In this document: in pieces, positions 1 through 64,000 of the stretch
Position numbering within the stretch: the stretch's first letter is position 1
How the letters are laid out: each line of letters starts with the position of its first letter
From: an uncultured Clostridia bacterium
GTDB taxonomy: Bacteria > Bacillota > Clostridia > Oscillospirales > JAAYOS01
Direction of reading: 5' to 3'
Length of the DNA: 64,000 bases
Assembly: GCA_947630675.1 (NCBI GenBank)
Contig: CANRIN010000001.1
Location: forward strand, 69,361-133,360
The notes under the pieces: generated by a model
What the model saw: only the letters and a program-made list of their open reading frames with translations
Databases searched by the model: none
Told to the model about the DNA's origin: nothing
Position numbers and translations under genes: made by a program

Positions 1-2
1 AT

Positions 3-197
3 GCTTCGGGCATCCTTGCCAACTGCAACGGCATAGTCAACGAATGGGTCGCGGCTGTCGTCACCGGCAACCAGAGCATCGACACATGGGAAGACATGTG
101 CAACCAGCTCAAGGACAACAAGATCGATGAGGCCGTCAGCTACTATCAGGCAGCTCTCAGCCGCTACAACGAGCGTATCCAGTACATGGACGAGTGA
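3..197 (+). CDS. 3' end of a gene cut by the window edge. The tail resembles the C-terminal domain of large extracellular solute-binding lipoproteins of ABC transporters.
   Basis: Frame 3 is open from the window start to TGA at 195-197 (...NQSIDTWEDMCNQLKDNKIDEAVSYYQAALSRYNERIQYMDE*). A terminator hairpin follows. Confidence 0.4.
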   Translation, partial: ASGILANCNGIVNEWVAAVVTGNQSIDTWEDMCNQLKDNKIDEAVSYYQAALSRYNERIQYMDE

Positions 198-238
198 TCG
201 TCTCACGGTATAGCCGATACACTTTAACCGAACGATTC

Positions 239-269
239 GGAGCCCCGCCGAAAGGCGGGGCTCCGTTTT
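239..269 (+). terminator. Rho-independent terminator
   Basis: GGAGCCCCGCC-GAAA-GGCGGGGCTCC followed by GTTTT. Confidence 0.7.
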
Positions 270-470
270 CGCGGAAAATCGCGGGGGCAGGTCGTACAAT
301 GTCGGGACGTCGGCGCGAAGCGCCGAGGTCTGATGCGCCCAGTAGAAAGTTGCGGCTCGCAATAAGTCGAAGGGCGCATTCACGCCGCGGCAAAAAACGA
401 ATTTGAATTTTTTCACGCCTACGGCGCGAAACTCTGCGAGGCTATCGGCGCAAAGCGCCGTCCGCGCCGA
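266..470. repeat. Short copy of the dispersed hairpin-module repeat family (locus A)
   Basis: 266-290 is near-identical to 6282-6306. 392-443 is homologous to 6494-6546 (..GGCGCGAAACTCTGCGAGGCT). It contains the CGGCGCGAAGCGCCG and GGCGCAAAGCGCC hairpins. Confidence 0.75.
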
Positions 471-494
471 TTCGTCGTGACGAATAACTTCCTA

Positions 495-523
495 TTGAAA
501 AACCTGTTCGGGCGGTGTATAAT
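495..523 (+). promoter_or_regulatory. Sigma-A type promoter candidate
   Basis: TTGAAA, 17-bp spacer, TATAAT, about 40 bp upstream of the DUF1858 gene. Confidence 0.5.
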
Positions 524-564
524 ATATCTGCACGAAATTCTGCGCGAAAGGATGCGTACCCCAA

Positions 565-780
565 ATGGCAGTTATTACTAAAGACACCGTTATCGGCGAC
601 CTGCTGAAGATCGACATACAGCTCGCGAGGTTCCTCATGCAGATAGGCATGCACTGCATCGGCTGCCCGGCCTCCGCCGGAGAGACCGTCGAGGAAGCCT
701 GCCAGGTCCACGGCGTTGATGCCGATGAGCTCGTCGAGCAGATGAACAACTACCTCGAAGCCGCTCAGTACGAGGAGTAA
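565..780 (+). CDS. DUF1858 / hybrid-cluster-protein-associated redox disulfide domain protein
   Basis: 71 aa with the typical ...TVIGDLL..D...A..LM..GMHCIGCPAS..ETVEEAC.VHG.D...L pattern. Confidence 0.8.
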   Translation: MAVITKDTVIGDLLKIDIQLARFLMQIGMHCIGCPASAGETVEEACQVHGVDADELVEQMNNYLEAAQYEE

Positions 781-855
781 GCAGCAGAGGCAAAAAAAGC
801 GAACAGCCACGCCCTTATGAGCGCGGCTGTTTTTGTAGACAGGAGAGGTGAGAAA

Positions 856-1863
856 ATGCGGCTCTTCAGCCTTGACGCGCGGCTCTCCGCCGTCGCGGAG
901 AAGATACCGGAGGGGCTCCGCGTCTGGGACGTCGGGAGCGACCACGCGCGCCTCCCGGTGTGGCTCGTCGCGACCGGGAAGATACCCTCCGCCGTCGCGA
1001 GCGACATCGGCGAGCAGCCGCTCGCGAGCGCGCGGCGGACGGTCGAGCGCTTCGGCGTCGGCAACCGCGTATCGCTCCGCCTATGCGACGGCATCCCGCC
1101 GGACGCGCGCGGCGCGGCGGACGTGTTCGTCATAGCCGGGCTTGGCGGGAGCACCGTCGCGGATATACTTCTCGCCGCGCCGTGGACGCAGGAGCCCGGC
1201 GTCCGGCTCGTCCTTCAGCCGATGTCCTCGCCTGAGGACACACGGAAGGTACTGTACGAGGGACGCTGGCGCGTCACGGGCGAGACCTTCGTCCGTGACG
1301 GGCGGCGCCGCTATGTCGTCATAGAGGCGGAGGGCGGCGGCGAAAGGGAGAGCTTCGACCGCGCCGACCTCGCGGCGGGAAAGTACATCCGCGACCCGGA
1401 GCACATAGCCCGGGCGATAGAGCGCCTCACAAACGAGCTCGGCGGCGCGGACGAAGCCGCAAGGCGCGAGCTCACGGCGTCGATAGAAAAGCTCGAGGAT
1501 GTCCTGCGCGCCGAGGAACGAAAGAGTTCGCGCTTCTGGACGGCGCTCGACACGCTCGTCTCGGAGAGCGAGATAGTCATCGACCGCCCGAAGGGCAGCG
1601 CCCACCCGCGCTTCCCCGAAATGATCTACCCGCTCGACTACGGGTATCTGAAAGGTACGACCTCCATGGACGGTGGCGGGATAGATGTATTCGTGGGGTC
1701 GGCGGGCGGCCGCAGGCCGGACGCCGCAGCCGTCATCCTCGACATGCTGAAGCGCGACAGTGAGATAAAGCTTCTCCTCGGCTGCACGGCGGAGGAGAAG
1801 GAGACCGTCCTGCGCTTCCTTAACGACAAAATGATGAGCGCAGTCCTGATAGAAAGAGACTGA
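856..1863 (+). CDS. trmK: tRNA (adenine22-N1)-methyltransferase TrmK fused to a C-terminal inorganic-pyrophosphatase-like domain
   Basis: The N-terminal part (MRLFSLDARLSAVAEKIP..VWDVGSDHARLPVWLV...IAGLGG) is TrmK-like. The last ~105 aa (IVIDRPKGSAHPRFPEMIYPLDYGYLKGTTSMDGGGIDVFVG) match the short clostridial PPase-like family. The start was chosen at the ATG preceded by AGGAGAGGTG. Confidence 0.8.
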   Translation: MRLFSLDARLSAVAEKIPEGLRVWDVGSDHARLPVWLVATGKIPSAVASDIGEQPLASARRTVERFGVGNRVSLRLCDGIPPDARGAADVFVIAGLGGSTVADILLAAPWTQEPGVRLVLQPMSSPEDTRKVLYEGRWRVTGETFVRDGRRRYVVIEAEGGGERESFDRADLAAGKYIRDPEHIARAIERLTNELGGADEAARRELTASIEKLEDVLRAEERKSSRFWTALDTLVSESEIVIDRPKGSAHPRFPEMIYPLDYGYLKGTTSMDGGGIDVFVGSAGGRRPDAAAVILDMLKRDSEIKLLLGCTAEEKETVLRFLNDKMMSAVLIERD

Positions 1864-1877
1864 TCCAGAGGTAAATT

Positions 1878-3638
1878 ATGCCGATAGACGCAATATTTCT
1901 CACAGCCCTCACCCGCGAAGTCGCGGGGCGGGTCGTGGGTCAGAAGATAGACAAGATATTTCAGCCGGAGCACGACGAAATAGTCCTCGCGACGCGCGGC
2001 GCGGCGGGGTCGAGCCGTTTGCTCCTCTCCGCAGTGCCCGGCTCCGCGCGGATGGAGCTGCTTGCGGAGAACCGCGAGAACCCCGCAGTTCCGCCGATGT
2101 TCTGTATGCTGCTGCGGAAGATACTCGGAAGCGGCGTTATCCGCGAGGTGCGTCAGTACCCCGGCGAGCGGATAGTCGAGATAGGCGTGGATTCCATAGA
2201 CGAGTTCGGCGAGCCGAGGCGGAGACGCGTCCTGCTGGAGCTCGTCGGGCGTCAGCCAAACCTCGTCCTGCTCGACGAGGAGAGCCGCATAATCGACTGC
2301 ATCCGCCGCGTCGAGGGCGACATAGCCGCGGGAAAGCGGCAGATACTTCCGGGACTGTTCTACCGCCCGCCCGAGCCGCAGAAGAAGCGCGACCCGCTCG
2401 CGCTCGCGCCGGAGGAGACGGCGGAGATACTTGCCGGGTTTGACGACGGCGTGACGATAGAGCGCGCGCTGATGGCTTCGTTTGCCGGCGTGTCGCCGCT
2501 CGTCGCGCGGGAGGTAGCCGCGCGCTCCTCCGGGGACGTCGATGGACGCCTCGACAGCGTGACGCGCCTCCGCACGGAGGAGACGCTTTGCGACATAGCG
2601 GCGCGCGCAAACGACGGAGCGCTCGAGCCGTGGATACTCACGAAGAACGGCGAGCCGTGCGACTTCAGCTACCTCGAGCTCACGCAGTACGCCGGCGGCG
2701 GATACGAGTGCGAGAAGTGCGCGGGCTTTTCCGCGCTGCTCGAGCAGTTCTACGCGAAGCGGGAGCACTCCGAGCGTATGCGTCTCCGCGCGCGGGAGAT
2801 GACCAAGACCGTCTCGACCGCCCTGGAGCGCGCGACGCGCAAGCTCGAGACACGCCGCGCGGAGATGGCGGAGGCAAAGGAGCGCGAACGCCTCCGCGAG
2901 ATCGGTGACCTGCTGATGGCAAACCTCCATCTGATAGGGCGCGGCGCGAAGAGCGTCACCGTCGAGGACTTCTACGACGAGTCGAACGCCCCGACCGAGA
3001 TAGCGCTCGACCCGCGCCTCACTCCGCAGCAGAACGCGGCAAAATACTATCGCGACTATGCGCGCCGCAAGAACGCGGAGAAGATGCTGAAGGGACTCAT
3101 CGAGGAGGGCGAGACCGAACAGACCTACCTCGGGAGCGTCCTCGGTGAGCTGAGGAACGCGGAGAGCGACCGCGAGCTCGCGGGGATACGGGAGGAGCTT
3201 GTCAGCACCGGCTACCTCCGTCCGCAGGGAGGACAGAAGCAGCGCAAGAGCGCGGCGCTCCCGCCGAGAGAGTTCGTGTCGAGCGGCGGGTTCCGCATTC
3301 AGGTGGGCAGAAACAACCTCCAGAACGACCACCTGACCCTCCGTGAGGCGCACAAGAACGACGTCTGGCTGCACGTCCGCGGAGCGCATGGGGCGCACGT
3401 CCTGATACGCTGCGACGGCGAGGAGCCGGACGACGCCACCTACACCGAGGCGGGCGAGATAGCCGCCTTTTACTCCGACTCGCGGGAGGGGACGAACGTC
3501 GCCGTCGACTACACCCGCGCGAGATTTGTGAAGAAACCGTCCGGGGCGAAGCCGGGCATGGTGGTGTACGACCCGTACTACACCATGTACGTCACGCCAG
3601 ACGAGAAAAAGGTACGGTCGCTGAGAGGAAAGGTGTGA
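1878..3638 (+). CDS. rqcH: Rqc2 homolog RqcH (NFACT family, fibronectin-binding protein A-like), ribosome-associated quality control
   Basis: 586 aa. N-terminal MPIDAIFLTAL..E....G.KIDKI.QPE.DE, a central coiled coil, and a C-terminal NFACT-R region (GF.I.VGRNN.QND.LT...A...D.WLH). Confidence 0.85.
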   Translation: MPIDAIFLTALTREVAGRVVGQKIDKIFQPEHDEIVLATRGAAGSSRLLLSAVPGSARMELLAENRENPAVPPMFCMLLRKILGSGVIREVRQYPGERIVEIGVDSIDEFGEPRRRRVLLELVGRQPNLVLLDEESRIIDCIRRVEGDIAAGKRQILPGLFYRPPEPQKKRDPLALAPEETAEILAGFDDGVTIERALMASFAGVSPLVAREVAARSSGDVDGRLDSVTRLRTEETLCDIAARANDGALEPWILTKNGEPCDFSYLELTQYAGGGYECEKCAGFSALLEQFYAKREHSERMRLRAREMTKTVSTALERATRKLETRRAEMAEAKERERLREIGDLLMANLHLIGRGAKSVTVEDFYDESNAPTEIALDPRLTPQQNAAKYYRDYARRKNAEKMLKGLIEEGETEQTYLGSVLGELRNAESDRELAGIREELVSTGYLRPQGGQKQRKSAALPPREFVSSGGFRIQVGRNNLQNDHLTLREAHKNDVWLHVRGAHGAHVLIRCDGEEPDDATYTEAGEIAAFYSDSREGTNVAVDYTRARFVKKPSGAKPGMVVYDPYYTMYVTPDEKKVRSLRGKV

Positions 3639-3642
3639 GCGT

Positions 3643-4641
3643 ATGGCAAAGACCGCCGGAACGAAGCTGAGAGTCCTGCTGGTGTATGAGATACTGAGGG
3701 AGAAGTCCTCCCCGGAGCATCCTCTCACCGTGCCGGAGATACAGGAGGAGCTTATGCGTCGCGGCGTCGAGTGCGAGAGAAAGAGCGTCTACTCGGACAT
3801 CGGCGCGCTCTGCGACTTCGGCTATGAGATAGAGCAGAAGCGCGGCCGCGACGGGGGATACTTCCTGCGCGGGCGGGACTTCGAGCTCGGCGAGCTGAAG
3901 CTGCTCGTGGACGCGGTGCAGTCCTCAAAGTTCATCACGCCGGAGCGGTCGCGGGAGCTCATATCGAAGCTCGTCGCTCTCGCGGGTGAGCGGGACGCGG
4001 GCAGCCTCTCACGGCAGGTGTTCATCACCAACCGCGTCAAGACCGCAAACGAGAGCGTGCTCCGGTCGGTGGACGCTATACACACCGCCATCGCCGAGAA
4101 CCGGCAGATAGAATTCGACTACACCGACTGGGATGTGAATTTCGGGCCGGGCGAGACCTTCGTACGCCGCAGGCGCGGCGAGCGGCGGAGGGTCAGCCCC
4201 ATCGCGCTCGCGTGGGACGACGAGAATTACTACCTCGTCTCCTTCGACTCTGTGCGCGGCGAGCGGCGCAACTTCCGCGTGGACAAGATGGAGGAGATTG
4301 TTATCTCGGGCGAACAGCGCGACCGCCGCTGGGACTACGGCACGTTCGACCCCGGCGCGTACTCGCGCGAGATGTTCGGGATGTTCCACGGCGACAGGAG
4401 ACAGGTGAAGATCCGCTTCGAGCGGCGCTTTGCCGGCGTCGCGGTGGACAGGCTCGGACGGGACGTGCACGTCTCGCCGGACGGGGAGGATCACTTCCTT
4501 CTCACCTGCGAGGTCGAGGTCAGCCCGCAGTTCTTCGCGTGGCTCATAGGTCTCGAGGGAGGGGCGGAGCTGCTCGAGCCGCAGGACGCGAGGGAAGCGC
4601 TGAAAAATCTCGTCGCGGCGGCATCGGAGCTGTACGGATAG
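3643..4641 (+). CDS. WYL-domain transcriptional regulator (wHTH-WYL-WCX architecture)
   Basis: 332 aa. N-terminal wHTH (LRVLLVYEILREKSSPEHPLTVPEI), then a WYL core (RRRVSPIALAWDDENYYLVSFDSVRGERRNFRVDKM). It starts 4 nt after the rqcH stop. Confidence 0.8.
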   Translation: MAKTAGTKLRVLLVYEILREKSSPEHPLTVPEIQEELMRRGVECERKSVYSDIGALCDFGYEIEQKRGRDGGYFLRGRDFELGELKLLVDAVQSSKFITPERSRELISKLVALAGERDAGSLSRQVFITNRVKTANESVLRSVDAIHTAIAENRQIEFDYTDWDVNFGPGETFVRRRRGERRRVSPIALAWDDENYYLVSFDSVRGERRNFRVDKMEEIVISGEQRDRRWDYGTFDPGAYSREMFGMFHGDRRQVKIRFERRFAGVAVDRLGRDVHVSPDGEDHFLLTCEVEVSPQFFAWLIGLEGGAELLEPQDAREALKNLVAAASELYG

Positions 4642-4692
4642 ACGGCGCGATTCGTCAAAGTGTCGAAATTTGAAGTGTTGTGAAAAAACATC

Positions 4693-4721
4693 TTGCAATC
4701 CGCCGCAAATCGTGGTAATAT
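4693..4721 (+). promoter_or_regulatory. Sigma-A type promoter candidate with an extended -10
   Basis: TTGCAA, 17 bp, (TGg)TAATAT. It leaves a ~190-nt leader before the permease gene. Confidence 0.45.
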
Positions 4722-4913
4722 AAGCAAAGATTTGAAGGGGGGAGAGCTATGCTGCTTCGACCGTGCTTATGGAAAGCGTTTGCGGCGGGTCTAAACGGAA
4801 TAGCTGTTTCTTCTTTCGGAAAGCATTTTTATTCTTGATTTTAAGGATAAAGGTGCTATTTTTTTGCGCCGCATCGGTCGGCGCAGCGAGAAACTTCAAG
4901 GGAGGAAAGGAAA

Positions 4914-6278
4914 ATGGCAAAATTCAAGATCCCGGAGGAGGGCCTTCGGGACGCGAGACAGCTCGGCATACCGCGTATGCTGATACTCGGCCTTCAGCAC
5001 ATGTTCGCAATGTTCGGCGCGACGATACTCGTTCCGATACTCGTGCAGGGCTACGGCCTGCCGATGAGCATTCAGGTCACGCTGTTCTTCGCGGGCATCG
5101 GAACGCTGCTCTTCCATGTACTTACTAAGCTGAAGGTCCCGGCGTTCCTCGGTTCGAGCTTCGCATTCCTCGGCGGCTTTGAGGCGGTCGCAAATCTCAA
5201 GGCGTATGCAAACTGCACGCCGGACGAGCGCCTCGCTTACGCGCTCGGCGGCGTCGTGATAGCGGGCGCGATATACGTTGTCGTCGCGCTCGTGATAAGG
5301 CTCGTCGGCGTCAAGCGCGTCATGCGCTTCCTGCCGCCGGTCGTCACCGGCCCGATAATCATTTCGATAGGCCTCATCCTTGCGTCTAGCGCGATAAACA
5401 ACGCTTCGAGCTGTTGGTGGCTCGCGGGTGTGTCGCTGCTCGTCATCATCGTCGCGAACATCTGGGGCCGCGGCATGATAAAGATAGTGCCGATACTTCT
5501 CGGCGTTGTCGTACCCTATGTCATAGCGCTTATACTTACGCTCACGAAAGTCGTCGGCCCCGGCAACGGAGCTTATATCGACTTCTCCGCCGTAAAGGAC
5601 GCAAACATCGTCGGATTCCAGCCGTTCAGCTTCCCGAAGTTTGACGTCTCGGCGATACTCGTCATGGCGCCGATAGCCATCGCCTCCATGATGGAGCACG
5701 TCGGCGACATCTCCGCGATATCCGCCACCGTCGGCGAGAACTTCATCGAGGACCCGGGCCTCTCGCGCACCCTCCTCGGAGACGGTCTTGCAACGAGCAT
5801 TGCCGCAGTCTTCGGCGGCCCGGCGAACACCACCTACGGCGAGAACACCGGCGTCCTCGCGCTCACCAAGGTCTACGACCCGTGGGTCATCCGCATCGCC
5901 GCCTGCTTTGCGATAGTGCTCTCGTTCAGCCCGCTCGTAGCAGACGTGATAGGCTCGATACCGTCCGCGATAATCGGCGGCGTCAGCTTCATCCTCTACG
6001 GCATGATTTCCGCCATCGGCGTCCGCAATGTCGTCGAGAACCGCGTCGACCTGTCGAAGAGCCGCAACGTCATCATCGCGGCGGTCATACTCGTGTCGGC
6101 GCTCGGCTTTAACTCGGTGGGCGGCCTCACCTTCAACATCGGCGGCACCGCCATCACCCTGACCGGCCTCGCGCTCGCGGCCATACTCGGCATACTGCTC
6201 AACGCAATACTCCCGGGCAAGGACTACGAGTTCAACGCCAACACCGGCGTAGGGTTCGAGGGCGGCCCGAAAAAATAA
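4914..6278 (+). CDS. uraA: NCS2-family uracil/xanthine permease
   Basis: 454 aa, multi-TM, with the LGLQHMFAMFGATILVPILV signature typical of uracil permeases. The SD GGGAGGAAAGG lies upstream. Confidence 0.85.
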   Translation: MAKFKIPEEGLRDARQLGIPRMLILGLQHMFAMFGATILVPILVQGYGLPMSIQVTLFFAGIGTLLFHVLTKLKVPAFLGSSFAFLGGFEAVANLKAYANCTPDERLAYALGGVVIAGAIYVVVALVIRLVGVKRVMRFLPPVVTGPIIISIGLILASSAINNASSCWWLAGVSLLVIIVANIWGRGMIKIVPILLGVVVPYVIALILTLTKVVGPGNGAYIDFSAVKDANIVGFQPFSFPKFDVSAILVMAPIAIASMMEHVGDISAISATVGENFIEDPGLSRTLLGDGLATSIAAVFGGPANTTYGENTGVLALTKVYDPWVIRIAACFAIVLSFSPLVADVIGSIPSAIIGGVSFILYGMISAIGVRNVVENRVDLSKSRNVIIAAVILVSALGFNSVGGLTFNIGGTAITLTGLALAAILGILLNAILPGKDYEFNANTGVGFEGGPKK

Positions 6279-6281
6279 ACT

Positions 6282-6953
6282 TTTTCGCGGGAAATCGCGG
6301 GGGCAGACTTTGTCTGCCCCCTTACCAATTTCCCGCGAGAAGTTCACTTGAAATTGCGCCTGCGCAATTTCAAGTGAAGCTGTCGGATAGGGCAAAGCCC
6401 TACCGACAGCAAGCGCTCCGCTCTGCTCCTCGCGCCTGCGGCGCTTCGAAGCGCGCTACGCGAGAGGAGTTTTTCCGACGTACACGCCGTCGGAAAAAAC
6501 GGATTTGACTCTATTTCGCGCCGGAGGCGCGAAACTCTGCGAGGCTTGGTTGCGCCGCTCCGCCCTACAATGAGCTCAAGGTCGGGCAATATTCGCGAAG
6601 CGAATATTGCGGGCGAAAGCAGTAGAGTGCCGGATGCAGAACAGGTTTGCGCTTTCGCTGTTCGCAGCGGTTAAAGTTGCTTGCCATAGGCAAGCAACTT
6701 TGCGGAGCAAAATCACATTCAAGGTTTGGCTTTGCCCGCGAAGCGGGTAAAGCTCACGAGGGCTGATATGTTACGATGAGTAATATGTCGGCGCCCTCGT
6801 GTTTCCGAGCGAGCATTTCAATTAAATAAAAGGGTTCCCACGCGGTCGCCGACCGCGTGGGAATTGCGAAAGGGTGCGCAGGGCAATTCATTGCCCGAGC
6901 ACATTTCGCGCCGAAACTATAGCAAAAGGGAGGCCGTCGGCCTCCCTTTTGCT
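6282..6953. repeat. Mosaic of stacked hairpin modules (locus B), the most complete copy of the dispersed intergenic repeat family
   Basis: About 12 consecutive hairpins are present. Examples are CACTTGAAATTGCGC/GCGCAATTTCAAGTG, CAATATTCGCGAAGCGAATATTG, GTTGCTTGCCATAGGCAAGCAAC, GGCTTTGCCCGCGAAGCGGGTAAAGC, CACGAGGGC..GCCCTCGTG and CCCACGCGGTCGCCGACCGCGTGGG. The ~270-bp core at 6565-6830 recurs at 42825-43095 and 50640-51010. Confidence 0.85.
6299..6321 (+). terminator. Terminator-like hairpin after the permease gene
   Basis: GGGGGCAGA-CTTTG-TCTGCCCCC. There is no strong T-run. Confidence 0.45.
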
Positions 6954-7051
6954 ATTCGTTCGGTTTGTCTATTTTGAATATCTTCCTGAGTATCGCTCCG
7001 AAGAACTTCGGCGAACGCCAGACTACCACTTTCATATTTCAGCCCGCCTCT

Positions 7052-7195
7052 CTAAAATTTTTTGCACCCGCACAGCCCCAGAAGCAGCAGTATGCAGCCG
7101 AGGACCGCGATTATCGCCCACGAGGGCAGTATAAGCGAAATGAGCACGCCCGCGCCCAGCGCCGCCAGGAGGAGGAACATCATCTTCGACCGCAT
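7052..7195 (-). CDS. Possible 47-aa hydrophobic small protein. It is below the cutoff of the ORF track.
   Basis: The reverse strand reads GAAGGAG-N3-ATG, then MRSKMMFLLLAALGAGVLISLILPSWAIIAVLGCILLLLGLCGCKKF*. There are two predicted TM stretches, and the hairpin at 6921-6953 lies downstream. Confidence 0.35.
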   Translation of the reverse strand: MRSKMMFLLLAALGAGVLISLILPSWAIIAVLGCILLLLGLCGCKKF

Positions 7196-7328
7196 ACTCC
7201 TTCGCCTCCTCTCCGGGTCATTATATGCGGCTCGAAGCGAATTGTTCTAATGTTTGCCGCAGGGCGCATATACATTCCTTGAAAAACCGCGCCGGTCAAA
7301 AGGCGGGCGGTAAAAAGGAGTGTGACCG

Positions 7329-8849
7329 ATGGAACTGGAACTTATCGGAAAAAGCCATGTGTTCTACGATACCGGAGCGCGGCTCGTCACCGCCCGCGAG
7401 CAGACCCAGGAGCAGGTCGTGCCGGACGCGTGCCCGGACATCCTGCGCATCATCACGACCTACGGGAGCGTGTACGCCTCGGAGACAAGCCTGCACGACG
7501 GGCGGGCGGAGGTGAGCGGAACGGTGCGCGCGGCGGTGCTCTATCTGCCGGAGAGCGGCGAGGGCGTGGAGCAGCTCGTCCTCACCGTGCCGTTCACGCA
7601 GACCTTCGAGACGCCGAGCGAGCCGGGCGACCTGCTCTTCGCATCGGCAGAGCTCGAGAGCGTCGACGCGCGCACGATAAACCCGCGAAAGGTGCTCGTG
7701 CGGGCGAACGTGCGCGTCACGGCAAGAGTGCTGCGCCGCAGGACGGTGGAGATACCCGCGACGGTGAACGCACCGAGAAACCTCGGTGTGCGGACGCTCG
7801 AGGAGCGCACGAGCCACCGCGTTGCGACGGCGGCGGCATGCAAGGCATTCACGGTGAGCGACGTCATAGAGCTCGGCGGCGCGCCCGCCATGAAGGATGT
7901 GATACGCTCGAAGGCTTCCTTCACTGTGTCCGACTGCAACATCATCGGCAGACGGGCGGTGTTCAAGGCGACGGCGCTCGTGGAGACGCTGTACCGTGCG
8001 CAGAACGGCGCGGTGTGCTCGCACCGCGCGGAGGTACCGTTCTCGCAGATAGTCGAGACCGAAGGGCTCGAGGAGGGGTCGGAGCTCGTGATAGTCATAC
8101 GCGCCACCGGTATGACGAGCGCGGTGCGCCACGAGGACGGGGGCAGAGCCTACGAGTTTGCGGTCTCCGCCGAGGCTCAGACGGTGGCGTACAGCACACA
8201 TGAGTTCGCGGTGCTTGCCGACCTGTACAGCACCTCACAGCGCGCGGAGACCGAGACAGGCACGCTTGAGCTGGAGACCTTCATCAAGCACGGGGAGCGC
8301 CGCACTACGGTCCGCGCCACACTCGAGACGGGCGCGGAGGCGCGCGAGGCGGAGGATGCAGAGGTGTGCTTCACGGCGCCGGTGACGTCCCGCGGTGAGG
8401 ACGGCGTGCTGCAGATAACGTCGAACGCGGACGTGCGCGTCCGCTACACGGGCGAGGACGGCACGCAGTACCAGACGCGGGGACGGATACCCGTCTCGAT
8501 AGACGTCCCGGGCGAGGGGGACTGCTCGTGCGAGCTCCGCGTCGAGAGTGTTGCGCTGAGCGCGGCCATGCCGGGGGGCATCGAGATACGCCTCGACGTC
8601 GCGGCGGAGCTGGAGGAGACAAGGACCGAGACTGTGCGCTATGTCCGCCACGCGAAGCTCGAGGAGTACGGCGAGGACGCGCCGCCGCGTCCGTCGGTGG
8701 TCCTGCGGTACCCGCAGGAGGGGGAGACGATGTGGCAGCTTGCCAAGCGCTTCTGCACGACCGAGGCGGACATCCGCGACGCGAACGGCATGGCGGAGGA
8801 CGCGCTGCCCGACCCGAAGAAGCTGATGCTTATACCCAAGCGCCGATAG
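7329..8849 (+). CDS. SipL/SpoVID-like spore morphogenetic protein (DUF3794 repeats plus a C-terminal LysM)
   Basis: 506 aa. The N-terminus is DUF3794-like (VPDACPDILRI......V....). The C-terminus is LysM-like (VVLRYPQEGETMWQLAKRFCTTEADIRDANG). It lies immediately upstream of spoIVA. Confidence 0.7.
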   Translation: MELELIGKSHVFYDTGARLVTAREQTQEQVVPDACPDILRIITTYGSVYASETSLHDGRAEVSGTVRAAVLYLPESGEGVEQLVLTVPFTQTFETPSEPGDLLFASAELESVDARTINPRKVLVRANVRVTARVLRRRTVEIPATVNAPRNLGVRTLEERTSHRVATAAACKAFTVSDVIELGGAPAMKDVIRSKASFTVSDCNIIGRRAVFKATALVETLYRAQNGAVCSHRAEVPFSQIVETEGLEEGSELVIVIRATGMTSAVRHEDGGRAYEFAVSAEAQTVAYSTHEFAVLADLYSTSQRAETETGTLELETFIKHGERRTTVRATLETGAEAREAEDAEVCFTAPVTSRGEDGVLQITSNADVRVRYTGEDGTQYQTRGRIPVSIDVPGEGDCSCELRVESVALSAAMPGGIEIRLDVAAELEETRTETVRYVRHAKLEEYGEDAPPRPSVVLRYPQEGETMWQLAKRFCTTEADIRDANGMAEDALPDPKKLMLIPKRR

Positions 8850-8863
8850 AGAGGAGGATAAAC

Positions 8864-10342
8864 GTGGACAGAGGAAGGATATACGAGGACATAGCGAAGC
8901 GCACCGGCGGAGACATCTACATCGGCGTCGTCGGGCCGGTGAGGACGGGGAAGTCCACCTTCATAAAGCGCTTCATGGAGACGCTCGTGATACCCGGCAT
9001 AGAGAACGTGTACATGCGGGAGCGCGCCAAGGACGAGCTGCCGCAGTCCGGGTCCGGGAGGACGATAATGACCGCCGAGCCGAAGTTCGTACCGGAGGAC
9101 GCGGTCGAGGTCGCTCTGGACGGCGGGGCGCGCTTTAAGGTGCGCCTAATAGACAGCGTGGGGTACATGGTGGCGTCCGCCGCCGGCGCGCTCGAGGGAG
9201 ACGCGCCGAGGATGGTGTCGACGCCGTGGTTCGATCACCCCGTTCCGATGGCGGAGGCCGCCGAGACCGGCACCCGAAAGGTGATAGCCGAGCACTCGAC
9301 GATAGGCATAGTGGTAACGACCGACGGGACTGTCACCGACATCCCGCGCGAGGAGTACGCCGAGCCGGAGGAACGGGTGATAAAGGAGCTGAAGGAGCTC
9401 GGCAAGCCGTTTCTCGTCGTCGTGAACTCCGCCTTCCCGGAGGGGGCGGCGGCGCTCGAGACGGTGAAGACGATACGCGAGAAGTACGACGTCGGCTGCA
9501 TCGCGGCAAACTGTCTCCTTCTCGGTGAGGACGAGATAACGGCGATACTCCGCAGCGTCCTCGGCGAGTTCCCGGCGCGGGAGATAGGCTTCTTCCTGCC
9601 GTCGTGGGTCGAGACGCTGGAGAACTCGCACCCGATAAAGCGCGGGATATTCGACGCGATACTCGCCGGGGCGCAGGATATGCGCCGTGTGCGCGACGTC
9701 GAGGCGGCGGTGGCGAGGATACGCGAGTGCGAGCAGATAAGCTCGATAAGGCTCGCGGGCATCGACATGGGCACCGGCGTCGCCGTCGTGGACGCGGACC
9801 TGCCGCGCTCGCTCTTCTACAAGACGCTCGCGGAGCAGTCCGGCTTCGGGATACAGGACGACGGCGACCTCATGCGCCTCCTTGGCGAGCTCGCGTCGGT
9901 AAAGGCGGAGTACGACAAGGTGGCGCCGGCGCTCGCCGCGGTGAAGGCCACGGGCTACGGGATAGTCCTGCCCGCCACCGACGAGCTGTCGCTCGAGGAG
10001 CCGGAGATAGTGAAGCAGGGCGGCCGGTACGGCGTGCGCCTCCGCGCGAGCGCCCCGTCGATACACATGCTCCGCGCGGACATCGAGACCGAGGTGAGTC
10101 CGATAGTCGGCAGCGAGAAGCAGTCGGAGGACCTTGTGCACTACCTCCTGAGCGAGTTCGAGGACAAACCGGACGAGATATGGCAGTCGAACATCTTCGG
10201 CAAGAGCCTGCACGACCTTGTGAGCGAGGGACTTAACGCCAAGCTCAAGCGTATGCCGGAGGACGCGCGCGACAAGCTGCGCGAGACCCTCCAGCGAATC
10301 ATAAACGAGGGCAGCGGCGGGCTCATCTGCATCATACTCTAG
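8864..10342 (+). CDS. spoIVA: Stage IV sporulation protein A
   Basis: The GTG start follows GAGGAGG. The sequence DIYEDIAKRTGGDIYIGVVGPVRTGKSTFIKRFME... carries the SpoIVA Walker A N-terminus. The protein is 492 aa. Confidence 0.9.
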   Translation: MDRGRIYEDIAKRTGGDIYIGVVGPVRTGKSTFIKRFMETLVIPGIENVYMRERAKDELPQSGSGRTIMTAEPKFVPEDAVEVALDGGARFKVRLIDSVGYMVASAAGALEGDAPRMVSTPWFDHPVPMAEAAETGTRKVIAEHSTIGIVVTTDGTVTDIPREEYAEPEERVIKELKELGKPFLVVVNSAFPEGAAALETVKTIREKYDVGCIAANCLLLGEDEITAILRSVLGEFPAREIGFFLPSWVETLENSHPIKRGIFDAILAGAQDMRRVRDVEAAVARIRECEQISSIRLAGIDMGTGVAVVDADLPRSLFYKTLAEQSGFGIQDDGDLMRLLGELASVKAEYDKVAPALAAVKATGYGIVLPATDELSLEEPEIVKQGGRYGVRLRASAPSIHMLRADIETEVSPIVGSEKQSEDLVHYLLSEFEDKPDEIWQSNIFGKSLHDLVSEGLNAKLKRMPEDARDKLRETLQRIINEGSGGLICIIL

Positions 10343-10408
10343 CAGGAAGAGGTAGGCGCGGCGGACGCTGCGTCGGCGCGAAACGGTCTTCTCACAGGCA
10401 GAACACGC

Positions 10409-10439
10409 GGACGGGCGGCGGAACATCCGCCGCCCGTCC
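10409..10439 (+). terminator. Strong hairpin after spoIVA, without a T-run
   Basis: GGACGGGCGGCGGA-ACA-TCCGCCGCCCGTCC. Confidence 0.4.
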
Positions 10440-10538
10440 GGACGGCGTGAGGCATGCGATATGCCGCAGGAGCCGGGAAAAGCGATACGATAAGCCTCGG
10501 GTATTTTCACAGAATACGAAAATTTTCGTAAAAGGCGC

Positions 10539-10567
10539 TTTACAACCTCGGAAAACTGTGTTATAAT
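10539..10567 (+). promoter_or_regulatory. Sigma-A type promoter candidate for tRNA-Ala
   Basis: TTTACA, 17 bp, TATAAT, about 40 bp upstream of the tRNA. Confidence 0.5.
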
Positions 10568-10607
10568 AATCCACACGCGGACGGAGAGCGCCCGCAAAAC
10601 AGAATAT

Positions 10608-10684
10608 GGGCCCGTAGCTCAGCTGGGAGAGCGCACGGTTCGCATCCGTGAGGTTCGAGGGTTCGATCCCCTTCGGGTCCACCA
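10608..10684 (+). tRNA. tRNA-Ala (anticodon CGC)
   Basis: Cloverleaf read by eye: acceptor GGGCCCG/CGGGTCC with the G3:U70 alanine identity pair, D arm GCTC-AGCTGGGA-GAGC, anticodon arm CACGG-TTCGCAT-CCGTG, T loop TTCGATC, and an encoded CCA. The variable region looks one nt longer than usual. Confidence 0.8.
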
Positions 10685-10690
10685 AACAGA

Positions 10691-10725
10691 AGAGTCTGAA
10701 ACCGCAACGGTTTCAGGCTCTTTTC
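10691..10725 (+). terminator. Rho-independent terminator after tRNA-Ala
   Basis: AGAGTCTGAAACCG-CAA-CGGTTTCAGGCTCT followed by TTTC. Confidence 0.65.
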
Positions 10726-10832
10726 TTACTCTCGCAACGGTTTCGGGTTTCACAACTGCGAAAGCGGTTTCAGAATCGGAAAGGAATTTGCGGCGGTTTC
10801 GCGGTACAAAATGCACACGAAAATGCACACGA
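10703..10832. repeat. Short direct repeats between the tRNA and the integrase remnant (att/arm-site-like)
   Basis: CGCAACGGTTTC occurs at 10703 and 10733. GCGGTTTC occurs at 10764 and 10793, with about 27-30 bp phasing. A tandem AAATGCACACGA x2 lies at 10809-10832. Confidence 0.7.
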
Positions 10833-10849
10833 AATTCCGGCCAACCGGC

Positions 10850-11262
10850 CTTCGGGCCTGCCGACTGCTCGTCGGGCCCGGCTGAGTCAAAAAACTGTGT
10901 CAGCGCTGATCTGTGCCGGACGTCGTCGGACTGCGCGATATGCGTGTAAATCTTGAGCATGGTGTGGTCGTCCGACCATCCTCCGGCCTGCTGCATGGCC
11001 TTCGCCGGAATGCCTAAGTGATAGCCGAGCGAGGCGAAGCTGTGTCTGAGCCCGTGGATGCCGACCTCCGGGAGACCGTTTTTGCGGCAGATGCGGTTTA
11101 TCGTCTCGCGGAGGCGGTCGGGCGGCACCGTGCAGACGTACTCGCCGGAGCGGTCTGTCTCCTTGAGCAGCGTGACAAGGCGGTCGGGCAAGCTGACGGT
11201 GCGGGTGGACGATGCGTTTTTTGTGGCGTTCTATGGCTGCCGGTTTGACTGTTTCTTGACTT
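10850..11262 (-). pseudogene. Tyrosine recombinase/integrase remnant. Only the C-terminal catalytic half remains, with an in-frame stop and a 5' truncation.
   Basis: The reverse frame reads ..NATKNASSTRTVSLPDRLVTLL...GIHGLRHSFASLGYHLGIP...GGWSDDHTMLKIYTHI, covering the box II HxxR and the catalytic Y. There is a TAG at 11231-11233. Homology ends at the response-regulator promoter. There is no N-terminal SAM-like domain and no box I Arg. Confidence 0.7.
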
Positions 11263-11283
11263 TTTCGTGCTATGCTCTACAAT
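11256..11283 (+). promoter_or_regulatory. Sigma-A type promoter candidate for the two-component operon
   Basis: TTGACT, 16 bp, TACAAT. Confidence 0.5.
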
Positions 11284-11304
11284 AATATAATAAAAAGCGG
11301 GGTG

Positions 11305-11985
11305 ATGGACGTGGCGTACAAAATTCTGATAGCCGATGATGAGCCGATGCTGACCGAGATGTTGGCAGAGCATCTGGAGGGTGACGGCTACATCGTTTAT
11401 GTGGCGGGTGACGGTAATGCGGTCTTGGACAGGCTCAGTCAGCGTCCCGACCTTATCCTGTTGGACATCAACATGCCGGGAACGGACGGGCTGGAGTTGT
11501 GCAGAGCCATCCGTGACACGGTAAGCTGCCCCATCATCTTTCTCACGGCGCGTATCACCGAGCAGGACAAGATCCGCGGACTTCAGGCCGGAGGCGACGA
11601 CTACATCACCAAGCCTTTCAGTCTTGCGGAACTCTCGGCGCGGATCGGGGCGCATCTGCGGCGGGACCAGCGGCAGAGGAAAAGTGCAAGCCTCATCGTC
11701 TCCAACGGGCTTATCGTGGACCTCACGGGCAGGAGAGTACTCTGGCAGGGCGAGGAAATTCGCTTCTCCAGGCGGGAATACGAGATCATCGAGTTCCTTG
11801 CCATGAACCAGAACCAGATATTTGACCGGGAGCGGATGTACGAGCTTATCTGGGGTCTGGACGCCGAGGGCGACAGCCGTGTCATCAAGGAGCATGTCCG
11901 CAAAATACGCAATAAGCTCCTTGAAGTTACGGGTCGGGAGTTTATTGAGACGGTATGGGGGATGGGGTACAGATGGAAAAAGTGA
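11305..11985 (+). CDS. OmpR/PhoB-family response regulator
   Basis: Receiver domain (KILIADDEP...DLILLDINMPG.DG...C..IR....PIIFLTA) plus a winged-helix trans_reg_C domain (...VWGMGYRWKK). The true start could be the GTG at 11311. Confidence 0.85.
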   Translation: MDVAYKILIADDEPMLTEMLAEHLEGDGYIVYVAGDGNAVLDRLSQRPDLILLDINMPGTDGLELCRAIRDTVSCPIIFLTARITEQDKIRGLQAGGDDYITKPFSLAELSARIGAHLRRDQRQRKSASLIVSNGLIVDLTGRRVLWQGEEIRFSRREYEIIEFLAMNQNQIFDRERMYELIWGLDAEGDSRVIKEHVRKIRNKLLEVTGREFIETVWGMGYRWKK

Positions 11986-13277
11986 AGGGAAGCTCTCTGA
12001 GGGGCGAGTTTTCCGTCGCTGTGGCGGTCACAATGCTCGCCGTCGTCCTCGCCTCCGCCCTCACCGCGTGGGGATGCTGGGCGGTGCGGCACAATATCCT
12101 CCCGGAGCCGAACAAGGTGGCGCTTATTATTGAGGAGACATCGGCGGACGGGAAGGAGCATCAGAAAAACCGCATCGAGCTTACGCTGGACGAAAAGGCG
12201 GAGCCGGTCATATGGATGTCCAAGGAGATGACAAAGCCTGATTCCATAGGCGACCCGAGCATTTTGGTGGGAGAAGCGGACTTCTCCGTGGAGCGCATCG
12301 AGGCCAGCGTCTCACAGCTCGACCTCGCCGAGCGCGCCGTCTACACGGCGGCCGGCGTCCTGGCGGTGGTTCTCCCTGTGACCTACGCGGTGGCGGGGAT
12401 CCTTTGTTGTGCGCTGTGGTTCTACCGAAAGAAGGTGGCTCCGGCCATCGCCGCGCTGGACGACGCCACCCGCCACATAAGCGGACAGGATCTGGACTTT
12501 GCCGTGGAGTGTCCGCTTCGCAACGAGCTAGGCCGGCTTTGCGGATCCTTTGAGAAGATGCGAAAGGCTCTCTATGAAAACAACCTGAAGCTCTGGCGCT
12601 CCATGGAGGAGCGGCGGATCATGCAGCAGTGCGTGGCTCACGACCTCCGCAATCCCCTGACCATCATGGAGGGTAGCGTGGAACACATGCGCAGGCTGGC
12701 GGCCACGGGGGAACTGACGGGCGAGAGACTGGACTCTGCCCTCGACGGTCTTGCGGCGACCGCGAAACGGATGGAACGCTACACGGACAATATCCGTGAC
12801 CTTGACGCGCTGGAAGATACCGAGGTGCGGCTGACCGAGGTGTCCGTCCCGGACTTTCTGTACCGGGCGGCGGAAATGGTGAAGGTTCTGACGGAGGGGA
12901 GAGCGCTTGAGGTCGCGGCGTCCTTTGACTCGCCTGACGCGAAGATCGGGCTGGACGTGGAGATTTTCTACCGGGTGTTGGAGAATGTGTTCTCCAACGC
13001 GGTGCGGTACGCCCAAAGCCGCATCGAGCTTGTGTTTGAGCTTTGCGGGGAGACGCTTTGCGTGCGGGTGACCGACGACGGCCCCGGCTTTTCACAACAA
13101 ATGCTGATGAAGAAAAACAGCCTGTACTATTCCGAGGACACCTCCGGCCAACACCTGGGGCTGGGTCTCGCCGTCGGGAAGATCCTCTGCGAAAAGCACG
13201 GCGGCGCACTCAGACTCGGTAATTGCTCATCCGGTGGGGCAGCGGTGGAGATCGAGGTGACTGTCAAAAGAATATAA
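11973..13277 (+). CDS. Sensor histidine kinase (2 TM, ~110-aa extracytoplasmic loop, HAMP, HisKA, HATPase_c)
   Basis: H-box QQCVAHDLRNPLT. N/G boxes (NVFSNAVRYA, DDGPGF, GLGLAV). It overlaps the regulator stop by 13 nt. Confidence 0.85.
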   Translation: MEKVKGSSLRGEFSVAVAVTMLAVVLASALTAWGCWAVRHNILPEPNKVALIIEETSADGKEHQKNRIELTLDEKAEPVIWMSKEMTKPDSIGDPSILVGEADFSVERIEASVSQLDLAERAVYTAAGVLAVVLPVTYAVAGILCCALWFYRKKVAPAIAALDDATRHISGQDLDFAVECPLRNELGRLCGSFEKMRKALYENNLKLWRSMEERRIMQQCVAHDLRNPLTIMEGSVEHMRRLAATGELTGERLDSALDGLAATAKRMERYTDNIRDLDALEDTEVRLTEVSVPDFLYRAAEMVKVLTEGRALEVAASFDSPDAKIGLDVEIFYRVLENVFSNAVRYAQSRIELVFELCGETLCVRVTDDGPGFSQQMLMKKNSLYYSEDTSGQHLGLGLAVGKILCEKHGGALRLGNCSSGGAAVEIEVTVKRI

Positions 13278-13301
13278 TATTCATAGTATATAGCATAAAC
13301 G

Positions 13302-13330
13302 GCCGCTCACAAAAAGTGGGCGGCTTTTTT
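13302..13330 (+). terminator. Rho-independent terminator after the kinase gene
   Basis: GCCGCTCAC-AAAAA-GTGGGCGGC followed by TTTTTT. Confidence 0.65.
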
Positions 13331-13398
13331 GCGGCCTTGTCCAAAAGTTGACCTTTCGACTGTATAATCAGGTCATCGTTTGGAAAGGAGCGATTTTC

Positions 13399-15525
13399 AT
13401 GAAAACAAGGATGGCGTTATTTCTGGCGGTCTGCCTGCTGCTTTCCCTTCTGTCCGGCTGCGGGACAAACGGTGATCCCAAAGAGAGCAGCGTGTACGCG
13501 GGGATGGAGACGGAGAGCAACCCCTTCAACTACGAGGGACCGTCTGAGATTCTGGGTTCGATCAGTCATAAAGGGAATTGGACGGAGCGCGAGGAAGGCA
13601 AGCCCTTGGAGTACAGCGGCGGGGAGATCGCAGTCCCATACTGCGCCAAGGGTGACGGAACCGGTAAAGATGTGGGCTTTCTGCTGTTCGTTGAGGGCAT
13701 ACCCCAGCCTTACAAACTGAACGGCGAAGGCGAGTACGGCTATATGCATCCGTTCTCGCTCAAGGAGGACAATGTCGAGGAGCAGTTCACATTTAACTTT
13801 GTCCCTGTAACCGGGAAAGCCGGAGACACCTTGACCTTTACCGTGGCAAATATCTTCAACGCCGGATTTGAACCTGATATGGTGAGCTCGTCCAACTTCG
13901 GGCTTTACGGCAGCGCACTCAGCACCATAAACTTTATACATTTCTCCGCCGATCCCAAAACCGGCCATCAAGAGGCGCCGCCTTTGAAAGCGTTGTCCGA
14001 CGTCACGGTCACAAACGAGCTGATGACTGCCCGGTTCGTGGAAGAAAAACTCGGCCCTCAAGTCGGTATGACTACGGGAGACGGCAAAACCAGAGAGGAC
14101 AAGCTTGACGAATCCGTCTTTATGTTTGACACCTACGACGGGGAGCCGGAGCTCAACGACCTTGATATCACCGGAAAAGACTCTCTCCATGTGGCCGTGG
14201 ACCTCTGCGGGATACCGGGGCTCACATATGAGGTCACCTTCTTTGCGGATCACGTGCCGCTGTCGGACGGAGAGCAAAGCGTGTGGGAGGTAACGCTGGA
14301 AAAAGGAAAGGTCGCGAGAGTGGAGGCCGACCTCAGCCCGGACGGTCTGGAGGGTGTGACTACCTTCTATGCCGCCGCCTGTATCAGGGACAGCGCGGAC
14401 GTCAATGCCCGAAGCTGGGGACTGATCAAAACAGACTCCCTGCCCATATGGTCTCAGGACAAGCTTGACGCGGGCGGGCCTCAAGACAGCGGTAATAAGA
14501 CCGAAAGCGGTACACCCGCCGACAGCGTGGCGGAGATCCCCGAGGTGATGGACGAAACCGTCCGTTCCCTGTGGTACGGCACAGGGGACACAGTGCTTGT
14601 CAGAAAGCCGGACACGCTGTGCCTTGTTGACATAATGACCGGTGAGGTTTTGGCCGAGGGGCCGGTTCCCGACCTCAAGAACGTCACATACCATCCGGTC
14701 GACGAAGGCTTCTGCGCCGTGGGGGAGACGGCAGAAAGCGGTGAAGCCACTGTGTTGATGCAAGCCGATTCCGGCAAAACTGACACGATATGCGTTTTTC
14801 TCGACAGCACCCTTTCGGAGACAGACAGATTTTCCCTTTCCGCTCTCGCCGGTGAGGATAAACATATCATGTGTACCGCAATTTCCGCGGACGGATGCTA
14901 TGCGGCCTTCTCCGTTATGAATGACGGGATATACCTCTATTCCCGCGACACCGATGAGGTCACACTTCTGCGCGATCTGACCGGCGGTCACAGGGCTGAG
15001 AACAGCGGTATCACGATGGCGACGGGTCTATGGTTCAGCGGGGACTCATCAAAGCTGATTTTTTCCGACAACGCTCATTTCGGCAGTGTGGGACTTGACG
15101 GCAGGAATTTTGTCTGCGCAGGTTTTGACGGCTTTGACCCTCAAGGGGCGGTAGGGTACGCCGGAGGGAAGATGTTTTTCAATGAAAACTTCTTTACCGC
15201 CTCCGGAGCGATGGCCGTCGCGGATGTTGACGGTTTGAGCAGCGTTATCTACAAGCACTCGGCGAGGGAGGGCAGCGGAGACCTCTATGCCTCCCGCGAC
15301 GGCGGATATTTTGCCACTGCCGCGTTTGACGGCGGCCTGACTGTGCGTATCTACGGGACGGAGGATGACAGCCTGCGCCTGGAGTACACCATCACGGACG
15401 AAAATGAGGATGTTTTCAATGCCGCGCCCGGGATCCTCATTTTGGACGATTTGAAGCTGTGCCTTGTGAAGCTGGGCGGATTCTCGGATGTGCCGGCGCG
15501 GGTCGAACTTCTATCCTTCGAGTGA
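13399..15525 (+). CDS. Large secreted lipoprotein of unknown function (two Ig-like-looking repeats plus a C-terminal TolB/WD40-like propeller region)
   Basis: Signal peptide with a lipobox (MKTRMALFLAVCLLLSLLSGC). SD GGAAAGGAG. 708 aa. The C-terminus has repeated S.DG.Y.AF....G.Y.Y type strands. Confidence 0.65.
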   Translation: MKTRMALFLAVCLLLSLLSGCGTNGDPKESSVYAGMETESNPFNYEGPSEILGSISHKGNWTEREEGKPLEYSGGEIAVPYCAKGDGTGKDVGFLLFVEGIPQPYKLNGEGEYGYMHPFSLKEDNVEEQFTFNFVPVTGKAGDTLTFTVANIFNAGFEPDMVSSSNFGLYGSALSTINFIHFSADPKTGHQEAPPLKALSDVTVTNELMTARFVEEKLGPQVGMTTGDGKTREDKLDESVFMFDTYDGEPELNDLDITGKDSLHVAVDLCGIPGLTYEVTFFADHVPLSDGEQSVWEVTLEKGKVARVEADLSPDGLEGVTTFYAAACIRDSADVNARSWGLIKTDSLPIWSQDKLDAGGPQDSGNKTESGTPADSVAEIPEVMDETVRSLWYGTGDTVLVRKPDTLCLVDIMTGEVLAEGPVPDLKNVTYHPVDEGFCAVGETAESGEATVLMQADSGKTDTICVFLDSTLSETDRFSLSALAGEDKHIMCTAISADGCYAAFSVMNDGIYLYSRDTDEVTLLRDLTGGHRAENSGITMATGLWFSGDSSKLIFSDNAHFGSVGLDGRNFVCAGFDGFDPQGAVGYAGGKMFFNENFFTASGAMAVADVDGLSSVIYKHSAREGSGDLYASRDGGYFATAAFDGGLTVRIYGTEDDSLRLEYTITDENEDVFNAAPGILILDDLKLCLVKLGGFSDVPARVELLSFE

Positions 15526-15534
15526 GGCTTGCAT

Positions 15535-16404
15535 ATGGAAATCCGTTTTGAAAACATATCCAAACGCTATCGTCAGAAGTATGCCCTGCGTGGCTTCTCC
15601 ACCACACTCTCAAGTGGCGTTTATGGGCTTCTGGGCGCCAACGGTGCGGGAAAGACCACACTCATAAGCATACTCGTGGGCCTCGTGAAGCCGGACTCCG
15701 GTACTATTGCCGTGGACGGCACGGATGTGCGGGCGTTGGGGCGAAATTTCCTCTCAAAAATCGGCTACCTGCCCCAATACCCCGAATTTTATCGAGACTT
15801 CACGGTGACGGACTTTCTCGCCTACATGTGCGCTCTCAAGGGCATCCCGGCGGCGGAGGGCAAAAGGCGCGCGTCGGAGCTTCTGGATATCGTCAACCTC
15901 GGGAACGCAGCGGACAAGAAGGTGGGCGCGCTGTCCGGCGGTATGCGCCAGCGCGTGGGTATTGTCCAAGCTATGCTGTCAGACCCCGCTATTCTCATTC
16001 TCGACGAACCCACGGCGGGGCTCGACCCGCAGGAGCGGATACGTTTCCGCAACCTGATAACCCGTTTTTCAAAGGATCGGATGGTACTTCTTGCGACCCA
16101 TATCGTCTCCGATGTGGAGTTCATAGCCAATGAGGTCATCATCCTAAAGGAGGGGCGGCTCATCTGCCGGGACACTCCCCATGAGCTTGAACGGGAGTGT
16201 GCGGAACTCGTGTGGACTGTGACGGTGCCGGAGAGTGAGGATCTTGGCCGGTTCGACAAATACAACATCAGCAACATGCAGAGAAACGATGCGGGAGTGA
16301 CCATGCGCATCGTCTCCCGCGGGAAACCCCATCCTAGCGCAGTCCACGCGGAGCCGAACCTCGAGGATGTGTTCCTCTCCCATTTTGGGGAGGTGGAGCT
16401 GTGA
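15535..16404 (+). CDS. ABC transporter ATP-binding protein (ABC-2 type)
   Basis: Walker A GANGAGKTT, signature LSGGMRQR, Walker B ILILDEPT. Confidence 0.9.
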   Translation: MEIRFENISKRYRQKYALRGFSTTLSSGVYGLLGANGAGKTTLISILVGLVKPDSGTIAVDGTDVRALGRNFLSKIGYLPQYPEFYRDFTVTDFLAYMCALKGIPAAEGKRRASELLDIVNLGNAADKKVGALSGGMRQRVGIVQAMLSDPAILILDEPTAGLDPQERIRFRNLITRFSKDRMVLLATHIVSDVEFIANEVIILKEGRLICRDTPHELERECAELVWTVTVPESEDLGRFDKYNISNMQRNDAGVTMRIVSRGKPHPSAVHAEPNLEDVFLSHFGEVEL

Positions 16405-17606
16405 GGCTTGTGGGTTTTGAGTTGAAAAAGCTCTTTGTGCGGCTGCCTGTCCTCGTCGCTCTGGCGCTGTTCACGGTTTTCGACCTTGTGAAGATCCACG
16501 CCACCGTGGACAGCATCTCCTATCTGCATGAGGACAGCACTTGGAACCGGGTTTACCGGGAGCAGTATGAAAACTACAGCGGTGAGATAACGCTTGACAA
16601 AATCAACGCATTGTTGGACATTTATAAACCCTTGGAGACAGCGATCAACGACCTCACCGCCACGACGCGCACCGATGTGGAGGGAACGCTGACCGGAAAC
16701 TTATACAGCGACAAGAATCTCTTGGAGCGATACTTCGTTGACCCCATGGAGCGATTCTTTACATACAAAAGCAATGCTTCGGCAACCGTAAACGCTGCCC
16801 ATGAGAACGTGCAATTCTATGAGAGCCGGGGAAATACCTATGAGGCTAGAAAAAACGCGGCAATAGCAAAGCTCTATCAGGGCCGCCGTGTCACGGAGTT
16901 TTACTACACGGAGGGATACAAGCTGTATCTGAACTATGACTTCTCCGCAATACTCATACTTTTATTGGTGCTCTACGCCCTCTCCCAGACCTTCACCCGC
17001 GATAAGGAGTGCCGGATGACCGAACTGCTGCTGACCTCTCCCGGCGGGGGAACTACTACCATTTTTGCAAAGATCGCGGCGGCTTCGGTTTACATTCTCG
17101 CCGTCTCCCTGTGGTTCTCTGCCGTGGACTTCGCGGGCTTTGAGATGTTCTCCGATCTTACGGATGCGGGCGGCCTCCCGGTCTATGCGGTGGAGACCTT
17201 CCGGGAGGCGTCAGTTGATTTGACACTCTTTGCCTATAGCGCTGTCAGTGCCCTGGGCAGGGCACTGGGCTTCTGGGCGCTCGGTATGGTGTTTCTTGCC
17301 CTCGGCGAGGTCGGCCGCCACGCGCTCCTGCCTTTTGCCATGGGAGCGGGTGCGTTCCTCGCCTGTACGCTGGCAGGCGTCAGATGGGGCTATTCGTCCC
17401 ACACGCTCATAAAGGTGCTGAACCCCTATTCCATGTTGGTGAACCGCCTTCTCTTCGGAAAAACGGAGTTTGTGGACATTTTTGGCGTACCGGTGCTGAC
17501 CTGGCAGGCGGGACTTATATATACGGCAGCTCTCGGAGTCCTGGCCGCAGCTCTGGCCGTGGTATTCGGCGGTAAAAGCAAACTGCGAAAGGGGGCCCTG
17601 CTGTGA
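16401..17606 (+). CDS. ABC-2 family transporter permease
   Basis: The GTG start overlaps the ATPase stop. There is an N-terminal TM, a ~170-aa extracellular loop, and a cluster of 5 C-terminal TM helices. Confidence 0.65.
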   Translation: MRLVGFELKKLFVRLPVLVALALFTVFDLVKIHATVDSISYLHEDSTWNRVYREQYENYSGEITLDKINALLDIYKPLETAINDLTATTRTDVEGTLTGNLYSDKNLLERYFVDPMERFFTYKSNASATVNAAHENVQFYESRGNTYEARKNAAIAKLYQGRRVTEFYYTEGYKLYLNYDFSAILILLLVLYALSQTFTRDKECRMTELLLTSPGGGTTTIFAKIAAASVYILAVSLWFSAVDFAGFEMFSDLTDAGGLPVYAVETFREASVDLTLFAYSAVSALGRALGFWALGMVFLALGEVGRHALLPFAMGAGAFLACTLAGVRWGYSSHTLIKVLNPYSMLVNRLLFGKTEFVDIFGVPVLTWQAGLIYTAALGVLAAALAVVFGGKSKLRKGALL

Positions 17607-19390
17607 TGCTGTGGAAATTTGAGCTGCGAAAGATGTTCAGTGTGGACCGGGGCATTTTCATCGTAGTGATATTCCTGATTGCCGAGCTTGCCCTGTTGAT
17701 CCTCGGAGATGCTCCGGTCAACGCCGACGCGGCGCTCTACCGGGAGCAGTATCTCGCCGAACTGGAAAAGGCGGAGGGACCGTGGACACCGGGAAAGGCC
17801 GCGCTTCTGGAGAGTGAGGCGCGAGATACGGAGCGGAGCAGCGAAGGATTCAACGTGCTGTATAAGCAGTATCTCTATGTAAACGAGGGCAGAGAGAACC
17901 GGTATTTTCTGGACGCCAACGGCTGGGCGGGCCTGCTGGCGGACAGGGCCCTCGATATCCCTTTGGTCGCGGCTATCATTCTGCTGTGTGTTCCCATCTA
18001 CTGCGGCGAGGCAGTCGGCGGAATGGAGCCGCTTGCGCTGACATCGCGGGACGGAAAGCGTCTCTTTCTGCACCAAAAGCTCATTTTGGCGCTATCCGTC
18101 ACAGCCGCTCTGTCGCTGTCGGCTGACTTCGTGCGCCTTACCTTCTTCGCATTGAAATACGGTCTGCCCCACGGCGGTTATCCCATGCAGAGCGTCGAAA
18201 GCCTCGGTTCTGCCGCAAAAGCCATGTCCCTCCGGAGTGCAGAAGCCCTGACAGTGGGCCTCCGGCTTCTCGGCTCGATGGAGCTTGCCATGATAACGCT
18301 TTTCTTCTCGGCACTGTGCGGCCAGTTCGCCCTGTCCGCGTTTCTTGGAACCGCCGTTGCCGTTTTACCTTGGATCGGGCTTGATAAGTCCATTCAATAT
18401 GCCCTTCCACTGCCTTCATCTCTTATAACGGTAGTTGGATTTATCCAGGGAAGTGAGTATGAGGAAGATGCCATAACGGGCCAGAGCGTGGCTGTGTTCC
18501 GGGAGGCAGACTGGAAGCAGATCGGTCTGATCGCCGCAGGCGCAGTGCTGGTGGGCGTAGTCTGCGTGCTTTTTATTCACAAACGATACCAAACGGCCCT
18601 TTCGGGCGGGCGCAGGGTCAAGAGGAAATCTGTCGCGCTGTGCCTGCTTCTGTCCCTCTGTCTGACCCTGGGCGGGTGTACGGAGATGTCAAGCGCCGAC
18701 ACCGGCGCCGCCATATACAACAGCCGAGATCACCAAATCTATGAATACAACGGCCTTACCGTCCGTGCCGAAAACAGCGAACTCATTGTGACCGGCAGTT
18801 CCGGCGATTCGATTTCTCTCATTCGCAATGCCCTTGACCCCATAAGCGGCACAGCGTACTCCACCAATTTCTACGCCAGCGGGAGATATGTGTATTTCTG
18901 GAAGACGGATTCGGAGAGTTATGGTCAGAAATTGGCATCCGACACCGGCAAGACATACGTCACCACCCTCGTCCGCGTAAATCTGGACACCTTCGATTCA
19001 GAGGTAGTGTTTGAAGATGTGATCCAGCACACGGTTTTGGGGGTTGACAGACCTGTCAATGATCCTCTCGGCTTTCTTGGCAGCAACGGGGACTTCTTTA
19101 CGGACAGCAATTACATCTACTACCTCCGTTCGGGCATCCGGCGGGTGGAGCTGCGGACAGGGAAGGTATCTGTTCTTGATATTCCCACAAATCACAATGT
19201 CGCCTTTGACGGCAGAATGATTTATTACCTAGCCTCCGACGGTATCCTGACCTGCTATGACACGGAAACCGGGGAGACAGCTGGCATATACGGGGAGGCT
19301 GTCAATGATTTCAGGTTAACCACGGATGGACTAAGCGTCACTACGCTTGCGGGCGAGAAAACTGTTATCAATGCAGACAGCCGGCCGTGA
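17603..19390 (+). CDS. ABC-2-like permease fused to a C-terminal extracytoplasmic beta-propeller-like (DUF5050-like) domain
   Basis: About 340 aa of TM helices are followed by LLLSLCLTLGGC and then ~240 aa with repeated YVYF/YIYY/MIYY strand motifs. Translationally coupled (GTGATG overlaps the upstream stop). Confidence 0.6.
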   Translation: MMLWKFELRKMFSVDRGIFIVVIFLIAELALLILGDAPVNADAALYREQYLAELEKAEGPWTPGKAALLESEARDTERSSEGFNVLYKQYLYVNEGRENRYFLDANGWAGLLADRALDIPLVAAIILLCVPIYCGEAVGGMEPLALTSRDGKRLFLHQKLILALSVTAALSLSADFVRLTFFALKYGLPHGGYPMQSVESLGSAAKAMSLRSAEALTVGLRLLGSMELAMITLFFSALCGQFALSAFLGTAVAVLPWIGLDKSIQYALPLPSSLITVVGFIQGSEYEEDAITGQSVAVFREADWKQIGLIAAGAVLVGVVCVLFIHKRYQTALSGGRRVKRKSVALCLLLSLCLTLGGCTEMSSADTGAAIYNSRDHQIYEYNGLTVRAENSELIVTGSSGDSISLIRNALDPISGTAYSTNFYASGRYVYFWKTDSESYGQKLASDTGKTYVTTLVRVNLDTFDSEVVFEDVIQHTVLGVDRPVNDPLGFLGSNGDFFTDSNYIYYLRSGIRRVELRTGKVSVLDIPTNHNVAFDGRMIYYLASDGILTCYDTETGETAGIYGEAVNDFRLTTDGLSVTTLAGEKTVINADSRP

Positions 19391-19764
19391 ACCATTTTGA
19401 TATCCTTTATGAGAATGGGCCAGATCTCATTTGCGCTGACCGGAGCCAACATAGATATCAATAGCAAGGAGACGATTATGAACGAGAACGGCATCGAATG
19501 CTTTGCCCCTCAGCCGCCCACTGATCCGAGAGCCTGATCTGCCCACACGCTGGCAGCAGGGTAACAGAAAGAGAGCGCAGTGTCTGGACTGCAGCGACGG
19601 ATTTCGGCCGGTCAGTTATCTTATTGAAGCGCTGGACGAAGACAGCGGCGGGGCGTTTGCCGACAAATAAATGATTTGACCGAAAAGTATGGCAAAGAAA
19701 TTGCCTTCCGAAATTTTAGGCAAATACGCCGGATAAAACGAATGTGCCGATGAACGGTATGGCA

Positions 19765-19812
19765 AAGCCCCTCCCGATTTGCAGATTTTCTGCATTTCGG
19801 GCGGGGCTTTTT
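19765..19812 (+). terminator. Long hairpin plus T-run at the right edge of the low-GC island
   Basis: AAGCCCCTCCCGA...TCGGGCGGGGCTT followed by TTT. Confidence 0.5.
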
Positions 19813-19819
19813 GGGCTCT

Positions 19820-20030
19820 GCGCCGCGACAGCGGCGCTCCGCTCTTATATTAAAATGCTCGGGGCGAACACGAGGGCGCCAACATATTCCGCATCGGAAC
19901 ACATGCAGCCCTCGTAAGCTTTGCCGCTTTGCGGCAAAGCCAAACACTGATGTCATTGCATGCGCGAAGTTAGCGGCGCAGCCGCTAACTTCAACCGCTG
20001 CGAACAGGCGCGGAGCGATCTCGCGGTCTG
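19820..20030. repeat. Partial, inverted copy of the hairpin-module repeat family (locus E)
   Basis: AAATGCTCGGGGCGAACACGAGGGCGCC...GCCCTCGTAAGCTTTGCCGCTTTGCGGCAAAGCC is the reverse complement of the second half of the 6700-6830 core. GAAGTTAGCGGCGCAGCCGCTAACTTC matches 50863-50890. Confidence 0.8.
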
Positions 20031-20120
20031 CTTGGAGGATTTGCGGCAGACACGTCCCGCGATGCTGCGTTATCCTGTCTAAAAACCAATGTCCGATCCA
20101 GAACCGTCCGACATGCCGCG

Positions 20121-20771
20121 TCAGCTCGTCATCTTTTCCTGTTTTACCTTGTGGTCAATGACGTGGCGGCTTTCGAGCTCCCGGCGGACGTCCCCAAGAG
20201 TGATGCCCGCCTCGGTCATCAGCACCATCACATGATACGCGAGGTCCGCTATCTCGTATATCGTCTCTTTCTTGTCCTGAGCTTTTGCCGCGATTATGAC
20301 CTCCGTGGACTCCTCGCCGACCTTCTTCAATATCTTGTCGAGCCCCTTCTCAAAGAGGTAGGAGGTGTAGGAGCCCTCCTTCTTCTCGGTTTTTCTTCCC
20401 TTTATCAGCTCCATCAGCGCATCCGCTGAAAATCCGCCCGGCTCCTCGCCACGGTAGACCGGATACTCGAAGCAGGAGTCGGTGCCGAGATGACACGCAG
20501 GCCCGTCCGGCCGGACCGATATCACGAGCGCGTCCCGGTCACAGTCCGCGGTTATCGAGACTATGTGCTGGTAGTTGCCGCTCGTCTCTCCCTTCAGCCA
20601 CAGCTCGCCGCGCGATCGGCTCCGGAAACAGGTGAGCCCGCGCTCCATGGATATCTTCAGGCTTTCCTTACTCATATAGGCGAGCATGAGCACCCGCCCT
20701 GTCGACGAATCAGTGACGACGGCCGGAATGAGGCCCTTTTCATCAAATATCAGTTCCGAGATGTCTGTCAT
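20121..20771 (-). CDS. hisIE: Bifunctional phosphoribosyl-AMP cyclohydrolase / phosphoribosyl-ATP diphosphatase
   Basis: 216 aa. GLIPAVV.D..TG.VLMLAYM......T...G...F.SRSR..LW.KGETSGN, plus a C-terminal MazG-like HisE part. Confidence 0.9.
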
Positions 20772-20785
20772 ATTATCCTCCGTTC

Positions 20786-21544
20786 TTACAGGCGGACGGG
20801 GATCCCGTCTTCCGCCATCCTGCGCTTCAACTCGCGTATTTCGACTTCTCCGTAGTGGAATATCGAGGCCGCGAGTCCGGCGTCCACTTCCGGTATCCTT
20901 CGGAAGAGCTCTAAGAAATCCTCAATCCTCCCGGCTCCGCCGGACGCTATCACCGGCACCGTCACGGCTCCGCAAACGCGCATGAGAAGCTCGAGGTCAA
21001 AGCCATTTTTCACGCCGTCGGTATCCATCGAATTCACGACGACCTCGCCCGCGCCGCTGTCTACGCACCGCCCGATCCACTCTATGGCCTCCATGCCGGT
21101 GTCGACGCGCCCGCCCTTGGCAAAGATGCGGAACTCGCCCCCGACGCGCTTCACGTCCGCCGATATGACGACGCACTGGCTGCCGTACACCTTCGCCGCC
21201 TTTCCGACGAGCGACGGGTCGCGTATCGCTCCCGAGTTGACGCTCACCTTGTCCGCGCCGCACTTCAGGACCCGGTCAAAGTCGGCGAGGCTGTTGATGC
21301 CCCCTCCGACCGTCAGCGGGATGAACACGCTCTTCGCGGTCTCGGTGAGTATGTCCGTAAACAGCGAGCGTCCCTCGGCGGACGCCGTGATATCATAGAA
21401 CACCAGCTCGTCCGCTCCGCCCGCGCTGTACCGCTTTGCGAGCTCAACGGGGCTTGCAACGTCGCTGAGGCCGCTGAAATTCACTCCTTTTACCACCCTG
21501 CCGTCTCTCACGTCCAGACAGGGAATTATCCGCTTCGTTATCAC
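20786..21544 (-). CDS. hisF: Imidazole glycerol phosphate synthase, cyclase subunit
   Basis: 252 aa. [17 protein letters not shown]......G.PVE.A..Y...GADELVF.DI. Confidence 0.95.
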
Positions 21545-22254
21545 TCCGCCACCTCTATCGCACTTTTCAGGTCAATGGCGCCGGTGTAGTACGCCTTGCC
21601 GATTATCGCTCCGTAGAGGCGCATGTCCGCAAGCGCCCGCAGGTCTTCGAGCGAGCTTATCCCTCCGGAGGCGACTATGTTCATATCAAACTGCTTTGAA
21701 AGCTCCCGGTACAGCTCGCGGTTTGTCCCTCTCATCGCTCCGTCGCGGGATATGTCGGTGCAGACGAGGGTGCGGATGCCCATGCCGCAGAGCTTCCGGC
21801 AGAAGCCGAAGGCGTCCAGATGGGAGTTCTCGGTCCAGCCGTTTATCGCGACCGTGCCGTCCCGTATGTCCACGCCTACCGCTATCCTCTCGCCGTACTC
21901 CGCCGCAGCCTCCCGAAGAAAGTCCTCGTCCGTGACGGCGGCGGTGCCTATCACGACCCGGTCGATCCCCGCCGAAAGGTAGCGCTCCGCCGTTTCCATG
22001 GAGCGGACCCCGCCGCCCGCTTCGCAGAACGCGCCGCTTCTCCGCTTTATCTCCTTCACCGTCTCGAAGTTAGGCGTTCCGCCCGACCTTGCGCCCTCAA
22101 GGTCGACTATGTGGATGTGCCCGGCGCCGCACTTCACGAAGCTCTCGGCGATAGCCGCCGGGTCCTCGCCGTACACGGTCATCTGCGAATAGTCCCCGCG
22201 AAGGAGACGCACTGCCTTCCCCTCAAACAAATCTATCGCCGGAAAAACTATCAT
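21541..22254 (-). CDS. hisA: ProFAR isomerase (1-(5-phosphoribosyl)-5-[(5-phosphoribosylamino)methylideneamino]imidazole-4-carboxamide isomerase)
   Basis: MIVFPAIDLFEGKAVRLLRGDY... The start was chosen so that ATGA overlaps the hisH stop. Confidence 0.9.
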   Translation of the reverse strand: MIVFPAIDLFEGKAVRLLRGDYSQMTVYGEDPAAIAESFVKCGAGHIHIVDLEGARSGGTPNFETVKEIKRRSGAFCEAGGGVRSMETAERYLSAGIDRVVIGTAAVTDEDFLREAAAEYGERIAVGVDIRDGTVAINGWTENSHLDAFGFCRKLCGMGIRTLVCTDISRDGAMRGTNRELYRELSKQFDMNIVASGGISSLEDLRALADMRLYGAIIGKAYYTGAIDLKSAIEVAE

Positions 22255-22868
22255 ACCGCTTTCACCTCGCAAAATGCCCGAAGGATGTTCAGGCCGACTT
22301 CTCCGCTTTTCTCGGGATGGAACTGACAGCCGAATATGTTTCCCTGCTCGACCGCCGCGGTGAGCGGCGCGCCGTATTCCGCCTCCGCCGTGACCGCGTC
22401 CCCGCAGTCCGCAGCGTAGTAGGAGTGGACGAAGTAGACGCAGTCCCCGTCCGCAATGTACCGGAACAGGCGGGACGGCTTCACGAAGATAAGCGGGTTC
22501 CAGCCGATGTGCGGTATCTTCAGGTTCGGAGGTATCACCTCGGAGATGGGGCGAACGCTTCCCGCTATGAGCCCGAGCCCATTGTGCTCACCGAACTCGT
22601 AGCTGCGCTCAAAGAGCAGCTGCATCCCGAGACATATCCCGAGCAGCGGCTTGCCCCGCTCCGCCTCGTCTGTGACGACCTCCGCAAGACCGGAGGCGCG
22701 CAGCTTCTCCGCCGCGTCCCGAAAGGCGCCGACCCCCGGCAGAACTATCCTGTCCGCGGAGCGTATGACGTCCCGGTCGCCTGTCACGACCGCTTCCGCG
22801 CCTATTGCGGAAAAGGAGCAGCCGAGAGAAAACAGGTTCCCGACTCCGTAGTCGACGACGGCTATCAT
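22251..22868 (-). CDS. hisH: Imidazole glycerol phosphate synthase, glutaminase subunit
   Basis: MIAVVDYGVGNLFS......LPGVGAF....LGICLGMQLL...FHPEKS. Confidence 0.95.
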   Translation of the reverse strand: MIAVVDYGVGNLFSLGCSFSAIGAEAVVTGDRDVIRSADRIVLPGVGAFRDAAEKLRASGLAEVVTDEAERGKPLLGICLGMQLLFERSYEFGEHNGLGLIAGSVRPISEVIPPNLKIPHIGWNPLIFVKPSRLFRYIADGDCVYFVHSYYAADCGDAVTAEAEYGAPLTAAVEQGNIFGCQFHPEKSGEVGLNILRAFCEVKAV

Positions 22869-23455
22869 CAGAGCACCCCTTTTGTGGACGGGATATCCTC
22901 CGAGAAGTCCGGGTCGACGGATACCGCCTCGCGCAGGCTCCGTGCGGCGGACTTGAAGGCGCCTTCTATGATGTGGTGTGAATTTGAACCGGCGAGCTCC
23001 CGTATGTGGAGCGTTATCCCGGAGCTGCGTGTGAATGCGATGAAGAATTCCTCCGTAAGCTCCGTGTCGAAATCTCCCACCTTTTCCGAGGGTATCTGCA
23101 TATCGTACCCGAGGTATCCCCGGCCGGATATGTCCGCCGCTGTAAGTATCAGCGCCTCGTCCATCGGCAGTGCGGCGTCACCGTAGCGCCTTATGCCGCG
23201 CTTGTCGCCGAGCGCCATCCGGAAGGCCTCGCCGAGGGCGATGCCGATGTCCTCGGTCGTGTGATGGTAGTCCACATGTGTATCTCCGGCGCACGAAAGC
23301 TCGATGTCGAAGCGCCCGTGCTTTGCAAAGAGCGTCAGCATGTGGTCAAGGAAGCCGCAGCCGCTCGAAATATCCGCCCTGCCGGTTCCGTCGAGCGACA
23401 GGCTGAGCTTTATGTCGGTCTCGGCGGTCGTTCTCGTTATCTGTGCTGCCCTCAT
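22868..23455 (-). CDS. hisB: Imidazoleglycerol-phosphate dehydratase
   Basis: RTTAETDI...L.LDG.G...I.SG.GFLDHML......HG.FD........D..VD.HHT.ED. Confidence 0.95.
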   Translation of the reverse strand: MRAAQITRTTAETDIKLSLSLDGTGRADISSGCGFLDHMLTLFAKHGRFDIELSCAGDTHVDYHHTTEDIGIALGEAFRMALGDKRGIRRYGDAALPMDEALILTAADISGRGYLGYDMQIPSEKVGDFDTELTEEFFIAFTRSSGITLHIRELAGSNSHHIIEGAFKSAARSLREAVSVDPDFSEDIPSTKGVL

Positions 23456-24516
23456 TTCTGCCCCTCCAGTATCTCCCGCACGGTGCCGGCAAGCGTCTCC
23501 ATGTCCTCGCGTGTCCCGACGGTGATGCGGTTGTAATCTGCCGTCTCCGGACGGTCAAAGCGGCGGACGAGGATGCCGCGCGCCCTCAGCTCTCTATACA
23601 GCGTCTCACCGCTGACGGACGGATGCCTTGCAAAGACGAAATTTGTCTCGGAGTCGGTCACTTCAAAGCCGAGGGCGCGCAGCTCCCCGGCGATAAACTC
23701 CCGGTTCTCGCGGATGAGGCGGCAGTTCCGCGCAAAGTACTCTCTGTCCCTGAGCGCGCCTATGCCCGCCGCCATCGTCATTGCGTTGACGTTGAACGGG
23801 TTTGTCGAAAACCGCAGTGCCTGAATGTCCCGTATCAGCGCTCTGTTCCCTATAGCAAAGCCCAGCCGTGCCCCGGCCATGGAGCGAGACTTTGAGAAGG
23901 TCTGTATCACGAGGAGATTGTCGTACTTCCGCGTGAGAGGGACACAACTCTCTCCGCCGAAGTCGATGTACGCCTCGTCCATTATCACCATGCGGCCCGG
24001 GTCGCTGCGGATGATGCGCTCGAGCTCGCTGCGCGGGAGCGCTATGCCGGTGGGAGCGTTCGGGTTTGCGAGGAACACCGTACCCTTTGCCGCGATGTAG
24101 TCCTCCGGGTCGACCGTGAGATCGTCCCTCAGAGGTATCTCCGTATAGGGCACGCGGTTCAGCTCGGCAAAAACAGGGTAGAAGCCGTAGGTGATATTCG
24201 GGAAGACGGCGGGATGCGCGCTGTCACAGAAGGCCATGAACGCAAAGTTCAGCATCTCGTCCGAGCCGTTTGAAAAGACCACCTCGTCTTCCGATATGCC
24301 GAAGGCCCTCGCCGCTTCTGCCGCGAGGAGCGAGCAGTCCGGGTCGGAGTAGAGCTGCAACGTCTTTGCGGCCTCCGCCGCCGCCGAGACAGCCAGCGGA
24401 GACGGCGGGAACGGCGACTCGTTCGTGTTGAGCTTTATGTAACGCCTGTCCTTCGGCTGTTCGCCCGGGACGTACGGCGCAAGGTTTTTATACTTCTCAC
24501 TGAAAAAACGGCTCAT
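23452..24516 (-). CDS. hisC: Histidinol-phosphate aminotransferase
   Basis: 354 aa. ..Y.PGEQP......IKLNTNESP..PSP..., with the PLP lysine region TFSKSRSMAGARLG. Confidence 0.9.
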   Translation of the reverse strand: MSRFFSEKYKNLAPYVPGEQPKDRRYIKLNTNESPFPPSPLAVSAAAEAAKTLQLYSDPDCSLLAAEAARAFGISEDEVVFSNGSDEMLNFAFMAFCDSAHPAVFPNITYGFYPVFAELNRVPYTEIPLRDDLTVDPEDYIAAKGTVFLANPNAPTGIALPRSELERIIRSDPGRMVIMDEAYIDFGGESCVPLTRKYDNLLVIQTFSKSRSMAGARLGFAIGNRALIRDIQALRFSTNPFNVNAMTMAAGIGALRDREYFARNCRLIRENREFIAGELRALGFEVTDSETNFVFARHPSVSGETLYRELRARGILVRRFDRPETADYNRITVGTREDMETLAGTVREILEGQK

Positions 24517-25781
24517 TTTCTGTCCTCCGTGCGGATAAGCGCGCTCCGTGCGTGTGCGGTGAGGCCCTCCTTGCGGGCAAAGTACGCCACGTCCTCCGCC
24601 GCCCTGCCGAGCGCCGCCCCGGTGTAGTATGTGTACTGTATCTTCTTTACGAAGTCGTCGACCGAAAGCGGGCTTGAGAACTTCGCGGTCCCGCCGGTCG
24701 GAAGCGTGTGGTTCGGCCCCGCGAAGTAGTCGCCCAAGGCTTCGGGACAGTTCCTGCCGAGGAACACCGACCCCGCGCTGCGTATCCCGTCAAGCAGCGC
24801 GAACGGCTCGTCCACGCAGAGCTCCAGATGCTCCGGCGCTATCTCGTTTGTGGTCTCTATCGCCGCCCTGAGACTTTCCGCTATGATTATCTTTCCGTTG
24901 CCGTCAATGGAGGCGCGCGCGATATCCGCACGCTCGAGCAGAGGTATCTGCCGCTCAAGCTCGTGCGCCACCGCCTCCGCGAGCGCCTCCGAGTCGGTCA
25001 CGAGAACGGCGCTTGCCATCCTGTCGTGCTCCGCCTGCGAGAGCATGTCCGCCGCGACATGCCGCGGGTCGCTCCTGTCGTCTGCTACGATAAGTATTTC
25101 GCTCGGGCCGGCTATCATGTCGATATCCACCTTGCCGAACACCTGCTTCTTCGCCTCCGCGACAAAGGCGTTGCCCGGCCCGACTATCTTATCCACCTTC
25201 GGGATACTCTCCGTGCCGTATGCGAGCGCCGCCACCGCCTGCGCTCCGCCGACCTTGAATATGCGGTCGACTCCGGCGACCGATGCCGCCGCGATGATCT
25301 CGGGCTTTACCCGGCCGCGCCTGTCCGGAGGCGTAACTATGACTATCTCGCGGCATCCGGCGAGCTTTGCCGGGATGGCGTCCATCATGACGGTCGAGGG
25401 ATAGGCCGCCGTGCCTCCCGGGACGTACAGACCGACCCGGTCTATCGGCACCACCTTCTGACCGAGGACGATCCCTTCCTCGTCGTTTATTATGAAGCCC
25501 GTCCTTTTCTGGCACTCGTGGAACTTCCGGATGTTTGCCGCGGCGCGCTCAAGCACCGCAATGAACTCAGGCTCTACCGAAGCCATTGCCTCCGCAGCTT
25601 CCGCTTCGCCGACCTCCAGAGTGTCCGGGACCGCTCCGTCAAACTTCTGCGTGTACTCAAGGAGAGCCTTGTCCCCATCGCGCCGGACCCGTTCGATTAT
25701 TTCGGCCACCGCCGCCGCGACGTCCGTCTCGGGCTCGGTGCGGGCAAATATCTTTTCCGCCGGCACCTCGCCGAACTTCAT
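24513..25781 (-). CDS. hisD: Histidinol dehydrogenase
   Basis: The start was set at MKFGEV... (422 aa). The longer 544-aa ORF runs out of frame over hisG. Motifs: GGAQA.AALAYGTE.I.KVDKI.GPGN..V..AK, SQAEHD. Confidence 0.9.
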   Translation of the reverse strand: MKFGEVPAEKIFARTEPETDVAAAVAEIIERVRRDGDKALLEYTQKFDGAVPDTLEVGEAEAAEAMASVEPEFIAVLERAAANIRKFHECQKRTGFIINDEEGIVLGQKVVPIDRVGLYVPGGTAAYPSTVMMDAIPAKLAGCREIVIVTPPDRRGRVKPEIIAAASVAGVDRIFKVGGAQAVAALAYGTESIPKVDKIVGPGNAFVAEAKKQVFGKVDIDMIAGPSEILIVADDRSDPRHVAADMLSQAEHDRMASAVLVTDSEALAEAVAHELERQIPLLERADIARASIDGNGKIIIAESLRAAIETTNEIAPEHLELCVDEPFALLDGIRSAGSVFLGRNCPEALGDYFAGPNHTLPTGGTAKFSSPLSVDDFVKKIQYTYYTGAALGRAAEDVAYFARKEGLTAHARSALIRTEDRK

Positions 25782-25789
25782 TACCCTTA

Positions 25790-26428
25790 TCACTTTATCT
25801 CCTCCACCCTGCGGGAGAGGCCGCTCAGTATCCTCTCGACCGCCCCGTGTTTGAATTTGAAGCTTGATTTGTTGGCGATAAGCCGCGCGCTTATCGGAAC
25901 TATCGTGTCCACCACCTCGAGGTTGTTTTCCCGGAGCGTCGAACCTGTCTCGACTATGTCGACTATGACGTCGGAAAGGCCGACTATCGGTGCAAGCTCT
26001 ATCGAGCCGTTGAGCCGGATTATATCTATGTCGCGGCCGGTCGAGGCGTAGTACCTCTGCGCGATATGGGGAAATTTTGTCGCGACGCGCAGCGTGTGGC
26101 GCTCTTCGCCGCGGCATCCGCACGGAGCCGCGACGGCCATCCTGCACTTTCCTATCCCGAGGTCCAGGAGCTCGTAGACCTCCGGCTCGTACTCGAGCAG
26201 GATATCCTTTCCGGCTATCCCGACATCCGCCGCGCCGCGCTCGACATATATCGCAACGTCCGACGGCTTCACCCAGAAGAAGCGCACGCCTGCCTCCGGA
26301 TCTTCAAAGACGAGCTTCCTTCCGTTCTCCTCTATCGCGGGACAGGAAAAGCCGGCGTCCGCAAGCATTCCGTAAGCCTTCTCGCCGAGCCGTCCCTTCG
26401 GCAGGGCAATATTCAGCATATCGCTCAT
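25790..26428 (-). CDS. hisG: ATP phosphoribosyltransferase, short (HisZ-dependent) form
   Basis: 212 aa. MLNIALPKGRL.E......L...G................F..V...D...YVE.G.AD.GI.GKD.L.E. Confidence 0.9.
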   Translation of the reverse strand: MSDMLNIALPKGRLGEKAYGMLADAGFSCPAIEENGRKLVFEDPEAGVRFFWVKPSDVAIYVERGAADVGIAGKDILLEYEPEVYELLDLGIGKCRMAVAAPCGCRGEERHTLRVATKFPHIAQRYYASTGRDIDIIRLNGSIELAPIVGLSDVIVDIVETGSTLRENNLEVVDTIVPISARLIANKSSFKFKHGAVERILSGLSRRVEEIK

Positions 26429-26430
26429 AC

Positions 26431-27366
26431 TCACATATCCTCCCTGACGGGGACGCGTTCGAGCATGTCCAGATAGACCGCAAATCCCACTGCCTTCGAG
26501 CTTCTTCCCATTCTGCGCATCAGCCTGTCGTATTGGCCGCCGGAAAGCACGCTTCCGGGCACTCCCTCCACGAATCCGGAGAAGATGATGCCGTTGTAAT
26601 AGTTCATGTCCCCGACGTTTGAAAAATCTACCCGGACATTCTTTGCCTCTCCGCCTAAAACGCTCAGAGCTTCCCGCAGCTCCTCTGTCTCGGGGCCGAT
26701 GCTGTACTCCTCGGATATGCCGTCGAGCCTGCGCAGCACGTCCGGCACCTCTCCGCAGATATCGAGGAGTCTGATGAGCGGCATATATCTCTCCTCCGCC
26801 ACGCCATGCGCAGAGCAGAGCTCCGCTATTCCGTGGCGGTTCTTTTCCCCGACACATTTCAGGACGGAAGCCCGGATATCTTCTCCTGTCGATATACGCG
26901 AAAGGAACGCGTCCAGTATACCGAGATGGGATACCTCGAGCAGATGATCGGCGCCGAGCAGGTCGAGACTTTCGGCCGCAAGCCGGAGCACTTCGCCCAC
27001 ATGCCCAATGTTTACTTCGCCGATGCACTCGAGCCCCGCCTGCATTATCTCCTTGAAGGCGCCCGTGCTCTTGGACACGCGGTAGACATTCTCGTTGTAG
27101 CAGAGGCGGTCCGGCTCGCCGGGCCGGTCGCGCCCGTTCTTGATTATCGAGAGCGTCACGTCCGGCTTGAGCGCCATGAGCCTGCCGCTGGTGTCCGTAA
27201 ATGTTATGATGCCGTCGGACACGAGAAAGTCCTTGTTGCGGCCGTACAGGTCGTACTCCTCGACTTTGTTCATTCGGTAACGCCGGAACCCGCTCTGCAT
27301 ATAGAGCGATCGGAGCGCGAAGATAAGCTTCTCGGTGTTGTCGAGGACGTCGAAATCTATGGTCAT
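26431..27366 (-). CDS. hisZ: ATP phosphoribosyltransferase regulatory subunit (HisRS paralog)
   Basis: 311 aa. HisS-like class II core without an anticodon-binding domain, directly upstream of the short hisG. Confidence 0.85.
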   Translation of the reverse strand: MTIDFDVLDNTEKLIFALRSLYMQSGFRRYRMNKVEEYDLYGRNKDFLVSDGIITFTDTSGRLMALKPDVTLSIIKNGRDRPGEPDRLCYNENVYRVSKSTGAFKEIMQAGLECIGEVNIGHVGEVLRLAAESLDLLGADHLLEVSHLGILDAFLSRISTGEDIRASVLKCVGEKNRHGIAELCSAHGVAEERYMPLIRLLDICGEVPDVLRRLDGISEEYSIGPETEELREALSVLGGEAKNVRVDFSNVGDMNYYNGIIFSGFVEGVPGSVLSGGQYDRLMRRMGRSSKAVGFAVYLDMLERVPVREDM

Positions 27367-27659
27367 AGTTCCTCACCGTTCTCGCGGAGGCGGTCTATCG
27401 CCGCCCTGTACCCGCCGCTGCCGTAGCTGAGGCACCGGCTCACGCGGCTAATAGTCGCGGAGCTCACCCCGACGTCCTTTGAGATCTCCTGATAGTTCAG
27501 TTTTTTGTCCAGCATGATCGCCGTATCAAGGCGCTGGGCCATCGACTGCATCTCATTTATCGTACAGAGGTCCTCGAAGAACGCGGCGCACTCCTTCTCG
27601 TCCTTCAGGCCTGCTATGACCCGGAACAGCCTGTCCAGAGAAGCGGAATGGTAATTCAT
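27363..27659 (-). CDS. YerC/YecD-family TrpR-like DNA-binding protein, first gene of the his operon
   Basis: 98 aa. ...FFEDLCTINEMQSMAQRLDTAIML.....Y.EI....GVSSATISRVSRCL.YG.GGY. ATGA overlaps the hisZ start. Confidence 0.8.
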   Translation of the reverse strand: MNYHSASLDRLFRVIAGLKDEKECAAFFEDLCTINEMQSMAQRLDTAIMLDKKLNYQEISKDVGVSSATISRVSRCLSYGSGGYRAAIDRLRENGEEL

Positions 27660-27706
27660 GGTTTATCCTCCGTCCATGCTTTGATTTAACTGTTTATTAT
27701 AATATC

Positions 27707-27724
27707 ACTTTAAAGCGATAAAGT
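27707..27724. promoter_or_regulatory. Candidate operator (inverted repeat) in the his-operon promoter region
   Basis: ACTTTA-AAGCGA-TAAAGT lies immediately upstream of the minus-strand (TGa)TATTATAAT -10 region at about 27693-27706. Confidence 0.3.
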
Positions 27725-27906
27725 AAAGAGCTATTTGCAAAATATTTCCCGGTCAGGCGGGATGTCTTTTTTCATCTCAAAAGAACGTATGATCCGCGCC
27801 TCAAAGCAGGATCATGCCCTTCAAAATACCGAATATGTACAGGCACAGACGTGCAGCCGCGCACAGGGCACGGCGCTGCCGCTTTCCCGACCTTCCGTCA
27901 GCGCGT

Positions 27907-27935
27907 TTGACGAAAGGCAGATTTTACGATATAAT
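27907..27935 (+). promoter_or_regulatory. Sigma-A promoter, now separated from its presumed gene by the inserted element
   Basis: TTGACG, 17 bp, TATAAT, followed by the SD-like AGAGAGGA at 27953-27960. Confidence 0.55.
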
Positions 27936-28121
27936 GTTATATACTTTATTGCAGAGAGGAAAAACAAAAGTCCCATTTCTAGATAAGTATTGATAAAGCA
28001 AACCACGCATAAATAATATGCCTTTTGATACGAAGGGATTGTTTCATAATTAAGGAACCGCTTCAAATTTGCACTTTCAATCAGGAACGCTAACATTATT
28101 CGATCTTGTTTGTTGTGGCAG

Positions 28122-28150
28122 TTGCATATTACAGTTTTATCTGGTATAAT
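28122..28150 (+). promoter_or_regulatory. Sigma-A promoter inside the element
   Basis: TTGCAT, 17 bp, (TGg)TATAAT. Confidence 0.55.
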
Positions 28151-28193
28151 ATCAATTAAAGAAAGTCTTGAAAAATCGTAGGAGGTGACAGAC

Positions 28194-28424
28194 ATGAAAA
28201 TGTTTAATCGGATTTTGAATACGATCATAGGTGCATTTATTGGAGTTTTTATCGGGCATGGAATATATGTATTATGGGATTTTAAGACTCATCCCGATTT
28301 ATATGCAATGCAGTCTGCGCCGTGGTACACAAGTATTTTATTATATGGTATATTAACGGCTATCGTTTTGGTTATAGCTATTATTATAAAGCTATTTATC
28401 CGACAAAAGTTAAAACAGCAATAA
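28194..28424 (+). CDS. 76-aa two-TM membrane protein of unknown function (passenger of the element)
   Basis: SD AGGAGGTG, 8 nt, ATG. The protein is MKMFNRILNTIIGAFIGVFIGHGIYVLW...WYTSILLYGILTAIVLVIAIIIKLFIRQKLKQQ. Confidence 0.6.
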   Translation: MKMFNRILNTIIGAFIGVFIGHGIYVLWDFKTHPDLYAMQSAPWYTSILLYGILTAIVLVIAIIIKLFIRQKLKQQ

Positions 28425-28586
28425 TTCAAGTTTGTCAGCAAATATCATTGCTTCATAATATCCTTAAGGAGCAAAATTATAACTATCAGTCATTTTCCTA
28501 TCAGCATTTTTGCGGGCAGGGATTTCTTTAAACATAATTGTGCAACCTGATAGTATCAATACTTATCTAGAAATGGGACAAACAAA

Positions 28587-29339
28587 ATGGAACTCTACTA
28601 CTTTTCCGCCACCGGAAATACCCTGTCCACGGCGAGGATGCTTGCGGACGAGCTCGGCGGCTGCAAGCTCATACCGATAGCATCCCTGAGCAAAACGGGC
28701 ACTATACATGTAACGGATGACGCCGTAGGCTTTCTCTACCCGATATACTACGGGGATATGCCGTACATAATTCGCAGCACGGTTTCCCGCATGGAGTTTG
28801 ACGGCGAGCCCTACATATTCGGGGTGTGTACATATCGCGGGTATATGGGGCCCTCCGGCCTGCGCCTGCATGACCTGCTCTCGAAGCGGGGGCAGAAGCT
28901 GTCGCTTTATCAGGGACTGAGCATGCCCGGCAACAGCCGCGAAAGCACGGCGGAGCATGTGCGCGAGTCCCTAGCGGCACAGCCCGGGAACGTGAAAGCG
29001 ATAGCGGATAGGATACGCCGCCGCGAGTCGGAGGAGTACACCGGTGAGCTGCCGGAGCCGTCGCCCGTCGGAAACGGCGCCGTGAATTTCCGCGGCATGA
29101 CCGCGGACGAGACGTGCATCGGCTGCGGGACCTGCGTCTCCGTCTGCCCGATGGACAACATCCGGCTCGTAAACTCCCACGCGGAGATCGGCCCGAACTG
29201 TCTCACCTGCCTTGCCTGCTTCCACTGGTGCCCGGCGGAGGCCATCTACATGTCACAGTCCGACGTGGGACAGCGCAGGCCGAAGTACCACCACCCGAAT
29301 GTGACCCTTGCCGACATCATAGCCGAAAAACAGCAATAG
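28587..29339 (+). CDS. EFR1-family ferredoxin (flavodoxin-like N-terminal domain plus a 2x[4Fe-4S] domain)
   Basis: MELYYFSATGNT...A..LA......I.... then CIGCGTCVSVCP....CLTCLACFHWCP. Confidence 0.8.
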   Translation: MELYYFSATGNTLSTARMLADELGGCKLIPIASLSKTGTIHVTDDAVGFLYPIYYGDMPYIIRSTVSRMEFDGEPYIFGVCTYRGYMGPSGLRLHDLLSKRGQKLSLYQGLSMPGNSRESTAEHVRESLAAQPGNVKAIADRIRRRESEEYTGELPEPSPVGNGAVNFRGMTADETCIGCGTCVSVCPMDNIRLVNSHAEIGPNCLTCLACFHWCPAEAIYMSQSDVGQRRPKYHHPNVTLADIIAEKQQ

Positions 29340-29393
29340 GTATTCCCAACGATTCCGTTCCGCTCCTGCAAGGATCAAACGCGCCAAATTGAG

Positions 29394-29445
29394 CCGTTAC
29401 AATAAAAGGCGAGGTTCCTCAGAACCTCGCCTTTTATTGTAACGG
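29394..29445. terminator. Bidirectional terminator (24-bp perfect stem)
   Basis: CCGTTACAATAAAAGGCGAGGTTC-CTCA-GAACCTCGCCTTTTATTGTAACGG, between convergent genes. Confidence 0.75.
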
Positions 29446-29512
29446 AAAATCCGATCGTCCGCGAAGCGGACACCGCCCCTCTTCACTCTTCACTTTTACC
29501 TTTTCACTGCCC

Positions 29513-29911
29513 CTATATCCCTATCCACCAGCACACGCCGTAGCGGTCGATGACGGTGGCGCAGCAGCTGTTCCAGGGGAGCTCATAGATGGGTTCCAGG
29601 ACTACGCCGCCGTCGCTCAGAACGTCGAGCGCGTTTTTCACCGCTTCCTCACTGCCGAGCTCAAACGCGTTGAACGTCATAGTCTGCCACTTCAACCGAT
29701 GGATAACGCTCACGTCGTAAGGCTTTGCGTAGGGCTCCGCCGCCTCCGCCGCGGCAAGCATGGGTTCGCCGTTCACCGAGAGCTCGCAGTGTTCGTAGGC
29801 AGTTCCGGCAGCGTTCTTTATCGCGAACGTCACCTCCGCCCCGAAGGCTTTGCAGTACGTTTCTACCGCCTCGAGGCTGTTCATCACATACACCTGCGGA
29901 TAGCACTTCAT
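29513..29911 (-). CDS. VOC/glyoxalase-superfamily protein (PhnB-like)
   Basis: 132 aa. MK.YP.V......EAVE.Y...FGAE.......... ending ..VIDRYGVCWWIG. Confidence 0.7.
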   Translation of the reverse strand: MKCYPQVYVMNSLEAVETYCKAFGAEVTFAIKNAAGTAYEHCELSVNGEPMLAAAEAAEPYAKPYDVSVIHRLKWQTMTFNAFELGSEEAVKNALDVLSDGGVVLEPIYELPWNSCCATVIDRYGVCWWIGI

Positions 29912-29973
29912 ATCAGTTTCCCTCCGATTTGTTTTTTAGTTCATTATAATGCGCTTTCTGCTCCGCGTCAATG

Positions 29974-30002
29974 TTGAACCGCGTTCGGAAATGTTGTATA
30001 AT
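29974..30002 (+). promoter_or_regulatory. Sigma-A promoter candidate for the sigma/anti-sigma operon
   Basis: TTGAAC, 17 bp, TATAAT. Confidence 0.5.
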
Positions 30003-30062
30003 ACCCATATAGACTCTATGGAATACGGCAAAACCCCGACAGATCCCGCGCGGAGGTGTTCT

Positions 30063-30539
30063 GTGAACGCGGAAGAGAAGGCGTTTGTGGAAAAACTGTA
30101 TATCGAGACGGCGCAGCTGCTCCTCGGCTACGCGCGGCGGCTCCTCGGCGACAGAGACCTTGCCGAGGAGGCGGTGCAGGACGCCTTTCGGGTGGCGTGT
30201 TCCCGCGCGGATGTGCTGATGGCGAGCGCGAACCCGCAGGGCTGGATGATGAACACCGTCAAGAACGTCTCGAGGAACATCGTGCGGAGCCGCGCGCGGT
30301 CTGCAACCTTCCTTGCGAAGATGCAGCTCGAGGAAAAGGCATATACCGAGCCGCACGACATACACGACCCGGACCTGCTCTATGAAAACCTGAAGAACAA
30401 CGAGGACTACCTGCTCCTGAGACGCCTCTCCGAGCCGGGGGCGACGATAGCGTCGGTAGCGCGGGAGCTCGGCATAGGAACGGAGGCCTGTTCAAAGCGG
30501 ATACAGCGGGCGCGGAAGCGGCTCCAAAAATATTTTTAG
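30063..30539 (+). CDS. Sigma-70 family (ECF-like) RNA polymerase sigma factor
   Basis: Region 2 (LLLGYARRLLGDRDLAEEAVQDAFRVA) and region 4 HTH (ATIASVARELGIGTEACSKRIQRARKRL). The GTG start follows GGAGGTG. An upstream ATG at 30018 is possible but lies too close to the promoter. Confidence 0.75.
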   Translation: MNAEEKAFVEKLYIETAQLLLGYARRLLGDRDLAEEAVQDAFRVACSRADVLMASANPQGWMMNTVKNVSRNIVRSRARSATFLAKMQLEEKAYTEPHDIHDPDLLYENLKNNEDYLLLRRLSEPGATIASVARELGIGTEACSKRIQRARKRLQKYF

Positions 30540-30600
30540 AAATTTTCAAAAAAACTGTCCCGAAATCGGGACGTGCGGACATACACAGTCGGAAGGAGGA

Positions 30601-31446
30601 ATGTCCGTGTCAAACAAGAAACGAAATTTCGGAGAGATGAGCACCGAGCGGCTGCGTGAGCTGCTCCGGCTGGACTTCTATCTCGACACCGAGGACGGCC
30701 TCTCCGGCGAGGAACTGCTCGAAATTAACAGGATACTTACCGAGCGGGAACCGGAAAGCGTGGAGGACATGCCGTCCGCGCCGGAGATGTGGCAGCGGTT
30801 CGAGCGGGACTATCTGCCCAACTTTGAGAGCGGGTCGCTCTATGCGGACGGAGAGGACGCCGAGCCCGAGCCTGTCATTTCGGTCAAGCGGGGCAGAAGG
30901 ATACGCTGGAGGAGCAGCGCGGTGAGCCGCGTCGCGAGCGTGCTGCTCGTGGTGCTGCTGCTCGTGGGTGCGGGTGCGGTGACGGCGGAGGCCGCGGGCT
31001 ACGGCTCGTGGGACGCGCTCAGCCGCCTCGCCTACGGTGCGTTCCGCTGGGATGGAGAGTCCGCCTCGCAGGCGCCGCTCCGCGAGGTGCTCGCGGCGTA
31101 CGACATGACCGACCCGGTCGCGCCGGAGTACATCCCGAAGGGGTACAGCCTCGACTGGGTGAACGTCAGTCAGGACGCCGTCCGCGTCAACTTCTACGCC
31201 AAGTATGAGAACAGAGACGCCGAGGTCCTGACGGTGCTCGTTACATTCTACTTCCCGGACGCCGACGAGAGCCCCGCTCCCGTCACGGAGGGGGAGAGCT
31301 ACTTCGCCGGCGGCATAGAGCACCGCATAGTCGAGCGCTCCGGACGCTGCTCGGCGGCGTGGGTGAACGGCCGGTACGAGTGCAGCATATCCGGCGGCAT
31401 CTCCGCAGAGGAGATGCGCGCGATGCTAGACTCTGTGTACAAATAG
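30601..31446 (+). CDS. Membrane-anchored DUF4367-type protein, probable anti-sigma factor
   Basis: 281 aa. Cytoplasmic N-terminus, a single TM (VASVLLVVLLLVGAGAV), and an extracytoplasmic C-terminus (PEYIPKGY.L..........V.F.Y). It lies directly after the sigma gene. Confidence 0.6.
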   Translation: MSVSNKKRNFGEMSTERLRELLRLDFYLDTEDGLSGEELLEINRILTEREPESVEDMPSAPEMWQRFERDYLPNFESGSLYADGEDAEPEPVISVKRGRRIRWRSSAVSRVASVLLVVLLLVGAGAVTAEAAGYGSWDALSRLAYGAFRWDGESASQAPLREVLAAYDMTDPVAPEYIPKGYSLDWVNVSQDAVRVNFYAKYENRDAEVLTVLVTFYFPDADESPAPVTEGESYFAGGIEHRIVERSGRCSAAWVNGRYECSISGGISAEEMRAMLDSVYK

Positions 31447-31494
31447 CCCTTGACATGGAGTCCGGTCAAAGTGGTAAAATAACCGGAGAGACAG

Positions 31495-32631
31495 GTGCGG
31501 GAAGAAGACCTGCGCCGCATACCAAACGAGGTGGATGGTTTGTCCGACTTTGAAGAGCTGCTGAAGGATCAGTGGCGGAGATATCCCATATTCGCGCCGC
31601 AGGACGCATGCAAGGCTATCGTGCAGGCGGTGCTCGGGCCGGAGCATTTCGTGAGCGACAGGGCGTCGGCGGCAAAACGGATAAAGGCGGAGCTTGAGAC
31701 GGTCGAGCAGGAGAACATTGAGCTGACGGAACCGCTCGGTGAGCGGTTCTGCCGGGTGCACCTCCGCGCGCTCGACGCTGCCGGTATCTCGCCGGACACG
31801 CTTGCGGGGCTCTTCACGCTCTCGAGCAGGACGGTCTGCGGAAGCACCGCCGAGCTGGAGGCGGCGGTCGCGGCGCTCATGGCGCTCGCGGGCGCGGGAG
31901 AAGCGCCGTTCGGCGCGGCGGAGGCGCGCGGGTACGTCGAAAAATGGCGCGAGGCGGGGTATCCCGCGATAAGCCACTCGGAGAGCTTCCACGCGGCGTA
32001 CCGCCCCGCGTACCGCGTGGCGGCGCGTGAGCTTATGCGGCTGATGCCGCTGTTCCGCGCGACAGACACGCTTCTCGCTGAGGGAAGGCGGCGCGTCGTC
32101 GTCGCGATAGACGGGATGTGCGGCTCGGGCAAGAGCACCCTCGCGGGCGTGTTGAAGGAGGTCTGCGGCTGCGCGGTGTTCCACATGGATGACTACTATC
32201 TCCGCCCGGAGCAGCGTACCCCGGAGAGGTATGCCGAACCGGGAGGGAACGTCGACCGGGAGCGCTTCCGTGAGGAGGTGCTCACCCCGCTCTCACGCGG
32301 CGATGAGGAGATAGTCTACCGCCCGTTCGACTGTGCGGAGATGCGCGTCGCGCCCGAGCGGCGCGAGCGTGTCGGAAGGCTCGCCGTGGTCGAGGGGTCG
32401 TACAGCCTGCACCCCGAGCTCGCGGGAATGTACGATATCCGCGTGATGCTCACGATAGACCCCGTAAAGCAGGAAAAGCGCATTCTCGAACGCGAGGGCG
32501 AGGATAAACTCGAGCGCTTCAGGAACGAGTGGATACCGCTCGAAAATCTTTACTTTGAAAAGACGCGAGTGAGAGAGCGGTGCGACCTCACTTTTGACGC
32601 GCCGAGGATAAAGTGGAGGGAGACGCAATGA
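31495..32631 (+). CDS. Two-domain protein: unknown N-terminal domain plus a uridine-kinase-like P-loop NTPase
   Basis: Walker A in VVVAIDGMCGSGKSTLAGVL, then FHMDDYYLRPEQRT...VVEGSY. The GTG start follows GGAGAG. Confidence 0.55.
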   Translation: MREEDLRRIPNEVDGLSDFEELLKDQWRRYPIFAPQDACKAIVQAVLGPEHFVSDRASAAKRIKAELETVEQENIELTEPLGERFCRVHLRALDAAGISPDTLAGLFTLSSRTVCGSTAELEAAVAALMALAGAGEAPFGAAEARGYVEKWREAGYPAISHSESFHAAYRPAYRVAARELMRLMPLFRATDTLLAEGRRRVVVAIDGMCGSGKSTLAGVLKEVCGCAVFHMDDYYLRPEQRTPERYAEPGGNVDRERFREEVLTPLSRGDEEIVYRPFDCAEMRVAPERRERVGRLAVVEGSYSLHPELAGMYDIRVMLTIDPVKQEKRILEREGEDKLERFRNEWIPLENLYFEKTRVRERCDLTFDAPRIKWRETQ

Positions 32632-33053
32632 AGGTTGCCGTGATAGACGGTCAGGGCGGAAGACTCGGCCAGACCGTGATAGAAAAGATATGCGAAAAGA
32701 ACATACCCTGCGAGCTCACCGCTATCGGCACCAACAGCGCGGCGACAACGGCTATGCTCCGCGCCGGCGCGAAGCAGGGCGCGACGGGGGAGAACCCGGT
32801 CGTCGTCGCGGCGCGCACGGCGGACGTGATAGTCTGCCCGATAGGGCTGCTCGCGGCGGACGCCCTCCTCGGAGAGGTGACCGAGAAGATGGCGGCGGCG
32901 ATAGGCCGCAGCAAGGCGACAAAGCTGCTGATACCGGTCAACATGTGCGAAAACGTGGTGGTCGGCACACAGTCTCTCTCGATGGTGCAGCTTATCGACG
33001 AGGCGGTCGCGATGCTCGAACGGCTCGTGCGGAACGGAAATGTGTCGCGATAA
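32628..33053 (+). CDS. DUF3842-family protein
   Basis: MKVAVIDGQGGRLGQ.......K........AIGTNS.AT..ML.AGA..GATGEN... is typical of this clostridial family. Confidence 0.7.
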   Translation: MKVAVIDGQGGRLGQTVIEKICEKNIPCELTAIGTNSAATTAMLRAGAKQGATGENPVVVAARTADVIVCPIGLLAADALLGEVTEKMAAAIGRSKATKLLIPVNMCENVVVGTQSLSMVQLIDEAVAMLERLVRNGNVSR

Positions 33054-33070
33054 CTTTACTTACGAAACAA

Positions 33071-33093
33071 GGGCGCGGATTCTATCCGCGCCC
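33071..33093. terminator. Bidirectional terminator hairpin between the DUF3842 gene and lexA
   Basis: GGGCGCGGA-TTCTA-TCCGCGCCC. Confidence 0.55.
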
Positions 33094-33109
33094 TCAATCG
33101 TCTACACCA

Positions 33110-33142
33110 GCCTCGCAGAGTTTCGCGCCGTTAGGCGCGAAA
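33110..33142. repeat. Single inverted module of the hairpin repeat family (locus F)
   Basis: GCCTCGCAGAGTTTCGCGCCGTTAGGCGCGAAA is the reverse complement of the module at 6512-6546 and 420-443. Confidence 0.75.
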
Positions 33143-33146
33143 CACG

Positions 33147-33737
33147 TTAGTATCTTCTAAATACTGCCTTCACCACTCCGAGGACATTGCAGCCCGGGGC
33201 GTATATCGGCTGATAGTCGGGGTTCTCGGGCATGAGCCACACATCCTGCCCCTTTATCGCAAGACGCTTGACTGTCGCCTGATCCTCTATCAGCGCGACG
33301 ATTATCTCACCCGTCATGGCGGTCTGCTGGCGGCGGACTATCACATAGTCCCCGTCGAGTATGCCCGCGCCCACCATGCTGTCGCCCTGAACGGTGAGAG
33401 CGAAATACTCGTCGGTGCTGCCGCGCTCCGGCTCGAAGGGGATGTAACCCTCGATCTCCTCGACGGCGAGTATCGGCTTGCCGGCGGTGACGCGGCCGAC
33501 GAGCGGCACCTTCCCGCTCGAGGATGTTCCGGCGGCGGTGAGGGCGCGGGTCTTGTGATCGTCCTTTGTGATATAGCCGAGGTCGCGCAGGGTCTTGATA
33601 TGCGCGTGGACGCTCGAGGGGCTCTTCAGCCCGACGGCGGCGCAGATCTCGCGGATGGAGGGGGGATAGCCGTGCTCCTGCGAGAAGGAGACGATGTAGT
33701 CGTAAACCTGCTGCTGCTTTGGAGTGATCGAGCGCAT
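33147..33737 (-). CDS. lexA: LexA repressor
   Basis: 196 aa. N-terminal wHTH (LTPKQQQVYDYI......GYPPS.REI), the A-G cleavage region, and the S24 peptidase Ser/Lys motifs (VQGDSM...I.DGD...V..Q......GEIV.A). Confidence 0.95.
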   Translation of the reverse strand: MRSITPKQQQVYDYIVSFSQEHGYPPSIREICAAVGLKSPSSVHAHIKTLRDLGYITKDDHKTRALTAAGTSSSGKVPLVGRVTAGKPILAVEEIEGYIPFEPERGSTDEYFALTVQGDSMVGAGILDGDYVIVRRQQTAMTGEIIVALIEDQATVKRLAIKGQDVWLMPENPDYQPIYAPGCNVLGVVKAVFRRY

Positions 33738-33840
33738 ATTGCACCTCCGTTATGTATGTGGAAAGCACCTTGTCGTTTCCCAAAGGGACATTCGCCGCGT
33801 TTCATTGAAAATATTATACCATGAGCGCAAGCGCGAATGG

Positions 33841-33930
33841 CATAATATGCTATGTTTTGCGGTTCCGCCCGAAAGGCGGGAGCAAAACGGCATTGAATCA
33901 AATATAATAATCGCTCTATGATTATTATAA
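33841..33930. repeat. Single unit of the 110-bp hairpin repeat (locus G), the same family as the array at 54038-54310
   Basis: TATGTTTTGCGGTTCCGCCCGAAAGGCGGGAGCAAAACGGCATTGAATCAAATATAATA....TATTATA matches the array unit almost base for base. Confidence 0.8.
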
Positions 33931-33962
33931 CATAACGCGGAACAAATTGCAAACATTTGTTT
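33924..33962 (-). promoter_or_regulatory. Candidate distal lexA promoter with an overlapping degenerate SOS-box-like palindrome
   Basis: On the minus strand: TTGCAA (33947-33952), 17 bp, TATAAT (33924-29; this hexamer belongs to the repeat unit). AAACATTTGTTT at 33951-33962 and GAACAAAT at 33940-47 flank the -35. A proximal extended -10 (TGGTATAAT, minus strand, 33813-21) is an alternative. Confidence 0.35.
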
Positions 33963-34006
33963 GAGAATTTCGGGAAACTTTTAAGCGCTCCCACACGCGG
34001 CGGCGA

Positions 34007-34987
34007 TTACTTGTCAAACTTCAGGCTGAGGCGCAGGGTGTACTGTTCGCCGGAGCCGTCCGGGTTTTGTGTCAAGAACAGCGTCAGACGGTACTCCCCA
34101 CCTTCTTCAAATGTAAGACGCTGCCTAAACATGAACAAATTATCGTATCCGCTCTGGCGCGGCTCGGATGAAGTGTCGTAGAAGCGGCGGGGGTCGTCCT
34201 CCGGGAGCAGAATCATTGACGAGCCGACATCCGTATCGGTGATATCCGTGTATTCGCCGCTGTCCGACTTCTTCTCAATGGTTCCGTGGGCTAGGTCGAG
34301 ATAAAGCGTGGCGCCGTCCATGTTTGGCCGTATGGCGACATAAACTCCGCCCGGCTCGATATAATCTACCGACACTACATCAAACTTGCTGCCGGTGGCT
34401 TCGGGAACGGTGACGGTGTGAGAAATCGAATAGAGAGTATCGCCTGTCGAATAGTCACCTGTGCTTTCGTGCATCTTGTATGTCAGCTTGTATGTTCCCG
34501 ATTCGTGTATCGGGAACGGCAGCAGTATGCGGCTGCCTCCGCTTTGCAGTACCACATAATCGGGCATGCCGCCTACAGTTGCGAGCTTATAAGGACGAAT
34601 ACTCTGCAAATTGACCCATTCGCCGTCTTCCAACCGCTCCATTGTGACGGGTTTGTCGAACCGTACACGTGACGTCTGCATGCCGTCCTCAAATACTTTT
34701 TCCGTCACGGCGGCGTCATGCTCACCGGAAAAGCATACTCCGAGCTGCGGCGCTCCGTTCCAGGTGGTGAAATAGTAGGAAGTCGCCTCGACAAAATCGG
34801 TGTCCCCCGAACAATCGGAGATGGGTACTCTTTCGGCAGTTGAGATCGTTTCTTCGGCAGTCGAGAGCGTCTTTTCGGTATTGCCGAAGTCGCCTTGGGT
34901 GCTCTCGGTGCCCTGCCCCGAGCAGGCGGCAAGCATTGCGAGCGCCAGACAGAGCGCGAGTATTTTGAGTATCCGTTTCATGTTCAT
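34007..34987 (-). CDS. Secreted lipoprotein of unknown function
   Basis: MNMKRILKILALCLALAMLAAC (lipobox). 326 aa. SD GGAGG upstream. Confidence 0.6.
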   Translation of the reverse strand: MNMKRILKILALCLALAMLAACSGQGTESTQGDFGNTEKTLSTAEETISTAERVPISDCSGDTDFVEATSYYFTTWNGAPQLGVCFSGEHDAAVTEKVFEDGMQTSRVRFDKPVTMERLEDGEWVNLQSIRPYKLATVGGMPDYVVLQSGGSRILLPFPIHESGTYKLTYKMHESTGDYSTGDTLYSISHTVTVPEATGSKFDVVSVDYIEPGGVYVAIRPNMDGATLYLDLAHGTIEKKSDSGEYTDITDTDVGSSMILLPEDDPRRFYDTSSEPRQSGYDNLFMFRQRLTFEEGGEYRLTLFLTQNPDGSGEQYTLRLSLKFDK

Positions 34988-35052
34988 AACCTCCGTATCA
35001 CAACAAAGTGATTGAACCGAACCGACCGCCGGAAATCCAGCGGTGACACTGT

Positions 35053-35245
35053 CCGTTCATAGCGTATATGTCCGCACACCGCGTTTTGGGGACAGCTTTT
35101 TTAAAATTTTATCAAAAATTTTTCATTCTGTCACCTCCGTATCATAATGAAGTACCTGAGCGGGGTCGGGCGGAGGGACATTTGCCCCGCACATCCACCC
35201 GTTCATAGCGTATATGTCCGCACATCGCGTTTTGAGGACAGCTTT
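35053..35245. repeat. Two copies of a ~47-bp conserved block (35053-35100 and 35199-35245) within a ~146-bp duplicated upstream module
   Basis: CCGTTCATAGCGTATATGTCCGCACA(C/T)CGCGTTTTG(G/A)GGACAGCTTT. Each copy is followed on the minus strand by TACGGAGGT(T/G) and an ATG. Confidence 0.8.
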
Positions 35246-35258
35246 CCCGGAAAAATTT

Positions 35259-35287
35259 TTGACTTGGGTGCTCCGCTGTGCTACAAT
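35259..35287 (+). promoter_or_regulatory. Sigma-A promoter candidate
   Basis: TTGACT, 17 bp, TACAAT. Confidence 0.5.
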
Positions 35288-35313
35288 GTGAGAAGAAATT
35301 TCGGGAGGGGTCG

Positions 35314-36153
35314 ATGCTGATGAAACGGCACGGAACCGGTCTGCTGCTCGCGGCGGTGATAACGGCGCTCGGCGCCGCCGCCGGAGTGCTTAGATACTTT
35401 GAGCTCACGAAGGGGCTCGAACACGGGCTCGCGGGCGGAAGCCCGCTCATCCCCGCCATGCGCGCGGCGGCCATAGCCGGCGCGCTGCTCGCGGCGGGCG
35501 TTTCGCTTGCGATAAAGCCCACCGCCGGAAGCTACGCCGCGCTCTACCGCCGTCAGCTGCCTAAGACGGCGTCGGTGGCGGCGGGGTTCCTGTTCGCCGC
35601 GTCGGCGGCCGCGGGGCTCGTCACATACGGGGCGGGGAACGTCCTGCGCCTTGTGCTGTCGCTTTTTGCGGTATTCTGCGGCGCGACGATGGTGTTCTCG
35701 GTCGCGAGCGACGGCTCGGGCAGCCGCATAGACGCGGACAGAAGCGGCAATTCGATATTCGCGGTGTTCCCGGTGTTCTTCTTCGGGTTCCTGCTCGTGG
35801 CGCTCTATGTGTTCCACTCGAACGACGCGGTGCTCGAAAATTACGGATATGTCGTCGCCGCGGGCGTCGTGGAAACGGCGGCGGCGTACTACGTCTCGGG
35901 ATTGGCATTCGGCGACCGCAGGCCGAGGAGAACGCTCGCGGTGTCCTGCGCGGCGCTCTTCCTCTCGGTGTGCGTAGCTCTGGGAGAAGCGATGAGCGGC
36001 GGGGATATGCAGGTGGCGGTGATACTCGCGGCGTCCGCAGTGTGGAACTTTGCGGCAATCGCGGCGCTCACCGGACCCTCGTGCGAGGAGAGCGAAAAGC
36101 CGTCCGGCGGAGAGACAGAACAGCCCTCCGAAGAGACCGGGGAAGCGCAATAA
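35314..36153 (+). CDS. Polytopic membrane protein of unknown function with an acidic C-terminal tail
   Basis: 279 aa, about 7 hydrophobic helices, tail CEESEKPSGGETEQPSEETGEAQ. SD GGGAGGGG. Confidence 0.55.
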   Translation: MLMKRHGTGLLLAAVITALGAAAGVLRYFELTKGLEHGLAGGSPLIPAMRAAAIAGALLAAGVSLAIKPTAGSYAALYRRQLPKTASVAAGFLFAASAAAGLVTYGAGNVLRLVLSLFAVFCGATMVFSVASDGSGSRIDADRSGNSIFAVFPVFFFGFLLVALYVFHSNDAVLENYGYVVAAGVVETAAAYYVSGLAFGDRRPRRTLAVSCAALFLSVCVALGEAMSGGDMQVAVILAASAVWNFAAIAALTGPSCEESEKPSGGETEQPSEETGEAQ

Positions 36154-36182
36154 GTGCGGCAGCGAAAGAAAGGTAAGACCTT

Positions 36183-36740
36183 ATGAATGCCGATATAGAC
36201 ATAAGCGATGTCGTCCTCACTACCGAGCGGCTGACGCTCCGCCCGTGGCGGTCGGACGACCTGGAGGACTTCTACGAATACGCGTCGGTGGACGGCGTCG
36301 GACAGATGGCCGGATGGGCGCCGCACAGGAACAGGGAGGAGACGCTTGAGGTCCTGCGCCGCTTCATTGCGGGAAAAAAGACATTTGCGCTCGAATATGA
36401 GGGCAAGGTGATCGGTTCTCTCGGAATAGAGGAGTACAATGAGAACGAATTCCCGGAGTTTGCGGCGGAGCGGTGCCGGGAGCTCGGCTATGTGCTCTCC
36501 AAGGCATACTGGGGCCGCGGGCTGATGCCGGAGGCGGTGAAAAGGGTCATGGAGTACCTCTTCGACGAAGTGAAGCTGGATGTTATCTTCTGCGGACACT
36601 TTGTTCACAACCTTCAGTCTGCCCGCGTGCAGGAGAAGTGCGGGTTCAGGCATTACGGTTTCATAAAATATAAGACGAGTATGGGCACGACGGAGGACTG
36701 CGAACTGAACCTGATACGCAAAGAAGAGTTTACGCGGTGA
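36183..36740 (+). CDS. GNAT-family N-acetyltransferase (RimJ/RimL-like)
   Basis: LTTERLTLRPW...D...F.EY.....V...AGW.PH......E.... and motif A ..YWGRGLM.EAV. Confidence 0.8.
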   Translation: MNADIDISDVVLTTERLTLRPWRSDDLEDFYEYASVDGVGQMAGWAPHRNREETLEVLRRFIAGKKTFALEYEGKVIGSLGIEEYNENEFPEFAAERCRELGYVLSKAYWGRGLMPEAVKRVMEYLFDEVKLDVIFCGHFVHNLQSARVQEKCGFRHYGFIKYKTSMGTTEDCELNLIRKEEFTR

Positions 36741-36892
36741 GTGCAGACGGCCCAGCTGGTCAAATAATCGGATTTCAAATATGAGGCTACAGCGATTTTC
36801 AATGTCCGAACGGTCTTGACCGTTCGGGCATTATATTTCCGCGCCTTTCCGCGCAAACTAGTGCGTATAGCTGACGGGAAGGGGGCGGCAGG

Positions 36893-38407
36893 ATGCTTTT
36901 CAGGCGGGCGAAGCGCACTCATGCGGCAAGGCCGCAGAGCGTCGAGGAGCGGTACTCCTCGCTCACGCTTGCGAGCAGCGTCGAGGAAAACGAGCGAATC
37001 TTCCGCGAGGTGTTCCGCGGCGACGACACGATGATTTTCCGCCGGTTCGGGCCGGAGGGGATGTTTTTCATCATGCTCGTGGACGGCATGGTAAACGACG
37101 AGACGGTAAACGACAACATAGTCCGGCGGCTCGAGATAACTGTGAAGCCGGGGGATCCCGCACCGGAGATCGAGCGTGTCGAGCGGGAGATGGTGTCGAT
37201 AGCGGAGGTGAAGCGCACCGCAAAGATAATTGACATCTTCGACAGTCTGCTCTACGGCGACACGGTACTTCTTGCGGACGGCTCGAACGAGGCGCTGATA
37301 CTTTCAAGCAAGGGCTTCGAGCGGCGGAGTATCGGCGAGAGCCAGAACGAGAAGGGCATAAAGGGGCCGCAGGAGGCGTTCAGCGAGGCGTTCATGCCTA
37401 ACCTCGCTTTGATACGGAGAAAGCTCCGCGATCCCGCGCTGAAGTTCACCTTCCGCAAGATAGGCCGTGTCACCCGCACGAACGTCGTGCTCTGCTATAT
37501 CGACGGGGTCTGCGAAAAGGGTCTCGTCGAGGAGATAGAGGCGCGCCTTGACAAGATAGAGATAAACGGTATACTCGACTCCAACTATGTCTCCGAGCTT
37601 ATCTGCGACAGCCCCGGCTCGCCGTTCCGCACGGCCGGCTCTACCGAACGTCCGGACATCGTCGCGGCGAGACTTCTCGAGGGGCGCGCCGCCATAATAG
37701 TGGACGGCAGCCCGACGGTGCTCACCGTGCCGCACCTGCTCGTGGAATACTTCCAGAGCCAGAACGACTACTACCGCAGCTTCTGGGGCGCGTCGCTCTC
37801 GCGGATGCTGCGATATATCGGTTTTTTCGTGTCGGTGTCGGCGCCCGCGCTCTACACCGCCATACTCGGGTTCCACCCGGAGCTGCTGCCGACGACGTTG
37901 CTGATAAGCGTGGCGCGGGCGCGGCAGGGGGTGCTGATACCTACCGTGGCGGAGATGACATTTATGCTCCTCGCCCTCGAGATATTGCAGGAGGCGGGGC
38001 TCCGCGCCCCGCCGGCGATAGGGCAGTCGCTCTCGATAGTCGGAGGCCTGATACTCGGGCAGGCGGCGGTGGACGCGCGGATAGTCAGCGCGCCGGTGGT
38101 GATAGTCGTGGCGCTCTGGGCGGTGACGAATATGATGCTTCCGAACCTTCGGAGCCCCATAATCGTCATGACCTTTGTGCTGCTTGTGCTCTCCGGCGCG
38201 CTGGGACTCTACGGCTACTCGCTTGGGATGTGCGCGCTCGGCGTGCTGCTCGCGTCGATGCGCTCCTTCGGTGTGCCGTATACGGACTTTGCGGTGCCGT
38301 ATTCCTTCCGGGAGCTGCGCGACAGCGTCATACGCGCGCCGTGGCGCAGAATGGCGGTGAGGCCGTTTTCCCCGAAGCGCGGAGGTGAGCCGAGTGAGAG
38401 CGATTAA
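36893..38407 (+). CDS. Spore germination protein, GerA family A subunit
   Basis: 504 aa. LL.GDTVLL.DG...ALI......ERR.I.E...E..I.GP.EAF.E....N..LIRR.L......F. Confidence 0.85.
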   Translation: MLFRRAKRTHAARPQSVEERYSSLTLASSVEENERIFREVFRGDDTMIFRRFGPEGMFFIMLVDGMVNDETVNDNIVRRLEITVKPGDPAPEIERVEREMVSIAEVKRTAKIIDIFDSLLYGDTVLLADGSNEALILSSKGFERRSIGESQNEKGIKGPQEAFSEAFMPNLALIRRKLRDPALKFTFRKIGRVTRTNVVLCYIDGVCEKGLVEEIEARLDKIEINGILDSNYVSELICDSPGSPFRTAGSTERPDIVAARLLEGRAAIIVDGSPTVLTVPHLLVEYFQSQNDYYRSFWGASLSRMLRYIGFFVSVSAPALYTAILGFHPELLPTTLLISVARARQGVLIPTVAEMTFMLLALEILQEAGLRAPPAIGQSLSIVGGLILGQAAVDARIVSAPVVIVVALWAVTNMMLPNLRSPIIVMTFVLLVLSGALGLYGYSLGMCALGVLLASMRSFGVPYTDFAVPYSFRELRDSVIRAPWRRMAVRPFSPKRGGEPSESD

Positions 38408-39530
38408 GCGCATGGTGCCGGTGCTGCTTGCCGCGGGGATGCTCTTTGCCTCCGGCTGCGACTACACCGACCCCGACCGCATGGCGATAATCACCGGCGC
38501 GGCGATAGACCTCGCGGACGGGATGTACGAGCTCACGATAGAGTCGATAAAGGTGGAGGGCTCGTCGCTCGACGAGCCCATCGAGACGCAGATCTTTACG
38601 GCAGCGGGGCTTAGCCTCGACCTCGCGGAGGCCGAGCTGGAGCGGCTCACCGGCTCGCGGCTCTACTGGGGCCACGCGCAGGCGCTCGTCTTGAGTGAGG
38701 CGGCGGCGCGCGGAGCGCTGCCAGCGATACTGGACTGGGTCATGCGCTCGGGCGACCTGCGTCTCACGCTGGTGCTCGCGGTGAGCCGGTCGGGCAGCGC
38801 AAAGGAGATACTATCGAGCGACCCGTCCGGCTCCTACTCGGTGGCGAGCGCCATCGCGGGCGCGGCGCGGGACGGGGGCTTCTCCGAGCGCTTGGCGGGG
38901 GCGAGTACCCACAGAACACTCGAGGCGCTGCTCGACAACGGCGCCGCGCTGCTGCCCGCCGTCCGTCCGGCGGAGCAGGGAGAGGACAGGAGCTATGCGG
39001 TCCTTGACGGCGGGGCGGTGCTCGTCGGAGAGACGTTTGCCGGGTTTCTCAGCGAGGACGAGGCGCACGACATGCTCCTGCTCCTCGGTGCGGGTGAGAC
39101 GCGCGAGCTCATGCGCTTCGACGGCGGCGCGGTGGGTCTCAGGGTAGAGGACATAAGCTCCTCGGCGGCATTGTCCGCGGGTGCGGACGGCGCGCCGCTG
39201 CTCCGCGTGAGCGTGAGCGGCGGGTGCGTGATAGAGTATTTGGAAGGCGGCGCGGAGCAGCTAGACGAGGATATGGCGCACAAGCTGACGGACGCCGCGA
39301 GCGCGGCGCTCGCGCGGAGGATAGAGCGCGCCATAGCAGCGTCGCGCGCGCTCGGCGCAGACATCGCGGGCTTTGCCGAGCAGTTTGAAAAGAGTTACGG
39401 CGACGCTGCGTCCGACGCCGCTCTCACATCGGAGGTTGAGGTATCGGTCGAGCTCGAGATAACCGACACCGGGCTCATATCCCTTTCGCCCGCGTCGGGA
39501 GCGGACGGCATGGGGAGGCGGAACGGATGA
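38394..39530 (+). CDS. Ger(x)C-family germination lipoprotein
   Basis: Lipobox LLAAGMLFASGC, then D.....MAII.G.AID. The start is GTG 38394 after GGAGGTG (38385 is also in frame). Confidence 0.8.
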   Translation: MRAIKRMVPVLLAAGMLFASGCDYTDPDRMAIITGAAIDLADGMYELTIESIKVEGSSLDEPIETQIFTAAGLSLDLAEAELERLTGSRLYWGHAQALVLSEAAARGALPAILDWVMRSGDLRLTLVLAVSRSGSAKEILSSDPSGSYSVASAIAGAARDGGFSERLAGASTHRTLEALLDNGAALLPAVRPAEQGEDRSYAVLDGGAVLVGETFAGFLSEDEAHDMLLLLGAGETRELMRFDGGAVGLRVEDISSSAALSAGADGAPLLRVSVSGGCVIEYLEGGAEQLDEDMAHKLTDAASAALARRIERAIAASRALGADIAGFAEQFEKSYGDAASDAALTSEVEVSVELEITDTGLISLSPASGADGMGRRNG

Positions 39531-40585
39531 GGCACATAAGTCCGCGCGGCAGAGCCGTGCTCGTCGCGTGTTTTGTCGTGGGCGGCGGACTGCTCACCGG
39601 CGCGCCGAGCGGCTCGGAGGGAGCTGGATGGGCGAGCGCCGCAGTCGCGGCGCTCGCGGGTATGGCTGCGGCGTGGGCTGTGGCGCGGCTCGGATGCTCC
39701 GCGCCTGGAAGCGGTCTTGCGGAGGCCCTTGACCTCCGGTTCGGCCGCACCGCGTCCGCCGCGGTGAAAGTGGTCCTCTCCGCGATGACGGCGGGACTTC
39801 TGCTGCGTGATGCCGCCGTCATTACAAAGTTTGTCGGGGCCAACATGATGCCCGGTACGCCGGAGATGTTTATAGCGTTGAGCTTCGCGCTGACGGCGGC
39901 GTGGTGCGCCGCGGCGGGGCGCAGCGTCGTCGGCAGATGGGCGGAGCTTGTCGCCCTGCCGATGTTTCTCCTGCTGGCATTCGCGTTTGCACTCGCCGCG
40001 CGCGACTTCGGCGCGGACGCCGTGGAGGACGGCCTGCGGGAGGGCGCGGGAGGAATACTGCCGGGCGCGGTCGGGATATTCGCGGAGAGCTTCGGGTCGG
40101 TACTGGTCTGCTCTGCGGTGGTGTTCCCGTTCTCGTCGGACGAGAAGCATCCGGCGCTTCCGCTTGTCGTGGGTGCGGCGCTCGGAGGTGCGGTGCTCGC
40201 CGTCGTGATGCTGATGAACGTGGCGCTGCTCGGCAGCAGCACGATAGAGCTCTTCAACTTTCCGACCTACCACGCGCTTCGGGTGAGCGGCGTGGACGGC
40301 GTCCTCGAGCGAATGGAAGCGCTGCTGATGCTCCCCGCCGTGATGTTTGTCTTCCTTCGCGTCGCGGCGGAGCTGACCCTGTTTGCGGAGCTGGCGAAGA
40401 GCAGTGCGGCAAAGAAGCTTACGCCGTTCGTGATGGCGGCGGTCGCCGCGGCAGCGTCGCTTGCGGTGTTCCCGAGCCAGATCGAGCTGCGGGAGCACAC
40501 CGAGGCGGCCCTCGGGATATATGCCGCGCTGTGGGCGCTTATCGCCGTGCTGTTCGCCGCCGTCGGGCGGCGGAGAAGACGCTGA
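39527..40585 (+). CDS. Spore germination protein, GerAB/APC-permease-like B subunit
   Basis: 352 aa, about 10 TM helices. The ATGA overlap with the gerC-like stop gives an A-C-B gene order. Confidence 0.7.
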   Translation: MRHISPRGRAVLVACFVVGGGLLTGAPSGSEGAGWASAAVAALAGMAAAWAVARLGCSAPGSGLAEALDLRFGRTASAAVKVVLSAMTAGLLLRDAAVITKFVGANMMPGTPEMFIALSFALTAAWCAAAGRSVVGRWAELVALPMFLLLAFAFALAARDFGADAVEDGLREGAGGILPGAVGIFAESFGSVLVCSAVVFPFSSDEKHPALPLVVGAALGGAVLAVVMLMNVALLGSSTIELFNFPTYHALRVSGVDGVLERMEALLMLPAVMFVFLRVAAELTLFAELAKSSAAKKLTPFVMAAVAAAASLAVFPSQIELREHTEAALGIYAALWALIAVLFAAVGRRRRR

Positions 40586-40711
40586 AGCCGACGGCGTACG
40601 GTCTTCATTCCGAGGGACAGACTTTTTGCGCGAAGGTGCAAATTCATCTTCCGTGAGGAGAAGTTTTGTGCTACAATAGGCGGTAGAAAACTTTGTCCGG
40701 AGGGAACTGAC

Positions 40712-41800
40712 TTGAAGAGGATCATTTCTGCGATACTGCTGCTCGCGCTCTCCTGCACGCTCGCGTCCTGCTCGCTCGAGGAGGGGCGCGTGACAGGCAC
40801 GTCCCCGTCGCCTGCGGCAAGCTCCGCCGCACCGCTCGGCGAGCCGCCGATGCCCGCGGAGGAGCTTGGCGAGACGGTCATGGTCATTGACGGAGACGGC
40901 GTCACGATGGCGGAGGTCCGCTATCAGGCCGCGTCTCTCATGAGCGCGTACGAGTTCTACGGGGAGGGGAGCGTCGACTTCTCGGAGGAGCTGGAGGGCA
41001 AGCCCGCGGGCGACTTCTTTATAGACGAGGCCGTGAGCACCTGCATCCTGTTCCGCGCGGTGGAGAGATACGCAGCGGAGAACGGGTATGCGTTCACCGA
41101 AGAGGAGTACGACGATATATATGCGGAAATAGACGAGTATATCGAGCAGTGCGGCGGCCGGGATGCCTTCAACGAGCAGCTCGAGTACGCCGGTATGACG
41201 CCGAGCCTATACGAGTACCTTGTCGAGATACCGCGCCTCTATTATAAGATGTACGACGCGATATACGGCGAGGGCGGCGAGCATGAGATAACGGACGAGA
41301 CGGTACACAGCTACTTCGAGCAGAACTATATGACGACGCGGCACATCCTCAAGGCCGCCATCGACGAGAACGGCGACCCGCTGCCCGAAGCGGACGCCGA
41401 AAAGGTGCGCGCGGAGGCGGAAGCGCTTGCGGAGCGCGCCGCCTCGGGCGAAGACTTCGCGGCGCTTGCGGAGAGCGAGAGCGATGACGACGAGCTTCTG
41501 GGCGAGACGATAACCTTCGAGCTCTCCACCATGCCGGACGAGTACGTCGCGGCGGCGGAGGCGCTCGCGCCGGGCGAGGTGAGCGGCCCGGTGGACATCG
41601 GCGGCGCGTATGTCATAATACTCCGCGAGGAGCTGGACGAAGGGTATCTCGACGAGAACTTCGACGCGGTGTCGGAGGAGTACGGTCTCACGCAGTTCCG
41701 CGTGTACCTCGACGCGGTGTGCGAGACCCTGCCGGTCGAGAAGACCGACGCCTTCGCGACGGTAGACCCCGAGGAGATATACTCCGCGTTCTTCGGGTAA
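40712..41800 (+). CDS. PrsA-like foldase lipoprotein (SurA-N-like plus parvulin PPIase domain)
   Basis: TTG start after GGAGGGA. Lipobox LLLALSCTLASC. Parvulin-like TTRHILK....FAALAESESDD.....GE......M..E.V.AA.AL.PGEVSGPV...GAYVII. Confidence 0.65.
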   Translation: MKRIISAILLLALSCTLASCSLEEGRVTGTSPSPAASSAAPLGEPPMPAEELGETVMVIDGDGVTMAEVRYQAASLMSAYEFYGEGSVDFSEELEGKPAGDFFIDEAVSTCILFRAVERYAAENGYAFTEEEYDDIYAEIDEYIEQCGGRDAFNEQLEYAGMTPSLYEYLVEIPRLYYKMYDAIYGEGGEHEITDETVHSYFEQNYMTTRHILKAAIDENGDPLPEADAEKVRAEAEALAERAASGEDFAALAESESDDDELLGETITFELSTMPDEYVAAAEALAPGEVSGPVDIGGAYVIILREELDEGYLDENFDAVSEEYGLTQFRVYLDAVCETLPVEKTDAFATVDPEEIYSAFFG

Positions 41801-41816
41801 AAGTAGCTCCACAGAG

Positions 41817-41853
41817 ACAGCCGCCCGCCGCCAAAATGGTGACGGGCGGCTGT
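41817..41853 (+). terminator. Terminator hairpin
   Basis: ACAGCCGCCCG...CGGGCGGCTGT followed by TTGT. Confidence 0.5.
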
Positions 41854-41956
41854 TTGTGACGGATTGAACATTTCAATCGGAAAGGGACAGCGGCACTTTG
41901 CGCCGAGCTCCCGACACCGGTAAGCCGTATCATTTCTCTATATTCATTACTATGTA

Positions 41957-41985
41957 TTGACAATGTAATGATATTGTGTTACAAT
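41957..41985 (+). promoter_or_regulatory. Consensus sigma-A promoter of the TA locus with overlapping small palindromes (candidate antitoxin operators)
   Basis: TTGACA, 17 bp, TACAAT. The palindromes are ATTGACAAT (41956-64) and ATTGTgttACAAT (41973-85). Confidence 0.6.
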
Positions 41986-42010
41986 AGAAATGCCGAAAGG
42001 AGGTATCTCA

Positions 42011-42277
42011 ATGGCTCAGGTCAATCTTAATGTCCGCATGGATGAGGATGTCAAGCGCCGGTTCGACGAGTTTTGTGCCGAGGTCGGTATGAACGCCTCG
42101 GTCGCCATCAACCTTTTTGCTCGCACCGTCGTCCGCGAACAGCGCATCCCGTTCGAGATCACCGCTGACCCGTTCTACTCCTCCGCAAATATGGCTGCCC
42201 TTCGCCGCTCTATCGCCGAGCTGGACGCCGGGCGCGGTACTCCTCACGAGCTTGCGGAGGGCGGCGGCGATGACTAA
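42011..42277 (+). CDS. Type II antitoxin, RelB/DinJ family (RHH)
   Basis: MAQVNLNVRMDEDVKRRFDEFCAEVGMNASVAINLFARTVVREQRIPFEI. SD AAAGGAGG. Confidence 0.8.
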   Translation: MAQVNLNVRMDEDVKRRFDEFCAEVGMNASVAINLFARTVVREQRIPFEITADPFYSSANMAALRRSIAELDAGRGTPHELAEGGGDD

Positions 42278-42485
42278 AATCTGGTCCGACTCCGCGTGGG
42301 CGGACTACCTCGAGTGGCAGGTTTCCGACACGAAGACGCTGCGCCGTGTCAATGAGCTTATCCGTGACACGGAGCGCGACCCATTCCGAGGTCTCGGCAA
42401 GCCCGAACCGCTCAAGGGCGACCTCTCCGGATGGTGGAGCCAAATCCCACGCGGTCGGCGACCGCGTGGGAGCCCTTCCGATTAA
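42270..42485 (+). pseudogene. yoeB: Txe/YoeB-family toxin gene, 3'-truncated by the hairpin-repeat mosaic
   Basis: MTKIWSDSAWADYLEWQVSDTKTLRRVNELIRDTERDPFRGLGKPEPLKGDLSGWWS aligns with E. coli YoeB residues 1-57. From 42441 the frame runs into repeat sequence (CCCACGCGGTCGGCGACCGCGTGGG) and stops 14 codons later. Confidence 0.75.
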
Positions 42486-43237
42486 ACATGCTCGGGCGAA
42501 TGAATCGCCCTGCGCAAAATCGCCGCAAGCGGCGATATTTAACCGCGCGAACAGGCGCGGTGCGGCTTCGCCGCTTGTAACGCGCCCTCGCTCTTGAAAT
42601 CGCTCAATGCCGCACGCACTACAAATAATCAGGTCCGACCTCTTGGCGCGTTTCGAGCGAAGCGTCGCAACATCGCGGAGCCCAATTCCGTACTGTGTTC
42701 GGCTTTGCCGCGAAGCGGTAAAGCTCACGAGGGCTGAATATGTTCCGATGCAGAATTTGTGGGCGCCTCGTGTTCCGTACGAGCATTTCAATCAAAGGGG
42801 TCCCCAAACGGCGCTGTGCGCCGCACCGCCCTACAATGCGCTCAATGTCGGGCAATATTCGCGGAGCGAATATTGCAGGCGAAAGCAGTAGAGTGTCGGT
42901 TGAAGAACTGGTTTGCGCTTTCGCTGTTCGCACGGTTGAAGTTGCTTGCCAATGGCAAGCAACTTCGCGCAGGCAAATTCTGTACAGTGTTCGGCTTTGC
43001 CGCGAAGCGGCAAAGCTCACGAGGGCTGAATATATGCCGATGAGGAATATGTCGGCGCCCTCGTGTTCCGCACGAGCATTTAGATTTAAGGGGTCCCCAA
43101 ACGGCCTCTGGCCGTACCGCGCCGGTTCGCGCGGTTAAATTCGGCGCGAAGCGCCGAATTTGCGCAGGCGGAATTCATTTCCGCCGAGCATTTTAATCAA
43201 AAGGGGTCCCCAAACGGCCTCCGGCCGTTTGGGGAAA
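42441..43237. repeat. Largest mosaic of the hairpin-module repeat family (locus C)
   Basis: It contains one half copy (42690-42800) and one full copy (42825-43095) of the ~270-bp core, plus modules in a different order and orientation from locus B. There are three CCCCAAACGGC.. hairpin variants. Confidence 0.85.
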
Positions 43238-43276
43238 CCAGAACAAAAAGCAGCCAAAGGCTGCTTTTTGTTCTGG
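43238..43276. terminator. Terminator hairpin downstream of tRNA-Leu
   Basis: CCAGAACAAAAAGCAGCC-AAA-GGCTGCTTTTTGTTCTGG. Confidence 0.65.
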
Positions 43277-43360
43277 TACCGGAGACCGGGGTCGAACCGG
43301 CACGTCCTTGCGGACAGCGGATTTTAAGTCCGATGCGTCTACCAATTACGCCACTCCGGC
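43274..43360 (-). tRNA. tRNA-Leu (anticodon UAA)
   Basis: The reverse complement is GCCGGAGTGGCGTAATTGGTAGACGCATCGGACTTAAAATCCGCTGTCCGCAAGGACGTGCCGGTTCGACCCCGGTCTCCGGTACCA. It has a long variable arm, the CTTAAAA anticodon loop, and an encoded CCA. Confidence 0.9.
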
Positions 43361-43572
43361 ATATTCACGTTTTGCGCCCTGCCGTCCGAAGATTCCGGCG
43401 GCAAGCGTACCGCCCGGCGGAGTCCGGCTCCGCCGACGCTATTATACTTTACCACACGTGGCGGGCATTTGTCAACTTGGGGCGAGATGCGGCGGAAAAA
43501 TCAGTGGAAAAATCCGCGCCCGTGTGGTACAATTATCCTGTCATTATCGGATAAAATGCGGAGGTGGCTGAA

Positions 43573-44607
43573 ATGCCGTCGCTCGGTTATCTTTTCGGGC
43601 GGATACGCTCGATGAATACAAAAAACATGCGCCTCGCCGCAAGGCGTATCGCGAAGGAGGCGCACCGCCACGCGCTCTTTGTCCTCTCGGACATGGCGTG
43701 GTGCGGGTTCCGCTACGGCGCGGGATATATGGACTACGAGCTCTTCCGCTTCTGGGAGAAGAGCGGCCGTCAGCGCGCCACCTACCTCACGCGCGGACGC
43801 AACAACGAGTACGTCAAAGCCCTGAACGACCGGGAGTACTGGAAGCTCTTCGAGGATAAGCCGCTCTTTCTCGAGCGGTTCCGCGACTACTGCCCGCGCG
43901 AGTGGCTGGACATCCGCCATGCCGACGCGGACGAGCTCGAGCGGTTCGGTACGCGGCTCGGTGAGTTCATAGCAAAGCCTCCGGACGCGAGCCACGGGGA
44001 CGGCGTGGAGAAAATATCCGCCTCCGCCGTGGACGACTGGACGGCGCTCCACGCCCGCCTCACGGAGAGCGGTTCCACGCTCTGCGAGGAGGTCGTGCGG
44101 CAGCACGACGACGTGAACGCGATATGTCCCGGCTCGGTCAACACCGTGCGGTTCGTGACGCTCGTGAAGGACGGCGTGCCGCACATCGTCGCGGCCTACC
44201 TCCGCGTGGGCGGCGGGAAGAGGCCGGTGGACAACTTCAACGGCGGAGGAATGGTGACCGTCGTAAACCGTGAGACCGGCGTGATACTCTATCCAGCCGT
44301 CGCGAAGGCCGGCGTGGTGTATGCGGAGCATCCCGTGACCGGTAAGCATTTTGCGGGGACGCAGCTTCCGATGTGGGAGGATTGCCGCGAATTCGTCCTC
44401 CGCGCCGCCGTGGAGGTGCCGGAGGTGAAGTACGTCGGCTGGGACGTTGCGATAACGCCGGAGGGACCGACCTTCGTGGAGGGGAACCACTACCCCGGCC
44501 ACGACATCTACGGCCTCGAGCCGCATTCGCCGGACGGGTGCGGCGTGCTGCCCGACTGGGAGGCCGTCTACACCCTGAAAGAGCTGAAGAGGATACGGAA
44601 GAAATAG
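43573..44607 (+). CDS. Sugar-transfer-associated ATP-grasp family protein
   Basis: 344 aa. N-terminal region ...DMAWCGFRYGAGYMDYELFRF......R.TY.T...N......LN, and an ATP-grasp core (..KP.D.S.G.GV.K......VN.VR.VT.....G...N...GG). Confidence 0.65.
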   Translation: MPSLGYLFGRIRSMNTKNMRLAARRIAKEAHRHALFVLSDMAWCGFRYGAGYMDYELFRFWEKSGRQRATYLTRGRNNEYVKALNDREYWKLFEDKPLFLERFRDYCPREWLDIRHADADELERFGTRLGEFIAKPPDASHGDGVEKISASAVDDWTALHARLTESGSTLCEEVVRQHDDVNAICPGSVNTVRFVTLVKDGVPHIVAAYLRVGGGKRPVDNFNGGGMVTVVNRETGVILYPAVAKAGVVYAEHPVTGKHFAGTQLPMWEDCREFVLRAAVEVPEVKYVGWDVAITPEGPTFVEGNHYPGHDIYGLEPHSPDGCGVLPDWEAVYTLKELKRIRKK

Positions 44608-44618
44608 GAGAGACTACG

Positions 44619-45347
44619 ATGGAATACCTTTCACAGGCGGCGCTCGATCTGCTCGTGGAGAACCGGCTGAGCGACTCCAAGCAGTTCTACGAGGAGCACA
44701 AGCCGGAGATAGAACGGCTCGTCCGCGAGCCGATGTTTGAAATTATCGAGGAAGTCGTGCCGGTCCTGCAAAAGCTCGACCCGGAGATAATCCTCGCGCC
44801 GAAGCGGCAGATCTCGCGGATACGCCGGGACACGCGGTTCACAAACGACAAGTCGCTCTACCGTGCGAACGTCTGGTGCTGGCTCGGCAGGGACAAGCGC
44901 GAGTACGACAACTTTCCTCGCTTCTTCTTTGAGGTCACTCCGGGATACGTCTGGTGGGGCTGCGGGCTGTACTTTGCGGACGGCGCGATGTTTGACAGCT
45001 ACCGCGAGATGATACTCTCGCGCGACCCGCTGTTCCTCGCGGCAAAGGAGTCGCTCGAGGGGCAGAAGCGCTTCCGGCTCGACACGGACGATATGTTCAA
45101 GCGGACGAAGTATCCGTCCGAACCGGAGGACATACGCGTGTGGCTCGACCGAAAGTCGATATACGTCTCGCACACCGAGAACTATGTCTCGATAGCGTTC
45201 GGCGATAAGCTCGTCCGCGCGCTCAAGCGTGACTTCCCGAAGCTGAAGGCGTACTACCGCTTCCTTACGGCCGCCTACGAGCGGAGAAAGACGCCGGAGA
45301 CGCTGCGCCCCTGGTCCCCGCACAGGACGGAGGACGACGAGTGGTGA
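44619..45347 (+). CDS. DUF2461 (TIGR02453) family protein
   Basis: ...L..N....W....K..YE..V..P......E........D......PK..ISRI.RDTRF..DKS.Y. Confidence 0.75.
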   Translation: MEYLSQAALDLLVENRLSDSKQFYEEHKPEIERLVREPMFEIIEEVVPVLQKLDPEIILAPKRQISRIRRDTRFTNDKSLYRANVWCWLGRDKREYDNFPRFFFEVTPGYVWWGCGLYFADGAMFDSYREMILSRDPLFLAAKESLEGQKRFRLDTDDMFKRTKYPSEPEDIRVWLDRKSIYVSHTENYVSIAFGDKLVRALKRDFPKLKAYYRFLTAAYERRKTPETLRPWSPHRTEDDEW

Positions 45348-45387
45348 CCGGCCCGTCGCAGGCCGCATCTGACAAAGGAACGAGTTT

Positions 45388-45963
45388 ATGGTGGAAATAG
45401 TCATACTTGCCGTGATCGCCGCGCTCTCGGCATGGAAGTCGCGTGAGTTTGCGCGGCAGGGCGTGCGCGGGATGTGCGCGGCGGCGATACTCACGGCGCT
45501 CGCGAGCCTCGGGCGCGCGCTGTTTGCGGGCATACCCTCGGTCCAGCCCGCGAGCTTTATAATAATGCTCTGCGGCGCGGCGCTCGGCGGAGGCGCGGGG
45601 CTGTACTGCGGGATACTTACGGCTGTGCTCTCGAACCTGCTGATAGGCTCGGTAGGGCCGTATACCGTGTGGCAGATGTTCTTCTGGGGCGTGATGGGTC
45701 TCTTGTCGCCCCGCCCGATGAATGCCGGCGCCGCGGTGAGGACGATATACGGCTTTGCGTGGGGCTTTGTCTTCGGATGGGGAATGAACCTCTGGTATCC
45801 GCTCGCGGGATTCATCCCGCTGAATGCGGTGAGCTTCCTCACCTCCTGCGTGTCGAGCTTCACCTTCGACCTCGCGCATGCGGCGACGAACGCCGCCCTC
45901 TGTCTCGCCGCGGGCGGGACGAGCATGCGCCTTGTGATGAAATTGGTGAGGCGGGACGGCTGA
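45388..45963 (+). CDS. Small polytopic membrane protein, probably an ECF-transporter S component
   Basis: 191 aa, 5-6 TM. ...IPSVQPASFIIML.G...G...G...G.LT...SNLL.G.GP.T.WQMF.WG..G. Confidence 0.5.
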   Translation: MVEIVILAVIAALSAWKSREFARQGVRGMCAAAILTALASLGRALFAGIPSVQPASFIIMLCGAALGGGAGLYCGILTAVLSNLLIGSVGPYTVWQMFFWGVMGLLSPRPMNAGAAVRTIYGFAWGFVFGWGMNLWYPLAGFIPLNAVSFLTSCVSSFTFDLAHAATNAALCLAAGGTSMRLVMKLVRRDG

Positions 45964-46051
45964 AAAAAGCATTGCATTACGCCCGCATAAGTTGTATCAT
46001 AATAGAAGAAACTGACATGGGCCGGGCGGACTTTTCCGCAAACCGAAGGGA

Positions 46052-47323
46052 GTGAGCAGAGACGTGGAGAAGATAACGAAGCGCAGCGCGTTTCTTATAA
46101 ATCTGCTGTACTTTGCCGCGGTGGTCGGGATCGTCCTGCTGGTGCTCCGCTACGCGGTGCCGTGGCTCATGCCCTTCATAATAGGCTTTGCCGTTGCCAT
46201 GATATTCCACCCGCTCATACGCTGGACGGCAAAGAAGCTGCACGCCCCGCGCAAGGCGGTCGCGTGCGTGATAGTCCTGCTCGGCTATGTGATACTCATA
46301 ACCGGCGTGGTGTTCGGCACCATCGAGATAGTCACGCTCCTCAGCGAATTCTTCCGTGGGCTGCCGGACTTCTTCCGCGAAAACATCCTGCCGACGATAA
46401 ATCAGATAGGCAACGTCTTCGAGGGATTCTACGACAACCTTCCGCCCGACTGGGTGGCGACGATACAGACCTTCAGCGGCAGCCTGACCTCCGCCGTGGC
46501 CGACTTCGTGGCGGGGATATCCTCAAGCGGCGTCAACTTCCTCACGGGGTTCATAAGCGCGCTGCCGGGATTCCTGATAGCGCTGGTGTTCACGGTGCTT
46601 GCGAGCTTCTTCATCACAATGAACTACGACCGCACGAAGAACTTCCTCATGGCGCAGCTGAACGAGAGGATGCAGGAGATAGTCCGCGCGGTGAAGACGG
46701 CGTTCAAGGACACGGTCTTTGCATACTTCCGTGCGTACTTCAAGCTGATGGCGCTCACCTTTGTGGAGCTCGCGGTGGGACTGCTGATAATCGGCATCGA
46801 CAACGCGGTGGGCATAGCTTTCGGAATAGCGATATTCGACGTGCTGCCGGTGTTCGGAACGGGCGGCATCGTCATCCCGTGGATAGTCATAGACTTCCTC
46901 GTCGGAAACACCTTCGAGGCGGTGGGGCTGCTCGTGATGTACGGCATAATCACGGTGGTCCGCAACTTTGTGGAGCCTAAGGTGGTGGGCGACCAGCTCG
47001 GGCTCGACCCGGTGGTCTCGATAATCGCCATCTACCTCGGATTTGTGTGGTTCGGCGTCTTCGGCATGATAATAATGCCGATAGCGGTCCAGATAGCCTG
47101 CTCGCTGCACAGAGAGGGAACGATAACTCTCTACCGCGACCCGCCTCCGCTCGAGGAAGAGACGTCCTCGAAGGAAAAGAAGAGCAAGGCGCGGGCGGAG
47201 AAGCGCCGCGCAAAGGACGCTCCGTCGTCTGCGGGCGGCGCTCCGGAGACCGCAGAGCGGGACGGCGCCGGCAGTGTTGAATCGGACGAAATAAACGTAA
47301 GCAAAGAAGAAGGGAAGGACTGA
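46052..47323 (+). CDS. ytvI: Sporulation integral membrane protein YtvI (AI-2E/PerM family)
   Basis: 423 aa. ...PW.MPFIIGF..A....P.I......L...R..A...V........., with a C-terminal charged tail. The start is uncertain (GTG 46052 or 46064). Confidence 0.75.
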   Translation: MSRDVEKITKRSAFLINLLYFAAVVGIVLLVLRYAVPWLMPFIIGFAVAMIFHPLIRWTAKKLHAPRKAVACVIVLLGYVILITGVVFGTIEIVTLLSEFFRGLPDFFRENILPTINQIGNVFEGFYDNLPPDWVATIQTFSGSLTSAVADFVAGISSSGVNFLTGFISALPGFLIALVFTVLASFFITMNYDRTKNFLMAQLNERMQEIVRAVKTAFKDTVFAYFRAYFKLMALTFVELAVGLLIIGIDNAVGIAFGIAIFDVLPVFGTGGIVIPWIVIDFLVGNTFEAVGLLVMYGIITVVRNFVEPKVVGDQLGLDPVVSIIAIYLGFVWFGVFGMIIMPIAVQIACSLHREGTITLYRDPPPLEEETSSKEKKSKARAEKRRAKDAPSSAGGAPETAERDGAGSVESDEINVSKEEGKD

Positions 47324-47395
47324 CGTCCTTCCCTTCTTTACGAAACGCGCGCTTTCGTTCCTCGAACGGTTTGTAACGTCCGTGCAAATGAATAT

Positions 47396-47815
47396 CTAAC
47401 CCTCAAACGCGAGCAGATTTCCGAGCGGGACGGTAAAGCCTAATGACTGATACATTTTGATGTCGCAATCCGCGCAGCCGACAGTGAGAGAACCCGCACC
47501 GCTTTCACGATAAGCAAATCGGACCAACTGTCTTGCGATCCCTTTGTGACGATATTCCGGGGCGATGTAGAAATCTTCAAACACACCGCCTGTTTGGTAG
47601 TTAAAGGTGGAATAGGTTGGTGTTATGGAGCAGCAAGCGATCAATCTGCCCTCATCAGCGCACCCGTAAAAGATGATTTGCCCTTTTTTAATAGCCGCGG
47701 AGAGACTGTCAAAATTCTCCTCCGTAGGTATTTCTTCTCCGATCTCCTGCTTGTAACTTATATGAAGCGCTCTAAGTTCGGCCATATTATCATTCGTGAT
47801 ACGGATATATTCCAT
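47396..47815 (-). CDS. GNAT-family N-acetyltransferase, noticeably lower GC than its neighbours
   Basis: 139 aa. Motif A region FEDFYIAPEYRHKGIARQLV. Confidence 0.75.
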   Translation of the reverse strand: MEYIRITNDNMAELRALHISYKQEIGEEIPTEENFDSLSAAIKKGQIIFYGCADEGRLIACCSITPTYSTFNYQTGGVFEDFYIAPEYRHKGIARQLVRFAYRESGAGSLTVGCADCDIKMYQSLGFTVPLGNLLAFEG

Positions 47816-48057
47816 TATTCTCTCCGTTGTGCATTGATTTTGTCAAACAGTCACCCACCCGACATTTAACATTATACCACTCAAAGGCGAAAAAATCCAC
47901 CGTCCGTTACGTCGGTGGATCGAATTTTACGCCTTAAAACTCTTCCACATCGCAAAGAAAACGCTCCGGCGCAGTTAATTTCCCTATCGCTTTGCCGGAT
48001 TGTCCGCCGCGTGTGAAAATCAGCCGTTTTCACCGCACTTTTTGGCATCCGTAACGA

Positions 48058-48086
48058 TTGACATATCGAGCGTAATCCTTTATAAT
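48058..48086 (+). promoter_or_regulatory. Consensus sigma-A promoter for the MATE gene
   Basis: TTGACA, 17 bp, TATAAT. Confidence 0.55.
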
Positions 48087-48126
48087 TACTACATAAGTCT
48101 ATCTCTTGAAAGAAAGGATGGGAGAA

Positions 48127-49725
48127 ATGAGCAAGAACCCAGAGGCCTTTATGGATAAGAACGACCTTACGCAAGGCCCAATTATGAAAAAGCTGCTCCT
48201 GTTCGCACTGCCCGTCGTGGCGTCGAACCTGATAATGCAGCTTTACAACATCGCCGACTCGATAATCGTCGGCAACTTCGCGGCCAACGGCGCGCATGCG
48301 CTCGCGGCGGTCGGCGTCAGCTTCCCGGTGATGACGCTGTTCAACGCCCTCTTCATGGGCATCTCGATGGGCTCGCAGATAGTCATATCGCAGATGTACG
48401 GCGCGAGGGACTACGAGTCGCTTCAGAAGGGACTCAATACGTCGATGTCGCTGGCGTTCGCGATGGGTCTTTTCATCACGGTCGTCGGTACGCCGCTCGC
48501 GGGTCCGCTGCTCCGTATGCTGAACACCCCGAAGGAGCTCATCAACGACGCGACTATTTACCTCGTCGTCGTCTTCCTCGGAATGCTCGGAAATGTCTAC
48601 TTCAACCTCGGCTCCGGCGCTCTGCGCGGCATGGGCGACAGTAAGTGGCCGCTCTACGCGATGATAGTCTCGTCGGTGACGAACATCGTGCTCGACCTCG
48701 TATTCGTCATAGTCTTCAAGTGGGGCGTCTTCGGCGTCGCGCTCGCGACCACCATTTCGCACTTCGCCTCCGGCATGGTGCTCGCCGTCCGTATAAATTC
48801 CGGCGCGTACCCGGTCAAGGTCCAGTTCCGCAAGCTTATCCGCCCGGACAAGGTCTCGATAAAGAACATCATGCGCCTCGGCCTGCCCACCGGCCTCCAG
48901 CAGATGGCGATGAGCCTCGGCAGCATGGTCATACAGACCTTCTCGAACGGCTTCGGCGCGGACCTTATCGCCGCTAACACCGTCATAATGAAGGCGGACG
49001 GCTTTGCCGTCATGCCGATGTTCGCGATGGGCGCCGCCGTGACCACCTTCGTAGGTCAGAACATCGGCGCTGGCCAGAAGGAACGCGCGAAGAAGGGCGT
49101 CCACTCCGGCATACTCGCGGTGACTATAATCGGACTTGTCGTCGGCGTCGCGCTCTGGTTCTGCGGCGGACTCATAATGGAGCTCTTCGGTATCGAGCCG
49201 GGCAACGACATAATGACGATGGGCGTCAACGGCGTCCGCATACTTGCGTTCTTCTACTGCTTCATGGGCATCGACGGCTCGATAGCCGGCGCGCTCCGCG
49301 GAGCCGGTGCGGCGATCCCGCCGATGATAACGGCTATCGCCTCCAACCTCGCGCGTATACCGCTCACTTACTTCCTCGCCGTCCGTCCGCTGAACGCGGC
49401 GGTCGAGAAGCTGATGAGCGCGGTGCCGCTCGATCCGAGAATACTCGGGCGCGCGTCCCAGTACCTTACCAAGCTCAATGAGGACGGTACGCCGATGTAT
49501 GACAGCTTCGATGAGGCAAAGCAGGCGGCGGGCGTCTCCATAGCGAACATGGACCATAGCATCTACCGAATGCTGTTCGTGTCGATGGCGGCGTCGATGG
49601 TGCTTGGCGCGCTGCTCTCCTTCCTCTACTTCAAGTTCGGAAAGTGGCAGGACAAGGGCATCACCGTTCAGAGCAAGCTTGCCGATAAGAACGCCGAAGA
49701 GGCAAAGGCAAATACAAACCAATAA
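48127..49725 (+). CDS. MATE-family efflux transporter with a ~55-aa hydrophilic insertion before the last TM
   Basis: ...LTQGPIMKKLLLFALPVVASNLIMQLYNIADSIIVGNF.G..ALAAVG.S.P. 532 aa. Confidence 0.85.
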   Translation: MSKNPEAFMDKNDLTQGPIMKKLLLFALPVVASNLIMQLYNIADSIIVGNFAANGAHALAAVGVSFPVMTLFNALFMGISMGSQIVISQMYGARDYESLQKGLNTSMSLAFAMGLFITVVGTPLAGPLLRMLNTPKELINDATIYLVVVFLGMLGNVYFNLGSGALRGMGDSKWPLYAMIVSSVTNIVLDLVFVIVFKWGVFGVALATTISHFASGMVLAVRINSGAYPVKVQFRKLIRPDKVSIKNIMRLGLPTGLQQMAMSLGSMVIQTFSNGFGADLIAANTVIMKADGFAVMPMFAMGAAVTTFVGQNIGAGQKERAKKGVHSGILAVTIIGLVVGVALWFCGGLIMELFGIEPGNDIMTMGVNGVRILAFFYCFMGIDGSIAGALRGAGAAIPPMITAIASNLARIPLTYFLAVRPLNAAVEKLMSAVPLDPRILGRASQYLTKLNEDGTPMYDSFDEAKQAAGVSIANMDHSIYRMLFVSMAASMVLGALLSFLYFKFGKWQDKGITVQSKLADKNAEEAKANTNQ

Positions 49726-49736
49726 AGAACATCGTA

Positions 49737-49774
49737 AGCTCCCGTTCGGTATTTCCGAACGGGAGCTTTTGTTT
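49737..49774 (+). terminator. Rho-independent terminator
   Basis: AGCTCCCGTTCGG-TATTT-CCGAACGGGAGCT followed by TTTGTTT. Confidence 0.75.
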
Positions 49775-49847
49775 GCGCCGCATCACCCAAGGCAGGAGGA
49801 GCATACGGCGCTGATAACGTGAACTTGGACCGGCGTTATCTGTGAAC

Positions 49848-49876
49848 TTGCGACGGTCGAACCGATGTGCTATAAT
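49848..49876 (+). promoter_or_regulatory. Sigma-A promoter candidate
   Basis: TTGCGA, 17 bp, TATAAT. It is preceded by a GTGAACTTG direct repeat (49820, 49843). Confidence 0.45.
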
Positions 49877-49955
49877 TCAAATAGTAAGACTCGGCTGCCG
49901 AAGATGACCGCATTTCGTTTCGGCGCGGAGCTATACCTCAAGAGGCGGTGATGAG

Positions 49956-50603
49956 ATGTACATTCCCGACGGGATACTCAAACGAAAGCTCGCAAACGTC
50001 TGCTTCCTATGGGGCAGGGGAAAGACTACAATAGCAAACATTCTCCGCGAGAGGTACGGCGCCGCCGTCTACTCCACCGACGACGCGCGCGACCGCCTTT
50101 ACGACATAGCGGACCCGTCCGAGCAGCCGTATCTCTGCCGCGACTACAATGAGGAGTACGGCGTCCGCAGCTTCTGGGAGCTTCCGGCAGAGGTGATAGC
50201 CGACCGCGAGCAGCACGTCCTCCGGGAATTGACGCCGTTCGTGATGGCGGAGCTGTTGCCGCTCGCGGAGCGGAACGCGCTCGTGATATGCGAGGGGGAT
50301 CTGGACTACGAGGCGGCGGCACAGGTGGCGACCTGCGCCGTATGGCTCCGAAACCTCGGAACGAAGTTCGACTGGTTTGACCGCCCCGACCACGGCGGGC
50401 TGGAGGGGATACGCGCAAGGACGGATCTCACACCGGAGGAGATCGAGGCGATAGTGGCAAACGCCTACCGCGCGGTGTCCGGCGCGGAGCAGATCCTGCC
50501 CGAGTGGACGGCGCGGCTCGGCGTGCCGCATATCGACTGGGACGACGAAGTGACGCCCGAGCAGACGGCGCGCGAGACGGCGGCGCTTTTCGGGCTGGGC
50601 TGA
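49956..50603 (+). CDS. Hypothetical protein with a degenerate P-loop (possible small kinase/NTPase)
   Basis: 215 aa. FLWGRGKTTIANIL near the N-terminus. No other motif was recognised. Confidence 0.4.
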   Translation: MYIPDGILKRKLANVCFLWGRGKTTIANILRERYGAAVYSTDDARDRLYDIADPSEQPYLCRDYNEEYGVRSFWELPAEVIADREQHVLRELTPFVMAELLPLAERNALVICEGDLDYEAAAQVATCAVWLRNLGTKFDWFDRPDHGGLEGIRARTDLTPEEIEAIVANAYRAVSGAEQILPEWTARLGVPHIDWDDEVTPEQTARETAALFGLG

Positions 50604-50604
50604 C

Positions 50605-51050
50605 CGCCGCTCGGATGATACAATGCCCCCAAACGGCGCTTTCGCGTCGTTCCGCTCTATAACGTGCTCAATGTCGGGCAATATTTGCAAAGCAAATATT
50701 GCGGGCGAAAGCAGTAGCGTGTCGGATGAAGAATAGGTTTGCCCTGTCTGTTATTCAGAGTTGGGCTCTGCTTGCAAAGCAAGCAGAGCTGGCGAGGGCA
50801 GTATAATGTCAGAATAAGGAAAAAGTTGAAGCCCTCGCGCTCGCTTGTTTCGCAGCGGTTGAAGTTAGCGGCGGAGCCGCTAACTTCGCGCAGGCGAATT
50901 ATATCAATGTCCGGCTTTGCCCGCGAAGCGGGTAAAGCTCACGAGGGCTGAAAGTGTTCCGATGAGGAATATGTCGGCGCCCTCGTGTTCGGGAGCGAGC
51001 ATTTCAATCGGAAGGGGCCCCAAACGGCGCTTTCGCGCCGTTTGGGGGGA
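50605..51050. repeat. Copy of the hairpin-module mosaic (locus D) with extra internal modules
   Basis: The core ends match loci B and C (GTCGGGCAATATTTGCAAAGCAAATATTGCGGGCGAAAGCAGTAG... and ...GGCTTTGCCCGCGAAGCGGGTAAAGCTCACGAGGGC..GCCCTCGTG..GAGCATTTCAATCGG). The middle carries additional hairpins (CTCTGCTTGCAAAGCAAGCAGAG, GAAGTTAGCGGCGGAGCCGCTAACTTC). Confidence 0.85.
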
Positions 51051-51182
51051 TAAGCCCACGCGCCCGTCTTGCGGTTTTCCCTCGGATGTGCTACAATTCA
51101 GTCGGGATATTCGACCGCCCGGGCGGAATATCGAGCTCGGACGGGCAGTAGTATGGTAATACCGAACCGACGGAGGTGCCGA

Positions 51183-51932
51183 ATGGGACTCTTCTCCTTC
51201 TTCAGAAAGAAAAAACCGGCGGAGAGCGAAAAGACGCTCGCCGCCGTGATACTTGCCGCCGGCTCGTCCGAGAGGATGGGCGGCGCGGATAAGCAGTTCC
51301 TGCCGATAGACGGAGTGCCGGTCCTCGCGCGGACGCTGCTCGCGTTCGAGGCCGCGCCCTCGGTTAAGCGGGTGGTAGTCGTCACGCGCTCGGAGAGCGT
51401 CATTGCGGTGCAGGACCTCTGCCGCGAGTACGAGATACGCAAGGTCACGGAGATAGTGGCGGGCGGCGCGACGCGGCTCGAGAGCGGCCTCATCGGCGCG
51501 GACGCGGCGGGGGACTGCGGATATATAGCGGTCCACGACGGCGCGCGTCCGCTCGTCACACCGGAGCTTATAGAGCGCGTATACGCAGCTGCAAAGGCGC
51601 ACTCGGCGGCGATACCGGGCGTTCCGGTGACCGACACCGTCAAGCGCGTGGAAAACAAGCTCACGGCGAAAGGAGCTCCGCCGCGCGATGAGCTCGTTGC
51701 CGTTCAGACGCCGCAGATATTCGACGCTGCCCTGCTGCACGGCGCGCTCCACAGGGCGGCGGCCTCCGGCGGCGAGTTCACCGACGATGCGTCCGCCGTG
51801 GAGGCGATGGGAATGAGTGTCTACGTCGCGGAGGGCGACGAGAGGAACATCAAGATAACCCGTCCGACAGATATATACATAGCGGAGGCGCTGCTTTCGG
51901 CGGCGCGGGACGGAGCGGAGGCAGGAGTATGA
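51183..51932 (+). CDS. ispD: 2-C-methyl-D-erythritol 4-phosphate cytidylyltransferase
   Basis: [28 protein letters not shown].......V.VV......, DGARPLV, VQTPQ.F. Confidence 0.9.
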
Positions 51933-52402
51933 GGATAGGACACGGATACGACGCGCACCGGCTTGCGGAGGGACGGAAGCTCGTCCTCGGAGGCGTTGAG
52001 ATACCGTACGAGCGCGGCCTCGACGGGCATTCGGACGCGGACGTCGCGGCGCACGCCATAATGGACGCGCTCCTCGGCGCGGCGGCGCTCGGGGACATCG
52101 GGCAGCACTTTCCACCGTCCGACGAGAGCTTCAGGGGAATCTCGAGCATGGAGCTCTGCCGCCGCACGGCGGCGATACTTTCGGACGCGGGCTGGAGGAT
52201 AGGGAACATCGACGCGACGGTAATAGCACAGGCGCCGAAGCTCGCGCCGCACATCCCGGCCATGCGTGAGAATATCGCTTCGGCGCTCGGGTGCGACGTC
52301 TCGCGCGTCAGCGTCAAGGCGACGACCGAGGAGCACATGGGCTTTACCGGGCGCGGCGAGGGAATAGCGGCGCATGCGGTCTGCATCATCGAGGAAAAGT
52401 GA
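51929..52402 (+). CDS. ispF: 2-C-methyl-D-erythritol 2,4-cyclodiphosphate synthase
   Basis: [23 protein letters not shown]...[26 protein letters not shown]. Confidence 0.95.
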
Positions 52403-52462
52403 GAGCTTCCGTGAGGAAGGTGTAACTCCGGCGTTGCCGGGAATATAAGGGAGGAATGTAAA

Positions 52463-53233
52463 ATGATGTCTGAGGAGATGCAGCGCATGGCGGAAGCGGA
52501 CGTCACGCGCGAGAATGTATACGAGCTGCGGGAGTACGTCATCCGCGACGGGAAGAAGCACCCGTTTGCGCTGATAATCCCCGGCGGCGGATATGAGATA
52601 GTCGCGAATTTCGTGGAAGGGCATCCGTTTGCCGTGGAGCTGAATAAGCTCGGCTACTCCGCGTTCGTGCTCTATTACAGGGTAAAGACGCGCTATCCCG
52701 CGCCGCAGGAGGACGTCGCGCGGGCGCTGCGGGACATCCTTTCCCGCGCGGACGAGCTCGGCGTTGAGCGCGAGGGATGGTCGCTCTGGGGCTCGTCTGC
52801 CGGCGGACACCTCGCGGCGAGCTTTGCGACCGACAACATGGGCAGCCCGAAGTACGGGCTACCGAGACCGGGGACGCTAGTTCTCATCTACCCGGTGATA
52901 ACGATGGGCGAGATGACGCACGAGGGCAGCCGCATAAACCTCCTCGGCGCGGACGCTTCGGAGGAAGCGATAGAGTTTGCGAGCGTCGAGCGGCATATAA
53001 CGCCGGACTACCCGCCGACGTTTGTGTGGTGCGGCCTCGCGGACGACGTCGTACCGCCCTGCAACAGCGAATGGCTCGCGGCGGAGCTCGAGCGCTGCGG
53101 CGTGCCGTACAGGTTCAACACCTATCCTGGCGTCGGACACGGGACGGGACTCGGGCGCGGCCTCGCCTGCGACGGATGGTTCGAGGACGCCGTGAAGTTC
53201 TGGGAGGAACAGCTGGGGCGCACAGCTCGCTGA
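52463..53233 (+). CDS. Alpha/beta hydrolase (esterase/lipase-like)
   Basis: LIIPGGGY.......EG...A..L...GY.AFVL.YR, and nucleophile elbow GSSAGGHL. Confidence 0.75.
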   Translation: MMSEEMQRMAEADVTRENVYELREYVIRDGKKHPFALIIPGGGYEIVANFVEGHPFAVELNKLGYSAFVLYYRVKTRYPAPQEDVARALRDILSRADELGVEREGWSLWGSSAGGHLAASFATDNMGSPKYGLPRPGTLVLIYPVITMGEMTHEGSRINLLGADASEEAIEFASVERHITPDYPPTFVWCGLADDVVPPCNSEWLAAELERCGVPYRFNTYPGVGHGTGLGRGLACDGWFEDAVKFWEEQLGRTAR

Positions 53234-53255
53234 TACGGACAAAGGATAAAACACA

Positions 53256-53287
53256 ATACAGGGCGGTGCAGCAGCACCGCCCTGTAT
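53256..53287. terminator. Bidirectional terminator hairpin between convergent genes
   Basis: ATACAGGGCGGTGC-AGCA-GCACCGCCCTGTAT. Confidence 0.65.
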
Positions 53288-53426
53288 TTCACACTCCGAA
53301 AAGTGCCGGAGGATTATTTGGCAGATCCTCATGCCGTCGGCGTGAGACCGATACTAAATTTGTTTCCCGGCGGGCATATACGCCGCCGAAAAGGCTTTGC
53401 GCGGAGCGCGCTTAGCTGCGGCTCGC

Positions 53427-53999
53427 TCACTCCAATTCCGTGCGCTCGCAGACCTCGAGGATCTTCTTACGGAGCGACTCGAAGTCCTCGAATGCGTCCG
53501 GGCGGCGGCGAGGGTCGCGGAGTATCGCCGCCGGATGGAACGCCGCCATTATGTAGTATCCGCTCCGCTCGAACCACTGCCCGTGCTCCTGAGTTATCTT
53601 GAAGTCCGGGCGGATTATCCGCATGGCGGCGATGCGCCCGAGGCATACGATGATCTTAGGCTTTATCAGCGCCGTCTGGCGGCGCAGCCACTTGATGCAG
53701 ATATCCTGCTCGTTGCCCAAGGGGTCGCGGTTCTGCGGCGGGCGGCACTTCACGATGTTTGCGATGTACACCTTTTCGCGCCCGAGACCTATCATGGCGA
53801 GGAGGTCGTTTAAGAGCTGGCCCGAGCGTCCGACGAACGGGAGCCCCTGCGCGTCCTCGTCTGCGCCGGGTCCTTCACCGATGAACATGACCTCCGCGTG
53901 CTCGTCTCCGTCGCCGAAGACGACGTGCGTACGCCCCTCGGCAAGCCCGCACTCGCGGCAGGCGAGACATTCTTCCTTCAGCATTTCCCAAGTCTGCAT
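53427..53999 (-). CDS. Family 4 uracil-DNA glycosylase (Fe-S)
   Basis: ...C..C..C.L.......VFG.G...[22 protein letters not shown]...[19 protein letters not shown]. The start is at MQTWEML (190 aa). Confidence 0.9.
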
Positions 54000-54037
54000 A
54001 TTCTTTCTCCCACGGCAGATGTTGTAACAGCGTTGGA

Positions 54038-54310
54038 TCAAATATAATAGCCGTTCTGCGGCTATTATAGCATATCGCGGAGCGATATGCTATAAGTGCC
54101 ATGTTTTGCGGTTCCGCCCGAAAGGGCGGGAGCAAAACGGCATTAAATCAAATATAATAGCCGTTCTGCGGCTATTATAGCATATCGCGAAGCGATATGC
54201 TATAAGTGCCATGTTTTGCGGTTCCGCCCGAAAGGGCGGGAGCAAAACGGCATTAAATCAATTATAATAGCCGCTCTGCGGCTATTATAGCATATCGCGG
54301 AGCGATATGC
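54038..54310. repeat. Tandem array, about 2.5 copies of a 110-bp three-hairpin unit
   Basis: Period 110 (AATATAATAG at 54041 and 54151, ATTATAATAG at 54261). The unit is TATAATAGCCG-TTCTG-CGGCTATTATA + CATATCGCG(G/A)AGCGATATG + GTTTTGCGGTTCCGCCC-GAAA-GGGCGGGAGCAAAAC. The copies are more than 95% identical. Confidence 0.9.
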
Positions 54311-54506
54311 CAGAGGGTATCGATAAACCTTGCAGAGAATGCGCCCCTCTACCTGTTCCACATTCGACTGTCTACCGGGCGCATCAGAATCCCAAACGCT
54401 CCAAAGGAGCGTTTGGGAATTGCGATTCGCCGCGACATAAGCGCCTTGACGCATACCGCGCGCAAATGTTATACTTATTGTACAGTACGGTATTTCGGAG
54501 GGAACG

Positions 54507-55625
54507 ATGGAGAAATACACATTCTGCGCGCCGACGATATTCGGGCTCGAGGGCGTCGTGCGCGACGAGCTGAAGCACCTCGGCATGGAGAACGTCTCGG
54601 GCGAGGAGGGACGCGTGCTCTTCCGCGGGACGCTCGAGAACGCCGCGACGGCGCTCGTGAACCTGCGGGCGGCGGAAAGAGTGCAGATACTCGCGGCGCG
54701 ATTCGAGGCGAGAACGTTTGACGAGCTCTTCGAGAGGACGCGTGCGGTCGAGTGGGAGAGATACATACCGCGCGGATGCGCATTCCCCGTGCGCGGGCAC
54801 TGCGTCGACTCGCAGCTCATGAGCGCGAATGACTGCGTGTCGATAATCCGCAAGGCGATAGCGGTGCGTCTCGGGAGCGTATATCACACGGAACGCCTGG
54901 ACGAGAGCGGCAGCGTCCGTCAGATACGCTTCACGGTGCTGCGGGACAGCGTGCTCTTGCACGTCGACCTCACGGGAGAGCCGCTGCACAAGCGCGGCTA
55001 CCGTCCGCATGCGATGGAGGCTCCGCTGCGCGAGACGCTTGCCGCCGGCATGGTCCTGCTCATGCGCTATCGCGGCAGGGACGCGTTCCGCGACCCGATG
55101 TGCGGGTCGGGAACGATACCGATAGAGGCGGCGCTCATAGCTATGAACCGAGCGCCGGGGCTTCTGAGGCACTTCTCGCTCGAGGACTGGGAGGACGGCG
55201 CGGAGCTTGTCCGCGCGGCCAAGGAAGCTGCGCGTTCGCGCGAGTATTCAAAGGAATACGACATAGAGGGCAGCGACATTGACGCGGAGGCGATAGAGGT
55301 CGCGCGTGAGAACGCGCGCCGCGCCGGGGTCGCGGGCACGGTGCGGTTCCGCCGCGCGGATGCGCGGGAGTTCGTTCCGCCGGAGGGACGCGCATGCGTC
55401 CTGCTGAATCCGCCCTACGGCGTTCGCCTCGGAGACGGCTTCGGCGCGGCGGACCTGATGAAGTCGTTCGGCGCGCGGATGGCGGCGGCGGAGCGGTGCG
55501 ATATGGGCATCCTCTCTGCCGACCCGGAGCTCGAACAGTGGATAGGCCGCCGCGCGACAAAGCGAAGGAGAGTCTACAACGGTATGCTGAAGTGCAGCTT
55601 TTCGATGTACTTCTGCGAAAAATAG
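54507..55625 (+). CDS. THUMP-domain class I SAM-dependent RNA methyltransferase (RlmL/YpsC-like)
   Basis: ...G.E.....EL..LG....................NLR.A.RV, KRGYR.....APL.E.LAA....L......F.DPMCGSGT..IEAA, NPPYG. Confidence 0.85.
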   Translation: MEKYTFCAPTIFGLEGVVRDELKHLGMENVSGEEGRVLFRGTLENAATALVNLRAAERVQILAARFEARTFDELFERTRAVEWERYIPRGCAFPVRGHCVDSQLMSANDCVSIIRKAIAVRLGSVYHTERLDESGSVRQIRFTVLRDSVLLHVDLTGEPLHKRGYRPHAMEAPLRETLAAGMVLLMRYRGRDAFRDPMCGSGTIPIEAALIAMNRAPGLLRHFSLEDWEDGAELVRAAKEAARSREYSKEYDIEGSDIDAEAIEVARENARRAGVAGTVRFRRADAREFVPPEGRACVLLNPPYGVRLGDGFGAADLMKSFGARMAAAERCDMGILSADPELEQWIGRRATKRRRVYNGMLKCSFSMYFCEK

Positions 55626-55654
55626 AACGGCTTCTGCCGGGGAGGGGAAAACTC

Positions 55655-56608
55655 ATGCGGCATCTGTTCATCATCAATCCGAAGGCCGGGAAAAAGCCCG
55701 ACCCGGACGGGCTCCGCCGCCGCATAGACGCGGCGATGGCGGGGCGGGAATACTCCATCCACGTCACGAGCGCGCCGGGGGACGGCGAAGCCGCCGCCCG
55801 CCGCGAGGCGGAGAAGTCCGATGAGCTCCGCGTCTACGCCTGCGGAGGGGACGGAACGCTCACCGAGGTGCTGAACGGCGTCGCGGGTCATCCGAACGCC
55901 GCCCTCACCGTCGTTCCCTGCGGCACCGGCAACGACTTCGTGAAGATTTTCGGCGACGCAGACTTCCGAGACATAGCGGCGCTCGCAGACGGAGAGGAGC
56001 GCACGCTAGACCTCATGGAGACCGGCGGGCGGTACGCGATAGACATATGCTCGGTCGGATTTGACGCGCGGGTCGCGCGCGACGTCCACAAGTTCTCCAA
56101 GCTGCCGCTCGTGACGAGCTTCGGGGCGTTCACCATATCCGCGATATACAACCTCTTCAAGGGGCTGTGCAACGAGTACAGGGTGACGGTGGACGGTGAG
56201 AAGCTCGACGGGACCTACGCTCTGATATGCGTCGCGAACGGGCGCTACTACGGCGGAGGGTACATGCCGATGGCGGACGCCAATCCGACCGACGGCGTCC
56301 TCGATGTGCTGCTCGTGGGAAAAGTGAGCCACGTCCGGGTGCCGGTGCTGCTCTCAAAGTACAAGGCGGGGCGGTATGAGGAGCTCGGCGGTATTGCGAC
56401 GCGGCGCGCCGCGCGGGAGGTGCGGTTCGACTTCTGCGGACGGCGCGGCGTGATAAATGCGGACGGGGAGATGATACCCGCCGAGTCCGGGACGGTTCGC
56501 CTCTCCGGGGTGCGCCAGAGGTTCTTCGCGCCGGCGGGAGCGTGGGCGGAGATGGACAGATTGAAGCAGATAAGAAACGAGAGTATTTTTGAGCAATCGC
56601 GAGCATAA
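55655..56608 (+). CDS. Diacylglycerol kinase-family lipid kinase (YegS/DagK-like)
   Basis: ...FIINP.AG.........I............T...GD...........D....CGGDGT..EV.NG........L...P.GTGNDF.K. Confidence 0.85.
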   Translation: MRHLFIINPKAGKKPDPDGLRRRIDAAMAGREYSIHVTSAPGDGEAAARREAEKSDELRVYACGGDGTLTEVLNGVAGHPNAALTVVPCGTGNDFVKIFGDADFRDIAALADGEERTLDLMETGGRYAIDICSVGFDARVARDVHKFSKLPLVTSFGAFTISAIYNLFKGLCNEYRVTVDGEKLDGTYALICVANGRYYGGGYMPMADANPTDGVLDVLLVGKVSHVRVPVLLSKYKAGRYEELGGIATRRAAREVRFDFCGRRGVINADGEMIPAESGTVRLSGVRQRFFAPAGAWAEMDRLKQIRNESIFEQSRA

Positions 56609-56683
56609 ACTACAAATCGAGAGCAAAACGGAAGCATTCGGAAATTTGGGAAATTTGCGGCGTGAAACCGGCCGAAATCGGCG

Positions 56684-56712
56684 TTGAAAACAGCGCTGAA
56701 GCAGGATATAAT
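56684..56712 (+). promoter_or_regulatory. Sigma-A promoter of groESL
   Basis: TTGAAA, 17 bp, TATAAT, immediately upstream of CIRCE. Confidence 0.65.
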
Positions 56713-56720
56713 TTATAATG

Positions 56721-56747
56721 TTAGCACTCAAGGGTATAGAGTGCTAA
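56721..56747 (+). promoter_or_regulatory. CIRCE operator (HrcA binding site)
   Basis: TTAGCACTC-N9-GAGTGCTAA, a perfect match to the consensus. Confidence 0.92.
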
Positions 56748-56759
56748 AAACAAAAATAA

Positions 56760-57071
<312 letters not shown>

Positions 57072-57115
57072 TCGTCTTTCGGAAGCTCGCAGGACTTTTT
57101 GCAAAAAATAATTAG

Positions 57116-58768
<1,653 letters not shown>

Positions 58769-58797
58769 TCCCCGCCGCAAGACAAATACAGAGTTGA

Positions 58798-58829
58798 AGA
58801 TCCCGGCATCCGAAAGGATGCCGGGATCT
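58798..58829. terminator. Bidirectional terminator
   Basis: AGATCCCGGCATCC-GAAA-GGATGCCGGGATCT. Confidence 0.7.
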
Positions 58830-58861
58830 GTTATAGGGAAGCGCAGGCTTTGCAGACGGGA

Positions 58862-58892
58862 AAACGGAGGAGGGAATCACCCTCCTCCGTTT
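58862..58892. terminator. Terminator hairpin just downstream of the giant minus-strand gene
   Basis: AAACGGAGGAGGG-AATCA-CCCTCCTCCGTTT. Confidence 0.6.
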
Positions 58893-58912
58893 ACTGTGTT
58901 TGTGATGTGCGG

Positions 58913-61900
58913 TTACTTCACGACGTTTCCGCAGAAGCGCTCAAGTATTGCGGCGACCTGTGCGCGCTTTGCACCGGACTGCGGCGAGAGCTTGTCGGCG
59001 GAAACGCCGTTCACAAGGCCGTTGCTCACTGCCCAGTTCATGGCGTCGACAGCGTAGCTCTGAATGTCCTGTACGTCGGTGAATGAGGCGAGAGCGTTGC
59101 CGTCCACCTCGGTCGAGTAGCCCTTGAGCTTCGCATAGCGATAGAGGATGGTGACGAGCTGCTCGCGGCTCACATCATTGCCGGGACGGAAGGACCCGTC
59201 GGTATAGCCGTTTACGACATCGTTGTCGTCCGCCCAAGCGACCGCGTCGGCATAATAGTCGCTGCCCAAGACGTCTCCGAAGGTCATGCCCGCGTCGGCA
59301 GCTTCGGGCTCATAAGCGAGACGGTAGAGGACGGTGACGAGCATTCCGCGCGTCATCGCTGTCTCGGGGGAGAACACGCCGTTGCCGGTGCCGTTGAAGA
59401 GGCCGCGCGCCGCGACGAACTCGACCGCGTCGGAAGCCCAGTGATTTGCGTCCTGAACATCCTTGAACTCGACCGACCTGTCGACTATCTTCACGGTGAC
59501 GCTGCCGTCGACCGTGATGATGACGCCGTTATCGTCCGTCACGCAGTCGCGGACGACGGTTTCGTTGCCCTTCTCGTCTACGATGACGGCGACGGTGCCG
59601 GGCCGCACGTCGACCACGGGTATCTCTACGCGCGCCGAACCCTCTCTGACGGTGATGCTTATCTCGGGAGCGTCCTCGGCGGAGGCGGCGGCCCTGACCT
59701 CGACAGGTGCGACGACGGTGCCGCCGGACTCGGGCGCGGAGGGCATTATCACCTCAACGGAGGTCGTGTTGCCGTCCGCATCGGTCTTGGTGATACCTAC
59801 GATGCCTTCGACGGTAGTTGTGGTCTTGGTGGCGCTGCCGTCGGATTCGGTGACGGTCGTGGTGATGCTGCCGTCGGAGCCGGTGGAAGTATCGGTCCTG
59901 CTGCTGCCGGACGAGCCGCCGGACGGAGTGGACGGCGCGGTGTAGGAGGACTTGACGGCGCCGCAGTGGGTGCAGACGTTGTTCACATAGTTGTGGCCGG
60001 TGGCCGGAACGACCTGACTTACCTGCTTATGGCAGAGGCTGCATGTGCCCTTGAGGAGACCGGACTCCGTGCAGGTCGCGGGCTTGCTGCCCTGAGTGAG
60101 CTCTATTACGTTATGCGGCAGCTTCTCCGTTGTGACCTCGACGATATGCTCATGGCATACGGAGCAGGTGTACTCCTTCGTGCCGTCCCTTGTGCAGGTG
60201 GCCTCATTGACCTTAACGCTGCCCTCGACGGGTTTGTGAGCCGCAAGCGGGAGATCCGCAATGTCTGTCGTGCTCTCCACAAGCTTTCCGCTGGGAAGCT
60301 CGGCGACTGCGGAGTATTTGCGCTTGCCGTGCTCTGTGCACGTTGAGTCTTTAATAATTGCGCCCTCGGTGACAGTGGCATTGATGGTGAGATGGTGGCT
60401 GGAATCGTTCTTGCAGGTGAGCAGCACATACGCGGCGTGGCCGGTCGTGGGCCATGTGATTGTAGCGCTGGTTTCGTTCCACTTGTGCCCGAGCGCGGGA
60501 GTTATCGTGGGCTGCGTGATTATATCGCCGCACTGCAAGCATTTAGTGCCGCCTGTCGAACCGGGGGTGTCGCAGGTAGCGTCAACATCGGGAATCGACA
60601 CGGGCGTGTGCTCCGAGCTCTTGAGCGTCTGCTCGCAGCGTGAGCACTTCGTTCCGACGGCGTGACTCTTGCCGAAGTCGTGACCGAGAGCGGGGATGAT
60701 CTCAATCGTGCCCTCGATCTTTTTGCAGACGGAGCACTCCTTGTAGGCGGTTTGGCCGGGAGTTTCACAGGTGGGATCGACTTTTGCATGCTCGACCCAA
60801 GTGTGACCGTCTTTGCAGAGATTGATGCCGCAGAGTGTGCAGACGCCGCTTCCGTTATTCACGTGAGACTTCTGTGAATTGGGGACTTCCTGCACCGCCT
60901 TTTGGCCGCACCACTCGCACTCGTATTCGGCGGTGGCGTTCTCGGTGCAAGTGGCTTCGGTGACGGTTTTGACGAATTGAGTGAAGCTGTGGCCGACGGC
61001 GGCGTCCTTGTTCGTGATGGTGCTGGTCACGTTGCACCGTGTGCACTTGCCCTCCATTTGCTGACCTTTGCAGGTGGCGTCGCCGATGTTTGTGTAGTTC
61101 TCGAAGTCGTGACCGAGCGCGGGTATGGTTGTCTCAGCGTATATTTGATTGTGGCAGGTAGTGCAGTTGACCGCAGGGATAGTCACGCCATTGGTGCAGG
61201 TTACGGAATCCCTCGGTACTGGTTGAGACTCATTGAAGGTGTGACCGGTGGCGGGAATTACGGTGGCGGGAACGACAGTCTGACCGCAGGTTGTACAAAT
61301 CTGAGCTTTCTTGTATCCGTCGGTGGTGCAGGTGGCCTCGCGTTCCGAAGTTTGATCGGTTGTGTCAGATTCAAGTGTGGGGTGTGTGCACACGGAGGCT
61401 ACAAGAGTCTCGCCGTACTCGTTGACTTCTGCCGTCTTGACGTCGCCGGGGATAAAGGTAACGTTGAGGACGTCGCTCTTGGTGATATTCTCGAGCCTGT
61501 AGGTGTTCGCTCCGGTCGGCGTAAGTGATGTTCCGCCGAAGGAGACGGTGTCGACAACATAGCCGGAAGCGGGCTCAACGGTGAACTCCAGCGACCCTCC
61601 GTTCGGGATCTTCTGGTTTCCGTTCGCGCCGACGGCGTAGTCACTGCCTATTTTGACCTTGCCGTTCTCGCCGGAGACGACGACCACGTTGTGCGTAGCC
61701 TCGGCAATGGCGGAGGCGGCGGTGTCGCTCTTCTTCACGCCGACTATCTCAAACGGAGAGAAGGCACTGCACATTATCACCATGCCGTAGGGGGTGGGGA
61801 TGATGGTTATCTCGTCCACGCCGATAATGTGCTCGCCCCACTTGTGGGCTTTGAGAATATCGGCCTTCTCGTCTGCGGAGGCGTTTGCGAGCTCCTTTTC

Positions 61901-64000
61901 GACCTCGTCGCAATAGTACTCCGGGTCGTTGGAGCAGCGGGTGAAGTGATAGGCCTTCAGGTCGTAATTTGCCAGCGTCTCATAGGTGATGCCTGCGGGA
62001 TAGCCGACCTGTACGCGGAGGGACTGGTTCTTGTTGGGCTTGAGCTTGACCATCGGGCAGATGCGGTTGAAGTTTATCTCAAAGACGGAGGAGATAACCT
62101 CGTCAGCGCCCGCGATGGCGTTCTTTTCATCTTGCGGGAGCGCGTCGTTGATCCTCTCGTAGTCCTCGCGGTTGCCCGCGCCCTTGCTCTTGTCCTCGAC
62201 GACGAGCATGAGGCGGCCGTTGATGTCGTCGCGGTTCATCTCTGCGTTGAGCTTGTCAAGGGTTGCCTTGTCGGTGCCGCCCTCTTGCGCCATGCCGAGA
62301 AGGTCGAGGTTCTCGGGGGCGTCAAGCAGAGTGGGCTGGCCCCAGAGGTTCCAGTCGATGCCCTGGCTGCGGTAGCAGGCGGGGCAGAGACCGGGGATGC
62401 AGGAGATGACCGAGAAGTTGTTCGGGACCTTGGAGGAGCGCGAACCGACGACACCCTCGATGGAGAAGTTGTACTCCGTGATGTCGTCTATCCACTGGTC
62501 GGAGGCGCGGAAGTTGAACTCGACGCCGACGATGGCACAGCCCTTATTTACGTCGCACTGATTGTTTTCGTGCTTTTCGTGGTTGGGACATTCACTCCAT
62601 TTGCCGTCGTACTTATACTTCCACTTAAGGGCGGCCTTGTCTGTGGTGACGCCGTTGTCGCCCGGCATATCAACATAGCCGTCACGGTTCTGGTCGAAGG
62701 GAAGCTCGCCCGCAATTTGGACGTACTTCTCGCCGCCGGTGTGGAGGTCCTGCTGTATCGTGGTGTAGCGGACGCGGACTTTCTGACCTGCGGCGAGCTG
62801 GGTGTCGTCGGTGAAGGCGTCCGCAGTGGCTGGATCGTCTGCCTGGGGATGCTTCAGGTCGTCGTCGAAGACGACGTCGAAGCGATAATCGTACCCTGCC
62901 GTGCAGTTGCCGTTGGGAGCGGGGAACTGGGTGCGCACGTAGGGCGGAGCCTCATACTTGGAGTTGACGTTGTAGAGCATCCCGGACTGAGCCACGATCT
63001 GACTCTCGTCGCCCTGGAAATAACCGACCTTATAGTTCTTGGAAAGCTCGTTGTCTTCCGGTTTGTTCTGCCACGTATCGTAGCCGTAAGGCTGGAGGGA
63101 GGTGACAGCCACCTCTACGTACTCGCAGGTGGAGGTGTAGAAGCGCAGGCCCTCCGGATAGTCGCCGAAATAGTCGTTCTTGCCGGTCAGAGCGATGGAC
63201 GCGTCGGCATAGTACCACTCGTCCATCACGTCGGCAGTGCCGTCCGGATGGTAGTCGTACATCTTGAGCATGAAGTAGAAGCCGTGCTTTGCGGCCTGCT
63301 CGGCGTTCCAGCCCTTGAAGGTGACGGTGTAGACGCCGGCAGGGGTGCCGTCCTCGGTGGCGCCGCCGGTGGAATACTTGACCTGCAGGCCATTGTTGTT
63401 GTCGCTGTCAACAATGGTCTTGCCGGAGTATGCGGCGGTCTCGATCGTGGGATATTTGAACTCAAAGTTGCCGGTGGAGACGTAGCCGGAGGGACGCCAG
63501 TGCTCGCCCACGAGCGACTGACCGACGAGCAGGTAGGTATTGGTCTCCTTGCCGTCCTCACCGCCCTTGAACGAAAGGTCGCGCTCGCCCGTATAGGTGG
63601 CGGTGAGCGGGTCGTCCCAGGTGGCGTCGATGACATACCAGCGCGGGGTTTTGTTGTCGTCTGTGTTGGGGATATTCACGGCGTTCCACATGTGGTCCTC
63701 GGGCGTGCCCTTGGTCTGTACGCCGTGGATGAGCACGCTCTCGATGCCGAGCTTCGTCAGGCAGACCTGAAGGGTACGGGCGTAAGCCTCGCAGACGCCC
63801 TCGTGGGTCTGCATACCGTAGATGGTGCGGATGAACTTGGCGTCCTCGGGGTAGGTGCACTCTATCTCGTAGCGGTAGTGGATGCCCTTGGTTATCTGGT
63901 CATGGATGTTCGTCGCAAGGAACGCGAGCTTGTCCGGCTCGCTGTAGGTGCCATTGGAGTTGGCGGTGTTCAGGGCGGTGACAGCCGTCTGCACCATTTT
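58913..64000 (-). CDS. Giant S-layer-homology-anchored surface protein. More than 1694 aa are visible and the N-terminus lies outside the window. Order: transglutaminase-like cysteine protease core, beta-rich domains, 8-9 tandem Cys3-His modules, a Ser/Thr/Gly linker, then 3 SLH domains.
   Basis: TGase core: GVCEAYARTLQVCL..LGIESVLIHG....HMWNAV......WYVIDATWDD. Repeated ATC..(D/E)G....C..C.......IPALGH(D/K)(F/W) modules. The C-terminus has three SLH repeats (FKDV.....WA..AV.F....GL.NG). The reading frame is still open at the window edge. Confidence 0.85.
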   Translation of the reverse strand, partial: KMVQTAVTALNTANSNGTYSEPDKLAFLATNIHDQITKGIHYRYEIECTYPEDAKFIRTIYGMQTHEGVCEAYARTLQVCLTKLGIESVLIHGVQTKGTPEDHMWNAVNIPNTDDNKTPRWYVIDATWDDPLTATYTGERDLSFKGGEDGKETNTYLLVGQSLVGEHWRPSGYVSTGNFEFKYPTIETAAYSGKTIVDSDNNNGLQVKYSTGGATEDGTPAGVYTVTFKGWNAEQAAKHGFYFMLKMYDYHPDGTADVMDEWYYADASIALTGKNDYFGDYPEGLRFYTSTCEYVEVAVTSLQPYGYDTWQNKPEDNELSKNYKVGYFQGDESQIVAQSGMLYNVNSKYEAPPYVRTQFPAPNGNCTAGYDYRFDVVFDDDLKHPQADDPATADAFTDDTQLAAGQKVRVRYTTIQQDLHTGGEKYVQIAGELPFDQNRDGYVDMPGDNGVTTDKAALKWKYKYDGKWSECPNHEKHENNQCDVNKGCAIVGVEFNFRASDQWIDDITEYNFSIEGVVGSRSSKVPNNFSVISCIPGLCPACYRSQGIDWNLWGQPTLLDAPENLDLLGMAQEGGTDKATLDKLNAEMNRDDINGRLMLVVEDKSKGAGNREDYERINDALPQDEKNAIAGADEVISSVFEINFNRICPMVKLKPNKNQSLRVQVGYPAGITYETLANYDLKAYHFTRCSNDPEYYCDEVEKELANASADEKADILKAHKWGEHIIGVDEITIIPTPYGMVIMCSAFSPFEIVGVKKSDTAASAIAEATHNVVVVSGENGKVKIGSDYAVGANGNQKIPNGGSLEFTVEPASGYVVDTVSFGGTSLTPTGANTYRLENITKSDVLNVTFIPGDVKTAEVNEYGETLVASVCTHPTLESDTTDQTSEREATCTTDGYKKAQICTTCGQTVVPATVIPATGHTFNESQPVPRDSVTCTNGVTIPAVNCTTCHNQIYAETTIPALGHDFENYTNIGDATCKGQQMEGKCTRCNVTSTITNKDAAVGHSFTQFVKTVTEATCTENATAEYECEWCGQKAVQEVPNSQKSHVNNGSGVCTLCGINLCKDGHTWVEHAKVDPTCETPGQTAYKECSVCKKIEGTIEIIPALGHDFGKSHAVGTKCSRCEQTLKSSEHTPVSIPDVDATCDTPGSTGGTKCLQCGDIITQPTITPALGHKWNETSATITWPTTGHAAYVLLTCKNDSSHHLTINATVTEGAIIKDSTCTEHGKRKYSAVAELPSGKLVESTTDIADLPLAAHKPVEGSVKVNEATCTRDGTKEYTCSVCHEHIVEVTTEKLPHNVIELTQGSKPATCTESGLLKGTCSLCHKQVSQVVPATGHNYVNNVCTHCGAVKSSYTAPSTPSGGSSGSSRTDTSTGSDGSITTTVTESDGSATKTTTTVEGIVGITKTDADGNTTSVEVIMPSAPESGGTVVAPVEVRAAASAEDAPEISITVREGSARVEIPVVDVRPGTVAVIVDEKGNETVVRDCVTDDNGVIITVDGSVTVKIVDRSVEFKDVQDANHWASDAVEFVAARGLFNGTGNGVFSPETAMTRGMLVTVLYRLAYEPEAADAGMTFGDVLGSDYYADAVAWADDNDVVNGYTDGSFRPGNDVSREQLVTILYRYAKLKGYSTEVDGNALASFTDVQDIQSYAVDAMNWAVSNGLVNGVSADKLSPQSGAKRAQVAAILERFCGNVVK

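Follow-up and report, generated by a model that had tools for sequence, protein, structure and literature searches.

A lineage-specific family of three-hairpin mosaic repeats in a rabbit-gut Clostridia clade, probably of BIME/NIME-like behaviour

What are the hairpin-rich sequences that recur between the genes of this uncultured Clostridia bacterium, and by what means have they spread? An earlier note on the 64-kb stretch analyzed here (the window) had described short hairpin modules, shuffled in order and orientation among several intergenic loci and resembling enterobacterial BIMEs or REP clusters. Self-BLAST and a repeat search delimit hairpin-rich repeats common to nine stretches of the window, all of them intergenic, which together comprise 2706 nt or 4.2% of its length (~5% had been estimated). 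Every locus named before was recovered in this way except 41868-41890, a tail motif discernible only by eye. Likewise, the view of the host as a high-GC Firmicute agrees with a GC content of 0.50-0.68, with the presence of SpoIVA, SipL and GerA genes, and with closest relatives labelled 'uncultured Clostridia bacterium'. Three copies of a ~270-nt core (6551-6826, 42817-43089 and 50644-51008) share 84-86% identity (self-BLAST, E 1e-83 to 1e-27), and the module order formerly proposed for this core can be read directly in the sequence. Tandem periods in the arrays are 110, 118 and 292 nt.

The basic element is a non-coding three-hairpin unit of ~125 nt (110-135 nt across types). From 5' to 3' it comprises a sequence-variable junction hairpin, a single-stranded linker (…TCAATGTC(G/C)GG), a GAA-loop hairpin, a hairpin with a ~30-nt loop, and GTTC. 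The linker is conserved and reads AATGTC(G/C)GG, the second hairpin has 10 bp and a C-GAA-G loop, and the third has a stem of 8-9 bp and a loop containing GATGARGAAT. The 270-nt core is two such units, that is, an internal duplication: a covariance model (CM) of the 5' domain also matches the 3' domain (48-67 bits), an extra segment at 50756-50843 (59 bits) and the divergent copy at 255-381 (22 bits). Between unit types the stem sequences are wholly different, while the linker and loop motifs are kept; the conserved unpaired motifs of the unit are AATGTCGGG, GATGARGAAT and GAGCATTTCAAT. Reduced units of ~118 nt ('B' units) and a GAGCATTTCAAT tail with a terminal hairpin complete the array, and 46 of 50 complete terminal hairpins follow this tail. 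The features of the window are as follows (R1, covariance model; L numbers, handles of related loci).

255-381, plus strand: type III three-hairpin unit (CM R1 21.8 bits, E 2.4e-4, full model) with the common layout (ACAATGTCGGG linker, GAA-loop hairpin, ~31-nt loop beginning AGTAGA) and all stem sequences different; relatives in L076, L011 and L042.
381-470, plus strand: accessory modules e and f (…GCGCGAAACTCTGCGAGGCT), junction hairpin CGGCGC-AAA-GCGCCG and truncated unit start CCGCGCC; 381-443 is 83% identical to 6483-6546 and 94% identical to 33142-33109 (self-BLAST).
6282-6546, plus strand: 'left composite' of accessory hairpins (self-complementary matches) at 6282-6341 (long), 6343-6378, 6381-6412, ~6413-6470 (branched) and 6472-6500, with module f at 6514-6546; order kept in L071; in L021, L032, L011 and L072 the composite is inverted and divided by a unit.
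6536-6663, plus strand: type I unit, 5' half of the core (R1 134 bits, covariation), with junction hairpin, CCGCCCTACAATG…AAGGTCGGG linker, CAATATTCGC-GAA-GCGAATATTG hairpin and GCGAAAGC…GCTTTCGC hairpin.
6679-6805, plus strand: type II unit, 3' half of the core (R1 55 bits, E 3e-13), with GTTGCTTGCC…GGCAAGCAAC hairpin, TCAAGGTTTGG linker, GCTTTGCCCGC-GAA-GCGGGTAAAGC hairpin and CACGAGGGC…GCCCTCGTG hairpin.
6811-6861, plus strand: unit tail GAGCATTTCAAT (6811-6822) and terminal hairpin type 2, CCCACGCGGTCG-C-CGACCGCGTGGG (6837-6861).
6872-6910, plus strand: reduced 'B' unit, 3' fragment TGCGCAGG-GCAATTCATTGC-CCGAGCACATTTCG (compare 42490-42517, minus strand, and 43160-43195).
19842-20017, minus strand: type II unit with tail (nhmmer model positions 108-279, E 6e-39; R1 52 bits), downstream of hisIE at the end of the minus-strand his operon (Pfam on the flanking gene).
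33109-33142, minus strand: isolated accessory module f (94% identity to 411-443).
33812-33941, plus strand: sub-family 2, single 110-nt three-hairpin unit (82% identity to 54063-54189; nhmmer).
41868-41890, plus strand: degenerate tail motif GAACATTTCAATCGGAAAGGG, very short and read by eye, 3' of a gene terminator.
42441-42577, minus strand: inverted B unit (78% identity to 43233-43111).
42665-43110, plus strand: tandem run of a type II-like (42665-42776), a type I (42803-42929) and a type II unit (42947-43069), R1 scores 38.6, 138.8 and 48.2 bits, period 292 nt; each unit is followed by a GAGCATTT(C/A)(A/G)AT tail and a CCCCAAACGGC junction hairpin.
43111-43234, plus strand: B unit with complete terminal hairpin type 1, CCCCAAACGGCC-TCC-GGCCGTTTGGGG (43208-43234); the tRNA-Leu terminator comes next.
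50627-51047, plus strand: three tandem units, type I (50628-50755), extra (50756-50843) and type II (50863-50990), at R1 130, 59 and 67 bits (also ortholog comparison), ending in a tail (50997-51008) and terminal hairpin type 1 (51018-51047), whose first 20 nt are repeated in the junction hairpin 50629-50653.
54026-54355, plus strand: sub-family 2, three tandem 110-nt units (95% identity, period 110), each with three hairpins, one of them GCATATCGC-GAA-GCGATATGC.
54391-54417, plus strand: terminal-type hairpin CCCAAACGCTCC-AAA-GGAGCGTTTGGG at the array end, without the usual tail.

By self-BLAST and repeat search, loci whose limits differ from these features extend over 292-465, 6283-6914, 42666-43277, 50627-51048 and, for the larger sub-family 2 locus, 54037-54425. 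Units stand head-to-tail or head-to-head in either orientation, and neighbours share junction hairpins. The inverted module pair reported previously is borne out by 95% complementarity between 6830-6866 and 42441-42477. The picture of a multi-copy, dispersed, intergenic hairpin family thus holds, with the correction that the modules are parts of ~125-nt units and do not shuffle independently: they appear shuffled because whole units are placed in tandem or inverted with junction hairpins in common. Two other interpretations of the unit itself were rejected. One was a small protein: in the type I unit, an ORF of 32 codons begins with the ATG within AATGTCGGG, but this ATG is missing from 9 of 28 copies, 5 carry stop codons, and variation at the three codon positions is 4.4, 2.8 and 3.2, with no third-position excess. 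In addition, the predicted fold of the third hairpin is a continuous helix, not a K-turn or C/D-like motif.

The family extends beyond the window. When 185,579 species genomes were scanned by 17-mer, only three 'uncultured Clostridia' rabbit-gut MAG species returned the family; in these we found at least 46 further arrays (24, 16 and 6 within the captured stretches), and over 244 kb of such loci the unit CM detected ~80 units, versus none in 341 kb of unrelated loci. The family is confined to four closely related species of one rabbit-gut Clostridia clade. Scans of IMG/VR and JGI metagenomes gave chance pattern matches only, and a phage or wider metagenome origin was rejected; when five metagenome or phage-database loci were searched with nhmmer, three matched in the search-pattern stretch only (10.6-13.7 bits) and two had no match. 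The repeats also correspond to no Rfam family: at gathering thresholds, Rfam 15 reports two tRNAs only in the window, and permissive scans of 6250-7000 and 42400-43280 gave chance-level matches well under the gathering scores.

The stems stay paired. Across 18 full-length copies, pairing holds in 98% of cells, and 14 pairs change on both sides, where shuffles give 8.3 such pairs and slid controls 2-3, in keeping with the compensatory stem changes suspected from the window alone; in ortholog comparisons, 27 double changes keep the pair and 10 break it. Quasi-palindrome correction could produce such apparently compensatory changes without selection. RNAalifold additionally proposes long-range helices (GUUCG/CGAGC and GCUC/GGGU), for which no covariation was found. 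The two strands are not equivalent: internal stem mismatches are G:T in 34 cases versus A:C in 7 (p = 2.5e-5), and loops are strand-specific (GAA 44 versus TTC 9; GGA 15 versus TCC 0). Folded as RNA, the sense strand of one copy reaches -156 kcal/mol versus -133 kcal/mol for the antisense strand, and folding z-scores of one copy are similar on both strands with both DNA and RNA parameter sets. Hairpins are ~6-fold denser in the arrays than in the remainder of the same genomes, and 67% of array loops are triloops and 32% are C-GNA-G, compared with 23% and 4% elsewhere in these genomes. The d(GCGNAGC) hairpin has been described as an 'extraordinarily stable mini-hairpin DNA' (PMC13037366, PMC3201870); the array loops are of the DNA-favoured kind. 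A CsrA sponge was rejected, with GGA a minority loop and the loop size wrong.

Much of this would also be accounted for if the three-hairpin unit were selected as RNA, with the DNA dynamics secondary, whether as a cis-acting exonuclease block or processing site in 3'-UTRs and intercistronic regions or as a tandem-module protein sponge or sRNA. G:U pairs (the 34 versus 7 excess on the sense strand), strong covariation, and unpaired motifs conserved across anciently duplicated unit types in which all stems have changed are equally expected of a functional RNA and count against a mobile-DNA reading; the better RNA fold of the sense strand also favours selection as RNA. Genomic context points the same way in part. 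Arrays come after stop codons but before true terminators (the 6282-6910 array precedes the terminator at 6911-6963), they flank highly expressed operons such as rpsF-ssb-rpsR (the genes they bracket are these, infC and similar), and between co-directional genes they lie in sense orientation 16 times versus 6 in antisense. Over ~200 nt, one copy has 100% identity in two species whose flanks differ by 5-10%, which hints at constraint or recent exchange. Against selection as RNA stand the lack of an Rfam match, the restriction to four closely related species, the C-GNA-G triloops, where structured RNAs and the remaining hairpins of this genome usually have tetraloops, and the truncation of many copies. 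Moreover, divergent genes flank 7 of the 39 arrays that could be classified, about one quarter of those in tandem contexts (6 of 23) are antisense, and head-to-head unit pairs occur. A sigma70 promoter scan of the arrays stayed at chance level, U-tract terminators are no more frequent in them than in shuffles, and terminal hairpins are followed by AAAC, ATAAG or AATTG, with no T-runs; on the strength of these scans we also rejected an independent transcription unit or intrinsic terminator. Together with the divergent and antisense placements, they speak to some extent against the roles in termination and mRNA stability that had been suggested from the window. Taken with the divergence of the copies, described below, we regard a structured-RNA family as an unlikely explanation.

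Comparison of orthologous loci shows that arrays differ in their number of units. L071 holds one whole extra unit relative to L036, B units at one locus number 4, 1 and 0 in three species, and the sub-family 2 locus at 54026-54355 has 3 units here, 1 in the ortholog of Lapin-022 and 0 in Lapin-004; where L022 has two units, L059 has the terminal hairpin alone. This variation always occurs at shared junction hairpins. The paralogs L011 and L076 are 94% identical, compared with 87% for orthologs, and the two are homologous from exactly CCGC up to the end of the terminal hairpin, whereas their flanks are unrelated. The terminal hairpin at 42446-42470 of the window adjoins and truncates a yoeB toxin ORF (the Pfam YoeB_toxin match covers profile positions 1-54 of 80), and an inversion junction coincides with an array. 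The ortholog differences, the truncated yoeB and this breakpoint lend some support to the role in genome rearrangement that had been suggested from the window. Individual copies evolve nearly neutrally: divergence is 0.107 in stems, 0.138 at unpaired positions and 0.154 at four-fold sites, and single stem substitutions broke a pair more often than they kept it (97 versus 38), which argues against selection as RNA. Most paralogs share 75-90% identity and thus give no hint of a very recent burst, which counts against a mobile repeat. The compared orthologs offered no unequivocal case of an empty site newly filled by a near-identical copy, and each presence/absence case could alternatively be a deletion.

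Could such dynamics arise with no dedicated machinery, through minisatellite-like replication slippage, template switches at palindromes and ectopic conversion between hairpins, with quasi-palindrome correction supplying the compensatory changes? The tandem periods, the unit-number variation at shared junction hairpins, the near-neutral divergence per copy, and double 'compensatory' changes that often replace a whole hairpin would all be expected. We nevertheless consider this very improbable: slippage is unable to carry a unit to at least 24 unlinked loci per genome, the L011/L076 paralogs share sharp ends despite unrelated flanks, and neither the strand asymmetry of loops and mismatches nor the conserved unpaired motifs is expected under symmetric palindrome correction.

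If the repeats were true REPs or BIMEs, they would be short palindromes mobilized by a single-copy RAYT (IS200/IS605-like Y1) encoded outside the window or, in a variant, SRM/NTS hairpins paired with an Ssn GIY-YIG nuclease. Extragenic palindromic mosaics, clustered, multi-copy and in both orientations, fit this proposal, as do strand-specific hairpins with conserved flanking single-stranded motifs, an HUH requirement; Group 1 RAYTs occur in Clostridia (PMC5581495), and Ssn-repeat pairs are widespread (PMC11893778). The sequence tags do not follow. Per kb, the repeats have 1.4 GTAG and 2.1 CGTC versus 1.5 and 8.0 in the window, neither tag is found at the hairpin feet in the repeats, and the repeated entity is a three-hairpin unit of 110-135 nt, not a 20-40-nt palindrome. 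The published SRM pattern HGTCWYN(0-2)YYVSBRHN(0-5)WNVSBRGN(0-2)RNCYNB (PMC11893778) has 0 matches on both strands of the window, where 0.6 are expected.

The search for a partner enzyme gave a similar picture. As stated in the earlier note, no RAYT-type transposase is present in the window, neither by Pfam (~50 predicted proteins) nor by tblastn with approximate HUH queries. Across the window and 244 kb of related loci around 46 arrays, tblastn and blastp with approximate queries (IS200, IS608 and E. coli RAYT) gave no match below E = 0.007, a weak negative, and no GIY-YIG domain is among the Pfam matches listed, a crude motif scan returning two implausible matches. No RAYT/Y1 or other transposase was seen in ~300 kb around ~50 arrays. 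Among the 25 top families listed per Pfam scan, the 155 proteins neighbouring the arrays include no recurrent transposase and belong only to housekeeping families with at most 4 members each. On balance, a true REP/BIME or SRM-Ssn system is improbable.

Other classes of mobile or repeated DNA were likewise rejected. The unit ends (5' CCGC…, 3' hairpin) are not mutual inverted repeats, no parent IS was seen, nor, in the arrays' loci, a parent element with an ORF between 5' and 3' parts, which speaks against a MITE; direct repeats flanking units are 17-25-nt hairpins common to the neighbouring unit, not 2-10-bp duplications. Integron attC arrays carry R''/R' cores (RYYYAAC … GTTRRRY) and ORF cassettes beside intI; here, the terminal hairpin CCCCAAAC…GTTTGGGG resembles attC core sites loosely and internal junctions read GTTCCGC, but the units are non-coding and dispersed at dozens of loci, and no integrase is among the Pfam matches listed for the window and neighbouring proteins. 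Units are too short for group II intron targeting terminators and have no domain V match, and they are conserved, unlike the spacers of a CRISPR-like array.

We therefore favour, at a probability of roughly 55%, a new lineage-specific, non-autonomous family of hairpin-based mosaic DNA repeats that works in a BIME/NIME-like manner without being REP in the strict sense. Most likely, one specific DNA strand would fold when single-stranded, for example during replication, and its hairpins and conserved unpaired motifs would be the substrate when the unit is copied into further intergenic sites, in each case beside or inside another hairpin. The putative copying enzyme would act in trans, encoded elsewhere in the genome. 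Arrays would then grow, shrink and invert through recombination or slippage between shared junction hairpins. Individual copies would be nearly neutral to the host, and those that are co-transcribed would incidentally furnish mRNAs with very stable stem-loops. More speculatively, the unit may be the substrate of an undescribed hairpin-repeat/enzyme partnership acting on single-stranded DNA in Clostridia, a third kind beside REP-RAYT and SRM-Ssn, or the arrays may constitute a new class of large tandem-module structured RNA; we consider this bolder proposal doubtful.

How does such a family compare with known systems? The likeness to BIMEs drawn at the outset is a fair analogy in architecture. 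As in the REP/BIMEs of Enterobacteria and Pseudomonas, the hairpins are extragenic, GC-rich and of high copy number (50 arrays, all intergenic), form mosaics with alternating orientation, are inherited vertically within a lineage with repeat content varying between orthologous loci, and may affect mRNA 3' ends. The analogy ends at the missing GTAG/CGTC tags, the long three-hairpin unit, the C-GNA-G triloops, the lack of a RAYT near 50 arrays, and the host: a survey of GTAG/CGTC repeats lists Proteobacteria, Cyanobacteria, Chloroflexi and the PVC group and does not mention Firmicutes, Clostridi(a) or Gram-positives (PMC3733652), whereas the present host is a Clostridia lineage. NIMEs, RS units bounded by dRS3/NTS hairpins with the single-stranded-DNA nuclease Ssn, similarly combine longer units with short bounding hairpins, and Neisseria hairpins carry oriented flanking sequence and are recognized as single-stranded DNA (PMC11893778). 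Oriented flanking sequence is shared with our repeats, as are conserved outer arms ((A)TTCCC…GGGAA(T) in Neisseria, TCCCA(A/C)…(G/T)TGGGA here). In contrast to NIMEs, our repeats lack an SRM match, and a small GIY-YIG gene was not seen. Here the hairpin belongs to the unit as its 3' end (the 46 of 50 noted above), whereas the Neisseria hairpin is a high-copy repeat in its own right.

BOX elements of Streptococcus pneumoniae (boxA-boxB(n)-boxC) and ERIC/IRU sequences are modular non-coding intergenic repeats of ~100-300 nt. As in our family, their secondary structure is predicted to be stable, the number of internal modules varies and no transposase is encoded; BOX also has a Gram-positive host. 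Yet BOX is unrelated in sequence, its modules are not three-hairpin units with shared junction hairpins, and we know of no GNA-triloop signature described for it. IS200/IS605-derived PATEs and the omega-RNA scaffolds of TnpB/IscB also have strand-specific subterminal hairpins beside conserved single-stranded motifs. Defined ends, CCGC at the 5' and a hairpin at the 3' side in our units, are a further common trait, and the IS200/IS605 mode permits tandem insertion beside an earlier copy; here, however, there is no Rfam IS605-orfB or HEARO-type match and no tnpA or tnpB nearby.

Most work on interspersed hairpin repeats, REP/BIME and NIME/NTS among them, concerns Proteobacteria, where REP and NTS repeats led to unexpected single-stranded-DNA enzymes, RAYT and Ssn. 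The repeats described here are a well-defined equivalent in spore-forming gut Clostridia, set apart by a 125-nt three-hairpin module, loops of the type found in unusually stable DNA mini-hairpins and no recognizable partner enzyme. In such a host and with these three differences, they therefore offer a handle for finding that enzyme and for explaining MAG assembly breaks and local rearrangements. In addition, the unit model allows 4% of this window, and a similar share of related genomes, to be annotated as a repeat instead of 'unknown intergenic'.

The 670-nt spacer at 6282-6953 consists almost wholly of stem-loops. On one side lies a xanthine/uracil permease gene (4914-6278, +; Pfam), on the other a small ORF that converges on it. 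Using a repeat search and sensitive self-BLAST of the window, we recovered every locus of hairpin repeats named in the earlier note. Nine intervals were defined, related genomes included, together covering 2706 nt (4.2% of the window), and all nine are intergenic. The three full cores, stretches of ~270 nt that recur in the arrays, are 84–86% identical (E down to 1e-83; self-BLAST), far above chance, which confirms the repeat observation.

Hairpin-repeat intervals in the window, each with at least two independent paralogous matches (n = 9).
292-465, hairpin-repeat interval
6283-6914, hairpin-repeat interval
19842-20017, hairpin-repeat interval
33109-33142, hairpin-repeat interval
33812-33941, hairpin-repeat interval
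42441-42577, hairpin-repeat interval
42666-43277, hairpin-repeat interval
50627-51048, hairpin-repeat interval
54037-54425, hairpin-repeat interval

Other features of the window include a 27-codon ORF at ~6953-7036 on the minus strand (MKVVVWRSPKFFGAILRKIFKIDKPNE), which, read by eye, looks similar to the sporulation peptide SpoVM. The ORF runs up to a bidirectional terminator (6911-6963) and lies upstream of the SipL/SpoIVA genes on the opposite strand. A 47-nt direct repeat (35053-35099 and 35199-35245; 96% identical, 146 nt apart) precedes a gene at 35278, and its region 35064-35123 has an 80% inverted match at 30526-30586, in the spacer after a sigma-factor-like gene (29949-30539); neither is related to the hairpin family. 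A perfect 26-nt inverted repeat (27970-27995 and 28554-28579) encloses ~560 nt at the margin of the 28-30 kb region, where GC is lowest in the window (0.50).

Two alignments, of 18 full-length copies with flanks (A4) and of 28 copies of the 5′ domain alone (A8), were used to study the repeat.

Elements of the repeat, 5′ to 3′.
1, junction hairpin, small and variable, for example ACGGCGC-TTT-GCGCCGT, TTTTCCGCC-GAA-GGCGG or AGCGCC-GCA-GGCGCT
2, (TT)CCGCnCTAYAAYGnGCTCAATGTCGGG
3, hairpin CAATATTCGC-GAA-GCGAATATTG
4, hairpin GCGA(AAA/GGG)GC, ~30 nt, GC(TTT/CCC)TCGC
5, GGTTCGCAGCGGTT
6, hairpin starting GAAGTTnnnnGC…
7, …TCAATGTCCGG
8, hairpin GCTTTGCCCGC-GAA-GCGGGYAAAGC
9, hairpin CACGAGGGC, ~30 nt, GCCCTCGTG
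10, TTYGCCCC-GAGCATTTCAAT-nnAAGGGnT
11, terminal hairpin in two forms, CCCCAAACGGCGC…GCGCCGTTTGGGG or CCCACGCGGTCG.CGACCGCGTGGG

A covariance model (R1) trained on the 5′ domain of the core alone also matched the 3′ domain of every core (48–67 bits), the additional 100 nt in the copy at 50.6 kb (59 bits) and a divergent unit at 255-381 whose stems all differ (22 bits, E 2e-4). Each core thus comprises two tandem copies of a single ancestral three-hairpin unit of ~125 nt, of which at least three types exist. With R1 we found ~80 units in 244 kb of related loci, against zero in 341 kb from unrelated DNA; units stand head-to-head around a common junction hairpin in three loci captured from related genomes (L076, L011, L042). 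A reduced 118-nt B unit comprises the first hairpin, a short hairpin (GGCGAATTCATTCGCC), the tail and the terminal hairpin. Since the GAGCATTTNAAT tail directly precedes the terminal hairpin in 46 of 50 complete cases, this hairpin is part of the unit. The modules previously described as swapped and inverted between 6837-6900 and 42446-42520 do show that sequence pattern, but whole units explain it rather than independent module shuffling: the minus strand of 42441-42577 is a complete B unit with the terminal hairpin at its end, and 6837-6910 is a terminal hairpin followed by a 3′ fragment of a B unit. The second sub-family (110 nt) has three tandem copies at 54026-54355 with three hairpins, including GCATATCGC-GAA-GCGATATGC, and is low-copy, being found in the window and one ortholog.

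Scanning one genome per GTDB species with the 17-mer AAAGCTYACGAGGGCTG yielded 76 stretches, with true matches only in three rabbit-derived ('Lapin') MAGs labelled 'uncultured Clostridia bacterium'; the others match the repeats nowhere outside the search pattern itself. Because copies were captured by this 17-mer, its constancy among them reflects ascertainment. An nhmmer search with the core gave 90 matches in 50 arrays. Four of these arrays lie in the window and the stretches captured from the three MAGs contribute 24, 16 and 6, so that the proposed multi-copy, dispersed family is borne out by 46 arrays outside the window. As JGI metagenomes and IMG/VR returned chance pattern matches only, the family is also clade-restricted. 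The region at 43-59 kb is syntenic with Lapin-022 and Lapin-004 at 88–93% nucleotide identity, which makes the window a fourth, closely related species; its sporulation genes SpoIVA, SipL and GerA are consistent with a spore-forming Firmicute. A very long ORF (58913-64000, minus strand; >1695 aa) runs off the window and contains a 33-nt tandem repeat (59822-59887); its homologue in L026 is 82–87% identical, below the conservation of its neighbours.

Standard pairs occupy 98% of cells in A4, and the compensatory stem changes already noticed by eye hold up, with 14 pairs altered on both sides against 8.3 ± 1.3 after shuffling and 2–3 with partners slid. Covariation (score 0.157 versus 0.080) is located in five local hairpins; two long-range RNAalifold helices are unsupported because they never vary. 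Folding energies of one copy did not discriminate. Across 265 element hairpins, sense-strand internal mismatches are G:T in 34 cases and A:C in 7 (binomial p = 2.5e-5, with copies non-independent), and the loops are strongly asymmetric: C-GAA-G 44 versus C-TTC-G 9, AAA 35 versus TTT 7, GCA 16 versus TGC 3 and GGA 15 versus TCC 0. Arrays have a roughly six-fold higher hairpin density than the rest, with 67% triloops and 32% C-GNA-G, compared with 23% and 4% among all hairpins (≥7 bp) that lie elsewhere in the same sequences. The main rival, a structured RNA element, is compatible with the G:U pairs, the covariation, the conserved unpaired motifs and the mild sense bias of arrays; we consider it unlikely. 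Structured RNAs tend to favour GNRA and UNCG tetraloops. Both d(GCGNAGC) and C-G-closed d(GNA) loops are classic, extraordinarily stable DNA mini-hairpins (PMC13037366, PMC3201870). The loop type argues, short of proof, that the relevant folded species is single-stranded DNA.

Rfam matched only tRNA-Ala and tRNA-Leu in the whole window, and permissive scans of two arrays gave chance-level matches, so a known structured RNA was rejected. A transcription signal was likewise rejected, promoter-like and terminator-like sites being no commoner in the repeats than in shuffles, as was a coding unit: the 32-codon ORF spanning the type I unit lacks its ATG in 9 of 28 copies, contains stop codons in 5 and shows no third-position excess.

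Pfam searches of ~50 window proteins found no transposase, recombinase or nuclease family, in keeping with the earlier note's statement that the window holds no RAYT; six sizeable predicted proteins have no Pfam family, four at E ≤ 1e-5 (13348-15522, 17603-19387, 31495-32628, 35278-36150) and two at E ≤ 1e-3 (34010-34987, 49956-50600). Among 155 array-adjacent MAG proteins, no transposase, recombinase or nuclease recurs within the 25 top families listed per scan, and tblastn with approximate IS200, IS608 and RAYT queries gave no match. In the repeats there is no enrichment of GTAG or CGTC, the tags of REP elements (PMC3733652), and the SRM pattern published for the Ssn system has 0 matches (PMC11893778). 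The three-hairpin repeat works like BIMEs and NIMEs but falls outside strict REP and SRM/NTS.

Among orthologous intergenic regions, variation takes the form of whole units. Downstream of the gene at 49956-50603, the core is present in the window (three units), Lapin-004 (a second partial core) and Lapin-022 (an extra B unit), with unit junctions always at the hairpin CCCCAAACGGCGC-TTTT-GCGCCGTT. L071 has one complete additional unit relative to L036 (CCGCCC… to …CGCCGCTT), placed between GCGCCGTT and GGGGG of a hairpin. B units number 4, 1 and 0 at one locus across three species, and the 54-kb array of the second sub-family has 3, 1 and 0 units across genomes, where a palindrome remnant suggests deletion in the last; L022 carries two units beside two tRNA genes, a site at which L059 retains the terminal hairpin alone. 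Passive slippage with gene conversion accounts for such array-size changes but leaves dispersal unexplained. Ortholog divergence per nt is 0.107 in stems and 0.138 in unpaired positions, and four-fold sites in the flanking genes reach 0.154. A lone substitution in a stem breaks the pair in 97 cases and keeps it in 38, about the neutral expectation; together this indicates little constraint on individual copies. Double changes, often whole-hairpin replacements, keep the pair in 27 cases and break it in 10. Paralogs within a genome are 75–94% identical and orthologs ~87%. In the closest paralog pair (L011/L076, 94%), homology begins exactly at CCGC and stops past the terminal hairpin between unrelated flanks. 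The pattern resembles that of a discrete unit copied after the species had diverged. An antisense unit of ~200 nt is 100% identical in two species (L034 6665-6863, L043 6123-6320) while its flanks differ by 5–10 per 100 nt, which points to strong constraint acting here or else to a short exchange in the recent past.

Arrays lie between co-directional (23), convergent (9) and divergent genes (7), against a background of 152, 24 and 23; the co-directional set comprises 16 sense, 6 antisense and 1 mixed. Their neighbours are ordinary housekeeping genes (his operon, ispDF, rpsF-ssb-rpsR, infC), and the rpsF-ssb-rpsR operon has arrays on both sides in three species (L055 5736-7938; also L022, L059). 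In the relB-yoeB toxin-antitoxin pair (42011-42485), the relB antitoxin gene is intact; the yoeB toxin ORF (42270-42485) covers just positions 1-54 of its 80-position Pfam profile, its 3′ end having given way to repeat at the left boundary of the 42.4-kb array, which truncates the gene. Window 43162-47380 is inverted relative to Lapin-022 (L024 1-8000), with one junction inside the repeat array beside tRNA-Leu; the L024 junction carries an additional low-GC GNAT acetyltransferase gene (3317-3718) between ~25-nt direct repeats (GGCAAGAACTTG.GAGCTA).

The evidence fits best with a non-autonomous mosaic DNA repeat that is built on hairpins and specific to this lineage, with a probability of roughly 55%. 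In favour of this reading, the units have spread to dozens of unlinked intergenic sites and have defined ends, and the arrays gain, lose and invert units at shared hairpins. Single copies decay near-neutrally while the family keeps its pairing and a few unpaired motifs; the mini-hairpin loops are strand-specific and of DNA type; some copies lie antisense or within promoter regions; and genes have suffered collateral damage. The hairpin feature is real and well delimited, a new variety within the bacterial interspersed mosaic hairpin repeats, and would gain in interest if the repeats led to a new single-stranded-DNA enzyme or a new RNA class.

Follow-up and report, generated by a model that had tools for sequence, protein, structure and literature searches.

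A probable horizontally acquired island with a decayed integrase and a two-component/ABC-2 transporter module at tRNA-Ala(CGC) of an uncultured Clostridia bacterium

Results

We analyzed a window of 64,000 nucleotides from an uncultured Clostridia bacterium (assembly GCA_947630675.1, contig CANRIN010000001.1; genome G000) and compared it with five genomes of the same genus (congeners). A tRNA-Ala(CGC) gene was predicted by ARAGORN on the plus strand at positions 10608 to 10684, and an insert begins at 10684/10685, immediately past its CCA end; the 3′ end of this tRNA, the putative integration target, forms the left border of what we interpret as an island. The region upstream, from spoIVA to the tRNA gene, is syntenic and 91 to 94% identical in the congeners G001, G003, and G005.

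The insert opens with a stretch (10685 to 10835, no strand) that holds a hairpin (10685 to 10727), CGGTTTC repeats, and two tandem copies of AAAATGCACACG, and that corresponds to the attL arm of an integrase family. It is 83% identical to the G003 sequence lying between the stop codon of an intact integrase and the 3′ end of the tmRNA gene, and the conserved arm length is 145 bp. Solo copies of the arm occur in G000 after tRNA-Ser(gga) and near tRNA-Ser(gct), as well as in G003 and G005. This integrase family is active in the genus at tRNA and tmRNA 3′ ends.

Next to the arm, on the minus strand, lies the remnant of a tyrosine integrase (10836 to 11243), recognized by a match to PF00589 (profile positions 110 to 170 of 172; E = 1.3e-8), by its identity to the G003 protein, and by DNA alignment. 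The remnant keeps HGLRHSFAS (the HxxR motif) and the catalytic tyrosine in KIYTH, and it is 58% identical over 105 amino acids to the intact, 368-aa integrase of G003. It is interrupted by an in-frame TAG at 11233 to 11231, where the DNA alignment has AAG in G003; it has no stop codon of its own, the frame continuing into the tRNA; and the 5′ two thirds of the gene are deleted, with the cut at about 11243. The remnant is nonfunctional. A preliminary description of this DNA had correctly picked out the HxxR motif, the catalytic tyrosine, and the TAG, but took the remnant for the C-terminal half of the gene, whereas it comprises the last third (~120 of ~370 codons) and has lost its stop codon as well. 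The description also allowed that the frame might be a chance similarity, but it is a true homologue that keeps its family's arm. Integrase homology ends at ~11240, and homology to other copies of the cargo module starts at 11244 to 11246, at a conserved promoter; the integrase is fused to the promoter of a six-gene module within 3 bp. The promoter of an OmpR-type regulator does follow, as had been proposed, although the junction had been placed at about 11260.

The G003 element at the tmRNA gene (loci L021/L041) is an intact 12.5-kb island bounded by a 27-nt repeat (attR). It resembles the island in the window in integrase family, arm, and geometry relative to the 3′ end of an RNA gene, but its cargo, a 2,976-aa polyvalent protein and a HicB-like antitoxin, is unrelated.

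All cargo genes lie on the plus strand, as does their promoter region (11244 to 11304), which contains a TTTGACTGTTTCTTGACT direct repeat and the sequence TTGACT-16-TACAAT at 11256 to 11283 (−35 TTGACT, −10 TACAAT). This region is conserved among module copies and marks the left limit of homology to all of the others. The first two genes encode an OmpR/PhoB-type response regulator (RR; 11305 to 11985; Pfam Response_reg and Trans_reg_C) and a sensor histidine kinase (HK; 11955 to 13277; HAMP, HisKA, and HATPase_c) with two transmembrane (TM) helices and an outside loop of ~100 aa, and a terminator follows at 13301 to 13331. The third gene (13399 to 15525) encodes a 708-aa lipoprotein with the lipobox LLSGC and is the first of an invariant four-gene core. 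The lipoprotein matched no family in Pfam or NCBIfam; it has homologues at 50 to 82% identity and profile matches to WD40 proteins in PDB, and a low-confidence AF2 model suggests that its N-terminal half may be a beta-sandwich and its C-terminal half a WD40-like propeller.

The core continues with an ABC ATPase of the ABC-2 (DrrA/GldA/NodI-like) type (15529 to 16404; Pfam ABC_tran). All NCBIfam matches of this protein fell under their cut-offs, with the GldA and DrrA models outscoring TIGR03740. It is followed by a 401-aa ABC-2 permease (16401 to 17606; a borderline match to Pfam ABC2_membrane_3), for which hydropathy predicts six TM helices and an outside loop of ~145 aa after TM1, and by a second permease of 595 aa (17603 to 19390), which was assigned from an alignment of six homologues, hydropathy, and a faint match to DUF5050. 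In the second permease, six TM helices lead to a seventh with a lipobox-like LTLGGC and then to a 233-aa, beta-rich outside domain; on the right, homology to other module copies ends at its stop codon. No curated NCBIfam family scored above its cut-off for either permease, and PADLOC models of anti-phage defence matched the ABC ATPase only generically, through its ATPase domain, and did not match any of the remaining five proteins. Pfam and the lipobox bear out the regulator, kinase, lipoprotein, ATPase, and two permeases named in the preliminary description.

Past the second permease, a distal spacer (19391 to 19763, no strand) contains short, apparently decayed reading frames and matched neither any fetched locus nor any other part of G000. 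A strong hairpin terminator follows on the plus strand (19764 to 19812), its hairpin at 19764 to 19810 folding with −34.3 kcal/mol (z = −5.2) and having a T-run directly after it. Alignment to a landmark native to the site sets the right border at 19812/19813, and the native flank outside the island (19813 to 20017, no strand) consists of this rare landmark (GGGCTCTGCGCCGCGACAGCGGCGCTCCGCTCTT...) and an extra 92-bp dispersed-repeat unit. A 38-mer of the landmark has one full-length copy in G000, along with a shorter, partial match on a different contig; in G001 it matches once. Neither the window nor the assembly as a whole was found to contain a further copy of the tRNA-Ala 3′ end, which leaves the island without an attR or direct repeat, and the native tRNA terminator is absent from the right junction. 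With attR and the native terminator missing, the island is unable to excise through its own recombinase.

The borders first proposed (tRNA end to 19812), the strong right-hand terminator, and the lack of a direct repeat all hold, the borders within a few bases. The sequence to the right had been described as a repeat copy; it is one, but it also includes the rare 38-mer that marks the native tRNA flank in congeners. Of the wording "old and fixed," the second term agrees with the inability to excise, while "old" is not supported as written.

The GC content of the island is 0.565, against 0.609 for the genome (sd 0.023 in windows of 9.1 kb), which places it in the lowest 4.4% of windows. Ile codons ATA, ATC, and ATT number 36, 71, and 30 in the cargo, compared with genome fractions of 0.50, 0.38, and 0.12 (chi-square p = 4e-8), whereas the neighboring his genes are host-like (102, 59, and 12; GC 0.606). 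Both the lower GC and the ATC-rich cargo, set against ATA preference in the his genes and genome, had been noticed from the window itself. In overall codon bias the cargo is no extreme case, with Karlin B at the 32nd to 81st percentile.

The gene block was not found at the tRNA-Ala site in any of the five congeners, as the proposed insertion led one to expect. In G005 the site is empty, the tRNA gene being followed by the native terminator and the landmark. In G001 the slot is filled by an unrelated, mobilizable 16-kb island encoding a serine recombinase, a relaxase, and ParB, which ends with CTCCACCA as an attR-like repeat; beyond it lie the native terminator and landmark seen in G005. In G003, yet another sequence, unlike either of these, comes after tRNA-Ala. 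Comparison of these sites shows the ancestral arrangement to be tRNA, 35-bp terminator, and landmark; G000 has lost the terminator, and its tRNA is separated from the landmark by 9.1 kb of DNA with lower GC. Beyond the landmark, the his operon, which had been treated as conserved host flank, proved absent from all five congeners, with HisD found in none. Past its own landmark, G001 likewise carries about 10 kb of host-like DNA that is unrelated, so the region beyond the landmark varies by itself as well.

The cargo genes travel together in other genomes, a check suggested at the outset. In an uncultured Oscillospiraceae (GCA_947627715.1, contig CANQXK010000006.1; locus L034), a 14.3-kb island consists of tRNA-Thr(CGU), an intact integrase gene, and RR, HK, lipoprotein, ATPase, and the two permeases in that order, with a 52-nt att direct repeat 14.3 kb apart. 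The L034 island shares with that of G000 the same six genes in the same order, at 82% nucleotide identity over 8.1 kb, and the placement of the module directly beside a tyrosine integrase converging on a tRNA gene. It differs in being intact, in its tRNA, in its 382-aa integrase of another family (35% identity), and in the additional presence of Amidase_3, two low-GC ORFs, and DUF6809. Module genes also occur together at loci L035/L036, L037, and L045, and the four-gene core is found without an adjacent two-component system (TCS) in four other genomes, and beside a Ser/Thr kinase in one. The L037 cargo is 89.5% identical to that of G000 at the nucleotide level over the lipoprotein-ABC part, with flanks that cannot be aligned to G000. 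The module is itself a mosaic, its RR and HK being nearest to L034 (85% and 91% aa identity) and its lipoprotein-ABC part nearest to L037 (84 to 96%). Intact integrases of the family seen in the window were not found beside the module.

The congeners have a divergent lipoprotein/ABC block of their own at another, conserved locus. At that locus G000 has only repeats, and no second copy of the module was found in G000. Amino acid identity between the G000 proteins and the G001/G003 copies is 73% for the RR, 54% for the HK, 52% for the lipoprotein, 80% for the ATPase, and 63% and 55% for the first and second permeases, while SpoIVA is 98 to 99% identical between the same genomes. In a tree of the ATPase and permeases, G000 pairs with L037 as its sister (support 100/99) and lies apart from the clade of the congeners. 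Together, tree and locus comparisons show the module to be a xenologue, a foreign version of genes that the congeners keep elsewhere.

Discussion

We consider it very probable that positions 10685 to 19812 constitute a 9.1-kb, horizontally acquired island at the 3′ end of tRNA-Ala(CGC) that no longer excises itself. Because attR and a target duplication are missing, we infer site-specific integration from context. An element with this integrase would have inserted into the tRNA 3′ end by site-specific recombination; the 5′ two thirds of the integrase gene, along with anything between it and the module, may have been lost by deletion or by replacement with incoming DNA; and a second deletion would have taken away the right end, including attR, together with the tRNA's native terminator. 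The two hairpins of the element, one at each end, would now terminate the tRNA and the cargo operon. Like classic tRNA and tmRNA islands, the one in G000 occupies a tRNA 3′ end that other elements also use, has an integrase converging on the tRNA with an arm between them, is atypical in composition, is missing from close relatives, and carries accessory cargo. Unlike them, it has only the last third of an integrase, with a nonsense codon, and lacks attR, direct repeat, excisionase, and transfer genes; it is a fixed remnant and not a mobile element.

The remnant integrase may not have delivered the cargo, since the L034 island, the one intact carrier of the module known, has a different integrase and tRNA, and an intact integrase of the remnant's family was not seen next to the module. 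As a variant of the island explanation and not a denial of it, an older element of this integrase family could have decayed at tRNA-Ala, with the module brought in afterwards by different DNA, perhaps from an island such as the one at tRNA-Thr, and put in place of most of the resident element through illegitimate or homology-assisted recombination. The left homology limit of the module agrees to the base (±3) across three contexts that are unrelated, and in G000 it abuts the integrase cut, although diverged noncoding flanks might mimic so sharp a border at 82% nucleotide identity. The solo arms common in the genus suggest that elements of this family decay often, and the mosaic nature of the module is also consistent with a separate arrival; however, this history takes one event more than a single integration followed by deletions, and the donor junction was not found. 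We regard it as a serious possibility that falls somewhat short of being probable.

The 9.1-kb extent of the island was itself weighed against a larger unit. DNA from 10688 to 29454 has no counterpart at this place in the five congeners, synteny returning only at about 29454 to 29480, and one might read 10685 to 29454 as a single 18.8-kb island that takes in the his operon, a TrpR-like gene, an IS1595-type cassette, and a ferredoxin gene. This is improbable, given that the native landmark, which follows the terminator in G005 and attR in G001, stands at 19813, between cargo and his operon, that the his genes are host-like in GC and Ile codons, and that G001, too, has unrelated host-like DNA past the landmark.

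A chimeric join of DNA from two metagenome organisms is very unlikely to account for the 9.1-kb insert. The assembly does consist of 107 contigs, false joins are typically made at tRNA genes and dispersed repeats, and the insert differs in GC, but the junction at 19812/19813 falls in sequence with a single full-length copy, outside the dispersed part of the repeat, and arms of the same family as the tRNA-adjacent one recur at two further tRNAs in this assembly as well as in congeners. G000 also lacks the genus-typical block, as expected if the island copy is the functional one. That the block is native and was lost by relatives, as deletions could in principle explain for a block present in one of six genomes of the genus, is the least credible reading and is already contradicted by the terminator-landmark joint kept in G005 and G001 but not in G000, the very divergent block of the congeners at another conserved locus, the integrase remnant and arm, and the unalignable flanks of the nearest copies.

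Our reading of cargo function draws on domain types and gene order only, and we hold it with moderate to low confidence. The RR/HK pair may sense an envelope or extracellular signal through the outside loop of the kinase and may activate both its own promoter and the operon for the lipoprotein and ABC proteins. The ABC-2 exporter, which has about 1,000 residues of beta-rich outside domains (lipoprotein plus permease tail), probably handles or clears a compound active on the wall or membrane.

This logic resembles that of TCS-controlled peptide-antibiotic resistance modules, which in Firmicutes include LanRK-LanI-LanFEG (NisRK/NisI/NisFEG) and CprABC-CprK of Clostridioides difficile. The cargo shares with these modules an OmpR-type RR, an HK, a lipoprotein, and an ABC-2-type transporter of one ATPase and two permeases. 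Membership in the LanFEG families was nevertheless rejected: the ATPase scored 169.4 bits against a TIGR03740 cut-off of 309.75, and the permeases, without an NCBIfam match, have 401 and 595 aa, compared with ~215 to 250 aa for the MutE/EpiE type. Moreover, the lipoprotein is ~3 times the size of LanI, has a predicted propeller, and matches no family, and one of the permeases has a fused outside domain. In BceAB-type modules the permease is FtsX-type, with a large extracellular domain and a fused 10-TM architecture; this assignment was rejected as well, since the permease match here is to ABC2_membrane_3/4 and not to FtsX, and there are two separate permease genes.

LpqB is the lipoprotein partner of the envelope TCS MtrAB. 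WalA is a predicted beta-propeller lipoprotein in the wal operon of C. difficile (PMC9210968). As in these systems, a gene for a large, putatively beta-propeller lipoprotein here stands beside an OmpR-type RR/HK pair, but it travels with the ABC transporter and not with the TCS. The core is accompanied by an RR/HK pair in most copies, by an HTH protein and a Ser/Thr kinase-LRR in one, and often by an Amidase_3 partner. It is conceivable, although we think it rather unlikely, that the core is an uncharacterized mobile envelope system with interchangeable sensors that moves between islands of different integrases, a new resistance or cell-wall-handling machine of gut Oscillospiraceae and not a LanFEG or Bce variant.

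As an island, this is an ordinary, well-bounded, and decayed example, but one with unusually good documentation for an uncultured bacterium of the gut: a single tRNA-Ala slot has been seen empty, with a serine-recombinase mobilizable element, and with a decayed tyrosine-integrase island. For annotation, it offers defined borders of an island, an example of a dead integrase, and cases of attL arms left on their own behind tRNA genes, and it points to an uncharacterized transporter family that is a candidate for antimicrobial tolerance. The states of this slot, together with the same cargo in an intact island at another tRNA, show that the module is exchanged among rabbit-gut Oscillospiraceae, and the same comparisons show that in G000 it took the place of the divergent version typical of the genus instead of being added to it.

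The tRNA-Ala site in related genomes

The window, which corresponds to G000:C1:69361-133360 in the source genome, G000, was compared with five other species of the genus (G001 to G005), each represented by one genome. By SpoIVA protein identity to G000, three of these are close (G001, G003, and G005, 98 to 99%) and two more distant (G002 and G004, 83 to 84%). To the left of tRNA-Ala(cgc) (10608 to 10684, plus strand, ARAGORN), synteny with G001, G003, and G005 was found at 91 to 94% nucleotide identity; to its right, these three genomes and G000 are all different. In G005, the tRNA is followed by a 35-bp terminator (AAACAAAAAGCAGCCATTCGGCTGCTTTTTGTTTT) and then by GGGCTCCGCGCCGCGTCAGCGGCGCTCCGCTCTT... 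Meanwhile, G001 carries 16 kb of lower-GC DNA 3' of tRNA-Ala that ends in ...CTCCACCA, after which alignment placed both the 35-bp terminator of G005 and its GGGCTCCGCG... This G001 DNA is a mobilizable island at the same tRNA-Ala (L014 1 to 16360; G001:C6:23091-39160), with a terminal TCCACCAAA preceding the native terminator, and encodes a ResIII protein, an SbcCD-like pair, an HTH protein with AbiEii, a MobA/VirD2 relaxase, ParB, and a large serine recombinase. In the window, the same GGGCTCTGCGCCGCGACAGCGGCGCTCCGCTCTT... begins at 19813, directly 3' of the T-run of a strong hairpin terminator (19764 to 19810, −34.3 kcal/mol, z = −5.2), and the 35-bp native terminator is absent from this right junction. 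G003 has yet another sequence 3' of the tRNA, and its contig stops 296 bp further on; an 83-aa ORF after this tRNA was rejected as the end of a serine recombinase, as it had no similarity to the G001 recombinase and no Pfam hit.

The native flank from 19813 provides a 38-mer landmark that occurs in full only once in the G000 assembly, where another contig has a shorter, partial match, and that gives one hit in G001. Its single full copy makes it usable as an orthologous marker, despite the dispersed repeat family adjoining it. Orthology of the neighboring repeat (19849 to 20005) to G005 was not accepted on identity alone, since other copies reach 91%, and the argument rests on the adjacent rare 38-mer. 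Comparison of G005, G001, and the window thus gives an ancestral state of tRNA, terminator, and landmark, identifies tRNA-Ala as an insertion hot spot, and delimits the G000 insert to 10685 to 19812 (9.1 kb). These borders match the interval proposed in the preliminary description, and all of the elements it listed were recovered, position included. Its proposal of an insertion is likewise borne out in that the cargo block is absent from this site in the congeners, with G005 empty and G001 carrying its different 16-kb island. A copy of the tRNA 3' end, as expected of an attR, was sought in the window and the whole assembly (107 contigs) with a 35-mer allowing 3 mismatches, blastn-short, and exact k-mers; nothing longer than 10 to 16 nt was found, in agreement with the direct repeat initially reported as missing at the right border. 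Neither such a copy nor the native terminator is present, which points to deletion of the right end of the element, attR included.

Left end and integrase remnant

A hairpin lies directly 3' of tRNA-Ala (10685 to 10727) and is followed by a set of direct repeats containing CGGTTTC. The 145-bp stretch between the tRNA and the integrase, hereafter the arm (10690 to 10834), carries AAAATGCACACG twice as a perfect tandem. Beyond it, on the minus strand at about 10836 to 11243, is the C-terminal part of a tyrosine recombinase (Pfam PF00589, profile positions 110 to 170 of 172, E value of 1.3e-8) in which HGLRHSFAS and the tyrosine of KIYTH are present. The remnant has no stop codon of its own, its frame being open into the tRNA gene, and contains an in-frame TAG at 11233 to 11231. 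Its closest intact relative in a six-frame search of 400 same-order genomes was a 368-aa open frame in G003 (58% identity over 105 aa), where the TAG is AAG (Lys), and in both protein and DNA alignments homology to this frame extends past the TAG to about 11240. With such identity to an intact integrase and homology running through the stop, the frame is, on sequence comparison, a real homologue: a decayed tyrosine integrase, as first proposed, and not a chance similarity.

In G003, a stretch 83% identical to the arm runs from the stop codon of the intact integrase directly to the 3' end of the tmRNA gene (Rfam RF00023, 158.6 bits); a 27-nt repeat of this tmRNA end, 12.5 kb off, closes the G003 element. 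Homology of both integrase and arm to this tmRNA-site element marks 10685 to 11243 as a genuine left end (attL arm and 3' third of int), which belongs to an integrative element family active in this genus. The G003 element is itself an intact island between its att repeats (L041 7506 to 19990, on G003:C1), with a 2,976-aa polyvalent protein (PBECR3 and LPD3 domains) and a HicB-like antitoxin as cargo. Two further arms, each without an integrase, were found in G000 (G000:C22:15898-16038 and G000:C64:7579-7719; 80 to 82% identical to the 145-bp arm), one right after tRNA-Ser(gga) and the other 220 bp after tRNA-Ser(gct). Arm copies were also found in G003 (four) and G005 (one). The two solo arms of G000 were probably left behind by sister elements that decayed, and they may now serve as the terminators of these tRNAs.

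Homology to other copies of the cargo module starts at 11244 to 11246, in a conserved promoter region (TTTGACTGTTTCTTGACT...TACAAT). Since integrase homology ends at about 11240, the join is sharp to a few bases. Two histories are compatible with this junction. The module may already have been cargo of the element, in which case a deletion would have taken the 5' two thirds of int up to the module promoter. Alternatively, an element already decaying at the site may have had most of its sequence replaced when the module came in afterward, which fits the same join. Intact relatives of the remnant occur at 43 to 58% identity in the 400 same-order genomes, and none of those checked is accompanied by the module; in JGI metagenomes, the remnant matched three distant relatives only, none with module or arm.

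Composition and origin of the cargo

The cargo comprises six genes on the plus strand, encoding an OmpR-type response regulator (RR; 11305 to 11985), a HAMP/HisKA/HATPase_c histidine kinase (HK; 11955 to 13277) with two transmembrane helices and a terminator after its gene, a 708-aa lipoprotein of no family (13399 to 15525), an ABC ATPase (15529 to 16404), an ABC-2 permease (16401 to 17606), and a second permease of 595 aa (17603 to 19390). The distal spacer (19391 to 19763, ~370 bp) holds no recognizable gene and has no homologue in any fetched locus. Of the short frames within it at 19478 to 19670, one is a 19-codon ORF that has a good ribosome-binding site and another, in +1, ends in ...LIEALDEDSGGAFADK; they had no homologue in the fetched loci and no Pfam hit.

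The GC content of the island is 0.565, against 0.609 for the genome (standard deviation of 0.023 in same-size windows), which places it in the lowest 4.4%. Ile codons (ATA/ATC/ATT) number 36/71/30 in the cargo (P = 4e-8) and 102/59/12 in the his genes, with genome-wide fractions of 0.50, 0.38, and 0.12 in a crude longest-ORF gene set. These counts agree with the earlier remark that the cargo uses ATC where the host prefers ATA. Across all codons, bias in the cargo genes is not extreme.

By comparison with its copies elsewhere, the cargo is of foreign origin. In G000, the lipoprotein and both permeases were each found only once. In G001, G003, and G005, a lipoprotein-ATPase-permease-permease block lies at another conserved locus, with an RR-HK pair ~36 kb off; at that locus, the conserved neighbors are separated in G000 only by ~770 bp of GC-rich hairpin repeats (G000:C63:4975-5748). 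Amino acid identity between the window and congener copies is 52% for the lipoprotein, 80% for the ATPase, 63% for permease 1, 55% for permease 2, 73% for the RR, and 54% for the HK, far under the 98 to 99% of SpoIVA. Other uncultured gut bacteria have copies closer to those of the window. The lipoprotein-ABC part of one such locus, L037, is 89.5% identical to the window at the nucleotide level, with flanks that are unalignable to G000, and the whole module of another, L034 (GCA_947627715.1), matches 11244 to 19341 at 82% nucleotide identity, with flanks 76 to 80% identical. A maximum likelihood tree of ATPase and permease groups the G000 copy with L037 (support of 100/99), within a clade that includes L043, L034, L019, and L045, and sets off the G001 and G003 copies by a long branch.

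In L034, an intact 382-aa integrase, encoded on the opposite strand, comes after tRNA-Thr(cgt), and beyond it lie all six cargo genes in the order seen in the window, then Amidase_3 and a few low-GC ORFs; 52 nt of the tRNA-Thr 3' end are repeated 14.3 kb downstream. Given this integrase and repeat, the six genes are the cargo of a demonstrably bounded integrative island elsewhere, which also settles the question, raised in the preliminary description, of whether the cargo genes travel together. Identity between the L034 integrase and the remnant in the window is only 35%. Across nine contexts, the lipoprotein-ATPase-permease-permease core is invariant and the upstream sensor varies: an RR-HK pair precedes it in the window, L034/35/36, L037, and L045; no sensor adjoins it in L019, G001, G003, and G005; and on a metagenome contig (L046 842 to 3156), an HTH protein and a Ser/Thr kinase with LRRs take the place of RR-HK. 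An Amidase_3 gene lies beside the core in L034, L037, and L043/44.

Variation beyond the right border

Past the landmark, the his operon (20121 to 27366) is followed, up to about 29340, by a TrpR/YerC-like gene (Pfam Trp_repressor, E value of 8e-28), a 610-bp cassette, and a flavodoxin/4Fe-4S gene. The cassette (27968 to 28585) is a low-GC insert immediately 5' of the ferredoxin gene, with ~26-bp terminal inverted repeats and an ORF for a small membrane protein. DNA searches of the five congeners found no counterpart of 20121 to 29339, and a HisD protein search found no match in any of them. Since the his region is host-like in GC (0.606) and Ile codons and lies on the far side of the landmark, we regard it as a separate variable segment and not as part of the island; it was either lost repeatedly in the genus or gained from a compositionally similar donor.

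Congener synteny resumes at about 29454 to 29480. Where it resumes in G003 and G005, the contigs adjoin the part corresponding to G000:C13:8996 onward, and the genes 3' of tRNA-Ala in G005 and G001 are the counterpart of G000:C13:7716 downward. This is the pattern of a chromosomal inversion, the mechanism we infer, by which the stretch of G000 from the tRNA-Ala region to ~29.45 kb would have the opposite orientation to that in G003 and G005. Both junctions (29454 to 29515 and G000:C13:7685-8996, L017) carry a 29-nt inverted repeat (TTCACTCTTCACTtTTACcTTTTCACTGC, 93% identical). The second junction (G000:C13:7716-8996) was also considered as the other half of the island and rejected, as it holds an AT-rich 326-aa ORF of no family and no tRNA-like repeat.

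Predicted function of the module

A terminator and a separate extended -10 promoter split the module into two units, RR-HK and lipoprotein-ABC. The HK has a 100-aa outside loop between its two transmembrane helices. The exporter is of the ABC-2 type with large outside-facing parts: permease 1 has a 145-aa outside loop, and permease 2 has a seventh helix with a lipobox-like LTLGGC followed by 233 outside residues, the motif being kept in 6/6 aligned homologues. Around residues ~340 to 360 of permease 2 (18620 to 18680), the permease body is joined to the 233-aa domain by the motif KRK..LCLLLSLCLTLGGC, which resembles a lipoprotein signal peptide placed within the protein. Judging from the motif, permease 2 might be cleaved and lipidated at this internal site.

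The lipoprotein is predicted to consist of beta-sandwich domains followed by a WD40-like propeller. Profile searches hit WD40 proteins in the PDB (E value of 1.5e-14); the AF2 model was poor (mean pLDDT of 53), and the fold search returned generic WD40 propellers only. In a library of 1.84 billion, 829 cluster representatives belong to the lipoprotein family, and the two halves of the lipoprotein are also found as separate proteins. None of the curated families and defense-system models covers the lipoprotein or permeases, and a literature search for the module architecture gave analogies only (WalA and LpqB). The logic of the module is analogous to that of the LanRK-LanI-LanFEG and Cpr modules, but its proteins fall outside those families in membership tests. 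Our best guess is that the module is a sensor-induced exporter that would remove or handle a wall- or membrane-active compound.

Altogether, the insert at tRNA-Ala is a genuine genomic island of a well-known kind, decayed and with sharp borders, that carries a horizontally exchanged two-component system/lipoprotein/ABC-2 module. With arms standing alone at several sites, elements of this family evidently come and decay repeatedly.

Follow-up and report, generated by a model that had tools for sequence, protein, structure and literature searches.

Insertion-sequence derivatives that lack a transposase gene and carry a passenger gene are an established class, the mobile insertion cassettes (MICs), as described in PMC3129680, citing De Palmenaer 2004. 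Examples are MIC231 of Bacillus cereus, which is mobilised by IS231A, and the qnrD/qnrS2 'mic' (PMC3913671, PMC2600179). Passenger-carrying members of the IS1595 family are called 'transporter IS', with passengers located downstream of the transposase gene, according to PMC3129680, citing Siguier, Gagnevin and Chandler 2009. The preferred targets of the IS1595 family are 8 bp long and rich in A/T, and such duplications have been reported for ISApl4 (PMC12561309).

Here we analysed a 64-kb stretch of DNA from an uncultured Clostridia bacterium (the whole stretch is referred to as the window). Within it, we assign a probability of roughly 0.85 to the reading that positions 27970-28579 are a mobile insertion cassette, a non-autonomous deletion derivative of a passenger-carrying IS1595-family element. 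Like a MIC, the segment has insertion-sequence-type inverted repeats, no transposase gene, one passenger unrelated to transposition and a target duplication, and its ends recur around other passenger modules. It differs from MIC231, whose parent is an IS4-family element (IS231), in having an IS1595 parent, an 8-bp duplication and a gut clostridial host. The passenger also differs from those of described MICs in being a small membrane protein rather than an enzyme or a resistance gene, and mobilisation in trans is here read from sequence comparison.

The likeness to 'transporter IS' lies in the layout of related elements (L034, L032 and L052), in a zinc ribbon and a DDE domain that score above IS1595 cut-offs, and in 8-bp A/T-rich duplications as in ISApl4; however, the window element has no transposase gene, and the transposase of the subgroup is long (about 430 aa). 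MITEs are likewise non-autonomous, with inverted repeats and a target duplication, and are insertion sequences shortened by internal deletion, but they are non-coding and usually present in many copies, whereas this cassette codes for a conserved protein under its own promoter and SD. The 'MITE' label given in the original prediction was dropped because the element is coding, and the suggestion of a new element family did not hold: the repeats belong to an IS1595-family element, and both MICs and 'transporter IS' were already known.

Boundaries and composition of the cassette

The cassette spans 610 bp and lies directly upstream of a ferredoxin gene. The features of the locus are as follows.

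27907-27935, plus strand: native sigma-70-type promoter-like site TTGACG-17-TATAAT, 11/12
27954-27959, plus strand: displaced native SD GAGAGG, 9 nt before the ATG if the site is restored
27962-27969 (left) and 28580-28587 (right): 8-bp target-site duplication AAACAAAA, directly bounding the cassette
27970-27995, plus strand: left terminal inverted repeat (IRL, on the side of the former transposase gene), GTCCCATTTCTAGATAAGTATTGATA, 26 nt
27990-28017, plus strand: promoter-like site TTGATA-16-AATAAT, pointing inward with its -35 within IRL, 10/12, consensus match only
27996-28016, plus strand: subterminal region by IRL, conserved in alignment with the sequence beside IRL in L034 and in the K+ channel cassette L011
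28018-28053, plus strand: IS1595-type remnant of the transposase gene 3' end, marking its internal deletion
28122-28150, plus strand: cargo promoter TTGCAT-17-TGgTATAAT, consensus match only
28180-28185, plus strand: cargo SD AGGAGG, 8 nt before the ATG, duplex -15.9 kcal/mol
28194-28424, plus strand: passenger gene, 76 aa, two transmembrane helices
28432-28459, plus strand: second rightward promoter-like site TTGTCA-16-CATAAT, 10/12, consensus match only
28554-28579, minus strand: right terminal inverted repeat (IRR), perfect reverse complement of IRL
28587-29339, plus strand: EFR1-family ferredoxin gene, 250 aa, intact (NF038196, 172 bits against a cut-off of 75)

IRL and IRR are 100% complementary across 26 nt, and no 26-bp inverted repeats arose in 100 shuffles. 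The GC content along the element is 0.30-0.34 (overall 0.328), compared with about 0.55-0.65 in the flanks and 0.60 in the window. Terminal repeats, duplication, AT-rich interior and lack of a transposase were all found where the original prediction had placed them.

Searching the element with the cognate transposase (tblastn) recovered no transposase apart from an 8-residue tail. Codons 28018-28041 encode MPFDTKGL, the last eight residues of the transposase of the related element L034 (tblastn 8/8), and the remnant also matches L034 at the nucleotide level (15 exact, 22/25, pairwise E = 0.001). The same C-terminal motif, P(L/M)PFD(I/T)KG(I/L), is present in an intact relative (P0246). No transposase of this type was detected elsewhere in the 64-kb window. 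The inward-facing site at 27990-28017 is probably the former transposase promoter.

The window holds one copy of the element, and no further copy of the 26-bp repeat was found in it with 3 mismatches allowed. A 20-mer from the repeat identified one locus in genome contigs and one in metagenome contigs, while an 18-mer gave nothing in viral contigs and BLASTN of the 610 bp gave no match in the plasmid and phage collections. The single copy per genome segment examined gives no sign of amplification. An Rfam scan of 27300-29600 returned nothing inside the element; its only matches, to miRNAs at a terminator hairpin (29394-29445), were rejected as spurious.

A second insertion and the family of the transposase

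The same junctions are present on at least 12 independent metagenome contigs and are therefore not an assembly artefact; SRR29273042, the ERZ27249xxx series and DRR848887 are among the metagenomes with this stretch. A copy of the cassette with perfect repeats and 94% identity over about 600 bp was also found at a second site in an AT-rich genome (L041 and L044), where the flanks are 41% GC, the neighbouring genes are different and the 8-bp duplication is AAAATATA. The proposal that the segment is a transposed element is borne out by this copy at a different site with a different duplication.

Perfect inverted repeats that enclose promoter-like sites on both strands and lie just ahead of a gene could also belong to an inverton, in which a recombinase flips the segment at the 26-bp repeats and an internal promoter switches the ferredoxin gene on and off. 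Inversion systems, however, make no 8-bp direct duplication outside their repeats, and the same segment lies at an unrelated site with a different one. The repeats here are the ends of an IS1595-type transposase-bearing element, and none of the neighbouring genes called (hisZ-like, TrpR-like, ferredoxin, glyoxalase-like and sigma factor) resembles a recombinase. Moreover, all of the at least 12 contigs are collinear with the window; inversion, which the original prediction had set against transposition, was seen in none. We regard an inverton as extremely improbable.

The window and the L041/L044 site share an identical transposase-gene deletion junction, in which the IRL-subterminal ...CATAAATAATA is joined to the transposase tail. 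A junction shared by two sites implies that the deletion predates both insertions and that the element without its transposase gene itself moved; this common junction points to mobilisation in trans. The alternative is that a full IS1595-type element carrying the 76-aa passenger inserted here and later lost its transposase gene in place, with no mobilisation in trans. The 3' remnant does indicate descent from a transposase-bearing element by internal deletion, and no partner transposase is seen in the window, but decay in place is hard to reconcile with the same junction at another site in another genome, bounded by its own duplication. We consider it an improbable account of the locus, and favour movement of the already deleted cassette.

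Related elements carry the same ends. The same 23 nt of IRL lie at the element ends in L011, L032, L034 and L041, with one mismatch in L034. L011 is an 816-bp cassette, also without a transposase gene, that contains a complete K+ channel gene and is flanked by the duplication TTTTTTAA. The transposase-bearing partner with the same repeats that the original prediction had proposed to seek is L034, a 2211-bp element with an InsA-type zinc-ribbon ORF and a DDE ORF followed by a 253-aa passenger gene; its transposase gene is frameshifted, and no target duplication was found around it. L032 matches at its right end and contains a truncated copy of this type of transposase together with a partial K+ channel gene. 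The order IRL-transposase gene-passenger-IRR is common to L034, L032 and a more distant relative, L052. Passengers found to date comprise a K+ channel, a zinc-ribbon membrane protein and the 76-aa hairpin protein, all located directly behind the transposase stop codon at a fixed position.

Several models place the transposase in the IS1595 family. The DDE ORF of L034 scores 90.3 bits against NF033547 (NCBIfam IS1595; cut-off 75) and 36.4 against Pfam PF12762 (cut-off 27). The zinc-ribbon DNA-binding domain at the N-terminus of the associated transposase scores 51.5 bits against NF050000, the IS1/IS1595 zinc domain (cut-off 28), and also matches PF03811. Four intact relatives of about 430 aa pass the IS1595 cut-off at 80-104 bits, one of which (P0398) occurs on 20 contigs; no link was established between these intact proteins and the exact repeats described here. 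The transposase copies that do have these or related ends are all defective (4/4), by frameshift in L034 and L052, truncation in L032 and an in-frame stop in L051. A tblastn search of the plasmid collection with the transposase returned IS1595-family annotations only, the closest named elements being ISBwe1, ISCpe8, ISClsp5 and ISCaje5 at no more than 39% identity, and viral contigs scanned with the intact transposase P0246 as protein guide gave no match. To our knowledge, the GTCCCATTT... end fits the end consensus of no named IS1595 subgroup. Animal-gut metagenomes contain an un-named IS1595 subgroup whose transposase is about 430 aa long and whose passengers are interchangeable.

Eight-bp duplications are also made by other families (IS1, ISL3, IS256, IS6 and IS66), and the cassette might belong to one of these, its likeness to the L034 ends being coincidental or derived by recombination. 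The associated transposase N-terminal fragment does match the IS1 model (50 bits) and a zinc-binding domain shared by IS1, IS1595 and IS256. Against this, the IS1 score lies under its cut-off of 100, the IS1595 cut-off is exceeded by the DDE domains of L034 and all four intact relatives, and the plasmid search pointed to IS1595 alone. Nor is the likeness confined to the repeats (23 nt, one mismatch): it extends to the subterminal sequence and the transposase tail. Membership of another family is thus very unlikely.

On the IS1595 reading, the ancestor would have had the order IRL, transposase gene (about 430 aa, with zinc ribbon, HTH and DDE), passenger and IRR, with both genes on one strand. 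An internal deletion would then have removed the transposase gene except for its last eight codons, so that IRL and its adjoining subterminal stretch, the passenger module (promoter, SD and 76-aa gene) and IRR remained. A cognate IS1595-type DDE transposase acting in trans would have recognised the 26-bp ends, and the cassette would have entered an A/T-rich octamer, duplicated as AAACAAAA, that happened to be the SD-ATG spacer of the ferredoxin gene.

The passenger gene

The 76-aa gene is the only ORF in the cassette with expression signals, and the predicted two-transmembrane-helix passenger with its own promoter and SD was confirmed in the sequence. Its promoter combines a 3/6 match at -35, for which the promoter scan passed it over, with a perfect extended -10 and is invariant between the two independent insertions (alignment of the window with L041).

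The encoded protein has 608 homologues, with strong conservation and an invariant loop, HPDLYAMQSAPWYTSI, and the AlphaFold2 model is a helical hairpin (pLDDT 88). Comparison with Pfam, NCBIfam, PHROG, PADLOC and PDB sequences gave no match above threshold; Pfam matches to DUF3169 and to holin-like proteins were sub-threshold, as were those in NCBIfam. A Foldseek search with the model yielded nothing more specific than generic helical hairpins, all at E above 1. The family consists of conserved, uncharacterised clostridial proteins that are normally not mobile.

Close homologues of the cargo (86-87% amino acid and 88-90% nucleotide identity) lie in ordinary chromosomal contexts without the repeats, and homology to them is limited to the ORF and about 25 nt upstream, which identifies the cargo as a captured gene. 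General mobility of the cargo's homologues was considered and rejected, as P0005, P0007 and P0048 are without the repeats. Next to one homologue, a 61-aa gene and a CotF-like gene invariably come after it.

The ferredoxin gene and the occupied allele

The last base of the right AAACAAAA is the A of the ferredoxin ATG at 28587. This ATG is the true start, since the ferredoxin model begins at residue 3. Removal of 27970-28587 yields GAGAGG-9 nt-ATG, and this restored site, together with the NF038196 match, bears out the original claim that an EFR1 ferredoxin gene has the insertion between its SD and its ATG.

The position at the ATG is accounted for by the A/T-rich 8-bp targets that this family prefers, the A-rich SD-ATG spacer being such an octamer. 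Only 1.7% of octamers in this 60% GC genome have at most one G/C, and the three insertions have three A/T-rich 8-bp duplications (AAACAAAA, AAAATATA and TTTTTTAA). Functional targeting to start codons was considered and rejected: in L041, the ORF starting at the ATG behind the duplication runs for just 29 codons, and the true downstream gene is served by a promoter of its own 100 bp further on. The significance first attached to single-base precision at a start codon gives way to this target preference; the second insertion did not hit the start of a gene.

The cassette now separates the ferredoxin gene from its native SD and promoter. The SD/anti-SD duplex is -10.4 kcal/mol in the native arrangement and -5.8 with the sequence now upstream; the native SD has given way to a weak GGGA within the repeat, and ferredoxin translation has probably dropped as a result. 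No intrinsic terminator was found after the cargo ORF, as had been predicted, and the site at 28432-28459 lies 3' of the cargo stop and points toward the ferredoxin gene. Transcription of the ferredoxin gene may now depend on read-through that starts at the native promoter and at as many as three rightward cassette sites. All of these statements on expression derive from consensus matches and one duplex-energy calculation. In lying directly upstream of an intact gene, with rightward promoter-like sites and no terminator between, the cassette resembles insertion sequences that rewire the expression of their neighbours; it differs in sitting between SD and ATG, where it removes the translation signal as well.

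Among the contigs of this species that cover the site, every one carries the element, and the search for an empty-site allele proposed in the original prediction found none. Contigs retrieved by exact look-up of the TrpR-like neighbour were all occupied or uninformative. The nearest ferredoxin orthologues (at most 69% identity) are not syntenic, and homologues at 66% and 62% lie in different neighbourhoods. In three strains whose flanks are about 3% apart, the element differs at no more than 2/610 positions (Poisson P about 1e-7), and the low-divergence block extends into the flanks. We infer a recent arrival of the cassette, after which homologous recombination would have carried the occupied allele from strain to strain.

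A bolder proposal, which we consider unlikely, is that the un-named IS1595 subgroup of gut Clostridia is a modular shuttle for small membrane-protein genes and that the occupied ferredoxin-locus allele spread across the 3%-divergent strains because it is beneficial, through the cargo or through rewired ferredoxin expression. Neutral hitch-hiking is the alternative to a beneficial spread of the occupied allele.

For annotation, the 76-aa gene is mobile cargo and not a native neighbour of the ferredoxin gene, and the ferredoxin gene has lost its native translation signal. The current understanding of transposition is unchanged by this locus, which is an ordinary though neat case of a known class. 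It provides a clean natural example of a transposase-less cassette that carries a chromosomal gene between distantly related gut Clostridia (about 41% and 60% GC), and of how a preference for A/T-rich targets steers insertions into the SD-ATG spacers of GC-rich genomes.

Structure of the element and its insertion site

The 610-bp element is bounded by perfect 26-bp terminal inverted repeats, and its interior is AT-rich (GC 0.30-0.34, versus ~0.6 for the window). The original prediction had placed a cargo gene with its own signals between these repeats, and the whole between the SD and ATG of a ferredoxin gene; each of these features was verified in the sequence.

Features of the element and its flanks
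27907-27935, + strand: TTGACG-17-TATAAT, 11/12 consensus match, the top promoter-like site of the region
27962-27969 and 28580-28587: 8-bp duplication AAACAAAA, at both element ends
27970-27995, + strand: left inverted repeat (IRL), GTCCCATTTCTAGATAAGTATTGATA, read in the sequence
28122-28150, + strand: cargo promoter-like site TTGCAT-17-TGgTATAAT, with a weak -35 and a perfect extended -10
28180-28185, + strand: cargo SD AGGAGG, 8 nt 5′ of the ATG at 28194
28194-28424, + strand: cargo ORF, 76 aa
28554-28579, - strand: right inverted repeat (IRR), the perfect reverse complement of GTCCCATTTCTAGATAAGTATTGATA, read in the sequence
27990-28017, 28122-28150 and 28432-28459, + strand: rightward promoter-like sites in the element, besides the native one, by consensus match

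No additional copy of GTCCCATTTCTAGATAAGTATTGATA was found in the 64-kb window with up to three mismatches allowed, and shuffled sequences contained 0 copies of the 26-bp repeat. The final A of the right AAACAAAA copy is the A of the ferredoxin ATG (28587), and removal of 27970-28587 in silico regained GAGAGG-9 nt-ATG. The gene 3′ of the element is an EFR1-family ferredoxin (172 bits versus a cut-off of 75; the model begins at residue 3). Because the window is collinear over both junctions with 12 or more independent contigs, drawn from metagenomes of several studies, an assembly artefact is excluded.

Around this locus, the minus strand 5′ of the element (25400-27660) carries genes for a TrpR-like regulator, then hisZ-like, hisG and hisD-like genes, while downstream (to 31446) the genes encode a sigma factor of the ECF type (29949-30539) and a possible anti-sigma factor of 281 aa; no link to the element was seen in either group. 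The ferredoxin and glyoxalase-like genes converge, and the perfect 24-bp inverted repeat that separates them (29394-29445; loop of 4 nt, outer ends A/T-rich) most likely serves as an intrinsic terminator in both directions; Rfam returned only spurious miRNA matches there. Just 5′ of it (~29376-29388), strains differ by 13-18 bp indels.

A second insertion and the relationship to IS1595

The same cassette occurs at another site. Contigs L041 and L044, which encode P0002, a homologue differing from the window 76-aa protein at two residues (97% identity), derive from another genome, an AT-rich one in which the flanks have 41% GC and the genes on either side are unrelated. Here the cassette retains 94% nucleotide identity to the window, perfect repeats and an unchanged internal layout, but the 8-bp duplication around it, AAAATATA, is not that of the window. 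The ATG after AAAATATA opens a mere 29-codon frame; the real downstream gene begins 100 bp further on, preceded by its own TTGACT-17-TATAAT. Comparison of the two sites thus indicates that the element has transposed. Since the second insertion is not at a gene start, the start-codon precision that the original prediction considered meaningful is no property of the element.

Scanning species-representative genomes with a repeat-derived 20-mer identified L011, a sheep-colon Clostridia MAG. Its 816-bp element shares its ends with the window element and is flanked by the duplication TTTTTTAA, but the interior is entirely different and encodes a 231-aa K+ channel. A metagenome scan with the repeat 20-mer yielded L032, an AT-rich segment closed by the same right end and encoding a truncated zinc-ribbon/HTH protein (ending ...VEGDEFY) together with the C-terminal portion of a K+ channel. 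Homologues of the zinc-ribbon/HTH fragment led to a transposase-bearing partner, L034. This 2211-bp element has near-identical ends, perfect inverted repeats of 23 nt (GTCCCATTTATAGATAAGTATTG) that depart from the window repeat at one position, and contains an InsA-type zinc-ribbon ORF, a DDE ORF and, as passenger, a 253-aa zinc-ribbon membrane protein. The DDE ORF scored above cut-off for NCBIfam IS1595 (90.3 versus 75) and Pfam DDE_Tnp_IS1595 (36.4 versus 27), and tblastn matches on annotated plasmids were all IS1595-family transposases, at no more than 39% identity. Transposase genes with these or related ends were defective in 4/4 cases.

Defective transposase genes
L034, 409-1636: ~11-nt deletion causing a frameshift
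L032, 15-503: truncated and fused to the K+ channel fragment
L051, 746-1273: in-frame stop
L052, 251-1583: frameshift at a G-run beside the EGDE motif

Intact ~430-aa relatives above the IS1595 cut-off were recovered at other loci by exhaustive HMMER search (P0246, P0398, P0247 and P0251; P0398 on 20 contigs). The L052 transposase (GCA_024712465.1) is a more distant relative (45% identity); the ORF that follows it (1604-1969) contains GNPPY, a motif characteristic of N6-adenine DNA methyltransferases or type IIG restriction enzymes, and is one more kind of passenger at the same position.

IS1595-family elements are reported to generate 8-bp duplications, preferentially A/T-rich (PMC12561309), a pattern matched by AAACAAAA, AAAATATA and TTTTTTAA. 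The K+ channel cassette of L011 (2790-2822) sits in the T-tract of an apparent intrinsic terminator (CCCCGCACGATGATCGGGG, then a T-run), a further example of how an A/T-rich target preference would steer insertions into regulatory spacers.

Origin of the cassette and its passenger

The left ~45 bp of the window element (repeat and subterminal sequence) align with the transposase-proximal end of L034 and L011. Window positions 28018-28041 encode MPFDTKGL, the eight residues with which the L034 transposase ends (15 nt exact, 22/25 identical, pairwise E = 0.001), and this type of C-terminal motif is also present in the intact relatives. Passengers are all co-directional with the transposase gene and lie between it and the right repeat. 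The shared left end, transposase tail and passenger position therefore indicate the arrangement IRL - (transposase gene deleted) - passenger - IRR, in which an ancestral L034-type element would have lost its transposase gene by deletion while keeping the passenger between the repeats. As the deletion junction is common to L041 at the other site, the deletion predates both insertions, and the transposase-less element would thus have been mobilised in trans.

The cargo protein has 608 database relatives and belongs to a strongly conserved family in which an invariant loop, HPDLYAMQSAPWYTSI, joins two hydrophobic helices; AlphaFold2 predicted a confident helical hairpin (pLDDT 88). Searches of curated families, defence-system models, phage families and solved structures gave nothing above threshold. 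The closest relatives outside the cassette (86-87% amino acid and 88-90% nucleotide identity) occupy stable chromosomal contexts without repeats, and homology to them covers the ORF and ~25 nt 5′ of it, breaking off at the stop codon. Non-mobile relatives with homology confined near the ORF thus indicate that the cargo is a captured native clostridial gene. For P0048, an 83-aa homologue (L022, L023, L025 and L027), the downstream genes are always a 61-aa ORF followed by a CotF-like gene (spore coat protein F), while upstream neighbours vary, a neighbourhood that hints at a sporulation role for the family.

Probable spread, predicted local consequences and classification

In three strains whose flanks are ~3% diverged from the window, the element itself shows only 1-2 changes over its 610 positions (Poisson P ~1e-7), and the low-divergence block reaches 50 bp to its left and 90-460 bp to its right. 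This pattern fits recent acquisition, after which the occupied allele would have passed between strains by homologous recombination; an old insertion or independent insertions fit less well. No empty-site allele, which the original prediction had proposed to look for, was found among contigs with the neighbouring protein or ferredoxin-homologue loci. In contig L035, one base is missing from the cargo ORF (reverse-complement strand, corresponding to window 28307), so that the called product is 90 aa; either this is a sequencing error or the strain has lost the function of its cargo.

The native SD now lies 618 bp 5′ of the ferredoxin ATG. Predicted anti-SD pairing is -5.8 kcal/mol for the present leader (…GAAATGGGACAAACAAAATG), compared to -10.4 for the native leader and -15.9 for the cargo SD, and no intrinsic terminator was found between the cargo stop and the ferredoxin ATG. 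The likely net effect is that transcription of the ferredoxin gene continues while its translation is weaker. More speculatively, transcripts from the native promoter would include both repeats, which could pair, ending 8 nt 5′ of the AUG, and might occlude initiation.

PMC3129680 describes both mobile insertion cassettes (MICs), in which insertion-sequence ends enclose passenger genes but no transposase gene (citing De Palmenaer 2004), and passenger-carrying IS1595-family members (citing Siguier 2009); more MIC examples are given in PMC3913671 and PMC2600179. At the sequence level, the window element has every feature of a MIC and of an association with IS1595, whereas it differs from a MITE, whose interior is non-coding, and from an inverton, which occurs in two orientations. 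Because its ends tie it to IS1595 and such elements are already described, the proposal of a new element family is not supported; the window element is a further representative of this established kind. Within it, elements with a ~430-aa transposase, GTCCCATTT ends and interchangeable membrane-protein passengers appear to form a subgroup without a name.
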